A DNA stretch of 59,313 bases, counting the filler, from Nitrospirota bacterium (lineage in GTDB: Bacteria; JACPQY01), in assembly GCA_016180645.1 (NCBI GenBank). It is 5 parts of 5 records of this genome, joined end to end, with 100 filler letters (N's around TTAATTAATTAA, not from the genome) between each part and the next. Parts side by side here need not be neighbours in the genome. Positions count along the whole stretch, not along the records: positions 11,993 to 35,532 come from JACPAV010000048.1; 4 more parts are not named here. One strand, given 5' to 3'. This document shows, piece after piece, positions 1-59,313 of the stretch. Positions within the stretch are counted from its first letter, which is position 1. The number at the start of each line of letters is the position of its first letter. The position numbers were made by a program, and so were the translations under genes. Under the pieces are notes generated by a model, which was given only the letters and a program-made list of their open reading frames with translations, was not told the DNA's origin and did not search any database.

Positions 1-262
1 AGGGGAGGGTCTTCAGACCCTCCCGACAAGAGGGAGCAACCAAGAGGGAGCACCTGAAGGTGCTCCCCTACGAGGAGGCATTCTGTCAGAGGCTCTGAGC
101 TCGACTTTTGCCATTCTTTGAAAGGTTTATGTTTGGTCATGATGCGTAGGGGAGGGTCTTCAGACCCTCCCGACAAGGGGGAGCAACCAAGAGGGAGCAC
201 CTGAAGGTGCTCCCCTACGAGGAGGCAAGGACAAGAGGGAGCATCTGAAGATGCTCCCCTAC
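1..262. repeat. Cluster of GTAG-type REP hairpins (REPIN-like doublets); about 80-bp direct repeat at 1-80 and 148-227
   Basis: Hairpins GGGAGGGTCTTCAGACCCTCCC and GGGAGCACCTGAAGGTGCTCCC bounded by GTAG/CTAC; a further hairpin at 230-262. Confidence 0.85.
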
Positions 263-345
263 TTTCTCAAAATTCACGGCGTGGAAATGGCCTTCCCTTG
301 TGAAGTGATGTTCACACAGCATGGAAAAATGGCAAAAGTCGAGCT
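98..345. mobile_element. MITE-like element with 18-bp perfect terminal inverted repeats, containing REP hairpins
   Basis: AGCTCGACTTTTGCCATT (98-115) and AATGGCAAAAGTCGAGCT (328-345) are reverse complements. Confidence 0.6.
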
Positions 346-364
346 TAGTGCGGACAGAGCCGAA

Positions 365-1039
365 TCAGAACTGGAACTGCCAGCCGAGGGTGGCGCCGAG
401 GGAGTCGAAGCCGGGGTTGCGGGAGTCGCCGGCGATAAGCGCGCCGTTCGAGATGTGAAGGTGGCGCAGGGATCCGAAGAAGTACGCGTCATCGAACCGG
501 CGAAACAAGAATCCTACGCCGTAGAGCGGAGTGAAGTTGACCTTGGTGCCGCCGGGTGGAAAAACGTCAGCGGTGAAGATCATGCCGATGCCGGTTTCCA
601 GGAAGGGGGTCCACTTCTCGCCGATCGGCAACTGCCATCGAGTGAAAATGTTCCCGCCGAGGCCCGCCGTGCGCACCTCGTCGTCGCGGAAGCCGGTGAG
701 ATTGAACTCCATGCCGGCGCAGAGCCAGCGGCGAAAGTGAAAACCGAAGGCGCTCCGCGCGTCGGCCACATCCGTTTCCCGTCCCCCGTGGCTTCGGAAA
801 TATCCGGCTTGCGACGAGATGAACCATGAGCGCGATCGGAGATCGCCCGATCCGCGGTCGCGGTCCGAAGGGTCCGTCTCCGTGAAGTAAAGCGATGCCG
901 CGAATGCCGGGAACCCCAGCAGGACGAGCTTCGGCTCGCCCAGCGGATTCAGCGCGTCGAAGGCCCGGGCCGGCCGGATGTCCGCCAGAAGAAGGAGCAC
1001 GGACAAGGTGAGTGACTTGACGCTAGTTGGCAGCGCCAT
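365..1039 (-). CDS. Acyloxyacyl hydrolase / lipid A 3-O-deacylase (PagL-like) outer-membrane beta-barrel
   Basis: Signal peptide, amphipathic beta-strands, HISNG...NPG motif (PagL HxSN), C-terminal Phe. Confidence 0.75.
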   Translation of the reverse strand: MALPTSVKSLTLSVLLLLADIRPARAFDALNPLGEPKLVLLGFPAFAASLYFTETDPSDRDRGSGDLRSRSWFISSQAGYFRSHGGRETDVADARSAFGFHFRRWLCAGMEFNLTGFRDDEVRTAGLGGNIFTRWQLPIGEKWTPFLETGIGMIFTADVFPPGGTKVNFTPLYGVGFLFRRFDDAYFFGSLRHLHISNGALIAGDSRNPGFDSLGATLGWQFQF

Positions 1040-1058
1040 CGTGTGGTTTCTATGGGCC

Positions 1059-1152
1059 TCTAACAGAATGCCGATTCGTAGGGGAGCATCTTCAGATGCT
1101 CCCTCTTGGCGGGAGGGTCTGAAGACCCTCCCCTACGCATTCTGTTAGACGC
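1059..1152. mobile_element. MITE/REPIN element: TCTAACAGAATGC...GCATTCTGTTAGA enclosing a GTAG REP doublet
   Basis: Reverse complement of the copy at 12241-12343 with one mismatch over this span. Confidence 0.8.
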
Positions 1153-1658
1153 TCTAAGTAGTCCTTAGCGTAGCGGATGTAGCTTGTGGCGCTGTGATCG
1201 ATCTGCTGGATTTCCGACGGCTTGAGGGGGCGGACGACCTTGGCGGGCATGCCCATGACGAGGCTGCGGGGCGGAATCTTGGTTCCGGGAGTGACGAGGG
1301 CGCCCGCGGCGATGAAACAGTATTCGCCGATCTCGGCTCCATCCAGAACGACAGAGCGCATGCCGACAAGGACGTTGTCTGCGATGGTGCATCCATGAAT
1401 CACGGCGGCATGACCTACCGTGACGTTCGCGCCGACGCGAGTCGTCCACAGATCCTTCGTCGCGTGAATCACCGTTCCGTCCTGGATGTTCGTGCGCGCC
1501 CCGATGGCGATGGCGTTCACGTCGCCGCGGATGGTCACCCCGAACCAGATGCCGGTGTCGCTTCCCAACTCCACATTGCCGATGACGTAGGCATTGGGGG
1601 CGACAAAGACGCCCTCCGGGACTTTCGGGATCCAATGTTTGTAGGGGAGAATCGGCAT
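1092..1658 (-). CDS. Gamma carbonic anhydrase family protein (YrdA/PaaY-like)
   Basis: Hexapeptide repeats; IRGDVN, NIQDGTVIH and VGHAAVIHGC metal-ligand motifs. Confidence 0.92.
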   Translation of the reverse strand: MPILPYKHWIPKVPEGVFVAPNAYVIGNVELGSDTGIWFGVTIRGDVNAIAIGARTNIQDGTVIHATKDLWTTRVGANVTVGHAAVIHGCTIADNVLVGMRSVVLDGAEIGEYCFIAAGALVTPGTKIPPRSLVMGMPAKVVRPLKPSEIQQIDHSATSYIRYAKDYLERLTECVGEGLQTLPPRGSI

Positions 1659-1670
1659 GTCAGCGAGGGT

Positions 1671-2576
1671 TTACGCTGCGAGATCCTGGGCAATCTTGGC
1701 GGCGATGCGGGGGTCGAACAAGTTGGCGGTGCCGATTTCGACGGCGACGGCCCCAGCGGACAGGTAGTCACGGACATCGGCCGCGCGCCGAACGCCGCCG
1801 GTGGCGATGATGGGGATGCGAAGGGAACTCCCGATTTCCTTGAGGTGCTTGAGCACGAGGGGTTTGAGCGCAGGTCCCGAGAGGCCGCCGAATTCGTTGC
1901 CCACAACGGGCCGTCCGGCTTCATCGACCGGCCGGATGCGCAGCGTATTGCCGAGGCAGATGGCGTCCGCGCCGGCTCCCTCGATGGCGCGCGCCACGTC
2001 CACCAGTCTGGGATCTCCGGGCGCGAGCTTGGCGATGATGGTTTTCTTCGTCCGTGTTCGCACCTGCCGAATGAGTTGTGCGGCCGCTTCCGGGTCTTCG
2101 CCGACCTCTCGCCCCCCACCTTGGACATTCGGACAGGAGAGATTGACTTCTATGGCCGCCAATTCGTCGGCCGATTCGAGTCGCGAGGTGAGTTCTTCAT
2201 ATTCGGCCGGACTGAAGCCGTAGACGTTGGCGATGATCGGAATGCCCCATTCCCGCAGGGCGGGCCAGCGATCCCGGAGGAAAGCCTCGATGCCGATGTT
2301 CTGGAGTCCGATCGAGTTGACCATCCCTCCCGGTACGCAGGCGACGCGGGGGGGGGGATTGCCCGGACGCGGCTGAAGCGTGATCCCCTTGGTGACGAAA
2401 CCGCCGAGGAGTCGGACGTCGAAAAAGTCGGGCAGGAATTCCCCGTTCGCGGCGATGCCGGAGGCGATGATGACGGGGTTGGGGAGGGAGAGGGGACCGA
2501 TGACGATTCGTGATCCCGTGATCCCGTGACTCCGTGAGCCCGCGTGAGGGCTCTGATTCACGGTTTCACGATTCAC
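1671..2576 (-). CDS. pyrD: Dihydroorotate dehydrogenase, class 1 catalytic subunit
   Basis: TKGIT, NSIGLQNIG, EVNLSCPN, GGLSGPALKP motifs; GTG at 2576 overlaps the rimI stop (GTGA) and gives 301 aa. Confidence 0.9.
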   Translation of the reverse strand: MNRETVNQSPHAGSRSHGITGSRIVIGPLSLPNPVIIASGIAANGEFLPDFFDVRLLGGFVTKGITLQPRPGNPPPRVACVPGGMVNSIGLQNIGIEAFLRDRWPALREWGIPIIANVYGFSPAEYEELTSRLESADELAAIEVNLSCPNVQGGGREVGEDPEAAAQLIRQVRTRTKKTIIAKLAPGDPRLVDVARAIEGAGADAICLGNTLRIRPVDEAGRPVVGNEFGGLSGPALKPLVLKHLKEIGSSLRIPIIATGGVRRAADVRDYLSAGAVAVEIGTANLFDPRIAAKIAQDLAA

Positions 2577-2590
2577 GGGTTCACGGTTCG
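2505..2590. repeat. Head-to-head arrays of 7-bp tandem repeats (..CGTGA.. / ..TCACG..)
   Basis: gattcgtgatcccgtgatcccgtgactccgtgag followed by attcacggtttcacgattcacgggttcacgg. Confidence 0.7.
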
Positions 2591-3085
2591 TTGCGGAAGA
2601 TCCAGCAGAAGGGCCACGGCATCTTCGCGCGTGTCGTAGTAGTAGTTCGGGCGCACGCCCACGGCGCGGAATCCGAGCTTCCGATAGAGATTGAGAGCCG
2701 GTGTGTTGGAGGGCCGGGCCTCCAGCGTGGCAAGGGTCAGCCCCGTTTCGACGGCCAAATGGAGGACGTGGGTGAGGAGTCTCAGACCGAATCCGAGCCG
2801 GCGGAAATCCGATCCGACGGCAAGATTCAGGATATGGAGTTCGTTGTGGATGAACCAGGAGCAGAGGTAGCCCACGCACTTCCCGCCGTCCTCGAAATGA
2901 GCCTTCAAAACATACGAACGGGCCAGGGGGTTTCTCATTTCCGCTCTGAAAAAAGATTGCGGCCAGGGAGTGGGGAAGGATTCCCTCTCGATGTCCAGGA
3001 CTTCGGGGAGATCGTCCTCCTTCATCGAAGTGATGAGCGTGCTGACCAGTTTGTCGCCGCGATGGGGGGCGCGCAGGACGCTCAT
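2573..3085 (-). CDS. rimI: Ribosomal protein S18-alanine N-acetyltransferase (start uncertain)
   Basis: IERESFPTPW, LHILNLAV, LEARPSN..A..LY..LGF, R.NYY...EDA motifs. Confidence 0.88.
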   Translation of the reverse strand: MSVLRAPHRGDKLVSTLITSMKEDDLPEVLDIERESFPTPWPQSFFRAEMRNPLARSYVLKAHFEDGGKCVGYLCSWFIHNELHILNLAVGSDFRRLGFGLRLLTHVLHLAVETGLTLATLEARPSNTPALNLYRKLGFRAVGVRPNYYYDTREDAVALLLDLPQRTVNP

Positions 3086-3112
3086 TCGGCGGGTGACGAG
3101 AGGGGTGGGTTC

Positions 3113-6028
3113 TTATCGCCGCGCTCGGGCGGTCCCCTTGCCGTTCAGCCGACGCGCGGTTTTCATTCGATTTCCATTCGTCACCCCCGCGGGCGAGCGA
3201 ACCGGGCCCGCTTGGGTGCGTTTCGCGGTGATGGCCGCTTGGGCGGCGGCCAACCGAGCGATCGGCACGCGATAGGGCGAGCAGGAGACATAGTCCAAGC
3301 CCGCATCATGGAAGAAATGGATGGACCGCGGGTCGCCCCCGTGCTCCCCGCACACACCGGTTTTCAGTTCCGGACGGGCCGAGCGGCCCTTCGCCACACC
3401 GAGTTTCACGAGCGCCCCGACCCCGAGCTGGTCCAGAGAGCTGAACGGATCGTGTTCGAGGATGTTTCGGCCCGGCACTTCGACGGGTTGTCGGCATACT
3501 TTGCAGACGGCGGCCGCCCGATCCAGTTGGTTCGACCCGCATTGCACGCAGATATTGGCGCTGTTGAGGTAGTGAGCGATGAAGCGGCCCGAATCGTCGC
3601 GTGAGAAACCGAAAGTCGTCTGCGTGAGATCGTTGGTGCCGAAGGAGAAGAACTCCGCTTCGCGCGCGATCTGGTCCGCCGTTACGGCCGCACGCGGGAG
3701 TTCGATCATCGTGCCCACACTGTACTTGAGCCGCAGGTTTTCCTTCTTCATGACTTCTTCGGCCACCCGGTGAATGAGAAGTTTCTGCGCTTTCATTTCC
3801 TGGTCCAAGCCCACCAGTGGAACCATGATTTCAGGGACCACCTTGACGTTCTGCTTGGCCACGGTGCAGGCGGCCTCGAAAATGGCGCGCGCCTGCATTT
3901 CGGTGATTTCGGGGTAGAGGATGCCGAGCCGGCAACCTCGGAAGCCGAGCATGGGGTTGAACTCGTGCAGTTCCTCGACGCGGTTCAGCAGGCGGCGTTT
4001 GGCCTCCATGTCAGCCCCGTTCCCGCGGATTTCCATCCGGGCGAGTTCCACCATCAATTCCTCCCGCTTGGGAAGAAACTCGTGGAGGGGAGGATCGAGC
4101 AGGCGGATCGTGACCGGATATCCTCTCATGATTTGGAAAAGGCCGATGAAATCATTTCGCTGAAGGGGAAGGAGCTGATGGAGGGCCTGGACGCGGTCTT
4201 CCTTCGTCCGGGCGAGAATCATCCTTTGCATGATGGGGATGCGGTCCTCCGCGAAGAACATGTGTTCCGTGCGACAGAGGCCGATGCCCTCGGCGCCGAA
4301 CCCCTTGGCGATTTCGGCCTGGTCCGGGATGTCCGCATTCGCGCGGATGCGGAGGCGGCGAACTTCATCCGCCCACTTCAGGAGCGTGGAGAAATATCGG
4401 AAGCGCTCTGAATCGCGGGAGCTGAGTTGATTCTGGATGACTTGAATGACTTCCGACGGGACGACGGCCACTTCGCCTTCGTATACGCATCCAACGAACC
4501 CATTGAGCGAGATGGGGCTGCCCTCCGGAAGGGTGCGGCCCCCAAACCGTGCGAGACGGGAAACTTCGTTGATCTCCAGCGTACCGCATCCGGCCACGCA
4601 GACCTTGCCCATTTGGCGGGCGACCACGGCGGCGTGGGAGGTCATTCCACCTTTTCCCGTCAGGATTCCGGCCGCGGCGCTCATCCCGTGGATGTCGTCG
4701 GGACTCGTCTCGGTGCGGACGAGAATCGCCCGCTCGCCGTTTCGCGCCATCTCCACGGCCTTTTCCGGCGTGAGGGCGATCAATCCGGTGGCCGCGCCCG
4801 GACCGGCCGGAAGGCCCTTGCCCAGGACGGCGGCGGAAGATTCCTTGGAGGGATCGAATACGGGAAATAGATATTGGGCGAGTTGCTCGCCATCGACGCG
4901 CATGAGGGCTTCTTCCTTATTGATCAGGCGCTTCTTGGCCATATCCACGGCCACCTTCACGGCGGCGAGCCCGGTGCGTTTCCCCGTGCGCGTCTGGAGG
5001 AGGAAAAGCTTGCCCTGCTCGATGGTGAATTCGAAATCCTGAATGTCGCGGAAATGCCTTTCCAGCCGCAACGTCACTTCCCGAAGTTTCTTGAATGCCT
5101 TCGGCATGTCCTCCTTGAGGTGGCGGATGGGCCGCGGGGTGCGGATGCCGGCCACCACGTCCTCCCCCTGTGCATTCACGAGGTATTCTCCGTAGAACTC
5201 ATTGGCGCCGGTGGCCGGATTGCGCGTGAAGCCGACTCCGGTGGCGGAGGTGTATCCCTTGTTTCCGAAGACCATGGCTTGGATGTTCACTCCGGTGCCG
5301 ATATCGTCTGGAATTCCGTATTGCTTCCTATAGAAGATCGCCCGGTCATTGTTCCACGAATCGAAGACGGCATCGCGGGCGAGGCAAAGCTGCTGGAGCG
5401 GATCCTGCGGGAACTCCTTCCCCGTTTCCCGGACCACCAACGCTTTGAACTCCTTCACCACGTCCTTCATTTCCTCCGCGGTCAGCTCCACGTCCTGCGC
5501 GCGGCCGAATTTCCTCTTCATCTCGGCGAGTTTTTCCTCGAATTTCTTTTTCTCGATCTTGAGCACGACGTCGGAATACATGGCGATGAACCGACGGGAG
5601 GAGTCCCACACGAACCGCTCGTCTTTCGTCTGGCCGATCAGCCCCAATGCCGTTCGATCGTTCAGTCCGAGATTCAGGATCGTGTCCATCATGCCCGGCA
5701 TGGAGAATTTCGCTCCCGATCGTACGGAGACGAGGAGGGGATCTTTTTCGTCGCCGAGACGCCGTCCGCAGGCGCGTTCGAGCCGCTTCAGCCCGGCCAG
5801 GCATTCCTCGTGAATTTTTCTGGGGAGTTTGCGTCCGGAGGTATTGTATTCGCGGCAGGCGTCGGTGGAAATGGTGAAGCCCGGGGGAACGGGGATCCCG
5901 AGGTTCGTCATTTCCGCCAGACCGGCTCCTTTGCCTCCCAGGAGGTCTTTCATCTTGCCGTCGCCGTCGGCGCGCCCGTTCCCGAAAAAGTAAACGTAGC
6001 GGTTGCCTTTGGCGTTGTGCTTCTCCAT
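3113..6028 (-). CDS. ppdK: Pyruvate, phosphate dikinase
   Basis: LLGGKGAGL, SVRSGA..SMPGMMDT, GGMTSHAAVVAR (phospho-His), SFGTNDLTQ, GVCGEHGGDP. Confidence 0.97.
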   Translation of the reverse strand: MEKHNAKGNRYVYFFGNGRADGDGKMKDLLGGKGAGLAEMTNLGIPVPPGFTISTDACREYNTSGRKLPRKIHEECLAGLKRLERACGRRLGDEKDPLLVSVRSGAKFSMPGMMDTILNLGLNDRTALGLIGQTKDERFVWDSSRRFIAMYSDVVLKIEKKKFEEKLAEMKRKFGRAQDVELTAEEMKDVVKEFKALVVRETGKEFPQDPLQQLCLARDAVFDSWNNDRAIFYRKQYGIPDDIGTGVNIQAMVFGNKGYTSATGVGFTRNPATGANEFYGEYLVNAQGEDVVAGIRTPRPIRHLKEDMPKAFKKLREVTLRLERHFRDIQDFEFTIEQGKLFLLQTRTGKRTGLAAVKVAVDMAKKRLINKEEALMRVDGEQLAQYLFPVFDPSKESSAAVLGKGLPAGPGAATGLIALTPEKAVEMARNGERAILVRTETSPDDIHGMSAAAGILTGKGGMTSHAAVVARQMGKVCVAGCGTLEINEVSRLARFGGRTLPEGSPISLNGFVGCVYEGEVAVVPSEVIQVIQNQLSSRDSERFRYFSTLLKWADEVRRLRIRANADIPDQAEIAKGFGAEGIGLCRTEHMFFAEDRIPIMQRMILARTKEDRVQALHQLLPLQRNDFIGLFQIMRGYPVTIRLLDPPLHEFLPKREELMVELARMEIRGNGADMEAKRRLLNRVEELHEFNPMLGFRGCRLGILYPEITEMQARAIFEAACTVAKQNVKVVPEIMVPLVGLDQEMKAQKLLIHRVAEEVMKKENLRLKYSVGTMIELPRAAVTADQIAREAEFFSFGTNDLTQTTFGFSRDDSGRFIAHYLNSANICVQCGSNQLDRAAAVCKVCRQPVEVPGRNILEHDPFSSLDQLGVGALVKLGVAKGRSARPELKTGVCGEHGGDPRSIHFFHDAGLDYVSCSPYRVPIARLAAAQAAITAKRTQAGPVRSPAGVTNGNRMKTARRLNGKGTARARR

Positions 6029-6034
6029 GCCCGC

Positions 6035-6134
6035 NNNNNNNNNNNNNNNNNNNNNNNNNNNNNNNNNNNNNNNNNNNNTTAATTAATTAANNNNNNNNNN
6101 NNNNNNNNNNNNNNNNNNNNNNNNNNNNNNNNNN
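6035..6134. other. Artificial contig spacer
   Basis: N-run with central TTAATTAATTAA all-frame stop. Confidence 0.97.
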
Positions 6135-6247
6135 AGATTGAGGCTGGCATAGGGCCCGCCGCTCTTCCCCCCGCGCCGGCCGAGAAAGCCGTGCAGCAGG
6201 CCATCCGCCTTTTTCCATTGCGGGACCTGGAGCCACGTCAAATCCAT
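6135..6247 (-). CDS. pgeF: Peptidoglycan editing factor PgeF / YfiH family, 5' fragment truncated by the contig edge
   Basis: Manual translation MDLTWLQVPQWKKADGLLHGFLGRRGGKSGGPYASLN matches the YfiH N-terminal HGF..R.GG.S..PY.SLNL motif; absent from the ORF track. Confidence 0.8.
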
Positions 6248-6309
6248 ACCCGATAGTTATCGCAACTCCTCCCCCGGCTGCAAGACGGCCGACCGGGTGA
6301 AAAAAACAG

Positions 6310-6339
6310 TTGACAAGCTACAGCCGGACTAAGGAGAAT
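6310..6339 (+). promoter_or_regulatory. Putative sigma70 promoter
   Basis: TTGACA-N18-GAGAAT upstream of ATG 6370. Confidence 0.4.
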
Positions 6340-6369
6340 GACCCAAGCCGTACGGCTGAACGACCCGGC

Positions 6370-8556
6370 ATGCAAGAGAAGCGGCCCTGGGCAACCTACT
6401 TTTTGGCGGTCCGTAGAGGTCTGCGGAGCGGCCGCCTAGATTTGCCTGAAGCGACTAGTTCATTCGGGCGCGCGCTCCTGTCGGCAGGCCTCGCCGCCGC
6501 GTCGCTCCTTTCAGCCTGCCAACCCGTATCTCCTCTGCTGGTCCGCGAGGCGCCTCCCGCCTTTTTTTCCGACGAAGCCGATGCCTACGCGGAAGCCCGC
6601 TGGCGAAGCCTTGAGCTGCGGAAAAATATCGACGAGCTGGCAAAGGCGACGTCTCGCGAGCCGCCGTCAGATGCGCTTCAAAGGCTTGGGCTCTACAGGC
6701 GCGAATACTTTTCTCTGCGTGAAATTCTCTTCAGCGGGGCAATGCTCCATGCCTCGGCTATCGTGGAGAGAGCTGAAGGGCAAGACCTCGGGACTCTCCT
6801 ATTGAGATCCAGCTTGGCGCTTGTGGCGGGCACGACGCTACTGCAAAACTCCCACGCCGTCGCGGCCTTGCTGCGCGACCATCCGGCCCTGCGGGCCGCG
6901 TGGAACGAGCCTGATCCCGAATATGGAATCCCGAAGGACAGTTGGGAACTCTCGCTGCAAACCTACAGCACAAGCCACCATCAAGATCTCTTCAGGGCGG
7001 CCATCGAGAGACTGAAGGGCCGCCGAGGAGATTTGGAGAGGCATCTCAAGGCCAACGACAGGATTTTTTTCGCCCTGTATCCCGACGGAATCGAGTCGGC
7101 CCTGCAAGAGGCGGAGGAGACCTACACGTTGCTGCGGGCGGGCTTCGCCTCAGAGGATTTGGCTCAGGATGAGGCGGAGGTGCGCCTCCTGGTCGAGCGA
7201 TCCAAGAAACTGCGCAATGAGTGGGCCGCGTCCGCTCCTCTTCTACGCCAGGCCATCATGCGGGACGGCGGACTGATCCGAGGAAACGTTCATGTCCGCG
7301 TGCACGCCGCGAAACGGGACTATCTGGACCTGCGCGAAGCCCTGTATCGCCTGGCCTTCAAACACGTCGCCAAGCTCACTCGCGAGGACATCCCCTACCC
7401 GCGACCGTTTCGACTTCGCGCCGTCGGAATTTCCCTTTTAGCCGCCGTGACTCTCTACGAGAACGCCCGCCGGTTACAAACCTCTCTTCTTAGCATCCCC
7501 GGGGTCAAGGCCCTGCTCAACCAGGGGGACCCGGCCCTGGGTATTCCGCGAGGCTTCTGGGACAACATCGAGACGGAATTCACCAGGCTTCAATACAGGC
7601 GCCTCCTGGAGACGGGGATTCAAGCGGTAGACGAAGCGCGACATCTGCCTTCGGGTCCGGCGGAAACACAACCTTTCTTTGCCTATCTGGCTGCGGAAAT
7701 CGCGACAAGCACCGCCATCCCGGAAATCCGCGGCGAAGGGATTCTCCCGAAGCTCGTCCGGGCGCTGCAGAGTTATTCGGGGCTGGTACAAAAGATGAGT
7801 TCTGGAATTCTCGGAATTGCCGCGTCTCCGTTGTTCACAGGGGTAGGGAGTCTCGCCGGCATCGAGCTCAGAAAAGGAAAACTGTTCGACCAACCTCAAT
7901 GGGCGGAATTCGTCAAGGAGAGGCTGCGACCCGGAGATCTCCTGCTGGAAAAAAGTCCTTTTAGGCTATCCAACAAGTTCATCCCCGGACACTTTGGACA
8001 TGTAGCCCTGTATGTCGGCACAGCAGCGGAGCTGAAGGCCCTCGATCTCCTCCAACAGCCTTGGGTAGCGAAGTATGTGAAGCAGGTTGGTGAAAGAAAA
8101 ACCATCGTAGAGGCGCTCCCGGGCGGAACCCGGCTCAGTACTATCGAGGACTTTCTCAACACCGACGATCTCGCCATCATCCGGCCCAAGAGCGACAAAA
8201 TTCCGCCTGCGGACGTGGCGAGAGCGATCACCCTGGCCTTCTCCCACATCGGCAAGCAGTATGACTTTTCTTTCGATAACAACACGTGGGACGCCATCGT
8301 CTGTTCCGAACTCGCGTTCCACACCTACGTGAACGTCCGCTGGCCTTTCGCAAAAATACTCAGCTCCTACACCATCTCCCCCGACGACGTGGCCGTCGTC
8401 GCCGGCTCGGACCCGGCGCGGCCCTTTGAGCTGATTACATTCGTCCACGACGGCCAAGTCGTGCACGACCGAGCGACCGGACTGCTCGATGAGCCAAAGT
8501 ACATCGACCTCTTGGGCAAACGCTATGACGAAGCCGGGTACTTTGCGGCGCGATGA
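6370..8556 (+). CDS. Putative lipoprotein with duplicated helical domain and C-terminal permuted papain-like NlpC/P60 (YiiX/YebB) domain
   Basis: Lipobox LLSAC; LRPGDLLL..PGHFGHVALYVG (His) precedes YDF....IVCSEL (Cys), the permuted order. Confidence 0.78.
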   Translation: MQEKRPWATYFLAVRRGLRSGRLDLPEATSSFGRALLSAGLAAASLLSACQPVSPLLVREAPPAFFSDEADAYAEARWRSLELRKNIDELAKATSREPPSDALQRLGLYRREYFSLREILFSGAMLHASAIVERAEGQDLGTLLLRSSLALVAGTTLLQNSHAVAALLRDHPALRAAWNEPDPEYGIPKDSWELSLQTYSTSHHQDLFRAAIERLKGRRGDLERHLKANDRIFFALYPDGIESALQEAEETYTLLRAGFASEDLAQDEAEVRLLVERSKKLRNEWAASAPLLRQAIMRDGGLIRGNVHVRVHAAKRDYLDLREALYRLAFKHVAKLTREDIPYPRPFRLRAVGISLLAAVTLYENARRLQTSLLSIPGVKALLNQGDPALGIPRGFWDNIETEFTRLQYRRLLETGIQAVDEARHLPSGPAETQPFFAYLAAEIATSTAIPEIRGEGILPKLVRALQSYSGLVQKMSSGILGIAASPLFTGVGSLAGIELRKGKLFDQPQWAEFVKERLRPGDLLLEKSPFRLSNKFIPGHFGHVALYVGTAAELKALDLLQQPWVAKYVKQVGERKTIVEALPGGTRLSTIEDFLNTDDLAIIRPKSDKIPPADVARAITLAFSHIGKQYDFSFDNNTWDAIVCSELAFHTYVNVRWPFAKILSSYTISPDDVAVVAGSDPARPFELITFVHDGQVVHDRATGLLDEPKYIDLLGKRYDEAGYFAAR

Positions 8557-11500
8557 CTCGAGACGACAAGTTCTCATTTATGCCCGTAGGTAAATACAGC
8601 GGCACGCTCGGATATCCCGGGTTCAAAGCGCTCCTCGCCACCCAGTTCTTAAGCGCCTTCAACGATAACGTCTACAGGATGGTGCTCTCATTGATCGCCT
8701 CCGGCGCCACCGGCGGCGGGGCCAGCGCCCTTGCCCTGGTCGGCGCCGTCTTTATTCTCCCTTCTTTGCTGTTCTCGGGCTATGCGGGACATGCGGCCGA
8801 CGTCTGCAGCAAGCGAACCGTTATCGTCGTCACCAAGGCGGTCGAGGTGGCCGGCATGGGGTTGGCGCTCCTGGCCCTTTTCTCTCAAAGGCTCGAGCTT
8901 ATGCTCCCGGTTCTGTTCCTATTGGCTCTCAATTCTGCCTTTTTCAGCCCGGCTAAATACGGCATCGTGCCGGAGATGCTCGCCGATAAGGATCTTTCCC
9001 GGGCCAACGGGCTTCTGGAGATGAGCACCTTCCTGGCCATCATTCTAGGGACTTCGTTGGGCGGCCTCATATTCGCCAGTTGGAGGGACCGGCCGGAGCT
9101 CATCGGCGTTCTACTCCTTGCGATCTCGCTGGCGGGGGCTCTTGCGAGCCTGAGGATCACCAAGGTCGCTGGTTCCGGGGTCATAAAACCGTTTCGACTT
9201 AATCCCTGGGCTGAGATCGGGCAGGGGATCGGACGGTTGTACGGGGACAGGAGCCTGTGGCTGACGGTCATAGGCATCTCCTATTTTTGGTTTCTGGGCG
9301 CCCTGCTCCAGATGGATATTATCCTCTTTGGCAAAGAGGTGATGGGGCTGGATGACTTGCGAATCGGCTTTCTCCTCACCTTTCTTGCCGCGGGGATCGG
9401 GCTCGGCAGCCTTTTAGCCGGACGTTTATCTGGCGACAAGGTGGAGTTGGGGCTGGTGCCTCTAGGTTCCATCGGCATGGGGATATTCTCCCTTCTCTTG
9501 TCGAACTCCGCCGAATCCTACGGGCAGGCAGCCGCGGCGCTCGCCATGCTCGGGTTGGCGGGCGGCCTGTTCGTCGTCCCGTTAAACGCCTTCCTTCAAC
9601 AGAGGAGCGGGCGCGAGGAGAAAGGCCGGCTAATCGCAACCAACAATTTTCTCAATACGGGCGGGATTCTTCTCGCCTCCGGGCTGCTCTGGGCATTCCG
9701 CGACTGGCTGGAGGTGCCGGCGGACCGGGTCATATTCATCTGCGGTCTCTTCACGCTCACAGCAACGGCCTATGTACTCAGCCTTCTGCCCGACTTTCTC
9801 ATTCGATTCACGCTCTGGATGTTTACCCACACGATCTACAGAATCCGGCTCGTGGGCCAGGAGCATGTCCCTTTCCGCGGGGCTGCGCTGCTTGTGTGCA
9901 ATCACGTCTCCCATGTCGACGGCTTGCTCGTGGGAGCCTGTGTCCAGAGATTCATCCGGTTCATGGTCTACCGGCCTTACTACGAGCTGAAACCGCTCCA
10001 TTGGCTTTTTCGCCTGATGAAAGCAATCCCGGTTTCGGGCAGGAGCCGAAAAGACATTATCGAGTCGTTGGAGCGCGCCCGCGAGGAGCTCCGCCAGGGT
10101 CACGTCGTCTGCATCTTTGCCGAGGGGGCGATCAGCCGGACCGGCAACCTGCTCCCGTTCAAACGGGGGTTCGAGAGAATCGTAGAAGGCATGGACGTGC
10201 CTGTGATCCCGGTGCATCTCGACCGGCTTTGGGGCAGCATCTTCAGCTTCAAAGACGGGCGCTTCTTCTGGAAGTGGCCCGAGCGTCTCCCCTATCCGGT
10301 CACGGTTACCTTCGGCGCCCCTTTGCCATCCAAGGCGACGGCGGAGGAAGTCCGACAGGCGGTTATCGAGCTGGGGTGCGAGGCGGTGAAGATCCGCCGG
10401 ACGCCGCGGGACTTGCTTTCCGCGCGGTTTTTGAGGAGCGCCAAGCGGCGTTGGTTTTTGTTCTGCATGGCCGACTCCACCGGCAGGGAACTGACTTACG
10501 GCAAGGCGCTCACCATCAGCCTGCTCCTCGCGCAGTGGTTGCGAAAAAACGGCGGCGGTGAACGCATGGTGGGGCTCCTTCTACCCGCCTCGATCGCGGG
10601 GGCCCTGGCCAATATCGCTTTGCTCCTCGCCGGCAAGATCCCGGTCAACCTCAACTTTACGGCAGGGAGCGAAGCCATATCCTCGGCGATTAATCAGTGC
10701 AGGATCGAAACCATCCTGGCCTCGCGGACGTTTCTGGCCCGCGCCAAAATCGAAGAAAGGGAAGGGATGGTTTTCCTTGAAGACGTGATGAAACAAATGA
10801 CGCCGTCGGCAAAAGTATCGACCGCCCTCCTGGCGTTCTTCCTTCCGTGCAGGGTGCTTGAAGCCATCTACTACCGCGGGGAGTGGAACCCCGACAGCCT
10901 TGCCACGGTCATCTTCTCCAGCGGGAGCACCGGCGTACCTAAAGGGGTCATGCTCTCCCATCACAACATCCTCTCCAATATCGAAGGGATCGCCCAGCTC
11001 TTTTGGGTGACGTCAAGAGACCGGGTGATGGGGGTGCTGCCGTTTTTCCACTCTTTCGGCTTCACCGGCACGCTATGGTTTCCGCTCCTATCCGGTTTCG
11101 GCGTCGTCTATCATGCCAACCCCATGGACGCCAAGACCATCGGCGAAACGGTATCGACGCGCAAAGCCACCATCTTGATCAGCACGCCTACCTTCTACGG
11201 GGCGTATCTAAAGAGGTGCCCCGCGGAACAGTTCTCCAGCCTCCGTTATGCTATCGCAGGAGCTGAGAAGGTCCCCGACTCGCTGGCAAGGGCGTTTAAA
11301 GAAAAGTATGGGTTGGATCTCCTGGAAGGCTACGGATGCACGGAGATGGCTCCTGTGATCTCGGTCAACATACCGGACGTAACCCACGGTCGGGAGCGGC
11401 AGACCGGCTTCAAGCCTCACACGGCGGGCCATCCCCTGCCCGGCGTGGCCGTGAAGGCCGTGGACCCCACCACCTGGGAAACGATCCCGCCGGGACAGGA

Positions 11501-11892
11501 AGGGCTCCTCCTGGTCAAGGGTCCCAATCGTATGGTCGGCTACTACGGCCAGCCCGAAAAGACCCAAGAGGTCGTTCGCGACGGGTGGTACGTCACAGGA
11601 GATATCGCCTCAATTGACGAAGATGGATTTATCCGTGTCACGGACCGCCTTTCCAGGTTCAGCAAGATCGGAGGCGAGATGGTTCCCCATATCAAGGTGG
11701 AAGAGGCGATGAATCAGATCGTGGGAGATCAGGCCTGCGTGATCACCGCGGTCCCTGATGAACAGAAGGGCGAACGCCTCGTGGCTTTTTATATTCGGAA
11801 CGATATCACGCCGGGGGAGCTTTGGGAAAAGTTAAACCGCACGGACCTTCCCAAGCTTTGGATCCCTAAGCGAGAGAACATCTTCTCCGTCG
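8553..11892 (+). CDS. aas: LplT-type MFS / PlsC acyltransferase / acyl-ACP synthetase fusion, 3' truncated at the contig edge
   Basis: MFS TM helices (TQFLSAFNDN), NHVSHVD and FAEG PlsC motifs, FSSGSTGVPKG AMP-binding motif, EGYGCTE. Confidence 0.92.
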
Positions 11893-11992
11893 NNNNNNNN
11901 NNNNNNNNNNNNNNNNNNNNNNNNNNNNNNNNNNNNTTAATTAATTAANNNNNNNNNNNNNNNNNNNNNNNNNNNNNNNNNNNNNNNNNNNN
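11893..11992. other. Artificial contig spacer
   Basis: N-run with TTAATTAATTAA. Confidence 0.97.
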
Positions 11993-12240
11993 CGCAAGAC
12001 TCGAAAGACATTTCTCTCTCCGGCGTTCACGTGCAACATTCGACGTTCCATCAGCCCCCGCCATGCCATGCGATTAACACACACACACACAGGGAATGTC
12101 AAGCATCCCACAGGAATGTAATCAAGTGGACATGTGATCATGTGGTCAATTGAAGGAAACCAACGCCCCGATCATGGACCGCGAATCAAGGTCGCAAGAA
12201 ACTGCACCTTCCTGGAGCAAGCACACTTTCGTGAGTTGCA

Positions 12241-12343
12241 AGTGCGTCTAACAGAATGCGTAGGGGAGGGTCTTCAGACCCTCCCGACAAGAGGGAGCAT
12301 CTGAAGATGCTCCCCTACGAATCGGCATTCTGTTAGACGCACT
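12241..12343. mobile_element. MITE/REPIN element with 19-bp perfect terminal inverted repeats enclosing a GTAG REP doublet
   Basis: AGTGCGTCTAACAGAATGC...GCATTCTGTTAGACGCACT; near-identical to 1059-1152. Confidence 0.8.
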
Positions 12344-12435
12344 AGGTCGTGAGTCGAAACCCCAAGCAGGAATGTGATCATCTCATCAAGTGCCCAAGGG
12401 AAGAACCGAGCACGCAGACGACCGCGACGGAGAAG

Positions 12436-12479
12436 TAAAATAGAAACGCCCTCCCGCCGGAAAGGCGGGAAGGCGTCTT
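12436..12479 (-). terminator. Rho-independent terminator of groESL
   Basis: Minus-strand hairpin ACGCCTTCCCGCC-TTTCC-GGCGGGAGGGCGT followed by TTCTATTTT. Confidence 0.75.
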
Positions 12480-12504
12480 GGTGGTTTCGAATCTCGGGAA
12501 GGCT

Positions 12505-14465
<1,961 letters not shown>

Positions 14466-14752
14466 TATCGAAACCTCCTTTCAACAGGTTCTTCCAATGC
14501 AATTCTCAATTTCTTACCGCGGACGGAAGCAAGTCCTTTGCCAGAGTGCGCGAGAAAAATCAAGTCAGGAAGCGCTTTTACCAGAAAGTCCGGGTGAAAG
14601 TCAATCCCCCCCGCCTCTGCTCGCGTCAAGTTGACGCAAAGTGTCAAATCATGCGTCTTTTTGACGTGATCGCCATCCGGGAGCAGTGCCCTCAGGATGT
14701 GACGAACCGATTCATTTGTGTTACAAAAAGATTCTCAAGAGAAGGAGGCGAA

Positions 14753-15199
14753 ATGACCGAAGTAACCTATAAGAAGCGTGTGCACCCCGTGGGTGGATCC
14801 ATCCGTCCCCTGATCCTCGGCCTTCTGTGCCTGACCCTCGTCGGAGGCATGGGTTGCATGGGTTTCCAAAATCGCGCAGGCAGTGATTTCATACTGGAGA
14901 AAGGTTTTAAGACGGAAAAATGGGCGCCCCTCGTGCAGGTCGACGACAGCGAGTGGCTGTTGTTCGGCTTCCGCGTGTCCGGCAGCCGCACGTTGAATGA
15001 TCTCCTTCAGCACGTGGCCGAATCGAACGGCTGCACCGCGCTGACCAACATCGAGGTGCGTAGTGAGGTTCGTTTCTGGCTCCTCCTCTTCCAGAAGAAG
15101 ACCTTCGTGTACGCCCGGTGCGTGGGCGGCAAGAAGGTGGTTCGCCCCAAACCGAAACCGAAGGAAGATCCCGCGGAGGAAGAATCCTACGAGGAGTAG
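14753..15199 (+). CDS. Hypothetical lipoprotein (possibly TRL/Bor-like small alpha/beta fold)
   Basis: GAAGGAGG RBS, hydrophobic segment ending in GMGC, acidic C-terminal tail. Confidence 0.6.
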   Translation: MTEVTYKKRVHPVGGSIRPLILGLLCLTLVGGMGCMGFQNRAGSDFILEKGFKTEKWAPLVQVDDSEWLLFGFRVSGSRTLNDLLQHVAESNGCTALTNIEVRSEVRFWLLLFQKKTFVYARCVGGKKVVRPKPKPKEDPAEEESYEE

Positions 15200-15220
15200 C
15201 AGACGGTTCCCGAGGGTGCG

Positions 15221-15332
15221 CTCATGGTTCGACAAGCCCTTCGACTGGCTCAGGACCCCATAAGGTCCCGAGTCTATCGAGGGGCTCACCACGAGCGGCA
15301 ACTGACCGCTCACCCTGAGCCCGTCGAAGGGT
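15221..15332. repeat. Nested palindromic repeat (TTCGAC...CTCA / TGAG...GTCGAA family)
   Basis: tggttcgacaag[cccttcgactggctcagg...]ctcaccacgagcgg..ccgctcaccctgagcccgtcgaaggg. Confidence 0.7.
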
Positions 15333-16015
15333 GGAGCGGCATTCGCCGTCCGGCGGCTCATTCCAGCCACTGCGAGATCCTGGATCTCGAAGAGGTGGAT
15401 TATGGCCAAGCCCTTTCCCTCCAGGAAAAATGCCGCGACGCCGTCGAGCGCGGTCACCCCGGCTTCTGGCTTTTCCTCCAACATCCACCGGTGGTCACCA
15501 CGGGCCGCAGACCGGAGTCCCTTTCGGATCTCCCCGGTGGTTCCGAATCGCTGCGACCGCTCGGCGTCGGCTTCGCTCAAACGGATCGGGGTGGAAGACT
15601 TACTTACCACCACCCAGGACAGATCATCGGCTATCCCATTCTGGATCTCCGGCGAGAGCGTTGGAAACTCCGAACCTACATCGATCGGCTGGCGGCGCTT
15701 ATTTCAGGAACTCTGGCGACCTTCGGCCTTGAGGCCCGTTTCCATCCCGATCATCCCGGCTTGTGGGTCGAATCGGGGCACGGCACTCTGAAAATCGCGT
15801 CCATCGGCGTTCATGTCCGCCGCTCCATCACCACCCACGGGTTCGCGCTCAACGTGCATCGACCCACGATCACGGTCTCCGGCCTGAAGATGTGCGGAAT
15901 GGAAGCCGATCGATTCACGTCCATGGAGGACCTCTTGCGCCACCCCCCCGAACTCCAAGCGGTCAAACAAACCCTGATGCGCCGGGCCGAACGCATGGAC
16001 GAGACTCATGGCTAG
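15224..16015 (+). CDS. lipB: Octanoyltransferase LipB (N-terminus repeat-derived)
   Basis: LQHPPVVTTGR, TDRGGRLTYHHPGQIIGYP, KIASIG, THGFALNV, MCG. Confidence 0.9.
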   Translation: MVRQALRLAQDPIRSRVYRGAHHERQLTAHPEPVEGWSGIRRPAAHSSHCEILDLEEVDYGQALSLQEKCRDAVERGHPGFWLFLQHPPVVTTGRRPESLSDLPGGSESLRPLGVGFAQTDRGGRLTYHHPGQIIGYPILDLRRERWKLRTYIDRLAALISGTLATFGLEARFHPDHPGLWVESGHGTLKIASIGVHVRRSITTHGFALNVHRPTITVSGLKMCGMEADRFTSMEDLLRHPPELQAVKQTLMRRAERMDETHG

Positions 16016-17633
16016 GAAAGCGGCGCGGACCCGCACACCCGATCGACTGAAACGCTACTCCACGATCTCGGATTTGGAGGTCCCGCCCCTTTACACCCAG
16101 GCGGATCTCAAAAAGACGCATCCGGGAAAGGATATCGCACGGCCCGGCCAATTTCCCTATACGCGCGGGATCCATCCGACGATGTACCGCGGCCGCCTGT
16201 GGACCATGCGACAGTTCGCAGGATTCGGTTCTCCGGAGGAGACCAACGGGCGATTCAAGTTCCTTTTGCACAACGGACAGATGGGGCTCAGCACGGCGTT
16301 CGACATGCCCGCCCTCATGGGTTTCGATTGCGACCATCCCCGCGCCCTCGGCGAGGTCGGCCGCGAGGGCGTGGCCGTCTCATCCCTGCGCGACATGGAA
16401 ATTCTCTTCGACGGCATTCCGATCAAGGACGTGACCACCTCCATGACGATCAACTGCACGGCGCCCATCGCGATGGCCATGTACCTGGCGGTCGCGGAGA
16501 AACAGGGCGTGCCGTTCGACCGCGTCGGCGGCACGATCCAAAACGACATGCTCAAGGAGTTCATCGCCCAGAAGGAATGGATGGTCCCGCCCGGGCCTTC
16601 GCTGAAGCTCTGCGTGGACATCATCGAATTCTGCGCGCGACACGTGCCCCGATGGAACCCGGTCTCCATCTCCGGGTACCACATCCGAGAGGCCGGCTCG
16701 ACGGCCATGCAGGAACTCGCGTTCACTCTTTACGACGGAATCACCTACGTCGAGGAAATGCTCAGACGAAAGGTTGCGGTGGACCGATTTGCGCCGCGCC
16801 TTTCCTTCTTCTTCAATCTTCACAGCGATTTCTTCGAGGAGATCGGAAAGCTCCGGGCCGCGCGACGCCTCTGGGCACGCACGATGCGCGACCGGTTCCA
16901 CGCGAAAGACCCGCGTTCCCTGGCGCTTCGCATGCACGCCCAAACGGCGGGCTGTTCGCTCACCGCCCAACAACCCCTGAACAACGTCGCCCGCGTCGCG
17001 CTTCAGGCCATGGCCGGGGTGCTCGGCGGCGTCCAGTCCCTCCACGCCAACTCCATGGACGAAACGCTCGCCCTCCCGACCGAAGAATCCGCCCTCGTTT
17101 CGCTCCGCACGCAACAGATCATCGCCGAAGAGACCGGTGTGACGAATTTCGTGGATCCCCTCGGGGGCAGCTACGCCGTCGAGTCGATGACCGGCGCCCT
17201 CGAACACGGGGCCGTCGACTACTTCCACCGCCTGGACCGCATGGGTGGAATGCTCAGGGCCATCGAACAGGGCTATCCGCAGAGGGAAATCGCCGAGGCC
17301 TCCTATCGGTATCAGCGACAACTCGAAGCCGGGGAAAAGGCGATGGTCGGCGCCAACAAGTACCAGATGGAGGAGCGCCTCAAGATTCCCGTCCTCAAAA
17401 TCGACCCCGAGGTGGAGGAACGCCAGCGCACTCGCCTGGCGGCGGTCCGCCGCGAACGCGATTCTCGGACGGCCCTGCAAAAGCTCACGGACCTCAAAGG
17501 AGCGGCAAAGAGAAACGGCGCCAACCTCATGCCCCACATTCTCGAAGCCGTGAAGGCCTATGCCACACTGGGTGAAATCTCCGACGTTCTCCGCGAAGCC
17601 TACGGCACGTATTCCGATCCCGGCCGCTTCTGA
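16008..17633 (+). CDS. icmA: B12-dependent acyl-CoA mutase large subunit, isobutyryl-CoA mutase type
   Basis: Mutase TIM-barrel motifs; WTMRQFAGF (Phe) and KEFIAQKEW (Gln) specificity residues; no B12-binding domain. Confidence 0.8.
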   Translation: MARKAARTRTPDRLKRYSTISDLEVPPLYTQADLKKTHPGKDIARPGQFPYTRGIHPTMYRGRLWTMRQFAGFGSPEETNGRFKFLLHNGQMGLSTAFDMPALMGFDCDHPRALGEVGREGVAVSSLRDMEILFDGIPIKDVTTSMTINCTAPIAMAMYLAVAEKQGVPFDRVGGTIQNDMLKEFIAQKEWMVPPGPSLKLCVDIIEFCARHVPRWNPVSISGYHIREAGSTAMQELAFTLYDGITYVEEMLRRKVAVDRFAPRLSFFFNLHSDFFEEIGKLRAARRLWARTMRDRFHAKDPRSLALRMHAQTAGCSLTAQQPLNNVARVALQAMAGVLGGVQSLHANSMDETLALPTEESALVSLRTQQIIAEETGVTNFVDPLGGSYAVESMTGALEHGAVDYFHRLDRMGGMLRAIEQGYPQREIAEASYRYQRQLEAGEKAMVGANKYQMEERLKIPVLKIDPEVEERQRTRLAAVRRERDSRTALQKLTDLKGAAKRNGANLMPHILEAVKAYATLGEISDVLREAYGTYSDPGRF

Positions 17634-17636
17634 CGG

Positions 17637-17697
17637 GGATAAACGGTGACAGTATACTCTATTACCTCTTATTAGAGTATACTGTCACCGTTTATCC
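17637..17697. repeat. 25-bp perfect inverted repeat between convergent genes; possible bidirectional terminator or mobile palindrome
   Basis: GGATAAACGGTGACAGTATACTCTA / TAGAGTATACTGTCACCGTTTATCC; a half copy lies at 43147-43173. Confidence 0.85.
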
Positions 17698-17708
17698 AGA
17701 ACCGACGG

Positions 17709-19265
17709 CTACAGCAGGCGCGCCCAGAGCGGCCGCCAGGTCTCGAAGTTCTTCTGGAGACGGAGGAGGACCGAATGGCTTTCCGAAACTTTTTCCCCGG
17801 TCGACCTCTTCACGCCCTCGGCCCAGAGATCGAAGCTGACGAAGGCCGCCGCGCCTTCTACATTCACGTTCGCGCCCGAGAACGTCACACTGAAGCTTTC
17901 CAACCTGTTCCGCGCCTGCGGCAGCAGCGCTCGCAGATCATCCGAAGAGAGGCTGTTCTGATCGGGCGCCCAGTCCGACCGGACGCCCTGGAGCCGGAAA
18001 TCCGATCCCGCGGAGGCCAAACATCGGCCCGGCGTGAGGGATGAGATTTCCACGCGGCAGGTGTCGAGCCACCGGAGGATCGCGGCCCTCTCCGCCTGGG
18101 GGTCTGCCTTCGACGCGCCCGACTCGTCCTGCGTCAGCTTCTGCTCCGGTCTATCGGGCCCTTTCTCCGGCTCGCCTCCCGGCGTTTCCTTCCCGGGCGC
18201 AACCGCCGGCTCCCCCGTCTTGACCGTCTCCACCTCGGCTGGGGACACTCCCTTCGTCCCAGACGTTCCGCCTGCCGCTTGCCGGTTCCCGCGCGATGGC
18301 TCCTGCGGCGCGCCTCTCGCGCCCTCCCGCGGAGCCCCGCCCGCCGGGACCTCCCCCGGTCTCTTGCGAGGCTCTCTCCCCTCACGCTTCGATGCCTGTT
18401 CCATGCGCGTTCCCTCTCGGCGAGACAAGCGTGACTCCCGCGAAGCCCGCATCCGTTCTCTAGCCGAGGGGCGATCCCCCCGGCCGAACAGTCTTCCTCC
18501 CTCCTGACGGACATCGGGACCCCGCCGCGCCTCCCTCCATCGGTCGGCCGCACCGGGCGGCCTATCGGGGGTGGCCGGCTTGAAGTACTCGATGCGTTCC
18601 AAGATGCCCAGCTTCTCCATCCCGGTTTCAGGGATGCTGCGAGGCTCAGGCGGACGGTCCTTTGCCACATCCACTTCCTGCATCGGGCCGAGAACAATCG
18701 GCCGGTCCGGAGCCGATCGAGACGCAACGCGAACGGAGCCCTCGAGCACGGATACCCTGGTCGAACCCCGCATGGCCTCCACCAGGAAGGAGGTCCCACG
18801 AACTCCCGCCACGGCCGTCCGAGTGGCGACCAAGAGATCGAAACCGTCGAGGAAGCGGGCCACCACCGCCAATTTGCCCTCGGCCAGATCCATGACATAC
18901 CGGCTCAGGCCCTCTTCCCGCCGCCCCGTGATCTCCAAGGTGGTGTTTTCTCCGATGCGAACATAGTTCCGTTGGCCGAGAAGGAGGTCAACATAGGCCC
19001 CCGGGCCCGTTTCGATGACTTCACCGTTGTACACCGGGGTTGAGAGAGAGACGTTCCGCCACTGAACCGCCTCCCGGGCCCGCACGCGAACCGGCCCGGA
19101 AACCATGAGCACGGAGTACAAGTCGGATACGTCTCGAGCCTTCAGGAAGGCCTTCTCCGAGGAACCCAGGAAACCCGTCGATCGATTCCAAACGGAAACG
19201 ACGACGATGCCGACCACCAGGCCGATCCCCAGGAGACCGAGGAGGCCGGGCACCCCTTTGCGCAT
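17709..19265 (-). CDS. Membrane-anchored FecR-domain protein with disordered linker and C-terminal NTF2/SnoaL-like domain
   Basis: N-terminal TM helix; GEVIETG...VRIGENT...T.TAVAGVRGTSF..VSVLEGSV FecR motifs; C-terminal helix plus curved-sheet pattern. Confidence 0.75.
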   Translation of the reverse strand: MRKGVPGLLGLLGIGLVVGIVVVSVWNRSTGFLGSSEKAFLKARDVSDLYSVLMVSGPVRVRAREAVQWRNVSLSTPVYNGEVIETGPGAYVDLLLGQRNYVRIGENTTLEITGRREEGLSRYVMDLAEGKLAVVARFLDGFDLLVATRTAVAGVRGTSFLVEAMRGSTRVSVLEGSVRVASRSAPDRPIVLGPMQEVDVAKDRPPEPRSIPETGMEKLGILERIEYFKPATPDRPPGAADRWREARRGPDVRQEGGRLFGRGDRPSARERMRASRESRLSRREGTRMEQASKREGREPRKRPGEVPAGGAPREGARGAPQEPSRGNRQAAGGTSGTKGVSPAEVETVKTGEPAVAPGKETPGGEPEKGPDRPEQKLTQDESGASKADPQAERAAILRWLDTCRVEISSLTPGRCLASAGSDFRLQGVRSDWAPDQNSLSSDDLRALLPQARNRLESFSVTFSGANVNVEGAAAFVSFDLWAEGVKRSTGEKVSESHSVLLRLQKNFETWRPLWARLL

Positions 19266-19306
19266 GCGTCGCTACCAGCCGGCGGCGGGGTCTGGATTCA
19301 TGACGC

Positions 19307-21856
19307 TCAAACCTCCGCGGGGTAGTAGGACCCGGTCTTCGGGTAGTACGAGAGTTTGACGCCTTCGCCCACGTTCTGCCTTGTGTGATTCAGGATGACG
19401 CCGGCGACCGGCGCGTGAGCCCGCCGAAGCAGATCGATGCCGCGAAGGAAGAGGCTCTGAGGGGTCTGGCCCGCGGCGTAGACCAGCGTAACGAAATCCA
19501 CCAACCGGCTCAGCATGAGCGTGTCGCTCACGCGGAGCAGCGGGGGAGAGTCGAAGAGGACGATATCGAATTCATTGCGGAGGTTGTCCACCAGTGTCGA
19601 AGCCGCCTCGCGCTCGAAGTGACCGTTGTAGCCCGCCAGCTCGGCTTCGCTTCGGATCCTTCCCGGCAGGTAGGAAAGATTCGGAAGCGGCGTTTGCACG
19701 ATAGCCTTCTGGAACGACAGAGTGCCCTCCAACACCTCGAGCAGCCCCGGAAGGTCTTCCATGCCCAACTCCTTGTCCAGTGTGGGATGCCGCACGTTCG
19801 CGTTGACGATGAGCGTCCGACAGCCGGACTGCGCATACACGGCGCCCAAGCCCAGCGTCAGAGTGGATTTCCCTTCGCCCGAGGCGCAGCTCGCCATCAG
19901 GATGGCGCGATGCTTCTTGCCGTCCGAGGCCGAGTCGAGATTGACTTTGACCATCCTGCACAGGTCGCCCATCTCCACGCGGTGACGCCGATCCGCGGGA
20001 GACAGTTCATCGGGCGACTTCAGGAGATCGAGGGGCCGCTGGGTCACATGTCGCACGACGCCCAGCACTTTGATCCCGGAAGCTTCGATCTCGTCGAGAT
20101 GTTCCACCGCCGGGTTCAGGGCTTCCAGCGTAAAAACCAAGCCCATGAACAGCACGATGGACAGCAGAAGCACGCTCGGCAGGTCTCTCCGGGGCCGCGG
20201 CAGGACCGTCAGGCGAGCCGAGGCCGCTTCCCTGAGCACCACGATGCTGGAGGAGATGTCCGACAGGGCCAAATCCACCGCCGCAAGCTGTTTCTTGAAA
20301 TTCAAATAGATCTCCTCTTTGATGTCGAGATCGTTGAGATAGAATCTTTCCTTGGATGGATCGAGTCCCAGCGCCGCAGCCTTCCGCCTCAGCTCTCCCA
20401 GTTCCTTTTCCTTGGCTTGGATGCGGCGGTCCGATTGCTCCAGACGCGTTTGCCAGGTCTTCCATTCCGGCTTGAGCGGCGCCGCAGGCATGGCTGGGGA
20501 CGATGAAGCCGCCTTCCTCGCCAGCGCGAGGCCGGCCTCCACGACCTTGCCCCAATCGGCCACCACCAGCCGCTCGCCGATTTCGTCCCCACGCCGGACC
20601 CTCAGAAGCCAGGCGCCGGCCGGAACGAGAAAACTGAACCGGCCATCGCCATCCGTCACCGCCGGCGGCCCGCCGCCGATCTCGACCTCCGCATCCGCCA
20701 CGGGTTCGCGCCGGGAGGAAACCGCGCGGAATACCTGGCCGTCTATTCGGGCCATCCGATCCGACCCCGTCGCTCCTTCCCGAAGGGCGATGCTCGCCCA
20801 CTTCTCCGTCGTCGCCTCCACCTGTCGGGTCATCTTGCCGAGCTTGTATCCACTCGCCGAGACATAGACTTCGTGCGTGCCGGACGGCAGATCGAACGCG
20901 AAGTCCCCCTTCTCATCCGTGTAGGCGACCTTCCCGGACGGACGGGTCGTCACCACGGCCCCGGCCACGCGGGGGCCTCCGAGGGCACCGGTGAACACCA
21001 CACCCCTCAGAACGCCCGTCGGGCCCGACCCCTCCTCCGATAGGATCGGGGTGATCGCGCCGCCGGCCTTCTTGAGCGATTGGAGCGCCTTCACGCTTCT
21101 TCCCAGAGAGTCCAAGAGAGGAAACCCGGGCTGGAACCTCCGGCTGAGATCGGCTCTTTCTTTCTCCAATCGGGCAATCTCGTCGTCGATCTCCTTCACC
21201 ACGTCCATCCGGGCCTGCCGGAGTCCCTCCACATCCTTGCTGCCGGCCTCAATCCGTTGGACCGCCGCTTGCAGCGACCGGCCCTCTTCCAACTGTTTCT
21301 CGTACCCTTCAATCTCGGCCATCAAGTACTCGCGCTGGCCGACCTTGCTCTGCCTTTTCTGATTCGCATCGAAAATCTGGAACGTCTGAATCAGCGCGTT
21401 CAACAACTTGACGACCAACTCCGGATCCTGGGCCCGCAGCTCGATCCTGAGAATGTTGGTTTTCCCCTTCCGCTCGACACGCAGCCCTTTTCGGGTCTCC
21501 TCGATCAGACGCTCCCGCTCGGCGGGCGGGTCGGACGGATCGACCACGCCGAGTTTTTCCAGGACCTGCCCCAAGAGGGCGTGGCTCCTGAGGAGGTCGG
21601 CCTGCGTCTCCAGCACTTCGTCCGTGGGCGTTCCCACCCCCAGGCGTCCCAACACGGCGCTGATCTTCTCGCCGGCCGGCGTTTCGACGAGGTATTGCAC
21701 CTCGGCTTCAGACTCGTACTGTTTGGGCATGTACAACCAATAGACGCCGTAGAGACCGAAGGTGATGATCAACAGGAGAGGGAGCAGCTTCCAGTGCTTG
21801 GCTAGGACGTGGAGCTGACGGCGCAGCAACTCGTTGGAATCGTTTTTCGCCGCCAT
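19307..21856 (-). CDS. Wzc-like polysaccharide co-polymerase / BY-kinase with two inserted carboxypeptidase-regulatory-like beta-sandwich domains
   Basis: Two TM helices, P..YESEAEV, coiled coils, Walker A GEGKST, Walker B IVLFDSPP, C-terminal Tyr cluster. Confidence 0.82.
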   Translation of the reverse strand: MAAKNDSNELLRRQLHVLAKHWKLLPLLLIITFGLYGVYWLYMPKQYESEAEVQYLVETPAGEKISAVLGRLGVGTPTDEVLETQADLLRSHALLGQVLEKLGVVDPSDPPAERERLIEETRKGLRVERKGKTNILRIELRAQDPELVVKLLNALIQTFQIFDANQKRQSKVGQREYLMAEIEGYEKQLEEGRSLQAAVQRIEAGSKDVEGLRQARMDVVKEIDDEIARLEKERADLSRRFQPGFPLLDSLGRSVKALQSLKKAGGAITPILSEEGSGPTGVLRGVVFTGALGGPRVAGAVVTTRPSGKVAYTDEKGDFAFDLPSGTHEVYVSASGYKLGKMTRQVEATTEKWASIALREGATGSDRMARIDGQVFRAVSSRREPVADAEVEIGGGPPAVTDGDGRFSFLVPAGAWLLRVRRGDEIGERLVVADWGKVVEAGLALARKAASSSPAMPAAPLKPEWKTWQTRLEQSDRRIQAKEKELGELRRKAAALGLDPSKERFYLNDLDIKEEIYLNFKKQLAAVDLALSDISSSIVVLREAASARLTVLPRPRRDLPSVLLLSIVLFMGLVFTLEALNPAVEHLDEIEASGIKVLGVVRHVTQRPLDLLKSPDELSPADRRHRVEMGDLCRMVKVNLDSASDGKKHRAILMASCASGEGKSTLTLGLGAVYAQSGCRTLIVNANVRHPTLDKELGMEDLPGLLEVLEGTLSFQKAIVQTPLPNLSYLPGRIRSEAELAGYNGHFEREAASTLVDNLRNEFDIVLFDSPPLLRVSDTLMLSRLVDFVTLVYAAGQTPQSLFLRGIDLLRRAHAPVAGVILNHTRQNVGEGVKLSYYPKTGSYYPAEV

Positions 21857-21860
21857 GCCG

Positions 21861-23363
21861 CTACTGCTGAAGTATCCGCACCTGGGAGGCTACACCGGCG
21901 CCGGCCGAGAGGGGCGTGAGAAGCCGACCGAGAAAGTCGAGCGCGTCCGACGTCGTACTCTCGGGAACGAACAAGACGTCCCCGTTGTTCAATTCCAAAT
22001 CCTGCCGGAGATCGCCCTTGCTCACCACGCGATCGAGGTTGAGCGCGATCACCTGCTGGTCCGCCGAACCATAGTGACGCACCACCTTGGTGCTGCTCAG
22101 AACGGCGCCGAATTTGGCCTGGTCCGCCAGCGCCAATGCCTGCATCGCCGTGATGCGGCCGGGCTGCCGATACAAACCCGGCCGGGTCACCATCCCCAGC
22201 ACGTACACGCCCACTTCCTGGCTGTGGGGAATGTAAAGGGTGTCGCCGGGCTCGAGCCGCGCCGAAGGCGCCGCGCCGGGCAGGAAGAGTTCCGTATTCA
22301 GATCCACCCGCAGTTCCTCGCCCGTCTTTCGAACGACCGTGGCTTCCGAGAGACTCGCGCCGATCGTCAGTCCGCCCGCTTGCGTGACCACCTCACGGAC
22401 GCTCAACCAGCCTCTTGAACCCACGGGGAAGACGGCGGGTTTGGCCACGGCGCCGTGGACCCTCACCGGCCCCGGCGACCCGACGATCAGGATGTCATCC
22501 GGCTGCACCGAAAGGTTGTATTTGAACTCCGACGTCCCGAACAACCGGCCCAGCGGGAACTGGATGCTCGTTCCCCCTCGAATGATCGACACGTTCTGCG
22601 CCAGAGTGGCGTCATAATTCCATCCCGCCGACATCAGCACTTCCAGCAAGGTCCCCTGCCCGAGAATGGGCGTTCGGCCGGCCTTGCTCACGTCGCCCAT
22701 CACCGTCACCATCCTCTGCCCGGCCTTCTTGATCGCCACGGAAATCTTGGGTTTTGCCACATACCGTCGGATGGCCCGCTCCCAATTCTCCCGAAAAACA
22801 TCGAGCGTCACTCCCTCGGCCTGAATGGACGGGCCGAACGGCACCGCCACGTTGCCATCCGCAAGGACGACGAAGTCGCCGGAAAACTCCGCGTACCCGG
22901 CCACCTCCACCTCGATCACATCCTCCTTGTATAAGACGTATTCGGCGGCCCCGCGGCGAGTCGCCTTCTGAAAGGAGGAGATCTCCGCCCACGTTGCCCC
23001 CTCCGCTCCGCTCCGGGAACGACGAACAGAACCGTCATCAGGTCCTTGCGTCGCACCGGCCAAGTCCCGGCCGGGCGCGGGGGCGGATTCGACAGGCTGT
23101 GCCCCGGCGGTCGGGAGCGGCTGCGCCGCCAGAGGCAAGAGATCGGGCGGTTTGCGAACAGCTCCGGCACACGAGCCAAACATAACAAAGGAAGAGCACA
23201 CGATCGCGAAGACGGGCGGGATCTGCAACAGTCGCCTACCTGAACATGCACAGACCTTCCGGGGAACGGGGGACGATTTTCGCCCCTCCCGCTGCGCTGA
23301 CACTACTCGCCTATCATAACCCCTCCCTAATGCCATCCCAAGGTAGGGTAGGTCAACAATCAT
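21861..23363 (-). CDS. Wza-like (OPX) export protein with Poly_export and three SLBB domains (start uncertain)
   Basis: Y.L...DVIEVEV...V..DG.V..PF; repeated V.V.G.V..PG and L..GD.L..P; possible lipobox FGSC. Confidence 0.82.
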   Translation of the reverse strand: MIVDLPYLGMALGRGYDRRVVSAQREGRKSSPVPRKVCACSGRRLLQIPPVFAIVCSSFVMFGSCAGAVRKPPDLLPLAAQPLPTAGAQPVESAPAPGRDLAGATQGPDDGSVRRSRSGAEGATWAEISSFQKATRRGAAEYVLYKEDVIEVEVAGYAEFSGDFVVLADGNVAVPFGPSIQAEGVTLDVFRENWERAIRRYVAKPKISVAIKKAGQRMVTVMGDVSKAGRTPILGQGTLLEVLMSAGWNYDATLAQNVSIIRGGTSIQFPLGRLFGTSEFKYNLSVQPDDILIVGSPGPVRVHGAVAKPAVFPVGSRGWLSVREVVTQAGGLTIGASLSEATVVRKTGEELRVDLNTELFLPGAAPSARLEPGDTLYIPHSQEVGVYVLGMVTRPGLYRQPGRITAMQALALADQAKFGAVLSSTKVVRHYGSADQQVIALNLDRVVSKGDLRQDLELNNGDVLFVPESTTSDALDFLGRLLTPLSAGAGVASQVRILQQ

Positions 23364-23460
23364 TGTTTGTCAACATCTCCACCGCAGGATCGGGCCATAG
23401 ATGGTGACCGTATCGATCCATGAAGGATGGTCGTCCCAGCCGACCCGTTGTTGACCTCCT

Positions 23461-23476
23461 TGTGATCCCAATCACA
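23461..23476. promoter_or_regulatory. CRP/FNR-family binding site
   Basis: TGTGA-TCCCAA-TCACA, a perfect TGTGA-N6-TCACA match in the divergent intergenic region. Confidence 0.6.
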
Positions 23477-23512
23477 GACATGGGATTGGAAACATGATTC
23501 AATCCCCGGCCC

Positions 23513-25075
23513 ATGGGGGCAATAAAGGGAGCCGGATCCATTAGACGTTGGGCGACACAGGGCGTCGCCGCCCTCGCCCTTCTGGCCGGTGGGGTCTTGC
23601 TCCTCAACGGCCTCAAGTGGATCGGTCATCGTCGGGCCCAGAATCTGCTTTCGCAATACTCGCAGATCGGGCGGGAAGGCGCTCCGGCCCCCGTTCTCAT
23701 CCTTAGCCATGCAGGGCCCGTAGACTTTTCCGGTCCAACCTACGATGGATGGCAAACCGTCGCGATGAGGAGCCCCCTCACGTCAGCCAATACGGTCCGG
23801 ACCGGCACTTGGGGCACCATCGACCTTGCGCTCGACCGTCACGTCGTCCTCCGGATCGCGCCGAATTCGACCGTTCAATTCGCTTCCATGGTTCGCGATC
23901 TCTCAAACCGCATCGAGCTGGTGGAGATCGCCATGAAAACGGGGCAGGTGATCAGCGTCATCGGAAACCTGAAAGACGGGGCGCGCTTCTCCATCAAGAC
24001 GCCCACGGCCACGGTGGGGGTTCGCGGGACGGTATTCATGGTCGAGTCAACTCCGGAAGGCACGATCGTATCAACCCTGAACGGGACGGTGGAAGTCACC
24101 ACGCCCGCCGATCCCGGGCAGCCGCTCGATGTGGTCCCCGGGGAACGGCTTGAGGTGGCGGCCCGCCTCAGCCCCACTACGGGCCGCCGCGAGATCATGG
24201 GCCGATATACGGGTGTGCCGCCGGAGATCCGCAAACAGATGAGCCAAGCCGTGCGCGAGAACGCGTTTGCGAAACCCCGACGTCAAGGGGCTTTGATTAA
24301 CGCCATCGATAAGAAGGAGGGGGCGACCGCCCGGCCTCCATCCAGCGGTCGGGACCGGATCGCTCGGGAGCGCCCCGGTTCATTGCGCGCTGAAAAGGGC
24401 CGCCGAATTCAATCGCCGCTTCGCGGAGGCGACGATCGATACAAGAAGCCCGAAAAGCAACGGTCGATGCAACGGCTTTCCGATCTTCGCCTGCAACGGC
24501 CGATGCCTGAATCACCGCTCCGAGTCACCTCGCCGGAAAAGTCGAAATCCACCCGGGAGGAGCCGGCGCCCCCCACAACCGCCGGGCCTCCCAAGGCTGC
24601 GACGCGGCCCTCCGAGCCCGCCGCGGAGGAGCCGGCGAAGGAGAAAGAACAATCGCAGGAGGATGAAGACACGGAAGATCGCCCCGTTCAGGCCGGCGCC
24701 GATACCCTCTCGGCCGAGATGGCCATTCGGGCCATTCTTGATGAATGCCGCGATGCGCTCGAACAGCTCGCGGCCGTTCCATGCCTCTCCCGCTGGACCA
24801 CGCCGGGATTCACGCTGAATGTGAACGGCAAAGTGGTGCCCAACCTGTCGCGAGCCGCGGCCGAACTCTCCCGACTGATCACTTCTCCCTCCGTTTCCAT
24901 GCACGTTCTGACGGTCACCGTCCGGGAGGCCACCGCCATGGCCGTCTTCACCATCGCCGTGGACGCGCGCAAGGCGCAGACGGGCGATGATGTCAGCCGA
25001 CAATTCCTTGTCATCATGGAATTCGCCGGAAGCGACAAGGAGGGGTGGCTGGCCCAGTCCGCGAGCGCCATGTAA
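23513..25075 (+). CDS. Membrane-anchored FecR-domain protein with linker and C-terminal NTF2/SnoaL-like domain (paralog of 17709-19265)
   Basis: TM helix; VRTG..G.IDL...LRIAPNS; IKTPTATVGVRGTVF; same layout and length (520 vs 518 aa). Confidence 0.75.
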   Translation: MGAIKGAGSIRRWATQGVAALALLAGGVLLLNGLKWIGHRRAQNLLSQYSQIGREGAPAPVLILSHAGPVDFSGPTYDGWQTVAMRSPLTSANTVRTGTWGTIDLALDRHVVLRIAPNSTVQFASMVRDLSNRIELVEIAMKTGQVISVIGNLKDGARFSIKTPTATVGVRGTVFMVESTPEGTIVSTLNGTVEVTTPADPGQPLDVVPGERLEVAARLSPTTGRREIMGRYTGVPPEIRKQMSQAVRENAFAKPRRQGALINAIDKKEGATARPPSSGRDRIARERPGSLRAEKGRRIQSPLRGGDDRYKKPEKQRSMQRLSDLRLQRPMPESPLRVTSPEKSKSTREEPAPPTTAGPPKAATRPSEPAAEEPAKEKEQSQEDEDTEDRPVQAGADTLSAEMAIRAILDECRDALEQLAAVPCLSRWTTPGFTLNVNGKVVPNLSRAAAELSRLITSPSVSMHVLTVTVREATAMAVFTIAVDARKAQTGDDVSRQFLVIMEFAGSDKEGWLAQSASAM

Positions 25076-25166
25076 GCCCGTGGATCAGAGCCGTTCTTGA
25101 CATGTGGCGTCTCATTCATCACAATGCCGACCAATTCGCATGGCGGTTTTGAAACAGGAGATAACC

Positions 25167-26636
25167 ATGAGTAGGAGCATCAAATCTTCTTGGAGCCTTC
25201 CACGGACGATGGGCGTTCTGGTCATCGTCGGGCAGGCCATGGCGGGATACGCCCGCGCGGCCGACAAGACCGCCCCGCCCGCTGCCGAGGAGCCGGTTGC
25301 CCTCTCCGCTCCCAAAACAACCGAGAGTCGTCGATCGGACGACCTCCAGGAAGGAGGAAGTGCCGCGAGAGGGCAGGAGCCCGGAGCGGCCGACCTCCAG
25401 GAAGGAGGAAGTGCCGCGAGAGGGCACCCTGAAGGAATCGATGGAATCGCGCAGGGTACTTCGCAGCCTCCCGGAGCGGCCGACCCCTTCAAAATTCTAA
25501 GAGATCAAATCCGCGCTTTTGAAACGGCTCCGCAGGTCAGCGACTACAAGTTTCTCAAGGGCGATCTCGTCGAAGTCAGAGTGCTCGGCTACGGCGAACT
25601 GTCCAAAACCTACACGGTGTCCGAGGATGGCACACTCGTGGTCGGCCTCGGCGATCCCGTCATGGCCACGGGCAAGACGGCCGGACAGGTGAAGGAGGTT
25701 CTGGAGCGCGAACTTGGTCGGTTTCTTCAGAAACCCAAGGTTTCCGTCTTCCTCGCCAAGCCGGGCGAGCGACGCGTCTTCGTCATCGGCGACCTCCCGA
25801 GGGCCGGCCAGGTGGCGCTCGTCGGCCAAGGCACCCTTCTGGAAACCCTCACACAGGCCGGCTGGAAATACGACCCTTTCGGGGGCCATCAGGCGCGGCT
25901 CGTCCGGCAGGACCGTACACTCACCGTAGACGTGGCCGCCATCATGCGGGCGGGATCCACCGACCTCAATATCCGTTTGAAGCCGGACGACATCGTGATT
26001 CTCAACTCCCCCGATCCCGTGGTGGTCATCGGGGAGGTCCGTAAGCCGGACCGCTACCCCCTCGGCGAACGCGCATCCATCACGGTTCGCGAAGTGATCG
26101 CCCGCAGCCAGGGCATCACCGAAAAAGCCGATCTGACCTCCGCCAAGATCATTCACAAGACCGGCACGGAGGAGCGGCTCGACCTCAATCGATACCTCTT
26201 TCCCCAGCCAGGCGACGCCTCGTCGGATGTGGTTCTTCAGGGGGGTGACACCCTGTACGTCCCACAAGGCGGCGAGATCGGCGTCTTCGTGCTCGGAATG
26301 GTCGGTCGACCGGGCTACTACCGCCAGGCCACGGGGCTTACGGTGCTCCAGGCGCTCGCCCTCGGCGATGAGCCCCAGTTCGGAGCGAAGCTCTCCCACG
26401 CGCGCCTCGTGAAGGGCTATTCGAGCGGGAATCCCCGAGTGGTCAGGGTCAATCTCGATCACCTGGTGTACAAGGGGGACATGAGCCAAAACCTGGCGAT
26501 GGAAAACGGCGACGTGCTGTACATCCCCGAGACCACCACGTCCGACGTCCTGGACTTCCTCGGCCGCCTGCTTTCCCCGCTCAATCTTGGATTCACGGCC
26601 GGCGTGGCCGCCGCGACCGCCATCGGCGCGAAATAG
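25167..26636 (+). CDS. Wza-like (OPX) export protein with three SLBB domains
   Basis: AGGAG RBS, signal peptide ending ARA, YKFLKGDLVEVRV; C-terminus TTSDVLDFLGRLLSPL shared with the paralog. Confidence 0.82.
   Translation: MSRSIKSSWSLPRTMGVLVIVGQAMAGYARAADKTAPPAAEEPVALSAPKTTESRRSDDLQEGGSAARGQEPGAADLQEGGSAARGHPEGIDGIAQGTSQPPGAADPFKILRDQIRAFETAPQVSDYKFLKGDLVEVRVLGYGELSKTYTVSEDGTLVVGLGDPVMATGKTAGQVKEVLERELGRFLQKPKVSVFLAKPGERRVFVIGDLPRAGQVALVGQGTLLETLTQAGWKYDPFGGHQARLVRQDRTLTVDVAAIMRAGSTDLNIRLKPDDIVILNSPDPVVVIGEVRKPDRYPLGERASITVREVIARSQGITEKADLTSAKIIHKTGTEERLDLNRYLFPQPGDASSDVVLQGGDTLYVPQGGEIGVFVLGMVGRPGYYRQATGLTVLQALALGDEPQFGAKLSHARLVKGYSSGNPRVVRVNLDHLVYKGDMSQNLAMENGDVLYIPETTTSDVLDFLGRLLSPLNLGFTAGVAAATAIGAK
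25340..25426 (+). repeat. 36-bp exact direct repeat with 51-bp period, encoding DLQEGGSAARG twice
   Basis: CGACCTCCAGGAAGGAGGAAGTGCCGCGAGAGGGCA at 25340 and 25391. Confidence 0.9.
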
Positions 26637-26639
26637 TCC

Positions 26640-28727
26640 ATGGAACCCAACCGCTCGTCCGATCTCGATACGCCGGAAATGTTCATGCGACTCTCGGGCA
26701 TCCTGGCCAAGCACGTCAAGCTCATGGTCGTCACCACGCTGCTGATTGCCATCGGGGTCGCCGGCGCCTATGTGTCCATACCGAAGATCTACGAAGCGAC
26801 GGTGCAAATCCAGTACCTCACGGAAACGCCCGAAGAGGAGGCCTCCCAGGTATTCGAGCGGATCGGAAGGCTGCTCGGCTCCACGGGAGAACAGGCGCTC
26901 GACACACAGATACAGATCATTACCAGCCAGGCCATCCTTAAGGAGAGCCTGGAGAAGCTCGCCGTCATCCCCGCCGGAGCCAGGCCGGAAACGGCCCAAG
27001 GTATCGTGCAGAGATTCCAGCGCGACGTCACGGCCCGAAAAATCGGCAAGACGAATATTTTCGAGCTCGTCGTGCGGGCTCCCAAACCCGAATTCGCGGT
27101 TCAGGTCGCCACGACCATCACGGACGTGTACCAATTGAACGATCTGCGGACGCGTCAGCGCACCGACCAGTCCCTCCGCCGATACCTGCTCGAACAGATC
27201 GACAGCCTCGAAAAGAAGATCCTCGAGCAGAAGACGTTGATGGATTCGTTCGGCGACACGGAGTCGCTCCAAGGAGAACTGCGAAACCTCATTCAGCAGA
27301 AGGAGCAGACGCTGAAGTCGCTTGCCGAGGAGAAGAAGAACCTCGAAATCGAGCGCCGGGCGCTCCTCGCCCGCTACACTCGCCGGCACCCCAAGGTCAT
27401 GGAAATCGACGCGACGCTCGCCTACGTGAACCGCATCCTGGGCGGCAAAACGGTGGGAGATCCGGCTTCCCAACTCATCAGCGCGCGCCCGGAGGTGTTG
27501 GACCGCTTCGTCAAACTTCAGAGCCGATACCAGCTTACGATGCGCGACCTGGCCCACACCCAACGCAAGATCGAAGACGGCAAGAAACGCGCCTTGGAGG
27601 GAGGCTCTCCATACGAAGACAAGGAATTTCTTCAGCGTGAACTGAGTCTCAATCAAGAAATCTACGGGAACATGAAGCGCCGCCTGTCGCAGGTCGAACT
27701 CACGCTGGGCAACAATTCGGAAAACGTCATTCTACTCCAGGAACCTACCCTGCCCCGCCGCCCGGTGAAACCGGATCCGAAGCGGTTCCTCATGCTCGGG
27801 CTCCTGCTCGTCGTTTTGCTTCCAATCAGCTTCACGATGATCGCGGAAGCCATGGATTCTTCGGTCGGGACGATACCCGACCTTGAACGGGTTGCAAGCG
27901 TGGGCGTTCTCGGAGGCGTGCCCTTTGTCCGCAATTTCGCCATGCCCCACACGGTCGAACCCGCGAACGGAAACGGCCACGCTCCCCTCGATCCGGCTTG
28001 GGCCGGATTCCAGGAGGCCTTCAGGACGATCCGCACCAAGATCGATCTCCAAAATGGCAGGAAACAGGGACGCACCTTCCTGGTTACCAGTACTCAGCCT
28101 CAGGAGGGGAAGAGCGTCGTGTCCTGTAGCATTGCCCGGGCATTTGCCGAGGCCGGCCTTTCAGTGCTCCTCATCGACTGCAATCTGCGGCATCCCTGCA
28201 TCAACCGCTATTTGGACCTGCCCCTCGAGCCGGGTATTCTTCCCGCCCTTCAGAACGGTGAGGACTGGCGGCGAGGCGTTCTCCGCATGAAAAACCCCTC
28301 CCGTTTCCACATTCTCCCCGCCGGAGGGGCCATTCGGAATCCCTTGCCCCTGATTGAATCCGCCCGATTCGGCCAGATCCTTGAGGAGGTGCGGTCAAGC
28401 TTCGACGTGGTCATCATGGACAGCCCGCCGGCCCACATGGTGTCCGACGCGGTGGCCATTTCCAGGCAGACCGATGGCGTGATTGTCGTCTACTCCTCCG
28501 GAGAAACGGCGCGCACCGCCTTCAAGCGCAATCTCGATCAATTCAAACTCGCCAAGGTCCCCCTTCTCGGTCTGGTCATGAATCACAAGAAACCCATCAG
28601 ACTGGCCATGTACCCCCAGTACGCCTACTACGCCTACGGCTACCCCACGGATAAGCCTCACAAGGGGAAGAGAACAGAACGCGTCGGGCACAGGCGATCG
28701 TCCAGCCAAGCGGCATCCCTCCACTAG
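26640..28727 (+). CDS. Wzc-like polysaccharide co-polymerase / BY-kinase
   Basis: PKIYEATVQI, YTRRHPKV, P..PVKP before TM2, QEGKS, IDCNLRHP, VIMDSPP, Tyr cluster YPQYAYYAYGY. Confidence 0.85.
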   Translation: MEPNRSSDLDTPEMFMRLSGILAKHVKLMVVTTLLIAIGVAGAYVSIPKIYEATVQIQYLTETPEEEASQVFERIGRLLGSTGEQALDTQIQIITSQAILKESLEKLAVIPAGARPETAQGIVQRFQRDVTARKIGKTNIFELVVRAPKPEFAVQVATTITDVYQLNDLRTRQRTDQSLRRYLLEQIDSLEKKILEQKTLMDSFGDTESLQGELRNLIQQKEQTLKSLAEEKKNLEIERRALLARYTRRHPKVMEIDATLAYVNRILGGKTVGDPASQLISARPEVLDRFVKLQSRYQLTMRDLAHTQRKIEDGKKRALEGGSPYEDKEFLQRELSLNQEIYGNMKRRLSQVELTLGNNSENVILLQEPTLPRRPVKPDPKRFLMLGLLLVVLLPISFTMIAEAMDSSVGTIPDLERVASVGVLGGVPFVRNFAMPHTVEPANGNGHAPLDPAWAGFQEAFRTIRTKIDLQNGRKQGRTFLVTSTQPQEGKSVVSCSIARAFAEAGLSVLLIDCNLRHPCINRYLDLPLEPGILPALQNGEDWRRGVLRMKNPSRFHILPAGGAIRNPLPLIESARFGQILEEVRSSFDVVIMDSPPAHMVSDAVAISRQTDGVIVVYSSGETARTAFKRNLDQFKLAKVPLLGLVMNHKKPIRLAMYPQYAYYAYGYPTDKPHKGKRTERVGHRRSSSQAASLH

Positions 28728-28827
28728 TGGATCGCAAGGGTTGTTCGGGAATCATCCTCCCCTGAAGTAGCCTCTCCACCCGTTTTCGACTTCTGTCTCC
28801 CGCGCATCTGTGTCAGAATCCCGCCCC

Positions 28828-31146
28828 ATGCCGAGGCTTTTCTTCGTCCTCTTCCTGATCGGAATCACCGCGCGTGCCTTCGCGGCGCCGCAAGGCGAAT
28901 CCTCACCGGACGATCCCCATGAACACTCTGCCCACTCCGCCACGCTCCTGGCCGAAATCCGCTTTGAGGGGAACGAACGAGTCGAAAAAGAGATCCTCCT
29001 GAGGGAAATCCAGTCCAAGATCGGCTCCGAGCTCGATGAGAATACCGTCAGTGAAGATCTCAAGCGACTCTACAAACTGAAGTACTTCAAAGACATCCGT
29101 GTCCTGATGGACGAAGCGGAGGGCCGCACGGTCCTCACCTTCAAGATCGTGGAGAAACCCCTCGTCAAGGAGCACAAGATCGTCGGCAACAAGAAAGTCG
29201 CCAAAGAGAAAATCGAAGAGACGATCAAGATCAAAGATCGCACGTTTCTCGACATGGAAGTCCTCAAGCGCGACCTCGAAGCGATCAAGAAACTCTACGA
29301 GCAGGAGGGATATTATCTGGCCGAGGTCCTCTACGAACTGGAATTCAAGCCCACAAACCAGGTCATCGTGCACTACAAGGCCACGGAGGGCGACAAGGTC
29401 CAGGTTCGAAGAATCAACTTTGTCGGCAACACGACGTTTACGGATGATGAGCTCAAAGAGGCGGCCGAAACCAAGGAGAGCGACGCCTTCTCCTGGGCCA
29501 CGGACAAGGGTCGCTACCAGAAAGATATCTTTCTGGACGATGTGGAAAAGGTAAAAGCCTTCTACCTCAACAACGGTTTTATCCAGGTGCAGGTGCTGGA
29601 TCCGGTGGCCCAACTCAGCAAGAACCGGAAATGGATCTACGTTTCAATGGCCGTCAAAGAAGGCGAACGGTTCAAGATCGGGAGCGTTACCTTCACCGGT
29701 GACTTGGAATTCACCCCGAAAGAGCTGGATGAGTTGGCCAACACCGAACCGGACCATTACTTCAGCCGAGATCAGGTCAGCAAGGATATTTTCGCCGTCA
29801 CGGAGAAATATGGGGACTTGGGCTATGCCTTCGCCGAGGTGGAACCCCTCACGGACATCCGGGAGGACAAGCGGGAAGTGGACATCAACTTCCGCATCAA
29901 GAAGGGAAACAAGGTCTACTTCCGGCGGATCAACGTCGTGGGCAACACCACATCACGCGACAAGGTCGTGAGACGGGAGCTGAAAGTGGCCGAAGGCGAC
30001 CTCTACTCCATTTCGAGACTCCGCCAAAGCCGCGAGAAGATCTATCGGCTTGGTTTCTTCGAGGAGGTGGATTTCCAGACCCGCCGCGTGATCGGGATGG
30101 ACCTCCTGGATGTCGATGTGAAAGTGAAGGAAGGCTCGACCGGCGCGTTGCAAGTCACCGGCGGCTACAGCACGTTCGAGGGTTTCATCTTCATGGCGCA
30201 GATCCAGCAGGCCAATCTTCTGGGCTACGGGCACCAGCTCTCCATATCCGGCTCTTTCAGCAAACGGTCGCAGATCTTCTCCTTCGACTACCTGGATCCC
30301 TACTTCCTCGACACCAACTGGAGTCTCGGCTTCCAGGCCTTTCGCACGCAGACCCGGTCCTATCGAGGTTTCGTCATCGACAACACCGGCGGCCAGGTCC
30401 GCGCCGGATATCTCATCGGAGAAAACACACGCCTCTTCTGGACGTATGAACTCAAAACCAGTGAAGTCAGCGAGCGGCGCACCCGATTCCCCTACAAGGG
30501 GCTGAGTTCAAGCGGCGAGCTCTCGATACGGCGCAACACCCGAAACCATCCATTCGATCCCTCCAGCGGTTCGCTCAACTCCGCCAGCGTCCAACTCGCG
30601 CATGACGCCATGGGCAGCGATTTCAATTTCGCCAAGTACGAAGGCTCCTCCTCGTGGTACATCCCGCTGCTCTTCAAGATCGTCTATTCCACCCGCCTCC
30701 GCGGCGCCTATCTCCAACAGATCGGCTCGGTGCCGCCGCCCTACTTCGAACGATTCTTCGCCGGCGGTCTCGGCTCCGTTCGCGGGTACAACAGCCTGAG
30801 CCTCACGCCGACAACCATCGTGTGCGGCGACGAAGAGTTTCAGTCCGACTGTTCCCGACGGGCGGAAGTGGCGCTCGGCGGAAACAAGGAGGCGGTCTTC
30901 AACAATGAGATCATCTTCCCTTTGATCCCCCCCGCGGGGTTGAAATGGGTCGTGTTCTACGACGTGGGAAACGTTTTTCAGGAGGGCGACTTCGTCGATC
31001 CCCGGAAACTCCGCCAAGGCTGGGGGTTCGGCATCCGCTGGTTCTCCCCCATCGGCCCCCTCCGCTTCGAATGGGGCTTCCCCATCCGCAAACGGGCCGA
31101 CGAACCGACCCCCGTCTTCGAATTCTTCATCGGATCTCTGTTTTGA
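28828..31146 (+). CDS. bamA: Outer membrane protein assembly factor BamA
   Basis: Five POTRA-like repeats, VRGY motif, GIRWFSPIGPLRFEW, terminal Phe. Confidence 0.95.
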   Translation: MPRLFFVLFLIGITARAFAAPQGESSPDDPHEHSAHSATLLAEIRFEGNERVEKEILLREIQSKIGSELDENTVSEDLKRLYKLKYFKDIRVLMDEAEGRTVLTFKIVEKPLVKEHKIVGNKKVAKEKIEETIKIKDRTFLDMEVLKRDLEAIKKLYEQEGYYLAEVLYELEFKPTNQVIVHYKATEGDKVQVRRINFVGNTTFTDDELKEAAETKESDAFSWATDKGRYQKDIFLDDVEKVKAFYLNNGFIQVQVLDPVAQLSKNRKWIYVSMAVKEGERFKIGSVTFTGDLEFTPKELDELANTEPDHYFSRDQVSKDIFAVTEKYGDLGYAFAEVEPLTDIREDKREVDINFRIKKGNKVYFRRINVVGNTTSRDKVVRRELKVAEGDLYSISRLRQSREKIYRLGFFEEVDFQTRRVIGMDLLDVDVKVKEGSTGALQVTGGYSTFEGFIFMAQIQQANLLGYGHQLSISGSFSKRSQIFSFDYLDPYFLDTNWSLGFQAFRTQTRSYRGFVIDNTGGQVRAGYLIGENTRLFWTYELKTSEVSERRTRFPYKGLSSSGELSIRRNTRNHPFDPSSGSLNSASVQLAHDAMGSDFNFAKYEGSSSWYIPLLFKIVYSTRLRGAYLQQIGSVPPPYFERFFAGGLGSVRGYNSLSLTPTTIVCGDEEFQSDCSRRAEVALGGNKEAVFNNEIIFPLIPPAGLKWVVFYDVGNVFQEGDFVDPRKLRQGWGFGIRWFSPIGPLRFEWGFPIRKRADEPTPVFEFFIGSLF

Positions 31147-31192
31147 TTCCGTTTGCGCCGGAGCAAAAATTCCAGTAGACTACCGGGATTCA

Positions 31193-32179
31193 ATGGAGGA
31201 AGTGGTGGTCAGCGGCATGAGGCCGACGGGGAAACTACATCTCGGTCATCTCCACGGCGTTCTCACCAACTGGGTGCAACTCCAGTCGAAGTACCGCTGT
31301 TTCTTCTTCGTGGCCGACTGGCACGCGCTCACTACCGAATTCGAGGATACCCGGGGCCTTCAGGACAGTGTGGTGGAGATGGTGATCGACTGGCTCACGG
31401 CGGGCCTCGACCCCGAGAAAAGCGTGATCTTCCTCCAATCCGACGTGAAACAACACGCGGAACTCCACCTCCTCTTCTCCATGATCACCCCGCTGGGCTG
31501 GCTCGAACGCAACCCCAGCTATAAGGACCTCCTGTCCCAACTTCCGGACAAGGACCTTTCGATGTACGGGTTCCTCGGCTACCCTGTTCTCCAGACGGCC
31601 GACGTCGTCCTTTACAAAGCAACGAAGGTTCCCGTCGGGGTCGATCAAGTGGCCCACCTCGAACTCGCCCGAGAAATCGTGCGCCGCTTCAACCATCTGT
31701 TCAAACTCGCCCTCCCGGAACCCCAGCCCATGCTCACCGAGGTGCCCAAACTTCTTGGCACGGATGGACGAAAGATGAGCAAAAGCTTTAACAATGCGAT
31801 CTATCTTTCCGATCCACCGGATGTTGTTGAAAAGAAAGTGAGAAGCATGGTGACCGACACCAGGAGGATTCGGAAGACCGATCCGGGACATCCGGAGGAA
31901 TGTGTCCTCTTCCCCTACCACAAACTTCACACCCCCGCAGGCGAAGTCGCCCGGATCGACAAAGATTGCCGCTCCGCCACCCTGGGATGCGTCGAGGACA
32001 AAGGTCTCCTGATAGAAAGTCTCAAGCAGACCCTCGGCCCGTTCCAGCAGAAAAGGAAGATCTTCGAATCCGACCGGAATCGAGTGATGGGGATCCTTCG
32101 CGACGGCGCCGCCCGCGCGCGTGTGGTCGCCGAACAGACCATGCAGGACGTCCGCCGCGCCGTCATGTCTACCTCATGA
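31193..32179 (+). CDS. trpS: Tryptophan--tRNA ligase
   Basis: SGMRPTGKLHLGH (HIGH), VPVGVDQ..H, KMSKS. Confidence 0.97.
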   Translation: MEEVVVSGMRPTGKLHLGHLHGVLTNWVQLQSKYRCFFFVADWHALTTEFEDTRGLQDSVVEMVIDWLTAGLDPEKSVIFLQSDVKQHAELHLLFSMITPLGWLERNPSYKDLLSQLPDKDLSMYGFLGYPVLQTADVVLYKATKVPVGVDQVAHLELAREIVRRFNHLFKLALPEPQPMLTEVPKLLGTDGRKMSKSFNNAIYLSDPPDVVEKKVRSMVTDTRRIRKTDPGHPEECVLFPYHKLHTPAGEVARIDKDCRSATLGCVEDKGLLIESLKQTLGPFQQKRKIFESDRNRVMGILRDGAARARVVAEQTMQDVRRAVMSTS

Positions 32180-33000
32180 CCGAAGAAGACCTCGCCGACC
32201 TCCCGGAGGGAGAAAATGCGGCGGGAGTCCCCGGGGCCGAAGCGACCGAATCCGCCGCGCCGCCCGCCGAGTCCGGCCCCCGCATGGATATCAAGCTCGA
32301 CGTCTTCGAGGGGCCGCTGGATCTTCTCCTTCATCTGGTCAGAAAAGAAAAGCTCAACATCTATGATATTCCGATCTCGCGTATTACGACGCAATATCTC
32401 GAGTACCTCGATCTCATGAAGACCCTGAATGTGAATGTCGCAAGTGAGTTCCTCGCCATGGCGGCCACGCTGCTCTACATCAAGTCGCGCATGCTCCTCC
32501 CGGAGGCGTTCGAGGAGGATGAAGAGGACCCGCGGGAAGATCTCATGCGGCGCCTGCTCGAACACCAGCTCTACAAGGAGGCGGCCGATCAACTGCGCGG
32601 CCTCACGATGCTCGGGCGTGACGCCTTCACCCACGCGATGAGTCCGGAGGAATTGGAGAAATTGGGCACGCTGGAAGGGGAAATCGAGGCCGGCTTTTTC
32701 GATCTTTTGAATGCCTATCATGACGCCCAGAAGAAATTCCCCAAAGAACTCCACCACGACGTGGAGCTGGAGCCGATGACCATCGATCAGAAGATCGAGC
32801 AAATCTCGCTCTGGATGGAAACCAAGTACGAACTGGACCTTCAGGAGCTATTCGGGTGGGCGCGGAACCGGTTTGAGCTGGTGCTGACTTTTATCGCGGT
32901 GCTGGAACTGGTCCGCCGGAAGGCCATTGTCGCCCTGCAATCGGAAGCCTTCGGCGCCGTCCGCATACGGAGGAGGAATAATGGAACTCCAGGACATTAA
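32176..33000 (+). CDS. scpA: Segregation and condensation protein A
   Basis: FEGPLDLLLHL, EFL.MAATLL.IKSRMLLP, TFIAVLEL; ATGA overlap with trpS. Confidence 0.93.
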   Translation: MTEEDLADLPEGENAAGVPGAEATESAAPPAESGPRMDIKLDVFEGPLDLLLHLVRKEKLNIYDIPISRITTQYLEYLDLMKTLNVNVASEFLAMAATLLYIKSRMLLPEAFEEDEEDPREDLMRRLLEHQLYKEAADQLRGLTMLGRDAFTHAMSPEELEKLGTLEGEIEAGFFDLLNAYHDAQKKFPKELHHDVELEPMTIDQKIEQISLWMETKYELDLQELFGWARNRFELVLTFIAVLELVRRKAIVALQSEAFGAVRIRRRNNGTPGH

Positions 33001-33670
33001 GCGAATCATCGAGGCCCTGCTTTTCGTCAGTCCGAAGCCGCTGACGTTCCGGGTGATCGCCTCGTTCCTCGATCGAAGCCTTCGCGCCAAACCCGAGCAA
33101 CCTCAGGGGGAACCTGATTCGGGCGCGGCGACCGAGCCTTCCGATGCGGCCACCGCCGAGGCCAAGGAACGCCTGCGTGAGAACGTCCGCCAGGCCCTGC
33201 TGGCTCTCGAAGAAGAGTACAAGATGGGCCACGGCATCGTCCTGACGCACATCGCCGGTGGATACCAGTTCCGCACGGAATCCTCGCTCGGTCCGTGGGT
33301 CCAGAAATTCCTCGCGGCCCGGCCCGAGCGCCTGTCTCGATCGGCCCTCGAAACCCTCAGCATCATCGCCTACAAACAGCCTCTCACCCGCGCGGAAGCG
33401 GAGCACATCCGCGGAGTGGATTGCAGCGGCGTTCTGACAACGCTTCTGGAGAAAAAACTGATCCGGATCGCGGGCAAGAAAGAAGTGCCCGGCCATCCCC
33501 TGCTCTACGGTACGACGAGAGAGTTCTTGGAGCTGTTCGGATTGAATGAACTGGGAGATTTGCCGACGCTGCGGCAGATTGAAGAGCTGATCCCGAAGGA
33601 AGGGGAAACCGAAGTGGAGGCTACTCCTCCACCAGAAACGTTATCTTCACCAGCGCCCGGTACTCCTTGA
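32981..33670 (+). CDS. scpB: Segregation and condensation protein B
   Basis: IEALLF, LETLSIIAYKQP.TRAE.E.IRGV, LYGTT..FL..FGL..L.DLP. Confidence 0.95.
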   Translation: MELQDIKRIIEALLFVSPKPLTFRVIASFLDRSLRAKPEQPQGEPDSGAATEPSDAATAEAKERLRENVRQALLALEEEYKMGHGIVLTHIAGGYQFRTESSLGPWVQKFLAARPERLSRSALETLSIIAYKQPLTRAEAEHIRGVDCSGVLTTLLEKKLIRIAGKKEVPGHPLLYGTTREFLELFGLNELGDLPTLRQIEELIPKEGETEVEATPPPETLSSPAPGTP

Positions 33671-33824
33671 TCTTGCCCTGTTCGACCTTCGCGTGCTGGC
33701 GGGTGACCTCGAAGCTCGTGATGCCGCGGATGGTTTTCTTCGCCCGCTGATAGGCCTCCATCGCCGCCTCCTCCCACCCCTTGGAGGAAATCCCGATCAC
33801 TTCGGAAACGCGCTCAACCGGCAT
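33621..33824 (-). CDS. Dodecin family flavin-binding protein
   Basis: 67 aa; EVIGISSKGWEEAA...A.KTIRGI....V......G.I.EY.....I.F; AGGAG RBS. Confidence 0.85.
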   Translation of the reverse strand: MPVERVSEVIGISSKGWEEAAMEAYQRAKKTIRGITSFEVTRQHAKVEQGKIKEYRALVKITFLVEE

Positions 33825-33930
33825 ACCCCGCTCCTACCATACCTACCCTATCTTTTCCAGCGGGCCACGAATCACGTCGCTTACAGACCCGACCCCAAAA
33901 GAGGATCCGCCCACTCGAGCGAATCATTCG

Positions 33931-35217
33931 TTACGCCACTCGCCTGACGTTTTTCTCGACACACGACACGCAAGGGGGCTGGACCGGATCGGCCAGAATG
34001 ATCGCATGCAGAGGCCAGCCATCCTGTCGAACCTGAGACAGGATTTGTCCCTGAAAATAGGAAGCAATGACCACAACCGTGTTGCTTGGCGAGAACTCCT
34101 TCAGTTGTGAAGGAGCGAGAACCGGCTTTCCCTCAATCTGCTGCTGCCACTTGCCTTTGTCGTTGTCCACAAACGCCTCAATAACCGCCCCACCGTCTTG
34201 AATCGCCCGGTGGGTCTGGCGACCGGCTTCACCTGCCCCAAAGATGAGAAGTCTCTGCGGGGACTTCGACCTGATTTCGTCCATCAAGGTCCATGGAGTG
34301 GCAGGAGGGAAAACCGGTCGATGACGTCCTCCCCGGCCGCCGTGAAACTCGAAATAGGCAAATGTCGCAGGCGGTTCCCCCCGAATCTCTTCATGCGGGT
34401 CATGGGGCGCCGTCAGTTCCTTGAACCATTCAGAAGATCCGGACATTTCCCATTCGTGTCTCGCGGAATGAAGTTCAATCTGATTCCGGCTGGCAAAGTC
34501 ATATAGGGGAAGAATCTCGGAAAACAGCGACGCGAAGGGCCCGAGACAGTAGCACCGCTCGCCCGAGTTCCCGTTCATGAACATTCCGGCGCGCCCCGGC
34601 GAATATCGCAGGTCCACCAAATCATCAACAACGACCATGGACTCCCGTTCGGCCAGCACCGGGAAGATTCGGGAGATCAGGTTCTCGGCCAGCGCGACCC
34701 CATGAACATCCCAGAACAGAAAAACGCGTCGGGACCCATCCATGACTTTGCGCCAGTCGCTCTTGGATACATCTTCAACACGCGTTTCCAGTCGGTCGAA
34801 CCAGCTCGCGGGGCGAATCGGCTGTAGCAGTGGCAGAGTCTTCTTGAACCAATCCCTGCTCCAGCAAAGACTGACCACGCGCGCACCCGGGAGCCGGTTG
34901 GCCGCCTCGGTAAGAACGCAAGTGGAATTCCCGTGACCGCGGCCAAGCTCAAGAATCAGGTCCGGCTGAAAATCCAGACAGAGAGAATAGAGGATGAACC
35001 AGTCCGGTAGATTGAGATTGTCCTTGACGTTGATCTTGTTCCACATAACAGAAAATGCATCCTTAACCGTGAAAAGATCCCTTCGCTTTTCGCGGAGAGA
35101 ACGAAGAAGGGGCGCATCAACCGTCAAGGCAGCGGTCGGAAGGGCGGATACGACTCGAACGCGTCTTGAAGCTCTCTGATTTGTTTTTCCACCCCGGGGA
35201 GCTCTTGTTTTCGGCAT
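33931..35217 (-). CDS. Class I SAM-dependent methyltransferase fused to a C-terminal Rossmann (PglD-N-like) domain
   Basis: PDLILELGRGHGNST motif I; LLIFGAGEAG...FVDND..K.....GKPV. Confidence 0.7.
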   Translation of the reverse strand: MPKTRAPRGGKTNQRASRRVRVVSALPTAALTVDAPLLRSLREKRRDLFTVKDAFSVMWNKINVKDNLNLPDWFILYSLCLDFQPDLILELGRGHGNSTCVLTEAANRLPGARVVSLCWSRDWFKKTLPLLQPIRPASWFDRLETRVEDVSKSDWRKVMDGSRRVFLFWDVHGVALAENLISRIFPVLAERESMVVVDDLVDLRYSPGRAGMFMNGNSGERCYCLGPFASLFSEILPLYDFASRNQIELHSARHEWEMSGSSEWFKELTAPHDPHEEIRGEPPATFAYFEFHGGRGGRHRPVFPPATPWTLMDEIRSKSPQRLLIFGAGEAGRQTHRAIQDGGAVIEAFVDNDKGKWQQQIEGKPVLAPSQLKEFSPSNTVVVIASYFQGQILSQVRQDGWPLHAIILADPVQPPCVSCVEKNVRRVA

Positions 35218-35228
35218 TCGCGCGGGAA

Positions 35229-35257
35229 ACGGTACCAGTGAATCCCTAGCGGGTCAA
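35229..35257 (-). promoter_or_regulatory. Putative sigma70 promoter of the methyltransferase gene
   Basis: Minus strand TTGACC-N17-TACCGT with extended TG. Confidence 0.5.
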
Positions 35258-35343
35258 TGTTGGTATGTTTTGGAAGCGTCGACGAGTCGAGCCGGACCTC
35301 TTGAAGAGTCAGCTCTTTCGGATAAGGCGGTCGCCGTCCCGAA

Positions 35344-35415
35344 GGGGTCAAGTCTTGAATTGATACAACTTCTCCATCAACGATCCTAAGAAGTATCAAG
35401 TCAAGACTTGACCCC
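35344..35415. repeat. 23-bp inverted repeat element (GGGGTCAAGTCTTGA family)
   Basis: GGGGTCAAGTCTTGAATTGATAC / GTATCAAGTCAAGACTTGACCCC, one mismatch; related ends at 54745-54853. Confidence 0.8.
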
Positions 35416-35532
35416 ATAGCTCGTTTTCGCCTTCGGGGATGTCCACGGAGCGCGAGACGATCGGCCCCCCGCCCGGTTCGGGGTCGCGCCAGAGGACGAG
35501 GAGGTTGGGAGTCAAGTTGCTGAGGCAGGCCC

Positions 35533-35632
35533 NNNNNNNNNNNNNNNNNNNNNNNNNNNNNNNNNNNNNNNNNNNNTTAATTAATTAANNNNNNNNNNNN
35601 NNNNNNNNNNNNNNNNNNNNNNNNNNNNNNNN
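35533..35632. other. Artificial contig spacer
   Basis: N-run with TTAATTAATTAA. Confidence 0.97.
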
Positions 35633-35633
35633 C

Positions 35634-38600
35634 TCCGGCCTCACCGACGGCCTCCACACCGTCTGCGTCCGCTCCGTGGACGACGCCCAAAACCCCGATG
35701 CCTCCCCCGCCTGCTACGAATGGGAAATCGATACCACTCCGCCGGCCGCTCCGGATGCCCAGATGCTGACCCTCACGATGAACCCCCCAATGACCGATGA
35801 CACGCTGGAGGGCGGACCGAATGCGGTGGAACCGAACGTCTCCGTGGAAATCTATGCGGACGCCCTTCTCACCACGCAGGTGGGTCAGGAACTCTCGCTT
35901 CCCGATGGAAGCTTCCCCGCTGCGCCCGTTGGCGACAACGCAAGCGCCGACCTCTACGTCGTCGCCGTGGATGTCGCGGGCAACTATTCCGCCCCCACAG
36001 CCATCTCCAACGACATCGACGGGCCGGATACGCAGATCACCGTCTCCCCTCCCGATCCCGACAGCAATCCGAGCCCCACATTCCAGTTCAGTGAGAGCGG
36101 CGGACCCGACCCCTCCACACCTCTGACGTTCGAGTGCTCGGAGGATCTTGCGGCCTGGACCACGTGCACTTCCCCCGCCGTCGCAGGACCTTTCGCCGAT
36201 GGACCGCACAAGTTCGATGTCCGCGCCTTCGATGCGGCGGGCAACGTGACCCTGGCTCCTGCCACGTATTCTTGGACGATCGATTCCGGCCCGCCCGAAA
36301 CAACGATCGACTCAACTTCCCCCGCGGCCGACCCGACGAATGTGAATTCTCTACTCGTCTACTTCTCCAGCAACGATCCGGGCGCGACGTTTGATTGCGA
36401 CCTCGACGGTGGAGGCTATGCGCCCTGCACCTCGCCCGAGAGCGAAACGGGTCTCCTCGACGGTAACCATACGGTGTACGTGCGCGCCACCGACACGGCA
36501 TTGAACACCGACCCCACGCCGGCCACCTACACGTGGACGGTCGACACGATTGCGCCCCCGGTCCCGAACGCCGGCAATATCACGGTCACCATGAACGCCC
36601 CGGGGACGAACGACGAGATCTCCGGTTCGGCGGGAGCGGTGGAGGCCAACGCAGAGGTCAAGGTCTACGCCGACGGCCTCCTCACAGCACTCATTACTCA
36701 GGACTTTGCACTCGGCGATGGGTCGTTCGGACCCAAGGCGATCGGCGACAACATGGCGGATGGCTCGGACCTCGTCTACGTCGTCGCCGTGGACGCCGCC
36801 GGCAACATGAGTTCGGCCACGAGCACGACCAACGACATCACTCCCCCCATCGCACCCACCCTCTCCACCCCGGCGGATGGTGCGTATGTAAACGACACAA
36901 CCCCAACTCTGGTTTGGTCTTCTCCCGGCGACGCGAACACCCGTGAGGTGCAGATCGCTTCAGACGGCATTTTCACGAGCATCGAGGACAGCGCGACCGG
37001 GCTCGGATCGGACCTGTTCGGCACCACCACGCTGGCCGCCGGCACCCACTATTGGCAGGTCCGCGTTCTCGATGCCGCCGGCAACGTCGGCTCCTACGCG
37101 GGAGCCTTCAGTTTCAACGTGGATGCCACCCCGCCCTCGGCAGGCACGGTCGCCCCCTCGAATACGGCCACCGCCACACACGTCGGCGGAACGTTCGATA
37201 TTTCTACGACCTTCAGCGACTCAAACGGCATCACGGGCTGCGAGGACTGCGTTTCCACCGATGGCACGTGCGATACGGAATGGACTGCCGCCACCTGGAC
37301 TTCCGGCCCGGACACCTGCGACAGCACCGGGCAAACCTGCTCGAATGGTCAATCTCTCACTATCAACATGCGAGCCACAGATTCCGCAGGCAACGTCGGC
37401 ACGGCCACACCCGTCTCCCGCACCTGCGACACGGCGGGCCCAACAACTTCCGATGACGCACCCGTCGGGTGGCAAGGCGCCGATGTCACCGTCACACTCA
37501 CCCCATCGGACGCCGGCTCGGGTGTGGCAAGCACTGTCTCCTGCGCGGACGGATCGGACACGTGCTCCCCCGCCACGAGCGGGACCAGCGTCCCTATGGT
37601 GTGCAACCCCAACTCCGTGTGCACCCAGTACGTCCGCTACCAATCCACCGACAATCTGGGCAACGTCCAGACCGTCGTCTCGAAAACTATCCAGATCGAC
37701 CTGGAGAAACCCACCACCACCGACGACGCCCCCGCCGGCTGGCAAACCGCCGACACGAACGTCACCCTCACCCCCGCCGACGGCCTAGGTTCCGGCGTCG
37801 CATCCACCAACTACTGCATCGCCGACCCCGCGCCACCTACCATCTCCACCTTCGCAGGCACGGGGACGGGAGGTTTTTCCGGTGACACGGGCGCGGCCAC
37901 AAGCGCCCAGGTCAGTTTCGTGCTCGGAGATGAGAAAGCGGACCTCGCCGTGGATTCCGCCGGAAACGTCTATGTCGCCGACTCGTCAAACTACCGGGTC
38001 CGGAAAATTGCGGCAGGAACCGGCATCATCACCACCGTAGCCGGGAACGGGTCCTCCACCCATTCGGGTGACGGCGGAGCCGCCACGAGCGCGGGCATGG
38101 GCGGTTATGTCGAAGGCGTGGCGGTCGATTCGACAGGCAACATCTATCTCTCCAACTGGGGCAGCCACACCGTCCGCAAAGTCGATACCGGCGGAACGAT
38201 CACGACTTACGCCGGAACGCCGAACACCAGCGGCAATACCGGCGATGGCGGACCGGCTACAAGCGCAACTCTGTACTATCCCAAAGGATTGGCAGTGGAC
38301 ACGGCGGGGAATCTCTTTATCTCGGACTACGGGAACGGCGCGATCCGAAAGGTCGACACGGGCGGAACCATCACAACGGTGGCCAGCGGCATCGGCACCT
38401 ATGACGTGGCGGTCGATTCCGCGGGAAACCTCTACATCGCCGGAGGCGCCTATGTCTCGAAACGCGACACGGGCGGAACGGTAACGACCTTCGCGGGGAA
38501 CGGGACCAATGCTTCGACGGGTGACGGCGGACCCGCCACGAGCGCCGGGCTCTACTACGCAAGAGCGGTCACTGTGGATTCCAGTGGAAACGTCTACATC

Positions 38601-41600
38601 GCCGAATGGTACGGATACAAGATCAGGAAGGTGGACACGTCCGGAACGATTACCACCTACGCGGGTACAGGGAGCCAGGGCTTCTCGGGTGACGGCGGCT
38701 CGGCGACGAGCGCAACATTCAGCTATCCCAACGGACTCGACATGGATTCCCAGGGGAACATATACGTGACCGATGCGGGCAACTCCCGCGTGCGCATGCT
38801 CAATGGCTCATGCGCGCCCTCCACCTCCGGAACATCCGTCAGCGTCACGTGCCCCGCCTCGAACGTCTGCAAGAAAGCCGTCTGCTACCAAAGCACGGAT
38901 GCCGTCTCCAACGCCGAATCCACCGTCTGCTCCGGCACGATCCAAATCGACAAGGAACTGCCCACCAGCACGATCTCTGCACCTTCCAATGGCGCCAATC
39001 TCGCGGCCCTCATCACAGTCAGCGGCACGGCGGCCGACAACTACCCCACCGGCAGCGGCGTGGACTCGGTCGTGGTCGCCCTCCAGCGCACTTCAGACTC
39101 GTACTACTGGGACGGCGCCGCGTGGGCGGTCTCGCAGTCTTGGCTGGCCACCAGCGGCCCCCCCACCGGGTGGAGCCTGGATACCTCCGCGATAACCTGG
39201 TCCGACGGCGGCCACACCATCATCGCGAGGGCAACGGACGTCGCCACAAACGCCCAAAGCCCCGACACCAGCATCTCCTTCACGTTCGACGCCGTCGCCC
39301 CCTCCGCACCGAACGCCGGAAATCTCATCGTCACCATGAGCGCTCCCGGGGCGCAAGATCAAATTTCCGGAACCACAGGCGCCGTCGAAGCCAACGCCAC
39401 CGTCAAGGTCTACTCCGACGGTCTCCTCACCGCGCTGCTTGGCCAGACCACAGCGGCGGGCGACGGCAGCTTCACCGCTTTCAACATCGGCGATAACCAA
39501 GGCGATGGCTCCGATCTCATCTACGTCGTCGCAGTGGACGCGGCAACCAACGTCAGCAGCGCCACCAGCATGCCCAACGACAAGACGCCTCCAACCGCCT
39601 CCATCTCCGGCGAGCCGACGGGCACCAACAACACCACTGTCCTCGCGGTCACGGTCTCTGGCGCCGACGTAACCTTCTACAAGTCCAAGGTCGGCGCCGC
39701 GGGTTCCACCGATTGCACCAGTTCATCGGGCTACAGCGCCGAAGTGACTGTCGCCACCAACATTACGGACAACATCTCGGGCGTCGCCGATGGCAGCGTG
39801 ACCCTCTGCGTCGTGGGCCGCGACGGCGCGGGCAACTACCAGAGCTACGCCTCCGCCACCAGCGCCGGATGGACCAAGGACGCCACAGTTCCTAGCGTCG
39901 GCACGACCAATGACGGCACCGGGGCGGATGTGACATGGTGGACCAGCACGACCAATATGGACGCCAACTGGACCGCGGCCACGGATACCGGCGGCAGCGG
40001 TGTGGCCTCCTACGATTACAACATCAGTTCGTCCACGGCTTGCACGGGGGATGTTCTTGCAACGGCCAACGTCGGCAACGTGCTGTCCAAGAATTCAACG
40101 GGCCTCTCTCTCACCAACGGCAACACCTACAACAACTGCCAACGCCCGATCGACAACGCGGGCAACGTCGGCAGTTGGGCCTACTCGGACGGCGTGACGG
40201 TGGACAATACTCTCCCAACGGCTTCGATCACCACCCCTACGAACAGTGGCGCCTACAACTCGCTCACAACCATTTCCGGCACAGCCTCAGATACGGGGAG
40301 CGGCGTGCAGGACATGACGATCTGGATCCGACGCCTTTCCGACAGCTACTATTGGAGCGGCAGCGCATGGCAGGTTGCCATCGCCTATCTTGGCGCGACG
40401 GGAACGACCTCGTGGAGCTACAACTCTTCCTCCGTAACATGGACGAGCGGCGTCCAATATCAGGTGGAAGGTAACGCACAGGACGTTGCAGGCAACACTC
40501 AGAGCCCCACCAGCTCCAACACGTTCACCTTCGACAACTCCGCCCCCACCTTCGGCGGCGTAAGCACCGCCACGGCAACATCCGACACGACGATCGACCT
40601 AACGTGGACCGCCGCCACGGACGACGTCTCCGCCGGCGGAAACATCAGCTACGACATCTGCGAATCCACCACGGCGGGGTCCTGCGTCAGCTCGTTCACG
40701 GTGAACGCAACCGTCGTCGGCGTGACAACCACCAGCCGCACCGCGCTGAGCGGGGCTACGCGGTACTACTTCGTAGTACGAGCGCGTGACGAAGCCACCA
40801 ACACCGACACCAACACCGTCGAACAATCCGCCACAACGTGGGGAACCACCGGTCTTGCCCAAGCCGTCGCGGGTGGAGAGGACCACGGATGCGCATTGAT
40901 GCTGGATGGCACCGTCAGGTGCTGGGGGAGCAACTCGAATGGTCAAGTGGGTGACGGGACCGCGGGGGCGAACCGGTTGACCCCCGTTGCGGTTTCCACG
41001 CTGACGGGCGCCGTGGCCGTGGCCGCCGGGCGCTATCACAGTTGCGCCGTCCTATCTGACGGCACCGTCAAGTGCTGGGGGATCAACACTCAGGGTCAGC
41101 TAGGGGATGGGACGGTTTCACAGAGGAATACCCCCGTGGCCGTCTCTACCCTCACCAACACCGTGGCCATCGCCTCCGGATACCTCCATATGTGCGCACT
41201 GATTTCGGATGGGTCCGTGAATTGCTGGGGAGCAAACAACAACGCCAACCTTGGGGATGGAACGTCGGTGGACAGAACCACCCCGGTGGCGGTCTCCTCG
41301 CTGACCGGAATCGTGGGCCTCGGCATGGGAGCCTACCACTCCTGCGCACTCGTGTCCGACGGGACAGTGAGATGCTGGGGAAGCAATTCGTCGGGCGAGA
41401 TTGGAGACGGCGTGACGAGCGGCCTCAGGATGACCCCCGTGGCGGTTTCCACGCTTTCGACCGCGATTGCCTTGGAAGGCGGCTACGGTCACTCCTGTGC
41501 CCTTATCAATGACGGATCCGTCAAGTGTTGGGGACTCAACAGCCTTGGCCAACTTGGAGACGGGACCGGGTCGAACAAAACGACACCGGTGGCTGTTTCA

Positions 41601-43031
41601 ACGCTCACGGGGGCCGTCGCCATAGGGGGCGGTGAGGAAAGGGCTTGCGCGCTCCTCTCGGATGGCACGGTCAGATGTTGGGGCCGCAATGTCAGCGGCG
41701 AACTCGGGGATGGCACCACGGTGAACAAGAACACCCCTGTGGCTGTTTCCACGCTTACAAATGCCGTGGCCATGGCCGCCGGGACCTTCTTCAACTGTGC
41801 GCTCAGAGCGGATGGAGAGGTGGCATGCTGGGGCAAGAACCAGCTTGGCGACCTTGGGGATGGGACGTCCGTGGATAGGTGGACACCCGTAGCCGTGTCG
41901 TTCACGGCCGGCACCATGGGAGTCAGGCTCCCGCGCCTGACCTACGGCACCGCCTCCGGCGCCCCCGCCCGCCCCTTCCGCGAAGGCCTCTCCACCCACC
42001 TCGGCAATCACACCTGCTCTCTCATCTCCGATGGAACGGTCAAATGCTGGGGATCCAACGCCTTCGGCCAACTGGGCGACGGAACGACCGCGGACAAGTC
42101 GACGCCTGTCCCGGTGACGTCGCTTTCCAGCGTCATCGGGATGACGGGGGGCTCCTCTCACACCTGTTCCCTTCTTTCCGACGGCACGGTGAAATGCTGG
42201 GGACGGAATAACCTCGGTCAGCTTGGGGACGGGACGACCGCGAACAAGACGACCCCCGTCAGTCTGTCCGCGCTGAGCGCGGCTGTCGCCGTAGCGGGGG
42301 GCGGCGATCACACCTGTGCACTTCTTTCCGACGGCACGGTGAAATGCTGGGGGCGCAATGTCTACGGTCAGCTTGGGGACGGGACGACCGCGAACAAGAC
42401 GACCCCCGTCAGTGTGTCCGCGCTGAGCGCGGCTGTCGCCGTAGCGGGGGGCGGCGATCACACCTGTGCACTTGCATCGGGTGGAACGGTCAACTGCTGG
42501 GGTTCTAATGGCTCTGGTCAACTGGGAGACGGAACGGGTGCGGGAAAGACCACCCCCGTCGCCGTCTCCAGCCTCTCGAGCGTCGTGGCGGTGACCGGGG
42601 GCTTTGATCACACCTGCTCTCTCATCTCCGACGGCACGGTGAAATGCTGGGGGTACAATGGCGTCGGTCAGGTTGGGGACGGCACGACCGCGGATAGGTG
42701 GACGCCTGTCCCGGTGACGTCGCTTTCGAGCGTCATCGGGATGGCGGGGGGATACTCTCACACCTGTTCCCTTCTTCCCGATGGCACGGTCAAATGCTGG
42801 GGGTACAATAGCACCGGTCAGCTTGGGGACGGCACGACCGCCGATCGCCTCACACCCGTCGCCACTTCCTCACTGAGCGGTGTCTTGGCCGTGTCAGGGG
42901 GTGAGCAGCACACGTGCGGCCTTTTGTCGAACGGCACGGTCAAATGCTGGGGATGGAATATTGTTGGTCAACTGGGGGATGGGACCACCGCCAACAAATC
43001 CACCCCCGTCCCGGTAACCAATCTTCCGTAA
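35634..43031 (+). CDS. Giant extracellular/surface protein, 5' truncated: multiple Ig-like domains, NHL propeller, FN3 and two 7-bladed RCC1 propellers
   Basis: Frame open from the contig edge; V.A.D.AGN Ig repeats; GDGG.ATSA/AVDS.GN.Y NHL repeats; 14 G.V.CWG.N..GQLGDG RCC1 repeats. Confidence 0.88.
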   Translation, partial: SGLTDGLHTVCVRSVDDAQNPDASPACYEWEIDTTPPAAPDAQMLTLTMNPPMTDDTLEGGPNAVEPNVSVEIYADALLTTQVGQELSLPDGSFPAAPVGDNASADLYVVAVDVAGNYSAPTAISNDIDGPDTQITVSPPDPDSNPSPTFQFSESGGPDPSTPLTFECSEDLAAWTTCTSPAVAGPFADGPHKFDVRAFDAAGNVTLAPATYSWTIDSGPPETTIDSTSPAADPTNVNSLLVYFSSNDPGATFDCDLDGGGYAPCTSPESETGLLDGNHTVYVRATDTALNTDPTPATYTWTVDTIAPPVPNAGNITVTMNAPGTNDEISGSAGAVEANAEVKVYADGLLTALITQDFALGDGSFGPKAIGDNMADGSDLVYVVAVDAAGNMSSATSTTNDITPPIAPTLSTPADGAYVNDTTPTLVWSSPGDANTREVQIASDGIFTSIEDSATGLGSDLFGTTTLAAGTHYWQVRVLDAAGNVGSYAGAFSFNVDATPPSAGTVAPSNTATATHVGGTFDISTTFSDSNGITGCEDCVSTDGTCDTEWTAATWTSGPDTCDSTGQTCSNGQSLTINMRATDSAGNVGTATPVSRTCDTAGPTTSDDAPVGWQGADVTVTLTPSDAGSGVASTVSCADGSDTCSPATSGTSVPMVCNPNSVCTQYVRYQSTDNLGNVQTVVSKTIQIDLEKPTTTDDAPAGWQTADTNVTLTPADGLGSGVASTNYCIADPAPPTISTFAGTGTGGFSGDTGAATSAQVSFVLGDEKADLAVDSAGNVYVADSSNYRVRKIAAGTGIITTVAGNGSSTHSGDGGAATSAGMGGYVEGVAVDSTGNIYLSNWGSHTVRKVDTGGTITTYAGTPNTSGNTGDGGPATSATLYYPKGLAVDTAGNLFISDYGNGAIRKVDTGGTITTVASGIGTYDVAVDSAGNLYIAGGAYVSKRDTGGTVTTFAGNGTNASTGDGGPATSAGLYYARAVTVDSSGNVYIAEWYGYKIRKVDTSGTITTYAGTGSQGFSGDGGSATSATFSYPNGLDMDSQGNIYVTDAGNSRVRMLNGSCAPSTSGTSVSVTCPASNVCKKAVCYQSTDAVSNAESTVCSGTIQIDKELPTSTISAPSNGANLAALITVSGTAADNYPTGSGVDSVVVALQRTSDSYYWDGAAWAVSQSWLATSGPPTGWSLDTSAITWSDGGHTIIARATDVATNAQSPDTSISFTFDAVAPSAPNAGNLIVTMSAPGAQDQISGTTGAVEANATVKVYSDGLLTALLGQTTAAGDGSFTAFNIGDNQGDGSDLIYVVAVDAATNVSSATSMPNDKTPPTASISGEPTGTNNTTVLAVTVSGADVTFYKSKVGAAGSTDCTSSSGYSAEVTVATNITDNISGVADGSVTLCVVGRDGAGNYQSYASATSAGWTKDATVPSVGTTNDGTGADVTWWTSTTNMDANWTAATDTGGSGVASYDYNISSSTACTGDVLATANVGNVLSKNSTGLSLTNGNTYNNCQRPIDNAGNVGSWAYSDGVTVDNTLPTASITTPTNSGAYNSLTTISGTASDTGSGVQDMTIWIRRLSDSYYWSGSAWQVAIAYLGATGTTSWSYNSSSVTWTSGVQYQVEGNAQDVAGNTQSPTSSNTFTFDNSAPTFGGVSTATATSDTTIDLTWTAATDDVSAGGNISYDICESTTAGSCVSSFTVNATVVGVTTTSRTALSGATRYYFVVRARDEATNTDTNTVEQSATTWGTTGLAQAVAGGEDHGCALMLDGTVRCWGSNSNGQVGDGTAGANRLTPVAVSTLTGAVAVAAGRYHSCAVLSDGTVKCWGINTQGQLGDGTVSQRNTPVAVSTLTNTVAIASGYLHMCALISDGSVNCWGANNNANLGDGTSVDRTTPVAVSSLTGIVGLGMGAYHSCALVSDGTVRCWGSNSSGEIGDGVTSGLRMTPVAVSTLSTAIALEGGYGHSCALINDGSVKCWGLNSLGQLGDGTGSNKTTPVAVSTLTGAVAIGGGEERACALLSDGTVRCWGRNVSGELGDGTTVNKNTPVAVSTLTNAVAMAAGTFFNCALRADGEVACWGKNQLGDLGDGTSVDRWTPVAVSFTAGTMGVRLPRLTYGTASGAPARPFREGLSTHLGNHTCSLISDGTVKCWGSNAFGQLGDGTTADKSTPVPVTSLSSVIGMTGGSSHTCSLLSDGTVKCWGRNNLGQLGDGTTANKTTPVSLSALSAAVAVAGGGDHTCALLSDGTVKCWGRNVYGQLGDGTTANKTTPVSVSALSAAVAVAGGGDHTCALASGGTVNCWGSNGSGQLGDGTGAGKTTPVAVSSLSSVVAVTGGFDHTCSLISDGTVKCWGYNGVGQVGDGTTADRWTPVPVTSLSSVIGMAGGYSHTCSLLPDGTVKCWGYNSTGQLGDGTTADRLTPVATSSLSGVLAVSGGEQHTCGLLSNGTVKCWGWNIVGQLGDGTTANKSTPVPVTNLP

Positions 43032-43043
43032 ACCTGCGATCAG

Positions 43044-43214
43044 ACGAGACTTCGTAGGGGACGAGTCTTCGTAGGGGAGCAGCTTTAGCTGCTCCCTCCT
43101 CTCGGGAGGACCTAAAGGTCCTCCCCTACAATTCATCCGCCTCGCTGGATAATCGGTGACAGTATACTCTATTTCTATCTTCTCCTGGTAGCCGCGCCCT
43201 TTACGGGTGCGTCT
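43044..43214. repeat. Repeat hot-spot: GTAG REP doublet, half of the 17637 palindrome and a further GTAG REP
   Basis: GTAGGGGAGCAGCTTTAGCTGCTCCC..GGGAGGACCTAAAGGTCCTCCCCTAC; GGATAATCGGTGACAGTATACTCTATT; GTAGCCGCGCCCTTTACGGGTGCG. Confidence 0.8.
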
Positions 43215-43275
43215 GTAGATCCCACGCCTACCCTCACACCACTCTCCCCGCGTCACCCCCATTCCCTTGAGCACC

Positions 43276-43304
43276 TTGCCCTTGTTCCCCTCTACCGGTA
43301 GAAT
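43276..43304 (+). promoter_or_regulatory. Putative sigma70 promoter giving a leaderless transcript
   Basis: TTGCCC-N17-TAGAAT ends 6 nt before ATG 43311; no Shine-Dalgarno. Confidence 0.55.
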
Positions 43305-43310
43305 ACGGGC

Positions 43311-43709
43311 ATGGCAAAAAAGGGGAACGGGCAAGCAGAAATGACCGAGCTGATGCGCCAGCTCCTTGGCGAGTTCGTTCTGGTCCGAACCGAGATCACT
43401 TCGCTTCGGAAAACCGTGGAGGAGCAGGGGCAGATCCTTCGTGAACACGGCCAGATCCTACGCGAACACGGCCAGATCCTACGCGAACACGGCAAGGCAC
43501 TCGGCGAAATCCGACAGGATATTCGGGACATGAAGGGCGATATGCACGTCATGCAAGGCGACATCCGAACCATGCAGGGCGACATCCGCCAGCTCAATCA
43601 GAACATGGCTCAGGTCGCAAAATTTGTGGGCGAGGATCGAGCGCGTCAGGACAAAAGAATCGACGGGATCGAACTCCGCGTCGAAGCCCTCGAACACAAA
43701 GCCGCCTGA
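43311..43709 (+). CDS. Hypothetical heptad-repeat coiled-coil protein
   Basis: EHGQILR-type and MQGDIR-type 7-aa repeats encoded by 21-bp tandem repeats. Confidence 0.75.
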   Translation: MAKKGNGQAEMTELMRQLLGEFVLVRTEITSLRKTVEEQGQILREHGQILREHGQILREHGKALGEIRQDIRDMKGDMHVMQGDIRTMQGDIRQLNQNMAQVAKFVGEDRARQDKRIDGIELRVEALEHKAA

Positions 43710-43844
43710 TCCTTCCCAGAATCCGGGCCTTTCAAGGCCCGGAGCGTCACACCCCCACTCACAGCAACGGCCTTCAGGCCGAAAATCCTGAAAAGTTGAC
43801 CCCGGTCATGCTTTTATGGCAGCTTGGATGACATCCTGACCGCC

Positions 43845-44309
43845 ATGGTGTTCAAGAAGATCCTCGTGCCCGTGGACTTCTCCCGCGGCTCCGTGATGAC
43901 CGTTTCCAAAGTGTCCGAGTTGGCCAAACAACTCTCCTCCAAGCTCATCCTCCTCTTCGTCGAAATCGATCCCATGGTCGGCATCCCCCAACAAGAACAC
44001 CTCGCCGAGATCGGCCCCCCCCTCCGGATCGCGATGGACAAGTTCGAACACACCTACCAGGAACGGCTCAAGAAGACCTACGATCCCCAAGTGAAGGGCG
44101 TCGAGACGGAGTTCCTGGTGGTGAGAGGAAACCCGGCCATGGAGATCGCACAGCAGGCCGAGAAGCTGGGAGCAGACATCATTATCATGCCTCTCCGAAG
44201 CTCCACGCTCTTCAAGAAGCTCGTCCTGGGCAGCACCACGGACCACGTTCTCAAAACCGCACCCTGCCCGGTCCTGGTTCTCCCCCCGCCACCCGTTGTT
44301 CTCTCATAG
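43845..44309 (+). CDS. Universal stress protein
   Basis: FKKILVPVDFS, G.PA.EI...A....ADIIIM, LGSTTDHVL..APCPVLV. Confidence 0.92.
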   Translation: MVFKKILVPVDFSRGSVMTVSKVSELAKQLSSKLILLFVEIDPMVGIPQQEHLAEIGPPLRIAMDKFEHTYQERLKKTYDPQVKGVETEFLVVRGNPAMEIAQQAEKLGADIIIMPLRSSTLFKKLVLGSTTDHVLKTAPCPVLVLPPPPVVLS

Positions 44310-44327
44310 GCTGAAAGCTGACGGCTG

Positions 44328-46289
44328 ATGACTGAAAGCTCCCCAGAAACCAAAGGCATCCGCACAGTCACCGACGGTACCGGCGCCGCCGTCTGGGTCG
44401 AAACACAAATCTGCGATGGCGCCGCCGCCTACCCCATCACCCCCTCCTCCAACATGGGTGAGGGCTTCCAACGCGCGGTGGCCGACGGAAAAATCAATCT
44501 CTGGGGCGAGAAACTCTACTTCATGGAACCCGAATCGGAACACTCCTCCGCCTCCGTGTGCGAAGGCTTCGCCGCCGCCGGCGGCCGCGTGGTCAACTTC
44601 ACCTCGGGCCAGGGACTCATCCTCATGAAAGAAGTCCTCTACACAATCGTCGGCAAGCGACTCCCCGTCGTTTTCCATATCGCGTCCCGTCCCATGACCG
44701 TCCACGCCCTCAACGTCCACTGCGGACACGACGACGTGATGGGTGTAACGGACGTCGGCTGGGGCATCGTCTTCGCGCGGAACGTCCAAGAGGTGGCCGA
44801 CCTCGCCCTGATCGCCCGTCGGGCCGCGGAGGATTCCGAAACGCCCTTCCTTGTTGTGCAGGACGGCTTCCTGACCAGCCACACACTGGAAACCATCCAT
44901 CTTCCGGAACCTGAACTCATGCGCGAATTCGTCGGTCACCCGCGCGAACGCGTCCGAAACCTCCTCGATCCCAACCGTGCCCTTCAAGTGGGAGTCGTCC
45001 AGAATCAGGATGCCTACATGAAAGGCCGCATCGCCCAACGCATGTTTTCGGACAAAGTCGCCGGAATATTGCAGAAGGCCGTTGAAGCGTACGCCGACAA
45101 AACCGGGCGCCGGCTGGGCGCCGTCCACACCTACCGGATGGAGGATGCCGAATACGCCCTCGTAGGCATGGGCTCCCTCACGGAGACGGCTGAAGCCACC
45201 GCCGACTTTCTTCGTGAGCGCCGGAATCTGAAGGTCGGTGTGGTGGCCGTGCGCACCTTCCGGCCCTTTCCCTCCAAGGACATCGTTGGAGCGCTGGAGA
45301 AAGTCAAAGGCTTTGTGGTCGTCGAAAGAACCGACGAACCTCTTTCCCAATCGAACCCGTTGCTCTCTCAGATCAAGGGAGCGTTTTACGATCAAGCGGT
45401 CCTGACCTCGGCAAACGGACGCAAGGCCGCCCTGCCCCACACCCTGTCCGCCTCCGCCGGAATGGGATCGCGCGACGTTCGGCCGGAAGATCTCATCGGG
45501 TGCATCGAGCAGCTTCGGGAACAGTCCGACCCCCGGCAAGGTCATCCCGAACCGCTCACCACCCGCGCCCTCGGGATCCTGCACACCGATTCCGTGAAAC
45601 GCGGCGATCTCCTGGATCTCCATCCCGCCGGCTCGTTCCGGCTCCGAGGTCACTCCGTCGGCGGCTACGGATCGATCACGACCAACAAGATCATCGCCAC
45701 CATCGTAAGCGAAGTCTTCAACCTCTGTGTCCAGGCGTACCCGCGATACGGAGGCGAAAAGAAGGGCCTCCCCACGAATTACTACCTCGTCGCCGCCAAG
45801 GAACCCGTCCGTATCCATTCCGAACTCAAACACGTCGATTTCGTGGCGCTCAACGATGCCGCCGCGTTTCACACGTCGAATCCAATGGCCGGTCTCCGAC
45901 CGCAAGGAACGATCTTCATGCACACGGACATCGAAAACCCGGAGCAGGTCTGGGCACAGATCCCCGAAAACGCGCGCCGGAAGATCGCCTCGGACGGCCT
46001 CCGCGTTTTGTACCTCGATACCGTCAAACTCGCTCGCGAGACGGCCCCCAGGGCCGACCTCATGCAACGGATGCAGGGAATCGCGCTCATTGGCGTGTTT
46101 CTCAAAGTCTGCCCGTTCAAGACCGGTCTCTCGGAAGACGAACTCTTCGCGCAGACCGAGAAGGCACTCTCGAAATATGTGGGCAAACGAGGCGCGGAAG
46201 TGGTGAAGGCCAACATGCTGGCCATCCGCCGGGCCTATGCCGAGGTTCACACGCTCCCGCTCCCGGAAGCCAAGGCCGCCGTGGCGTAA
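44328..46289 (+). CDS. Pyruvate/2-oxoacid:ferredoxin oxidoreductase, alpha+gamma fusion subunit
   Basis: AYPITPSS, ESEHSSAS, FTSGQGLILM, GHSVGGYG, YGGEKKG. Confidence 0.9.
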   Translation: MTESSPETKGIRTVTDGTGAAVWVETQICDGAAAYPITPSSNMGEGFQRAVADGKINLWGEKLYFMEPESEHSSASVCEGFAAAGGRVVNFTSGQGLILMKEVLYTIVGKRLPVVFHIASRPMTVHALNVHCGHDDVMGVTDVGWGIVFARNVQEVADLALIARRAAEDSETPFLVVQDGFLTSHTLETIHLPEPELMREFVGHPRERVRNLLDPNRALQVGVVQNQDAYMKGRIAQRMFSDKVAGILQKAVEAYADKTGRRLGAVHTYRMEDAEYALVGMGSLTETAEATADFLRERRNLKVGVVAVRTFRPFPSKDIVGALEKVKGFVVVERTDEPLSQSNPLLSQIKGAFYDQAVLTSANGRKAALPHTLSASAGMGSRDVRPEDLIGCIEQLREQSDPRQGHPEPLTTRALGILHTDSVKRGDLLDLHPAGSFRLRGHSVGGYGSITTNKIIATIVSEVFNLCVQAYPRYGGEKKGLPTNYYLVAAKEPVRIHSELKHVDFVALNDAAAFHTSNPMAGLRPQGTIFMHTDIENPEQVWAQIPENARRKIASDGLRVLYLDTVKLARETAPRADLMQRMQGIALIGVFLKVCPFKTGLSEDELFAQTEKALSKYVGKRGAEVVKANMLAIRRAYAEVHTLPLPEAKAAVA

Positions 46290-46300
46290 GGGAAAGAACC

Positions 46301-47848
46301 ATGCAGGACGTAATCGACCTCGAATACTTTCACAACGAAGTCATGACCGCCTACGGCGAAGGCCGCGGGGACGACGAACTTCCCGCCGAAACCGCCCTCG
46401 CACGGAGCATCGTCCCTCCCGCCACGGGCGAACTCCGCGATTTCTCCTACATTGCGCCCGACATTCCGATTCTCGATCCCGCCAAGTGCATCGGGTGCAT
46501 GGAATGCGTGGCTGAATGCCCGGATACCGCCATTCTTGCCCGCGTATCCCCCGAGAACGTCTACAACGACATCATCCGCAATCTCCACGCTCCGTCAGAC
46601 GCTGAGAGCATCAAATCCCGATCGGTCACAACCACGAAATACGGAAAGGTCATGGCCAAGAAGGGGAAACCGCCGGGCCAATTCGTCCTCTGGGTCGATC
46701 CCACCAAGTGCAAGGGATGCGGCGAATGCGTTGAAGTCTGCGGCACGAACTACGCCCTCACCATGGTCAAAAAAACGCCCCCCATGCTGGAAGAACACCG
46801 GCGCGCCAACCTTCTAATCCGGGATCGATTCCCCGATACGCCGGAGGACTACGTCAACGAGAAGACGCTGGCCGACATGATGCTCGTTCAGAAAGGGCTC
46901 GCGTACGTGGGCGGCGCCGGATCCTGCATGGGATGCGGCGAAGCAACGGCCATTCGCATGATGACGTCGGCCACAACCTTCGTGTACGGCGAGCGGTCGA
47001 TGTGCGTCGTCGCGGCCACGGGATGCAATACCGTCTTCGGCTCCACCTTTCCCTACAATCCTTACAAAGTGAGTTGGATCAACTCCCTGTTCGAGAATTG
47101 CGCCACGGTGGCCATCGGTGTGCGTGGAATGTACGACCGCCTCGGGTTCAAGCGCCACCGAATTTGGGCGCTGGGCGGCGATGGAGCCATGGCCGACATC
47201 GGCTTCCAAGCCCTCTCCCGAATGCTCACCACGGGACAGGACATCAAGTGCATGATCGTGGATACGCAGGTCTACTCCAATACCGGCGGCCAGGCCTCAT
47301 CACAAACCTTCATCGGACAGGATGCCAAGATGTCCGCGTTCGGCCGCGAGATCGGAGGCAAGACCGAGCGGAAAAAAGAACTCGGCACCATCCTCATGAT
47401 GCATCCGGACGTCTACGTCGCTCAAACCACTCCCGCCCACATCACTCACTTTTATCGATCCATCCTGGCCGCCAACGAGTACGCCGGACCGGCCGTCGTG
47501 ATCGCCTACGCCGCCTGCCAAGTCGAACACGGAATCGGCGATGAAGCCGCCTTCCGACAGGCGAAACTCGCGACCGACTCGCGCGCCTTCCCGCTCTTCA
47601 CGTACGACCCCCGCCGAGGATCCTCGATGAAAGAACGGCTGTCTCTCCAAGGCAATCGGTCGATTGAGGGTGATTGGGTCACCGGAAAAGACGGCAAGGA
47701 AATCAAGTTCGTCGATTGGGCCCGGTCGGAGGGCCGCTTCGCCAAACATTTCGGAGCAAACGGTGAACCGTCGGAAACCGTTCTCAAGGCTCAGGAAGAT
47801 CGCCTCCGATACTGGAAGCTTCTCAAAGAACTCGCCGGAGCGGCGTAG
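46301..47848 (+). CDS. Pyruvate/2-oxoacid:ferredoxin oxidoreductase, ferredoxin(delta)+TPP-binding beta fusion subunit
   Basis: CIGCMECVAECP and CKGCGECVEVC; GSCMGCGE, ATGC, GGDG, DTQVYSNTGGQ. Confidence 0.9.
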   Translation: MQDVIDLEYFHNEVMTAYGEGRGDDELPAETALARSIVPPATGELRDFSYIAPDIPILDPAKCIGCMECVAECPDTAILARVSPENVYNDIIRNLHAPSDAESIKSRSVTTTKYGKVMAKKGKPPGQFVLWVDPTKCKGCGECVEVCGTNYALTMVKKTPPMLEEHRRANLLIRDRFPDTPEDYVNEKTLADMMLVQKGLAYVGGAGSCMGCGEATAIRMMTSATTFVYGERSMCVVAATGCNTVFGSTFPYNPYKVSWINSLFENCATVAIGVRGMYDRLGFKRHRIWALGGDGAMADIGFQALSRMLTTGQDIKCMIVDTQVYSNTGGQASSQTFIGQDAKMSAFGREIGGKTERKKELGTILMMHPDVYVAQTTPAHITHFYRSILAANEYAGPAVVIAYAACQVEHGIGDEAAFRQAKLATDSRAFPLFTYDPRRGSSMKERLSLQGNRSIEGDWVTGKDGKEIKFVDWARSEGRFAKHFGANGEPSETVLKAQEDRLRYWKLLKELAGAA

Positions 47849-47953
47849 TCGCATCGTCCTTCGCCCCGCTGAGCGGGGCCTCACTCGCAATGACGTTCGC
47901 GGGTCATTGCGAGGCGGATCCCCGCCGTGCGGCGGGGATGCCGTGGCAATCTC
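47849..47953. repeat. Palindromic repeat (CTCGCAATGAC / GTCATTGCGAG...GTGGCAATCTC family) between convergent genes
   Basis: 11-bp inverted repeat at 47884-47894 / 47903-47913 plus flanking GC hairpins. Confidence 0.7.
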
Positions 47954-47975
47954 ATGGATCCCATCCGGCCTTGAC

Positions 47976-49364
47976 TCACCCCCGCCCGAATTCCACCCGC
48001 AACTCCTTCTGCCTCGCATCATGAAGAATCTGGACGGGTCCCCGAATCGCCCGGTCGACCAGAAGGGACTGCCCCCTACACTCGAATTCCACCCCTGGAT
48101 GAATGACCTGGGCCACCCACACGCGGGCCTCGCGTGCGCGCTGTAACTTCTCGCTCCATGCCGCCGCCCTCTTCTTCAGCGCCGCTCCCTGCTCCTTCAG
48201 TTTCTCGATCTCGAAATACCACCCGGTCATCGCCTCAGCCTCTTCCGGTGAGAGTGTGCGCTTGTGCGCCACGTGGTAGTCGATGTTGTGCTGGATCTCC
48301 TCCACCTTTGCATTGTGGGCATCGATCTTCCTGCTGACCTCATGAAGCTTTTCCTCGGTCAAGGGATCGGCGCCGAAGGTCATCTGCGTGCGCGTCCCTC
48401 GCGGATTTCCCATGGAAAAGATCTCCGCGCCTTGGCCCACGGTTGCGCGGCCTCCAATCAAGGCCCCCCGCTTCAACTCCAACCGTCCTGATACCACAAG
48501 CTCGGAACCCGAGGAGTTTCCCAGGATGATCACGTTCTCCCCGGCCTCAATCCGGGCCGAGATCAATTCTCTCGCCAGAACCGTGCGCCCGGCGTGGACG
48601 AGTCTGCCTCCAGACCCCGCCGCAACCACCCCATGAACGAAAAGATCACCTTCTGTCACCACTTCATTGCCTTCGAGGGAACCCAGGACTTCGATCCCGA
48701 GGGCCGATCTCAGGAGCGGCAATCCCACGGCATCGCCCGCGATCAGCATCCAGCCGGGAGCGGCTGCTTCCTTTGACCGCTCGACCTCTCCCGGCATGAG
48801 CCGGAGCGTCGCCACAACAAACAACCGCCTCCCGGTAACGTGCAGAGTGCCCGCCCGATCCGCAACAATGACTCCGCCTCCACTCACCTTGGCCCCGGCC
48901 CCAATCAGTATCTCCGCCGCATGACCATCCGCGGCAGGCAAGGTCTTCCCATAGATATCCACTCCGGCCTTCCCCAGGGTTGGAGGATGCATTCGGACAA
49001 GAGGGTCTCCCTCTTTCACCCATTTGCACAACGGGGCATCTCCCAATTCATGCTTGCCGGAGCGCACCTCCTCCAGAAGGGTTTCCGGATTGGGAACGAT
49101 CCACTCGACTTCGCCATCTCGTCCCGGAACGGGCGTTCGGCCCATGCACAGCGGGATTCGGCCACCCCGCCTCCATTGATCCCTACGTTCCAGAAGCGCC
49201 GCGAGAGACTCGCGCGTCATCCCGGTGAGTCCGGCCTCCTTTTGCACATAGCCAACCACCTCATCCAGGGCGGTTTCGGCAAGGCCATCGGGGGAAAGGA
49301 TGACCAGGGAAGCTCCCATGAAGTCGTCCGACACTTCGACTTGGACGATCTTCTCAATCTCCAT
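47976..49364 (-). CDS. FapA family (DUF342) protein
   Basis: G..P..G.DG, V.EG..L....PPT.G..G.D..G motifs; beta-helix region; coiled coil; I.PGV. Confidence 0.75.
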   Translation of the reverse strand: MEIEKIVQVEVSDDFMGASLVILSPDGLAETALDEVVGYVQKEAGLTGMTRESLAALLERRDQWRRGGRIPLCMGRTPVPGRDGEVEWIVPNPETLLEEVRSGKHELGDAPLCKWVKEGDPLVRMHPPTLGKAGVDIYGKTLPAADGHAAEILIGAGAKVSGGGVIVADRAGTLHVTGRRLFVVATLRLMPGEVERSKEAAAPGWMLIAGDAVGLPLLRSALGIEVLGSLEGNEVVTEGDLFVHGVVAAGSGGRLVHAGRTVLARELISARIEAGENVIILGNSSGSELVVSGRLELKRGALIGGRATVGQGAEIFSMGNPRGTRTQMTFGADPLTEEKLHEVSRKIDAHNAKVEEIQHNIDYHVAHKRTLSPEEAEAMTGWYFEIEKLKEQGAALKKRAAAWSEKLQRAREARVWVAQVIHPGVEFECRGQSLLVDRAIRGPVQILHDARQKELRVEFGRG

Positions 49365-49393
49365 CGGGACATTCCACGGGTTGCCTCATGGCA

Positions 49394-49533
49394 AGACGCA
49401 CCCGTAAAGGGTGCGACTACCAGGAATCAGCCCCTCCGGTAGCTGCGGGCCATGGTCCTTGCCGGCCCTTCCTGGGCGCGGCGACATTGCATGGTCCCAT
49501 GCCCTCCGTGGCATGGGGCTTTAGCCCGCGTCC
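49394..49533. repeat. GTAG REP plus composite REP carrying an internal approx. 70-bp insert
   Basis: ACGCACCCGTAAAGGGTGCGACTAC; 49439-49533 is a diverged reverse complement of the 58824-59040 units. Confidence 0.75.
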
Positions 49534-49556
49534 GTAGGACCGGTGCAAGCCCCCCC

Positions 49557-50057
49557 CTACTTCTTCCCATCCACTTCAAACGCCACGCGGAGATTGAAGC
49601 CGCCCAGATCGCTCGAGAACGGGATGTCCAGCCAGCGCGTCAGAGAGTTGTACGACACTTTGAAATTCTGGCCGGTAATGACCGTCGGAAGTCCCAGCAC
49701 AAACTGCGCGCCCGTCCCTTCGTGGAGCCTGGCCTTCGCACCCCCGGCTATGATGTTCACCATTTCCGCCATCGCGTCCACCGCCGAATCGTCGATCTCC
49801 GGGGATTCCATCCCGCTGAACCGATGAACAGCGGACAGTGCCGTGGTCTTCGGAAACGTCAGGGCCACCGTGCCTTTCGCAGGCCCCGTGAGGCCGATGA
49901 GGGCCATGACGTCGGAATCCTCGGCCACCCTCGATGGGTCGGATAGGCTGGGCAGCCCCCGTGTCACGCTGCACCTCAGCATCGTGTCGAATAGATCCTT
50001 CACGCTTTCCACGAAAGGATTGATGTATTCCGCCTTCAGATCGGCTTTCCTAAACAT
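49557..50057 (-). CDS. cheX: Chemotaxis phosphatase CheX
   Basis: YINPFVES, IGLTG...G...L.F, DAMAEMVNIIAG (ExxN), P.VI.G. Confidence 0.9.
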   Translation of the reverse strand: MFRKADLKAEYINPFVESVKDLFDTMLRCSVTRGLPSLSDPSRVAEDSDVMALIGLTGPAKGTVALTFPKTTALSAVHRFSGMESPEIDDSAVDAMAEMVNIIAGGAKARLHEGTGAQFVLGLPTVITGQNFKVSYNSLTRWLDIPFSSDLGGFNLRVAFEVDGKK

Positions 50058-50451
50058 TCGAAGCCGCCCCCTGCCCGTTGGGCCCGCCCAAGATCTCCTT
50101 CACCTTTTGCTTGAAGGTGTCGGGCGTGAACGGTTTGGCCACATATCCATTCACTCCGGCCTTCAAGGCGGCCACGATACTCGGCCGGTCGGCGTTGCTT
50201 GTCACCATGACGACCTTGAGTCCTTTCAGGGCCGGCACACTCCGGATCTTCTGCACAAATGTGAGGCCATCCATGTTCGGCATGTTCCAGTCTATGACGA
50301 TGAGATCGAAGGCAAAGTTCCCTTCCCTCATCTTCTGAATGGCCTCCACACCGTCACCGGCCTCCACAAACGCGTCGAAGCCGAGCGTTTCCAACGCGCC
50401 CTTCTGGATTTTTCGCATCGTCGCTGAATCATCCACCAACAGCGCTTTCAT
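50050..50451 (-). CDS. cheY: CheY-like response regulator
   Basis: LLVDDS..MR, IDWNMPNMDG, MVTS, GYVAKPF; ATGA overlap with the upstream gene. Confidence 0.9.
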   Translation of the reverse strand: MKALLVDDSATMRKIQKGALETLGFDAFVEAGDGVEAIQKMREGNFAFDLIVIDWNMPNMDGLTFVQKIRSVPALKGLKVVMVTSNADRPSIVAALKAGVNGYVAKPFTPDTFKQKVKEILGGPNGQGAASNV

Positions 50452-50966
50452 GACTCTCGTCTCCTTTCCATGCCTGGACCGTCGTTCATTTCCTGCCGGA
50501 TTCGAATTTCCGCCGTGAACGGACCGAGATCGCTGTCGAAACGGACCACCTTCCCCTGAGTATCCCGTCGGCCCGCGATGGAATGGACCCCGCCCAGGAT
50601 CACCTGGGGAATCGACATGCTCATGGCGATCCCCCCGGAACGGAGCAGGGCAAGGGCGCGACCCACAATGATGTTGGCGATCTCGCACACACCATCCGCG
50701 CCATCCGGCATCATCTCGCGCACCTCGCTCCCGAGAAATCGGGAGATCACGCGGAGGGCTGTCGCCCGTTCGAAACTCAAAACAAAGGATCCTGCCGCGG
50801 CCGTCCCCCCTAATCCCACAATCGCCGATACATCGGCCTTCGGCCGCGGGGCGTCCGTCTCTAGAACACAGGCATTCACCGCAAGTCCCAACATGGTCCG
50901 GAAAAGCTCCTCCGTCCCATCGATGAAACAGGCCGCATAAATGGCATCCAAGCCGTTTTCGCTCAT
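50448..50966 (-). CDS. cheX: Chemotaxis phosphatase CheX (second copy)
   Basis: DVSAIVGLGG, DGVCEIANIIVG (ExxN), SIPQVILG. Confidence 0.85.
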   Translation of the reverse strand: MSENGLDAIYAACFIDGTEELFRTMLGLAVNACVLETDAPRPKADVSAIVGLGGTAAAGSFVLSFERATALRVISRFLGSEVREMMPDGADGVCEIANIIVGRALALLRSGGIAMSMSIPQVILGGVHSIAGRRDTQGKVVRFDSDLGPFTAEIRIRQEMNDGPGMERRRES

Positions 50967-51514
50967 GCCCTCACCCCCCCCCCTAGAGCCGCAAGACTGA
51001 TGGCCGTGGTTTCATCCGCCGTGAACAGGGCTTCCAGCCGGAGAATGAAGATGACCTCTTCCGATGCCCGCGCAATGCCCGTGACCAATGTGGCGGAGCC
51101 GGACCGCAAAATTCCCGGCGGGGGCGCTTCAACGTCCTCCGAAGCCACCCTCACCACGTGGAAGACTTGATCCACAAGCAGGGCCACGGTCTGTTCCCCC
51201 ACTTCGGCCAACACCCCCTTGAGGCAGGCGATCCCCCCCTCCGAGGTGGGTCGGGCCAAGCCCAGCCTTTTCGTGAGGTCCACGGCAGGAAGGATGCGGC
51301 CCCGAACGTCGATCACACCCTCCAGAAAAAGTGGCGCCTGCGGCACCGCTCTGATGCGATGGACCTCCACGATCTCTCGCACACGCCCGACATCAATTCC
51401 GAACACCTCACCGCCTGCCAAAAACGTCACCAGGCGGGTCACGGCGTGCGCGGCGACCTGACGCCCCTTGGCTCTTCCCGAGGAGAGCTTGGCCGAGAGC
51501 ACGGATTCCGTCAT
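50963..51514 (-). CDS. cheW: Chemotaxis coupling protein CheW
   Basis: FGIDV..VREIV...VPQAP.FLEGVIDVRG.I.P.VDL; ATGA overlap with cheA. Confidence 0.9.
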   Translation of the reverse strand: MTESVLSAKLSSGRAKGRQVAAHAVTRLVTFLAGGEVFGIDVGRVREIVEVHRIRAVPQAPLFLEGVIDVRGRILPAVDLTKRLGLARPTSEGGIACLKGVLAEVGEQTVALLVDQVFHVVRVASEDVEAPPPGILRSGSATLVTGIARASEEVIFILRLEALFTADETTAISLAALGGGVRA

Positions 51515-54102
51515 GGTGCCGTCCCCCCGATCTTCGATCCCCGATCGAGCAGGGGGTTCAACGCGGCTTCGATCTCTTTGACCGACGTGGGCTTCGTGAG
51601 ATACCCGTCCGCTCCTGCCTGAAAGCCCCGAACCTTGTCCGGTGGCTGCGAGAGGGTGGAGAGAATGATGACCGGCGTCATCGCGTGCGCCGGCAGGGAA
51701 CGAATTCGGCGCGTGAGGTCGTATCCATTCATGCCGGGCATTTCCACATCCACCGTAATCGCCACGTAGCGGCCGGATTCGATCTTCCCCACGGCTTCGT
51801 CCCCCGACGCCGCTTCGTCCGTGTCGTGCCCCGCGGAGCGCAGCATGTCGCACAGTTCCCTCCGGAAGACCGCAGAATCATCGACGACCAGAATCCGTGG
51901 TCCACCCCCACCCCTTCCCTCCATCATCGATGGGGAGGGGCTTCCTGACGACCCCTTCTCCCCCTGTCCGCCGCTGCGGACCTGCGGCTGGAGGGCGGGC
52001 TGGGAGGTTTCGCTGATAAAGGGCATCAGGTCTTGGAGATTGAGAATAAGGAGTGCCTGCCCATCGCCCAGGATCGTGGCGCCGGCCACGCCGCGAACCT
52101 TCTCCAGGAGAGATCCCATGCTCTTCATCACGACCTTCTCCTTCCCGAGCAGCTCCTCCACACCGACGAGCAAATACCGGTTCCCGATCCGGGTGATGAG
52201 CGCGGGGAAAGTTCGTGTATCGGGTTCCGCACCCGACCGGAGCCCGAGAAGCCTGTGTAGAGGAGCGAAGGGAACGGGTTTGCCGCGCACCTCGATGACC
52301 TCCTGCCGACCGGCCCGATGAATCTCATCCGTCGACACCAATCGGGTCTCCTGTACGTAGGACAACGGGATGGCGAACATTCTCCCGGCGCTTCGTACCA
52401 TCAGCACTTCCATGGCGCCGAGGGAAACAGGAAGCGACAGGGTGACCAACGTCCCCACCCCCACTTCCGTCTCGATGCCGACGGCCCCCCGGAGCGCCGC
52501 CACGGCGGACTTGACGACATCCATCCCCACCCCGCGGCCCGAAAGATCGCTCACCTGATCCCGCGTCGAGAATCCCGGCGCGAAAAGAAACTCCATCACT
52601 TCAGCCGCATCCAGATGCGCCGCCTCGGCCGCGGACACCAGCTTTCGTTCAATGGCCTTGGACCGCACGCGCTCCGCATCGATGCCCCCTCCGTCGTCCG
52701 CCACGCGAACGAGGATTTTCTCTCCTTCCTGGAGGGCGGAAATCTCGATGGTGCCCTCCGGCGGCTTCCCGGAGCGACCCCGCGCGTCCGGCATCTCGAT
52801 TCCATGATCGATCGCGTTCCTCACAAGGTGGAGTAAGGGGTCCAGAAGGCTGTCCACAATCTGCTTGTCCACTTCCACGTCCTCACCGGAAACGACCAGA
52901 TTCACCTGCTTCCCAACCTCGCGGGCGATGTCCCTCACCAGCCTCGGGAATCGATTGAAAGCCTGGGCGAGCGGGACCATCCGGATTCGGTTCACCGCCT
53001 TCTGGAGCTCCTCGACCACACGGTCCAGTCGCTCCTGCCCTTCCGCCAGATGGGCCACCACCGTCTGGAGCTTCCCCGCTGATCCCGTGCCCACGCCCAC
53101 GCCGCCTGCCCCGCTTCCCTGGCCGCGGAGGTCTTGCTGAAGCTCCCGCACAAGCTGGCGAACCCCGCTGTGCCCGATGAGAAGCTCCCCGGAGAGACTC
53201 ATCAGCCGATCCACTCGCTGACTGCCGACACGCAGAACCGCTTCTTCCATCACCACCCGTGCAGCCGTCTGACTTCCACCGGCGCCGGCATTGGCCTCAG
53301 GTAGGGGCGAGGCATGCCTCGCCCCCGCGACCGCGGCTTTCAATTCCGTGTCGGCGCGGGACAGATTGTGGTCGGCCCCCTCCCCCTTCAGCCCCGCCTC
53401 CATCAGCATCACCGCGTCTTCAATGGACCGCATGTCATACTTGAAAACCTTGTCGTCACGCACCCTGCGCAAGATGTCTTGCATACGATCGAGTGCCTCC
53501 AAGAGCGCGGTCACCGCGGATGCCGTCACCCGGGCCTCGCCTTTGCGGATTCGATCGAGCAGTTCTTCCATCCGGTGCGACAGCTTCTGAAGCGGGGACA
53601 GACGGAGCATGCCCGAATTGCCTTTGATCGTATGCGCGTAGCGGAATATCTCGTTCAGGATCTCCGCTGACTGGTCGTGCTCCAACCGAAGAAGGCGGTG
53701 TTCGAGCCGGGTGAGCATGTCCTCCGTCTCCGCCACGAAATCGTCGACCACGCTCCCATGGTCCTCGGCCTTCCATTCGAATTCAAATTCGGAGGCCGCC
53801 CCCTGCGCTCCTCCCGTCTTGATCTCCGCTTCAAACTCGGCCGCGAACAACTCAAGATCCAACTCCGCCTCGATCCCCGTCCAGTCGGCCGTGGTACTGC
53901 CCGGATCCCGTGACCCCGATCGCACCGCATCGGCCAGGTCGAACACGCGCGCGATCAACCCCTGGCCTCTTTCATCCAGCCGCCCACCGGACACGACTCG
54001 CTCGAACTTGTCCACGAGAGCCGTCGGCACCCCGGCCACCACGCGCAAGGCCCTGGCCCTCTCGACCAGCTTCTCCCTCAGCCCTTTGTCGTTGTCCATC
54101 AC
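51511..54102 (-). CDS. cheA: CheA-like histidine kinase with C-terminal receiver domain
   Basis: Hpt FRYAHTIKG, HLVRNAIDHGIE, DDGGG, GFST...SGRGVGMDVV, CheW-like P5, REC VDVEMP. Confidence 0.93.
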   Translation of the reverse strand: MMDNDKGLREKLVERARALRVVAGVPTALVDKFERVVSGGRLDERGQGLIARVFDLADAVRSGSRDPGSTTADWTGIEAELDLELFAAEFEAEIKTGGAQGAASEFEFEWKAEDHGSVVDDFVAETEDMLTRLEHRLLRLEHDQSAEILNEIFRYAHTIKGNSGMLRLSPLQKLSHRMEELLDRIRKGEARVTASAVTALLEALDRMQDILRRVRDDKVFKYDMRSIEDAVMLMEAGLKGEGADHNLSRADTELKAAVAGARHASPLPEANAGAGGSQTAARVVMEEAVLRVGSQRVDRLMSLSGELLIGHSGVRQLVRELQQDLRGQGSGAGGVGVGTGSAGKLQTVVAHLAEGQERLDRVVEELQKAVNRIRMVPLAQAFNRFPRLVRDIAREVGKQVNLVVSGEDVEVDKQIVDSLLDPLLHLVRNAIDHGIEMPDARGRSGKPPEGTIEISALQEGEKILVRVADDGGGIDAERVRSKAIERKLVSAAEAAHLDAAEVMEFLFAPGFSTRDQVSDLSGRGVGMDVVKSAVAALRGAVGIETEVGVGTLVTLSLPVSLGAMEVLMVRSAGRMFAIPLSYVQETRLVSTDEIHRAGRQEVIEVRGKPVPFAPLHRLLGLRSGAEPDTRTFPALITRIGNRYLLVGVEELLGKEKVVMKSMGSLLEKVRGVAGATILGDGQALLILNLQDLMPFISETSQPALQPQVRSGGQGEKGSSGSPSPSMMEGRGGGGPRILVVDDSAVFRRELCDMLRSAGHDTDEAASGDEAVGKIESGRYVAITVDVEMPGMNGYDLTRRIRSLPAHAMTPVIILSTLSQPPDKVRGFQAGADGYLTKPTSVKEIEAALNPLLDRGSKIGGTAP

Positions 54103-54111
54103 GATGCCGAT

Positions 54112-54194
54112 CCTGGATTCATGTGATCATGGAGTCATGGGGCCATGGATTCATCTCCAGATCTCCACATGACCACATGACAACATCCCCACAT
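54112..54194. repeat. Head-to-head arrays of 8-bp tandem repeats
   Basis: atgtgatc atggagtc atggggcc atggattc followed by atctccag atctccac atgaccac atgacaac atccccac. Confidence 0.65.
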
Positions 54195-56170
54195 CAAGCA
54201 AGATCCCCCGCCCCCATCCGGGCAAGCCAGCGAAAGGTTCCCATGCTGCCCACAACGGTCAGCCGAACAGGGCGAATCGAATCCCGAAATCGCTTCAGCG
54301 CATCCGCCAACCATCGTTCCGCATAGTCCAGCGTGCTGAGATCGAGCACCACCGAATCGTTTGGATTCCCTCGGCCTTCGGATCTTGATCCGAGGCCGGC
54401 GATCCGTGCCAACTTCCCTTCGATCTCCGTCCTCTGAGCCTGAGGCATGTCATCCGGCCATCGCCCCGAAACGACAATCCGGAGTGGAGATTCCGCCTCG
54501 CGGAATTCCAGGGTAGGCGCGCCCCCCTGCGGCGGGAGGTCGGCGGTCAGGAGATCCATTCCGTCGGCGAGGGACGGGGCTCCAACCGGCCGCGGCGGGG
54601 TCCCGGGTTCCGGCGACTCGCGTCGCAATGCCGCGCGTTCCTTCATGAGATCTTCCAGCGCCGCCAGGGCAAATCCGGCGCGAATCCCCATGTCTCCACC
54701 GATCGCCGTCCCCGAAGCGGAGCGGAGCGGGGCGGCGCGGCTCTGTGGGGTCAAGGCTTTACTTGACACATTTAGCGCGCTTCTATTGTGTCGGCAGGGT
54801 TGAGGCGAGCCGCTCCCGTTCGCAACCCCCGCCGATTCAAGACTTGACCCCACGCGAAACAACTCCCGTTGGGGGCTGCGGCCCATCCAGTCGCGGATGC
54901 GTGGATTCGATGAGGGACGGGTGGTCAAGCCCACCCCGCGCTTCGCGAGGTCCCGCGCAAAATCGACCAGGATCTTCAGGTACGGCTCCTCGGCAAATCG
55001 AAGTCCGTCCAAGTCGAGCGTCATTCGAGCCCGAAGCCCCCCCCCTCCGGCGGGCAAGAGGGAGTTCATCCATCGATCCCGTTTCTCAAATATTCTCTGT
55101 GAAAGAGTTTCGGGCGTGGTGTTCGAGGACAATACGCCGGCGAGCACGAGGGAGGCGGACGGCAGCTCGCTGCCTGCGGCCGGACGAGTCGACATGAAGA
55201 TCAGCGGAATACCCCCTTCCTCGATCAGGAGCCGACGGTTGTCATCCAGCGCAATCTCCGCCTGGGCCGCGCGGCGGTCGGGCGTCCACCGCACGTAGTA
55301 TACCACCCCGTTCTGCTCGCGCAGATCGAGGTAGTGCGATTGGTGAACCAGCGATTCGGCGTACCCGCAGAAAAGCACCGCCCCGATCTTCATGGATTGG
55401 ACGAGATTGTCGAGGACGACCTGTTTGTGGGGATCGTCGAAGTAGATGAGTACGTTCCGGCAGAAGACGATTTCGAACGGACCGCCCAGAGCATCCGACA
55501 TCAAGTTCTTCCGCTCGAATCGGCACAGTTTTCGAATCGGCTCGGCCACCTGCCACTTCTGTCCCGTACCATTCGTGCTCCCGAGAGCCGTGGACTTCGC
55601 TCCCGAGCCGACCTCCAGCAGATGTCGGCCCGTCACACCCGGAGGGAGCACCGCCCGACTCACCGACCAGCCTGGGTATATTCCCCCGCGAGCCACCTCC
55701 AGCGCTCCTCCATCGATGTCGGCGCCAACCACTTGGATGCTTCCAGGGCGAACCCATGGGAAAGCATCCGACAGGACCATCGCCACGGTATAGACCTCCT
55801 CCCCCGTGGAACATCCCGCGCAGAGGGCCCGCAGGGGATTCAGTTCGGACGGGGCCGAACGCTTATCGAGCCATGAACGGAGCAGCCCGAACTGCTCAGC
55901 GTGGCGGAAGAAGTGGGTCTCGTTGACCGTAAGCGTCTGCGTGAGCGCCGCCAGCTCGCGGCTCCCGAGGGGGCCTCTCAGGTGGAGAAGATATTCAGCG
56001 GCCGATCGGTATTCCAGCTGGGCCATTCGTTCCTTAACGCCCATTTCAATCCGGAACGCCTTTTTTCCCTTGAGCGTAAATCCCGCCGACTCGGCCACGA
56101 GGCCGGCGATTTCCCCGATCACGGGATCGGTCCAAGCCGTTCCATTCGGCTCCTGGACTTCGTCAATCAT
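54194..56170 (-). CDS. cheR: CheR methyltransferase with two C-terminal STAS-like domains
   Basis: TVNETHFFR, AGCSTGEEVYT, FCRNVLIYFD; two DL..L.(F/Y)AE STAS-like segments. Confidence 0.82.
   Translation of the reverse strand: MIDEVQEPNGTAWTDPVIGEIAGLVAESAGFTLKGKKAFRIEMGVKERMAQLEYRSAAEYLLHLRGPLGSRELAALTQTLTVNETHFFRHAEQFGLLRSWLDKRSAPSELNPLRALCAGCSTGEEVYTVAMVLSDAFPWVRPGSIQVVGADIDGGALEVARGGIYPGWSVSRAVLPPGVTGRHLLEVGSGAKSTALGSTNGTGQKWQVAEPIRKLCRFERKNLMSDALGGPFEIVFCRNVLIYFDDPHKQVVLDNLVQSMKIGAVLFCGYAESLVHQSHYLDLREQNGVVYYVRWTPDRRAAQAEIALDDNRRLLIEEGGIPLIFMSTRPAAGSELPSASLVLAGVLSSNTTPETLSQRIFEKRDRWMNSLLPAGGGGLRARMTLDLDGLRFAEEPYLKILVDFARDLAKRGVGLTTRPSSNPRIRDWMGRSPQRELFRVGSSLESAGVANGSGSPQPCRHNRSALNVSSKALTPQSRAAPLRSASGTAIGGDMGIRAGFALAALEDLMKERAALRRESPEPGTPPRPVGAPSLADGMDLLTADLPPQGGAPTLEFREAESPLRIVVSGRWPDDMPQAQRTEIEGKLARIAGLGSRSEGRGNPNDSVVLDLSTLDYAERWLADALKRFRDSIRPVRLTVVGSMGTFRWLARMGAGDLA
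54745..54853. mobile_element. 109-bp element with 11-bp terminal inverted repeats inside the cheR reading frame
   Basis: GTGGGGTCAAG...CTTGACCCCAC; right end TCAAGACTTGACCCC identical to 35401-35415. Confidence 0.65.
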
Positions 56171-56841
56171 GGCGTTTCCCCGGTTTCCCCCCGGAGTCGC
56201 AGAAACATCTCGGCCCCGATCACGGCCTCCACGTCGATCAGTGTTAGCGGTCGCGTTTCATGAAGGCACACTCCCTGTATGTATTTCCTCTCAATCGCGC
56301 CCACCTCCGGAGCCGTGTCGATCGAGTCGGTGGTTATCGTGGCCACATCCAGAACCTGGTCCACCGAAAAGGCCGCTTCTACACGGCGTCCGTTCTTGAC
56401 GGATTCCACCATCAGCATGGACCGCATGGCCGCACCCCCAGGGTAGCCGCAAGCTTCAGCTTGCGTCTTTACCGAGGACGCACCCATAAAGGGTGCGCCT
56501 ACCAAGGATGGGTCCTCGCCGTAGCCGCGGGCTTCAGCCTGTGTCCGAGTTGATCCCTCGCACCCGGGAGATCCCAACCCCAGGAACTCCGCCAAATCCA
56601 AGACCGCAATCAGCGACCCCCGCAGATTGACCACTCCGAGAATACAGTCGGGCGCGCGAAAAAGCGGCGTGATGGGAAGCGGATTGACGATTTCCCTGAC
56701 CCGCTGCACCGCCACCCCGAAATGCTGACCTCCCATCCGGAATACAACTATTCTGGAAGCGGCCATGGCAGGCCCGGAGCGTGGATCGCCCTGCGAAGCC
56801 GGGCTCAATGCGGCGGGTGGTGGCTCGTTCATCGCGGTCAT
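56167..56841 (-). CDS. cheW: CheW with in-frame REP insertion
   Basis: FGVAV.RVREIV...ITPL..AP..ILGVVNLRG.LIAVLDL; VDQVLDV; GGAGG RBS. Confidence 0.88.
   Translation of the reverse strand: MTAMNEPPPAALSPASQGDPRSGPAMAASRIVVFRMGGQHFGVAVQRVREIVNPLPITPLFRAPDCILGVVNLRGSLIAVLDLAEFLGLGSPGCEGSTRTQAEARGYGEDPSLVGAPFMGASSVKTQAEACGYPGGAAMRSMLMVESVKNGRRVEAAFSVDQVLDVATITTDSIDTAPEVGAIERKYIQGVCLHETRPLTLIDVEAVIGAEMFLRLRGETGETP
56443..56546. repeat. Three GTAG REP hairpins inside cheW
   Basis: GTAGCCGCAAGCTTCAGCTTGCG; CGCACCCATAAAGGGTGCGCCTAC; GTAGCCGCGGGCTTCAGCCTGTG. Confidence 0.85.
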
Positions 56842-56967
56842 CCTCCGTCCCTCCTCCCATACCAGAACGCCCCGTACGTTGAGATGACTGACATCACCAA
56901 ATGGACGCTGACTCCGCTCAGCATGTAATCATGACATGCCCGGCACAATTCCGCCCGCGTCCCCAAA

Positions 56968-57429
56968 TCACAACTTGAACTGCTTCATGCGATGGACTAA
57001 TTCCGCGCCCAGATCGGACAGTTTCCCCGCCTCCGCGTTGAGCTGCTGAAAAGCCGACGCGCTCTCCTGAACCATTCGACTGATCCCCGTCAGCGCGCCC
57101 GCCACCTCGTCGCTCGCCTTCGCCTGTTGGTCGGTTGCGACCCGGATTTCCGCCGAGAGCTTGGACGCCTGCGTGGTGCCGGAAAGGATTTCGTCCAGCG
57201 CCTTGCCCGCCTGCACGGTCAGCGCCGCGGTCTCGCTCGTGACTTTCGACGTCCGTTCCACCGCCGCCACGTCCTCGATCCGCGCCTGCTGCGTTTGGAC
57301 CGTGGAGATCGTTTTCGTCGAGACCACCTTGATCTCCGTCGACGCCGATTCGGTCCGCCCCACGGATTCGCCAACGTGGCCCAGCAACTCCGAAAGATTG
57401 GACTGCATCTTCCTGAAGACCCTACCCAC
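56968..57429 (-). pseudogene. MCP-like remnant: methylation helices without the signalling hairpin tip or a sensor domain
   Basis: I..AT.QQA.AS.EV...L..I and L...A..L.....EL......FKL present; LNA.IEAARAGE.GRGF absent. Confidence 0.6.
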
Positions 57430-57681
57430 CTCACCCGCCGAAACACCCTAACACTATGTCACTTCTGATTGCCCGTTCCAGGAGCGGAGTACCATGATCC
57501 CGGCCACCAATTGTGCCTGATTGGAAGATTAGGTTGAAACCCTATTCCCGAAGGGTGCGTTACCGTCTCGGTCTTCCGCCGATAGGGGCGGGTGGCAGGC
57601 CCCCTCCGAGCAACTCCAGGGTCACGGCAGGGTTGAGGGTAAGTCTCACGTAAGACCTGAACTCGTGCGAATCATGTCGGT

Positions 57682-57880
57682 TCACCCCCACCCTGACCCT
57701 CCCCCGTCGGCCTACTCCGCCGACCTTCCTTCGCCCGCCGAAGCGGGCTTCGCGAAGGCGGGAGCAGCTCCGGCTGCGAAGGCTGGAAGGGGGAGGGGAC
57801 AATATGGCGCAATTGCAATGGCTTGCCTGATTCCATTCCCTTCCCCCCCCCCCTTGAGGGGGAAGGTAAGGATGGGGGGT
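57682..57880. repeat. Nested palindromic repeats (three layers)
   Basis: Outer CACCCCCACCCTGACCCTCCCCCGTCG..AGGGGGAGGG with inverted partner at 57836-57880; inner GCCTACTCCGCCGA..GCGAAGGCTGG; core CCCGCCGAAGCGGGCTTCGCGAAGGCGGG. Confidence 0.65.
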
Positions 57881-58182
57881 TATCATGGCGATATGCAAGA
57901 GTTCAGTAAGACGGGCAAGAGCTTTTCCGCTGACTGTTTCAAATCCACGTCCTGCGGATGTTGTAGTTTAGTCAAAATGTCCGTTTTACTGTTGAGTGAA
58001 AATGTCCTCCCCTGCGCGTAGCATGGGTGAGGGGGGAGCGGGGGGAGAGGGGGTCCGATTGTTGCGGCGCAGAGTTCGGAGGGGCCGATCCTGACCCGGT
58101 TTTTCCGTTTCGAGTAGAATTCGGTGCTTCGGGGTAGAGGCCGCCAAGCGGCCTGGATCTCTTTTGGGGGCTGGGCAAAGCG

Positions 58183-58282
58183 NNNNNNNNNNNNNNNNNN
58201 NNNNNNNNNNNNNNNNNNNNNNNNNNTTAATTAATTAANNNNNNNNNNNNNNNNNNNNNNNNNNNNNNNNNNNNNNNNNNNN
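58183..58282. other. Artificial contig spacer
   Basis: N-run with TTAATTAATTAA. Confidence 0.97.
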
Positions 58283-58743
58283 CCGCCTGGGCGCGCGATG
58301 CGGACGAATTCACGAATCATCGGCTCGTCATCGGGTAGATGCTCAAGGACGTGACAGCAGGAGATGAGATCGAACGAGCCGTTCCGGAACGGAAGCGAGG
58401 TGGGGTCATCCCAATCGAGCATGTGCCAGTGAGGATGCGAGGCGGGCCGGTCGGAGCGCGCGGCGGCCACGGCGGAACGGGAGAACTCGCAGCCCACGAT
58501 CGTTTCGGAGGCCCTGAGTGTCTTTAGAAAATGGGCGGCTCCGAACCCGTACTCAAACGAGCGGAATCCAGGCTTCGACAGGTCAATACGGGCGCCTGCG
58601 AGGATTTGGCGCAATCGGCGCGAGCGATAGATCAGGTCGTAGCGGAGCGCGAGGAAGGGGTTCCGGTAGTGGGTTGCGTAGAAGGACTGATTGTAGGCTA
58701 GGGTGGACTGAGGGTCATTCTCCGGGGCGGGGTCGGGTTGCAC
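58283..58743 (-). CDS. Class I SAM-dependent methyltransferase, 3' truncated
   Basis: FEYGFGAA, LPFRNGSFDLI.CCHVLEHLPD....RE..RIARPG. Confidence 0.82.
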
Positions 58744-58800
58744 GATGGCCGAATCCTAGCCGCGGGGTGCGACCGATTCAAGCGGAGCGCGTCATTGCGG

Positions 58801-59040
58801 GTAGGCGCGGGCTTTACGCCCGCGTCTTGAACGCAGGCTGAAGCCCCATGCCACGGAGGGTATGGGGCCATGATATGTCGCCGCACCACGGATGGAGCGG
58901 CATGGAACATGGCCTGCGGCTACCGAGGCTTAGTCTTGAACGCAGGCTGAAGCCCCATGCCACGGAGGGCATGGGGCCATGAGAAGTCGCCGCACCACGG
59001 ATGGAGCGGCATGGAACATGGCCTGCGGCTACCGAGGCTT
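58801..59040. repeat. GTAG REP plus two 108-bp tandem composite REP units (58824-58931, 58933-59040)
   Basis: Units differ at only a few positions; each contains GCCTGCGGCTAC near its end. Confidence 0.88.
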
Positions 59041-59313
59041 GGCCTCGGGATCGTCCCAAACCAGGTCGGCGACAACGGCGTTGTGGTCGCTGGCGAGGCT
59101 GTGGACGACGGTACATTGGAGGACGCGAAGACGGGGATCCGCCAAGATGTGGTCGATGCGGAAGAGGGGAAGGAAACTGTACGACGTGCCGCCCCACCAA
59201 CCCCGCCCGGCCGCCCGCCATGCGTCCACGAGACCTTGCGAGAGAATTCGAAAGGCTTTCGATCGGGAAGAAGTGTTGAAGTCGCCTGTGAGGACGACGG
59301 GATTGGGGTCGGC
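59029..59313 (-). CDS. Endonuclease/exonuclease/phosphatase (EEP) family protein, 3' part
   Basis: Manual translation from the window edge: PVVLTGDFN...LVDAW...RIDHIL...SDHNAVVADL. Confidence 0.85.
   Translation of the reverse strand, partial: ADPNPVVLTGDFNTSSRSKAFRILSQGLVDAWRAAGRGWWGGTSYSFLPLFRIDHILADPRLRVLQCTVVHSLASDHNAVVADLVWDDPEAKPR

Follow-up and report, generated by a model that had tools for sequence, protein, structure and literature searches.

A Wzc-type protein, a predicted regulator of polysaccharide export, encoded by an uncultured groundwater bacterium carries two transthyretin-like (CarboxypepD_reg) beta-sandwich domains, about 19 kDa of folded domains in all, at the apex of its otherwise helical periplasmic arm. 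We tentatively propose, with a little less than even confidence, that this inserted pair sits at the junction between Wzc and Wza and strengthens or specialises docking to the cognate Wza. The protein, P0001, lies in a window (the whole stretch of DNA analysed) of 59,313 nucleotides, and in Pfam it has the architecture Wzz, two CarboxypepD_reg domains and BY-kinase. Its features are:

19307..21856, minus strand: Wzc-like PCP-2a / BY-kinase with apex insert, P0001, 849 residues (open reading frame, Pfam, NCBIfam, Foldseek)
21551..21826, minus strand: Wzz domain with TM1, residues 11-102 (PF02706; model helix 24-42)
21065..21424, minus strand: ascending periplasmic-arm helices, residues 145-264 (AlphaFold helices 145-240 and 246-264, pLDDT 83-98)
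21020..21064, minus strand: flexible linker 1, residues 265-279 (pLDDT <50 at 267-277; rich in Gly, Ser and Pro)
20777..21019, minus strand: beta-sandwich domain 1 (D1), residues 280-360 (best PF13620 stretch, 283-356; fold matches)
20519..20752, minus strand: beta-sandwich domain 2 (D2), residues 369-446 (second PF13620 stretch; fold match 3e8v_A)
20471..20518, minus strand: flexible linker 2, residues 447-462 (pLDDT <50 at 447-460; rich in Ala, Ser and Pro)
20201..20470, minus strand: descending arm helices, residues 463-552 (AlphaFold helices 463-495 and 500-532)
19367..19921, minus strand: BY-kinase domain, residues 646-830 (PF13614; Walker A GEGKS, K663)
19319..19351, minus strand: C-terminal tyrosine cluster Y837, Y838, Y844 and Y845 (read from the sequence)

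Foldseek matched the whole P0001 model (pLDDT 85.7 at full length) best to chains of E. coli Wzc, including Wzc from the Wza-Wzc complexes (9r68_I at E 1.5e-24, and 7nhr_A). For Wzz the Pfam score was marginal (PF02706 at 25.6 bits, cut-off 25.5), but the assignment is backed by this fold match. Hydrophobic model helices at residues 24-42 and 555-580 are the two transmembrane helices flanking the periplasmic arm, and a small alpha/beta base is modelled at residues 44-144. The descending helices open with a W-x-x-W motif (W465, W468) that is invariant in the three insert-bearing orthologs. The kinase scored 32.5 bits with PF13614, with a P-loop kinase match at residues 651-777, and its fold resembled the kinase domains of CapAB, Wzc and Etk (TMt 0.83-0.89). 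Across 95 homologs G662 of the Walker A motif is invariant and K663 is conserved in at least 90%, while Y838 and Y845 are invariant among the insert-bearing orthologs. Pfam found no match to GNVR (PF13807) in P0001 at E<=1, and in the paralog P0003 this family reached 25.2 bits, under its cut-off of 27.7; the insert-bearing orthologs have a conserved ALSDISS in place of the GNVR motif. GNVR is also missing from some of the Wzc-like homologs scanned, and Pfam describes it as a frequent and not an obligatory feature. Scores with TIGR01007 (85.7 bits, cut-off 108) and with the E. coli Wzc equivalog NF008568 (69.5 bits, cut-off 1068) fell below threshold. Judged by sequence, P0001 is a member of the Wzc superfamily without being orthologous to the E. 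coli protein; sequence and model together make it a predicted Wzc-type polysaccharide co-polymerase and tyrosine autokinase.

An earlier note on this DNA had described two CarboxypepD_reg-like domains in the normally helical Wzc arm, at 20520-21025 on the minus strand. This interval corresponds to P0001 residues 278-445, the motifs quoted for it are present there, and HMM, AlphaFold and structure searches agree on the domains. PF13620 matched with E 2.3e-13 and 50.8 bits (cut-off 32.3) over two stretches, the better one at 283-356, and PF13715 scored 38.5 bits (cut-off 32.2). The full-length model has all-beta domains at residues 280-358 and 369-446; modelled alone, the insert gave two such domains (pLDDT 90.0, pTM 0.83), both of which superpose on solved seven-stranded beta-sandwich members of the family. 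D1 matched 1qmu_A (Z 13.6), 5aq0_B (Z 13.4) and the SusC N-terminal extension (NTE) 9hfj_A (Z 12.2); its superposition on carboxypeptidase D's transthyretin-like domain at Z 13.6 had an rmsd of 1.6 Å over 80 residues. D2 matched 3e8v_A (Z 12.2, rmsd 1.5 Å over 74 residues) and, weakly, the N-terminus of RagA in phmmer. The sole stretch common to D1 and D2 was a local match of 25 residues (10 identical), which led us to reject a recent tandem duplication as their source. There are 59 PF13620 matches in this genome; a fold so common here, and put to many uses, is by itself uninformative about the function of the insert.

Even in a metagenome-assembled draft in 65 contigs, it is exceedingly improbable that the apparent insert arose by chimeric assembly or by an error in frame. 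The reading frame runs unbroken through the insert, and the fold is predicted with confidence. Logan contigs from three runs cover the whole gene with 0 differences, and a 1066-base Logan contig from a fourth run covers 20351-21416, also with 0 differences, so that four separate run assemblies agree across the junctions; all the runs are from one study, and three of them are possibly the assembly's own source. The insert is also present, in frame, in two orthologs (P0020 and P0021) from two other assemblies.

A second cassette in the window provides a close paralog:

23513..28727, plus strand: sister cassette without the insert, consisting of a FecR-like gene (23513-25075), a Wza-like gene (25104-26636) and the gene for the Wzc-like protein P0003 (26640-28727) (Pfam, alignment, tree)

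As the earlier note had stated, the insert is absent from P0003, in which Pfam gave no CarboxypepD_reg match at E<=1. P0003 aligned only to P0001 residues 6-246 and 469-848, between which there are 222 residues in P0001 and 42 in P0003. In a tree of 45 of the 95 aligned homologs, built without the insert columns, the three insert-bearing proteins formed one clade (SH-aLRT 100), sister to the insert-less paralogs (SH-aLRT 96). On this tree the insert has a single origin, after gene duplication.

P0020, from a 9-kb Logan contig, has two domains like P0001, and P0021 has one, D2 being absent; their PF13620 scores were 56.5 and 32.7 bits. Identity of P0001 to P0020 and P0021 respectively was 44% and 35% in D1, 49% and 40% in the kinase, 48% and 37% in the base domain, and 33% and 20% in linker 1; D2 was 37% identical to that of P0020. 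D1 appears to be under selection, being kept in all three orthologs at a divergence like that of the kinase, and its conserved residues are the Gly, Pro and hydrophobic positions of the family core.

In a search of 1.8 billion proteins the insert was found in no other match inspected, these being the best 149 of 58,812. A word-index search with whole P0001, an insensitive method, gave 16 matches, none of which had the insert except P0001 itself; the same insensitive search with the insert alone gave one match, the multi-CarboxypepD_reg protein P0169. No relative turned up when metagenome loci were scanned with P0020 or with the ortholog alignment, a scan of genome contigs yielded just the contig of the relative and a single unrelated kinase match, and a search of the ESM Atlas gave no usable match. 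A literature search found no paper pairing Wzc with a carboxypeptidase regulatory domain.

The gene for P0001 is the second of a three-gene cassette, whose other members are:

21861..23363, minus strand: Wza-like OPX protein P0004, 500 residues as called, first gene (Pfam Poly_export 48.3 bits, SLBB_2 66.1 bits)
17709..19265, minus strand: FecR-like protein P0002, 518 residues, third gene (PF04773)

The P0004 gene ends in a stop codon 4 nt ahead of the Wzc start. The true start of P0004 is probably further downstream than called, judging by a lipobox-like FGSC near residue 65. P0004 is 45% identical to the paralogous Wza (25104-26636). The order Wza-Wzc-FecR is identical in the relative G001, and a promoter and terminator scan of 17500-23700 gave nothing above shuffles.

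In the AlphaFold model the insert separates arm helix 246-264 from helix 463-495, and the linkers flanking it on both sides are modelled at low confidence. P0001 residues 480-829 align to residues 349-702 of E. coli K12 Wzc, which puts the E. coli apex (K332-H338) about 11-17 residues before P0001 residue 480 and so at the insert's C-terminal edge; this mapping draws on helix topology together with a sequence alignment beginning 11-17 residues past the loop. In E. coli the apex loop of Wzc is reported to dock D1 of Wza (PMC12881504, PMC13469938), and K332-H338 to form the Wza-Wzc ('AC') interface, mutation of which abolished colanic acid production (PMC12881504). The first two structures of Wza-Wzc complexes, published in 2026, present this loop as the essential and sole link of the inner- and outer-membrane halves of the capsule/EPS export channel. 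Apex length among the homologs had 5th and 95th percentiles of 26 and 84 residues, with one helical outlier of 149 residues; this protein, P0032, is the only other homolog with a long apex, and no Pfam domain was found in that apex. The arm helices and the Wza domain content are alike in both paralog pairs, which argues that the insert is not a length spacer.

We propose a junction placement for the insert domains because the E. coli apex loop contacts the D1 (PES) ring of the outer-membrane translocon Wza. The transthyretin-like pair, inserted on two flexible linkers at the apex loop of the P0001 arm, would give 16 domains per assembled octamer at the Wzc-Wza junction, where they would probably form an outer collar round the base of P0004, the cognate Wza. 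As a tethered module the insert would remodel or specialise this junction, and the two halves of the export channel would probably be linked in another way than in E. coli. Such a collar could strengthen or specialise docking to P0004, and could separate the P0004 translocon from the co-resident insert-less sister pair. The octamer, the position of the collar, its contact with Wza and the specificity of the pair are what we infer here. The insert may not form a fixed structure, since one ortholog does without D2 and both linkers are flexible. In the PES domain of the four Wza sequences compared, neither group has an insertion or deletion of its own that could betray an altered interface. It is conceivable, though unlikely, that the collar replaces or supplements the loop-to-PES contact seen in E. 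coli, that the two Wza-Wzc channels are orthogonal, and that the collar might be a landing site for the long-tethered C-terminal domain of P0002 in a three-component trans-envelope exporter, which would then be known to date from a deep-branching groundwater lineage alone.

The insert might instead reflect domain accretion, in which a stable beta-sandwich has settled in a tolerant surface loop as decoration or as a steric spacer, with little specific function. The abundance of PF13620 in the genome, the variable number of domains (one in P0021, two in P0001 and P0020), the flexible linkers and the variable apex length among homologs are all in keeping with accretion. We nevertheless consider it rather unlikely, because D1 is retained in all three orthologs at kinase-like divergence, because the counterpart site in E. 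coli is reported to be the contact with Wza and no neutral loop (PMC12881504), and because 16 added domains per octamer would hardly be without effect at a sealed junction.

A further possibility is that the insert is a glycan-binding module with a CBM-like, prealbumin-like fold, which holds or guides the nascent polysaccharide, or binds peptidoglycan, at the Wzc-Wza junction. Its fold matches include carbohydrate-related proteins, namely a rhamnogalacturonan lyase domain (1nkg, Z 10.0) and proteins annotated as 'putative carbohydrate binding' (4iyk, Z 8.1; 3qec, Z 8.0). In E. coli Wzc, residues 112-204 are reported to form a jellyroll domain that recognises glycan (PMC12881504), and since the P0001 model shows only the small alpha/beta base, a substitute glycan site is conceivable. 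However, P0003 has neither the jellyroll nor the insert and is yet conserved, neither an aromatic platform nor another motif for binding was identified, and the conserved D1 residues are those of the family core. The best fold matches, carboxypeptidase D and the SusC NTE, are not known to bind glycans (PMC7782687). Glycan binding is a rather unlikely function for the insert.

The earlier note had also suggested that the adjacent FecR domain may dock at the insert, by analogy with the binding of FecR to receptor N-terminal extensions. P0002 consists of an N-terminal transmembrane helix, a FecR domain at residues 83-179 (PF04773, 52.3 bits, cut-off 24), an Arg/Glu/Pro-rich linker of about 170 residues and a C-terminal domain. 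If the insert docked this neighbour, a three-part complex could signal or regulate export. Both here and in G001, the FecR-like gene comes next after that for Wzc and shares its operon. Among 41 genomes searched, this family alone has FecR-domain genes next to Wzc (two in G000 and two in G001; the other 39 have none within 30 kb). The long disordered linker could carry the C-terminal domain to the tip of the arm. The publications found to name FecR with Wza and Wzc are, judging by their titles, genome surveys.

The FecR-like proteins of the two cassettes share the same domain layout, and both cassettes also occur in G001. Since an equivalent FecR-like protein goes with the insert-less cassette in both genomes, partnership with FecR is independent of the insert, and the docking suggestion is not supported. 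The analogy itself mixes two folds: FecR-type anti-sigma proteins are described as contacting the receptor STN domain (PF07660) and not the CarboxypepD_reg fold, and the CarboxypepD_reg-like NTE as one that 'has a different role' (PMC7782687). No other Pfam match in P0002 had an E-value below 0.01 or exceeded its cut-off, which indicates that it has no second FecR-family domain. P0002 has no cytoplasmic anti-sigma part, only about five residues preceding the transmembrane helix, and the C-terminal domain had no match among PDB sequences (best E 1.3). No sigma factor or TonB receptor was present in the 13 open reading frames scanned on the contig (three small ones lay outside the scan). Docking of P0002 by the insert is therefore improbable.

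For docking to Wza, the reading we favour, the insert-less sister cassette in the same genome is a built-in control. If the insert contacts Wza, it would show how the specificity between co-polymerase and translocon is encoded and how much the junction tolerates, and would be useful for understanding and engineering polysaccharide secretion. If it does not, what remains is just an unusual arrangement of domains, rarely seen, from a lineage with sparse sampling.

Among known systems, E. coli Wzc (7NHR, 9R62-9R6B) is like P0001 in its Wzz N-domain, two transmembrane helices, long helical arm, C-terminal P-loop tyrosine kinase with a tyrosine cluster, and adjoining Wza-type OPX gene. Identity is about 12-13% over the structural alignment, and P0001 differs in having no jellyroll in its model and no GNVR match in Pfam. 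In place of the short apex loop that binds D1 of Wza in E. coli, P0001 has about 200 residues, comprising two linkers and two beta-sandwiches. Its cassette also differs from that of E. coli in that the third gene is FecR-like and that genes for Wzb, Wzx, Wzy or glycosyltransferases are absent from the vicinity.

Carboxypeptidase D's transthyretin-like domain is the same seven-stranded beta-sandwich (Z 13.4-13.6, rmsd 1.6-1.7 Å over 80-81 residues, identity 22%), but it is appended to a catalytic domain, whereas the P0001 domain lies inside a helical hairpin. The SusC/RagA NTE (9HFJ, 6YTC; PF13715) also shares the fold (Z 12.2 and 10.0) and is likewise a small periplasmic domain flexibly tethered to an envelope machine. 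Unlike SusC and RagA, P0001 has no TonB box, plug or barrel after the domain, and no Pfam match to Plug or TonB_dep_Rec. The analogy supplies no mechanism for the insert, as the function of the NTE itself is still described as unknown (PMC7782687). The XrtA/PEP-CTERM-type EPS export systems provided the best NCBIfam models for the N-terminal half of P0001 (TIGR03007, 68.4 bits, cut-off 278.85) and for Wza (the exporter model TIGR03027, 121.4 bits, cut-off 180), and their tyrosine kinase model TIGR03018 scored 81.1 bits (cut-off 230.65) with the P0001 kinase, every one of these scores being well short of its curated cut-off. Unlike the proteins of those systems, P0001 has co-polymerase and kinase fused in one chain.

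The repeats that an earlier note had described at 20520-21025 fall in residues 278-445 of P0001, a Wzc-like protein both of whose ends match NCBIfam polysaccharide tyrosine autokinase and chain-length determinant models, every score lying below the cut-off. The features of P0001, and the gene that follows it, are listed here.

Features of P0001 (residue numbers) and its neighbour (window positions)
19307-21856, minus strand: open reading frame of P0001, Wzc-like, 849 aa
P0001 11-102: Wzz domain (Pfam, 25.6 bits)
P0001 145-240 and 246-264: ascending long helices (AlphaFold)
P0001 267-277: linker 1, low confidence (AlphaFold)
P0001 280-358 and 369-446: two all-beta domains, D1 and D2 (AlphaFold)
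P0001, two stretches: CarboxypepD_reg, PF13620 (Pfam, 50.8 bits against a cut-off of 32.3)
P0001: PF13715 (Pfam, 38.5 bits)
P0001 447-460: linker 2, low confidence (AlphaFold)
P0001 463-495 and 500-532: descending helices, toward TM2 (AlphaFold)
P0001 555-580: TM2, followed by the kinase (AlphaFold)
P0001 651-777: P-loop AAA_31 kinase domain (Pfam)
17709-19265: gene after Wzc, encoding P0002, a membrane-anchored periplasmic FecR-like protein (FecR domain, 52.3 bits)

The note's claim of two CarboxypepD_reg-like domains, missing from the paralog at 26640-28727, was borne out by Pfam and by the predicted fold. The paralog, P0003 (695 aa), has no Pfam match to CarboxypepD_reg and aligns only to residues 6-246 and 469-848, so that 222 residues of P0001 (247-468) stand opposite 42 in P0003. 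The full-length AlphaFold model (pLDDT 85.7) was built from 95 sequences, namely P0001, P0003 and 93 of the first 101 HMMER matches, leaving out eight short fragments or long fusions; in the PDB it most resembles Wzc chains of E. coli, among them those of the Wza-Wzc complexes that appeared in 2026 (9r68_I, E 1.5e-24). Modelled alone from a four-sequence alignment, residues 275-450 form two beta-sandwiches (pLDDT 90.0, pTM 0.83), the outcome on which the note had staked its reading. When D1 and D2 were searched against 48,161 PDB representatives, the structures closest to D1 were those of the transthyretin-like domain in carboxypeptidase D from duck and human (Z 13.6 and 13.4, rmsd 1.6-1.7 Å over 80-81 residues), with further matches to SusC NTE domains (9hfj, Z 12.2; 6ytc, Z 10.0), and D2 matched 3e8v (Z 12.2, rmsd 1.5 Å over 74 residues). 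Foldseek returned 98 PDB matches at E<=0.001. Those spanning both domains (pilins, SdrD, TIE) have an rmsd of 11-20 Å, and D1 and D2 are therefore not arranged like the linear tandems of these proteins. The beta-sandwich insert is thus a real and well supported feature of a Wzc-like protein, with its fold correctly assigned, and we are close to certain of the anatomy described here.

Misassembly, which the note had named as a possible refutation, was ruled out. Logan contigs from three groundwater-metagenome runs cover the whole P0001 gene with 0 differences, and a 1066-base contig from a fourth covers 20351-21416, both insert junctions included, again with 0 differences; the four come from a single study, three of them perhaps the source, which makes this support independent only in part. 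Insert-bearing orthologs from other assemblies are the stronger evidence against an artefact. The window itself is not one molecule: N blocks (44 N, 12 bases, 44 N) at 6035-6134, 11893-11992, 35533-35632 and 58183-58282 separate several contigs of a draft genome, and genes that face each other across a block are not true neighbours. P0001 and both cassettes considered below all lie on one whole contig, C6 (11993-35532; 23,540 bases). Two large proteins were seen on different contigs: a 2451-aa protein (35676-43031) with a bacterial Ig-like domain, NHL/teneurin-like repeats and about 14 RCC1 repeats, and a 1131-aa fusion (8553-11948) of an MFS transporter, an acyltransferase and an AMP-binding domain, a layout which we take to resemble lysophospholipid transporter/acyltransferase-synthetase (LplT-Aas type) fusions. 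The source genome, G000, is a draft of 65 contigs (4.7 Mb, 97% complete). It has 40 relatives among species representatives, of which a single one, G001, is of the same family and the other 39 are placed only in the same domain; the organism therefore belongs to a deep lineage with very sparse sampling.

Searched exhaustively with HMMER, 1.84 billion cluster representatives yielded 58,812 matches at E<=0.001, and the best two were widely separated from all others: P0020 (871 aa, 45% identity, a single stretch over 6-842) and P0021 (780 aa, 37% identity), the latter being the ortholog in G001, labelled 'MAG: AAA family ATPase [Nitrospirae bacterium]' at NCBI. With the insert (247-468) as a phmmer query against 168 proteins, only P0001, P0020 (E 1.7e-35) and P0021 (E 1.4e-13) were matched. 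Likewise, among the 29 proteins of at least 770 aa within the best 149 matches, Pfam found CarboxypepD_reg in just two, P0020 (56.5 bits over two stretches) and P0021 (32.7 bits over one), of which the latter has D1 alone and then about 30 aa of linker rich in Pro and Ala. The extra length of the others comes from domains fused at an end (FHA, OmpA, SPOR, Wza) or from longer helices. The Wzc-like matches P0106, P0111, P0147, P0154 and P0167 show such fusions: Wza (Poly_export+SLBB), SPOR (in two proteins) and OmpA are attached at the C-terminus and FHA at the N-terminus. Across the 95 aligned sequences, the stretch matching residues 240-480 of P0001 has a median length of 46 aa (26-84 aa from the 5th to the 95th percentile), against 241 aa in P0001 itself, 261 aa in P0020 and 171 aa in P0021; no Pfam domain was found in the 149-aa segment of the helical outlier P0032. 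No other ortholog turned up when all GTDB representative genomes were scanned, and only P0001 carries the insert among nine open frames of G000 (696-860 aa) that match the kinase half. Judged by these searches, the insert-bearing Wzc appears to be rare, with three sequences from one lineage among the best 150 or so of the 58,812 matches, and independent cases may exist elsewhere.

The insert columns were stripped from the 95-row alignment, and its first 45 rows were used for a tree (quick search in IQ-TREE, rooted at the midpoint, with SH-aLRT as the sole branch support). The three insert-bearing proteins form one group (SH-aLRT 100), the insert-less paralogs P0003 and P0022 another (SH-aLRT 100), and the two groups are sisters (SH-aLRT 96). 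The simplest history is duplication of the cassette in the ancestor of the lineage, followed by a single gain of the insert; after that, either P0021 lost D2 or the branch of P0001 and P0020 acquired it. A recent tandem duplication giving D1 and D2 was rejected, the two having only the family core motif in common (10/25 identical). Donor domains are plentiful in G000, which has 59 PF13620 matches, the closest 36% identical. As for the insert being largely neutral decoration, a rival reading, D1 is 44% identical to P0020 and 35% to P0021 and D2 37% to P0020, compared with 49% and 40% for the kinase and 48% and 37% for the base domain. The two domains thus diverge as fast as the remainder of P0001, which argues for purifying selection on them.

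The three-gene cassette is a conserved unit. The order Wza-Wzc-FecR is preserved in G001, and the sister cassette, ordered FecR-Wza-Wzc, has an equivalent FecR-like protein in both genomes. In G000 the paralogous cassettes are divergently transcribed from a common 149-bp spacer (23364-23512), in which a consensus promoter scan gave no clear promoter; in G001 they lie on separate contigs. The flanking genes are GroEL, lipoate ligase, methylmalonyl-CoA mutase and BamA in G000, and Lon, DUF362, IMPDH, RmlD, GcpE and prolyl-tRNA synthetase in G001; no glycosyltransferase, Wzx, Wzy or Wzb genes adjoin either cassette. The called start of the Wza-like P0004 (N-terminus at 23170-23363) is probably too far upstream, judging from a hydrophobic stretch that ends in a lipobox-like FGSC near residue 65 and from the G001 Wza-like protein, which when aligned begins some 50 residues further downstream.

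The four FecR-like proteins (window 17709-19265 and 23513-25075; L020 6167-7741 and L021 3930-5384, two loci outside the window) begin with a TM helix, followed by a single FecR domain, about 170 aa of charged, disordered linker (Arg/Glu/Pro-rich in P0002) and a C-terminal domain of about 125 aa with two invariant cysteines (C403 and C415) and no Pfam or PDB sequence match. G000 has three FecR-domain genes, two of them in these cassettes. In a small survey of 41 genomes, 39 of them remote relatives, FecR and Wzc-like matches are neighbours in G000 and G001 alone, the nearest pair elsewhere being 32 kb apart (G005). Both cassettes, insert-bearing and insert-less alike, have the FecR-like protein as their lineage-specific third member, which speaks against the insert as a dedicated FecR dock. 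While the note's fold stood, its proposal of FecR docking by analogy with TonB receptors was therefore not supported. The analogy itself fails: according to PMC7782687 it is STN that anti-sigma factors bind, and the NTE, the CarboxypepD_reg-like domain, 'has a different role'. Moreover, no anti-sigma part was found in P0002, and no sigma factor or TonB receptor among 13 ORFs scanned on C6.

Residues 480-829 of P0001 were aligned by phmmer to 349-702 of E. coli K12 Wzc. In E. coli the Wza-Wzc interface is 'loop-mediated', between Wzc K332, Y334, T335 and H338 and Wza D99, E102 and Y155, and a quadruple mutant of it abolished colanic acid production (PMC12881504). Helix topology and the alignment offset, the alignment starting 11-17 residues past this loop, would place the insert exactly at the equivalent apex, between helices 246-264 and 463-495. 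The arm helices and Wza domain content are alike in both paralog pairs, so the insert is not needed to bridge the periplasm. A rival and less likely reading makes it a glycan- or peptidoglycan-binding module. Tentatively, and at slightly less than an even chance, we favour a junction module, a function inferred only. Sixteen 9-kDa domains per octamer cannot fit the junction lumen of about 36 Å described for E. coli in PMC12881504, which favours an outer collar: the tethered domains would surround the base of Wza, adding to or specialising Wzc-Wza docking, and could hold the two co-resident translocons apart. A group-specific W-x-x-W motif (W465, W468), invariant in the three orthologs, opens the descending helix and may belong to the same adapted apex. 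The interest of P0001 thus lies in an insert that would sit where the E. coli protein docks Wza, at the apex of a rare variant of the Wzc-type co-polymerase.
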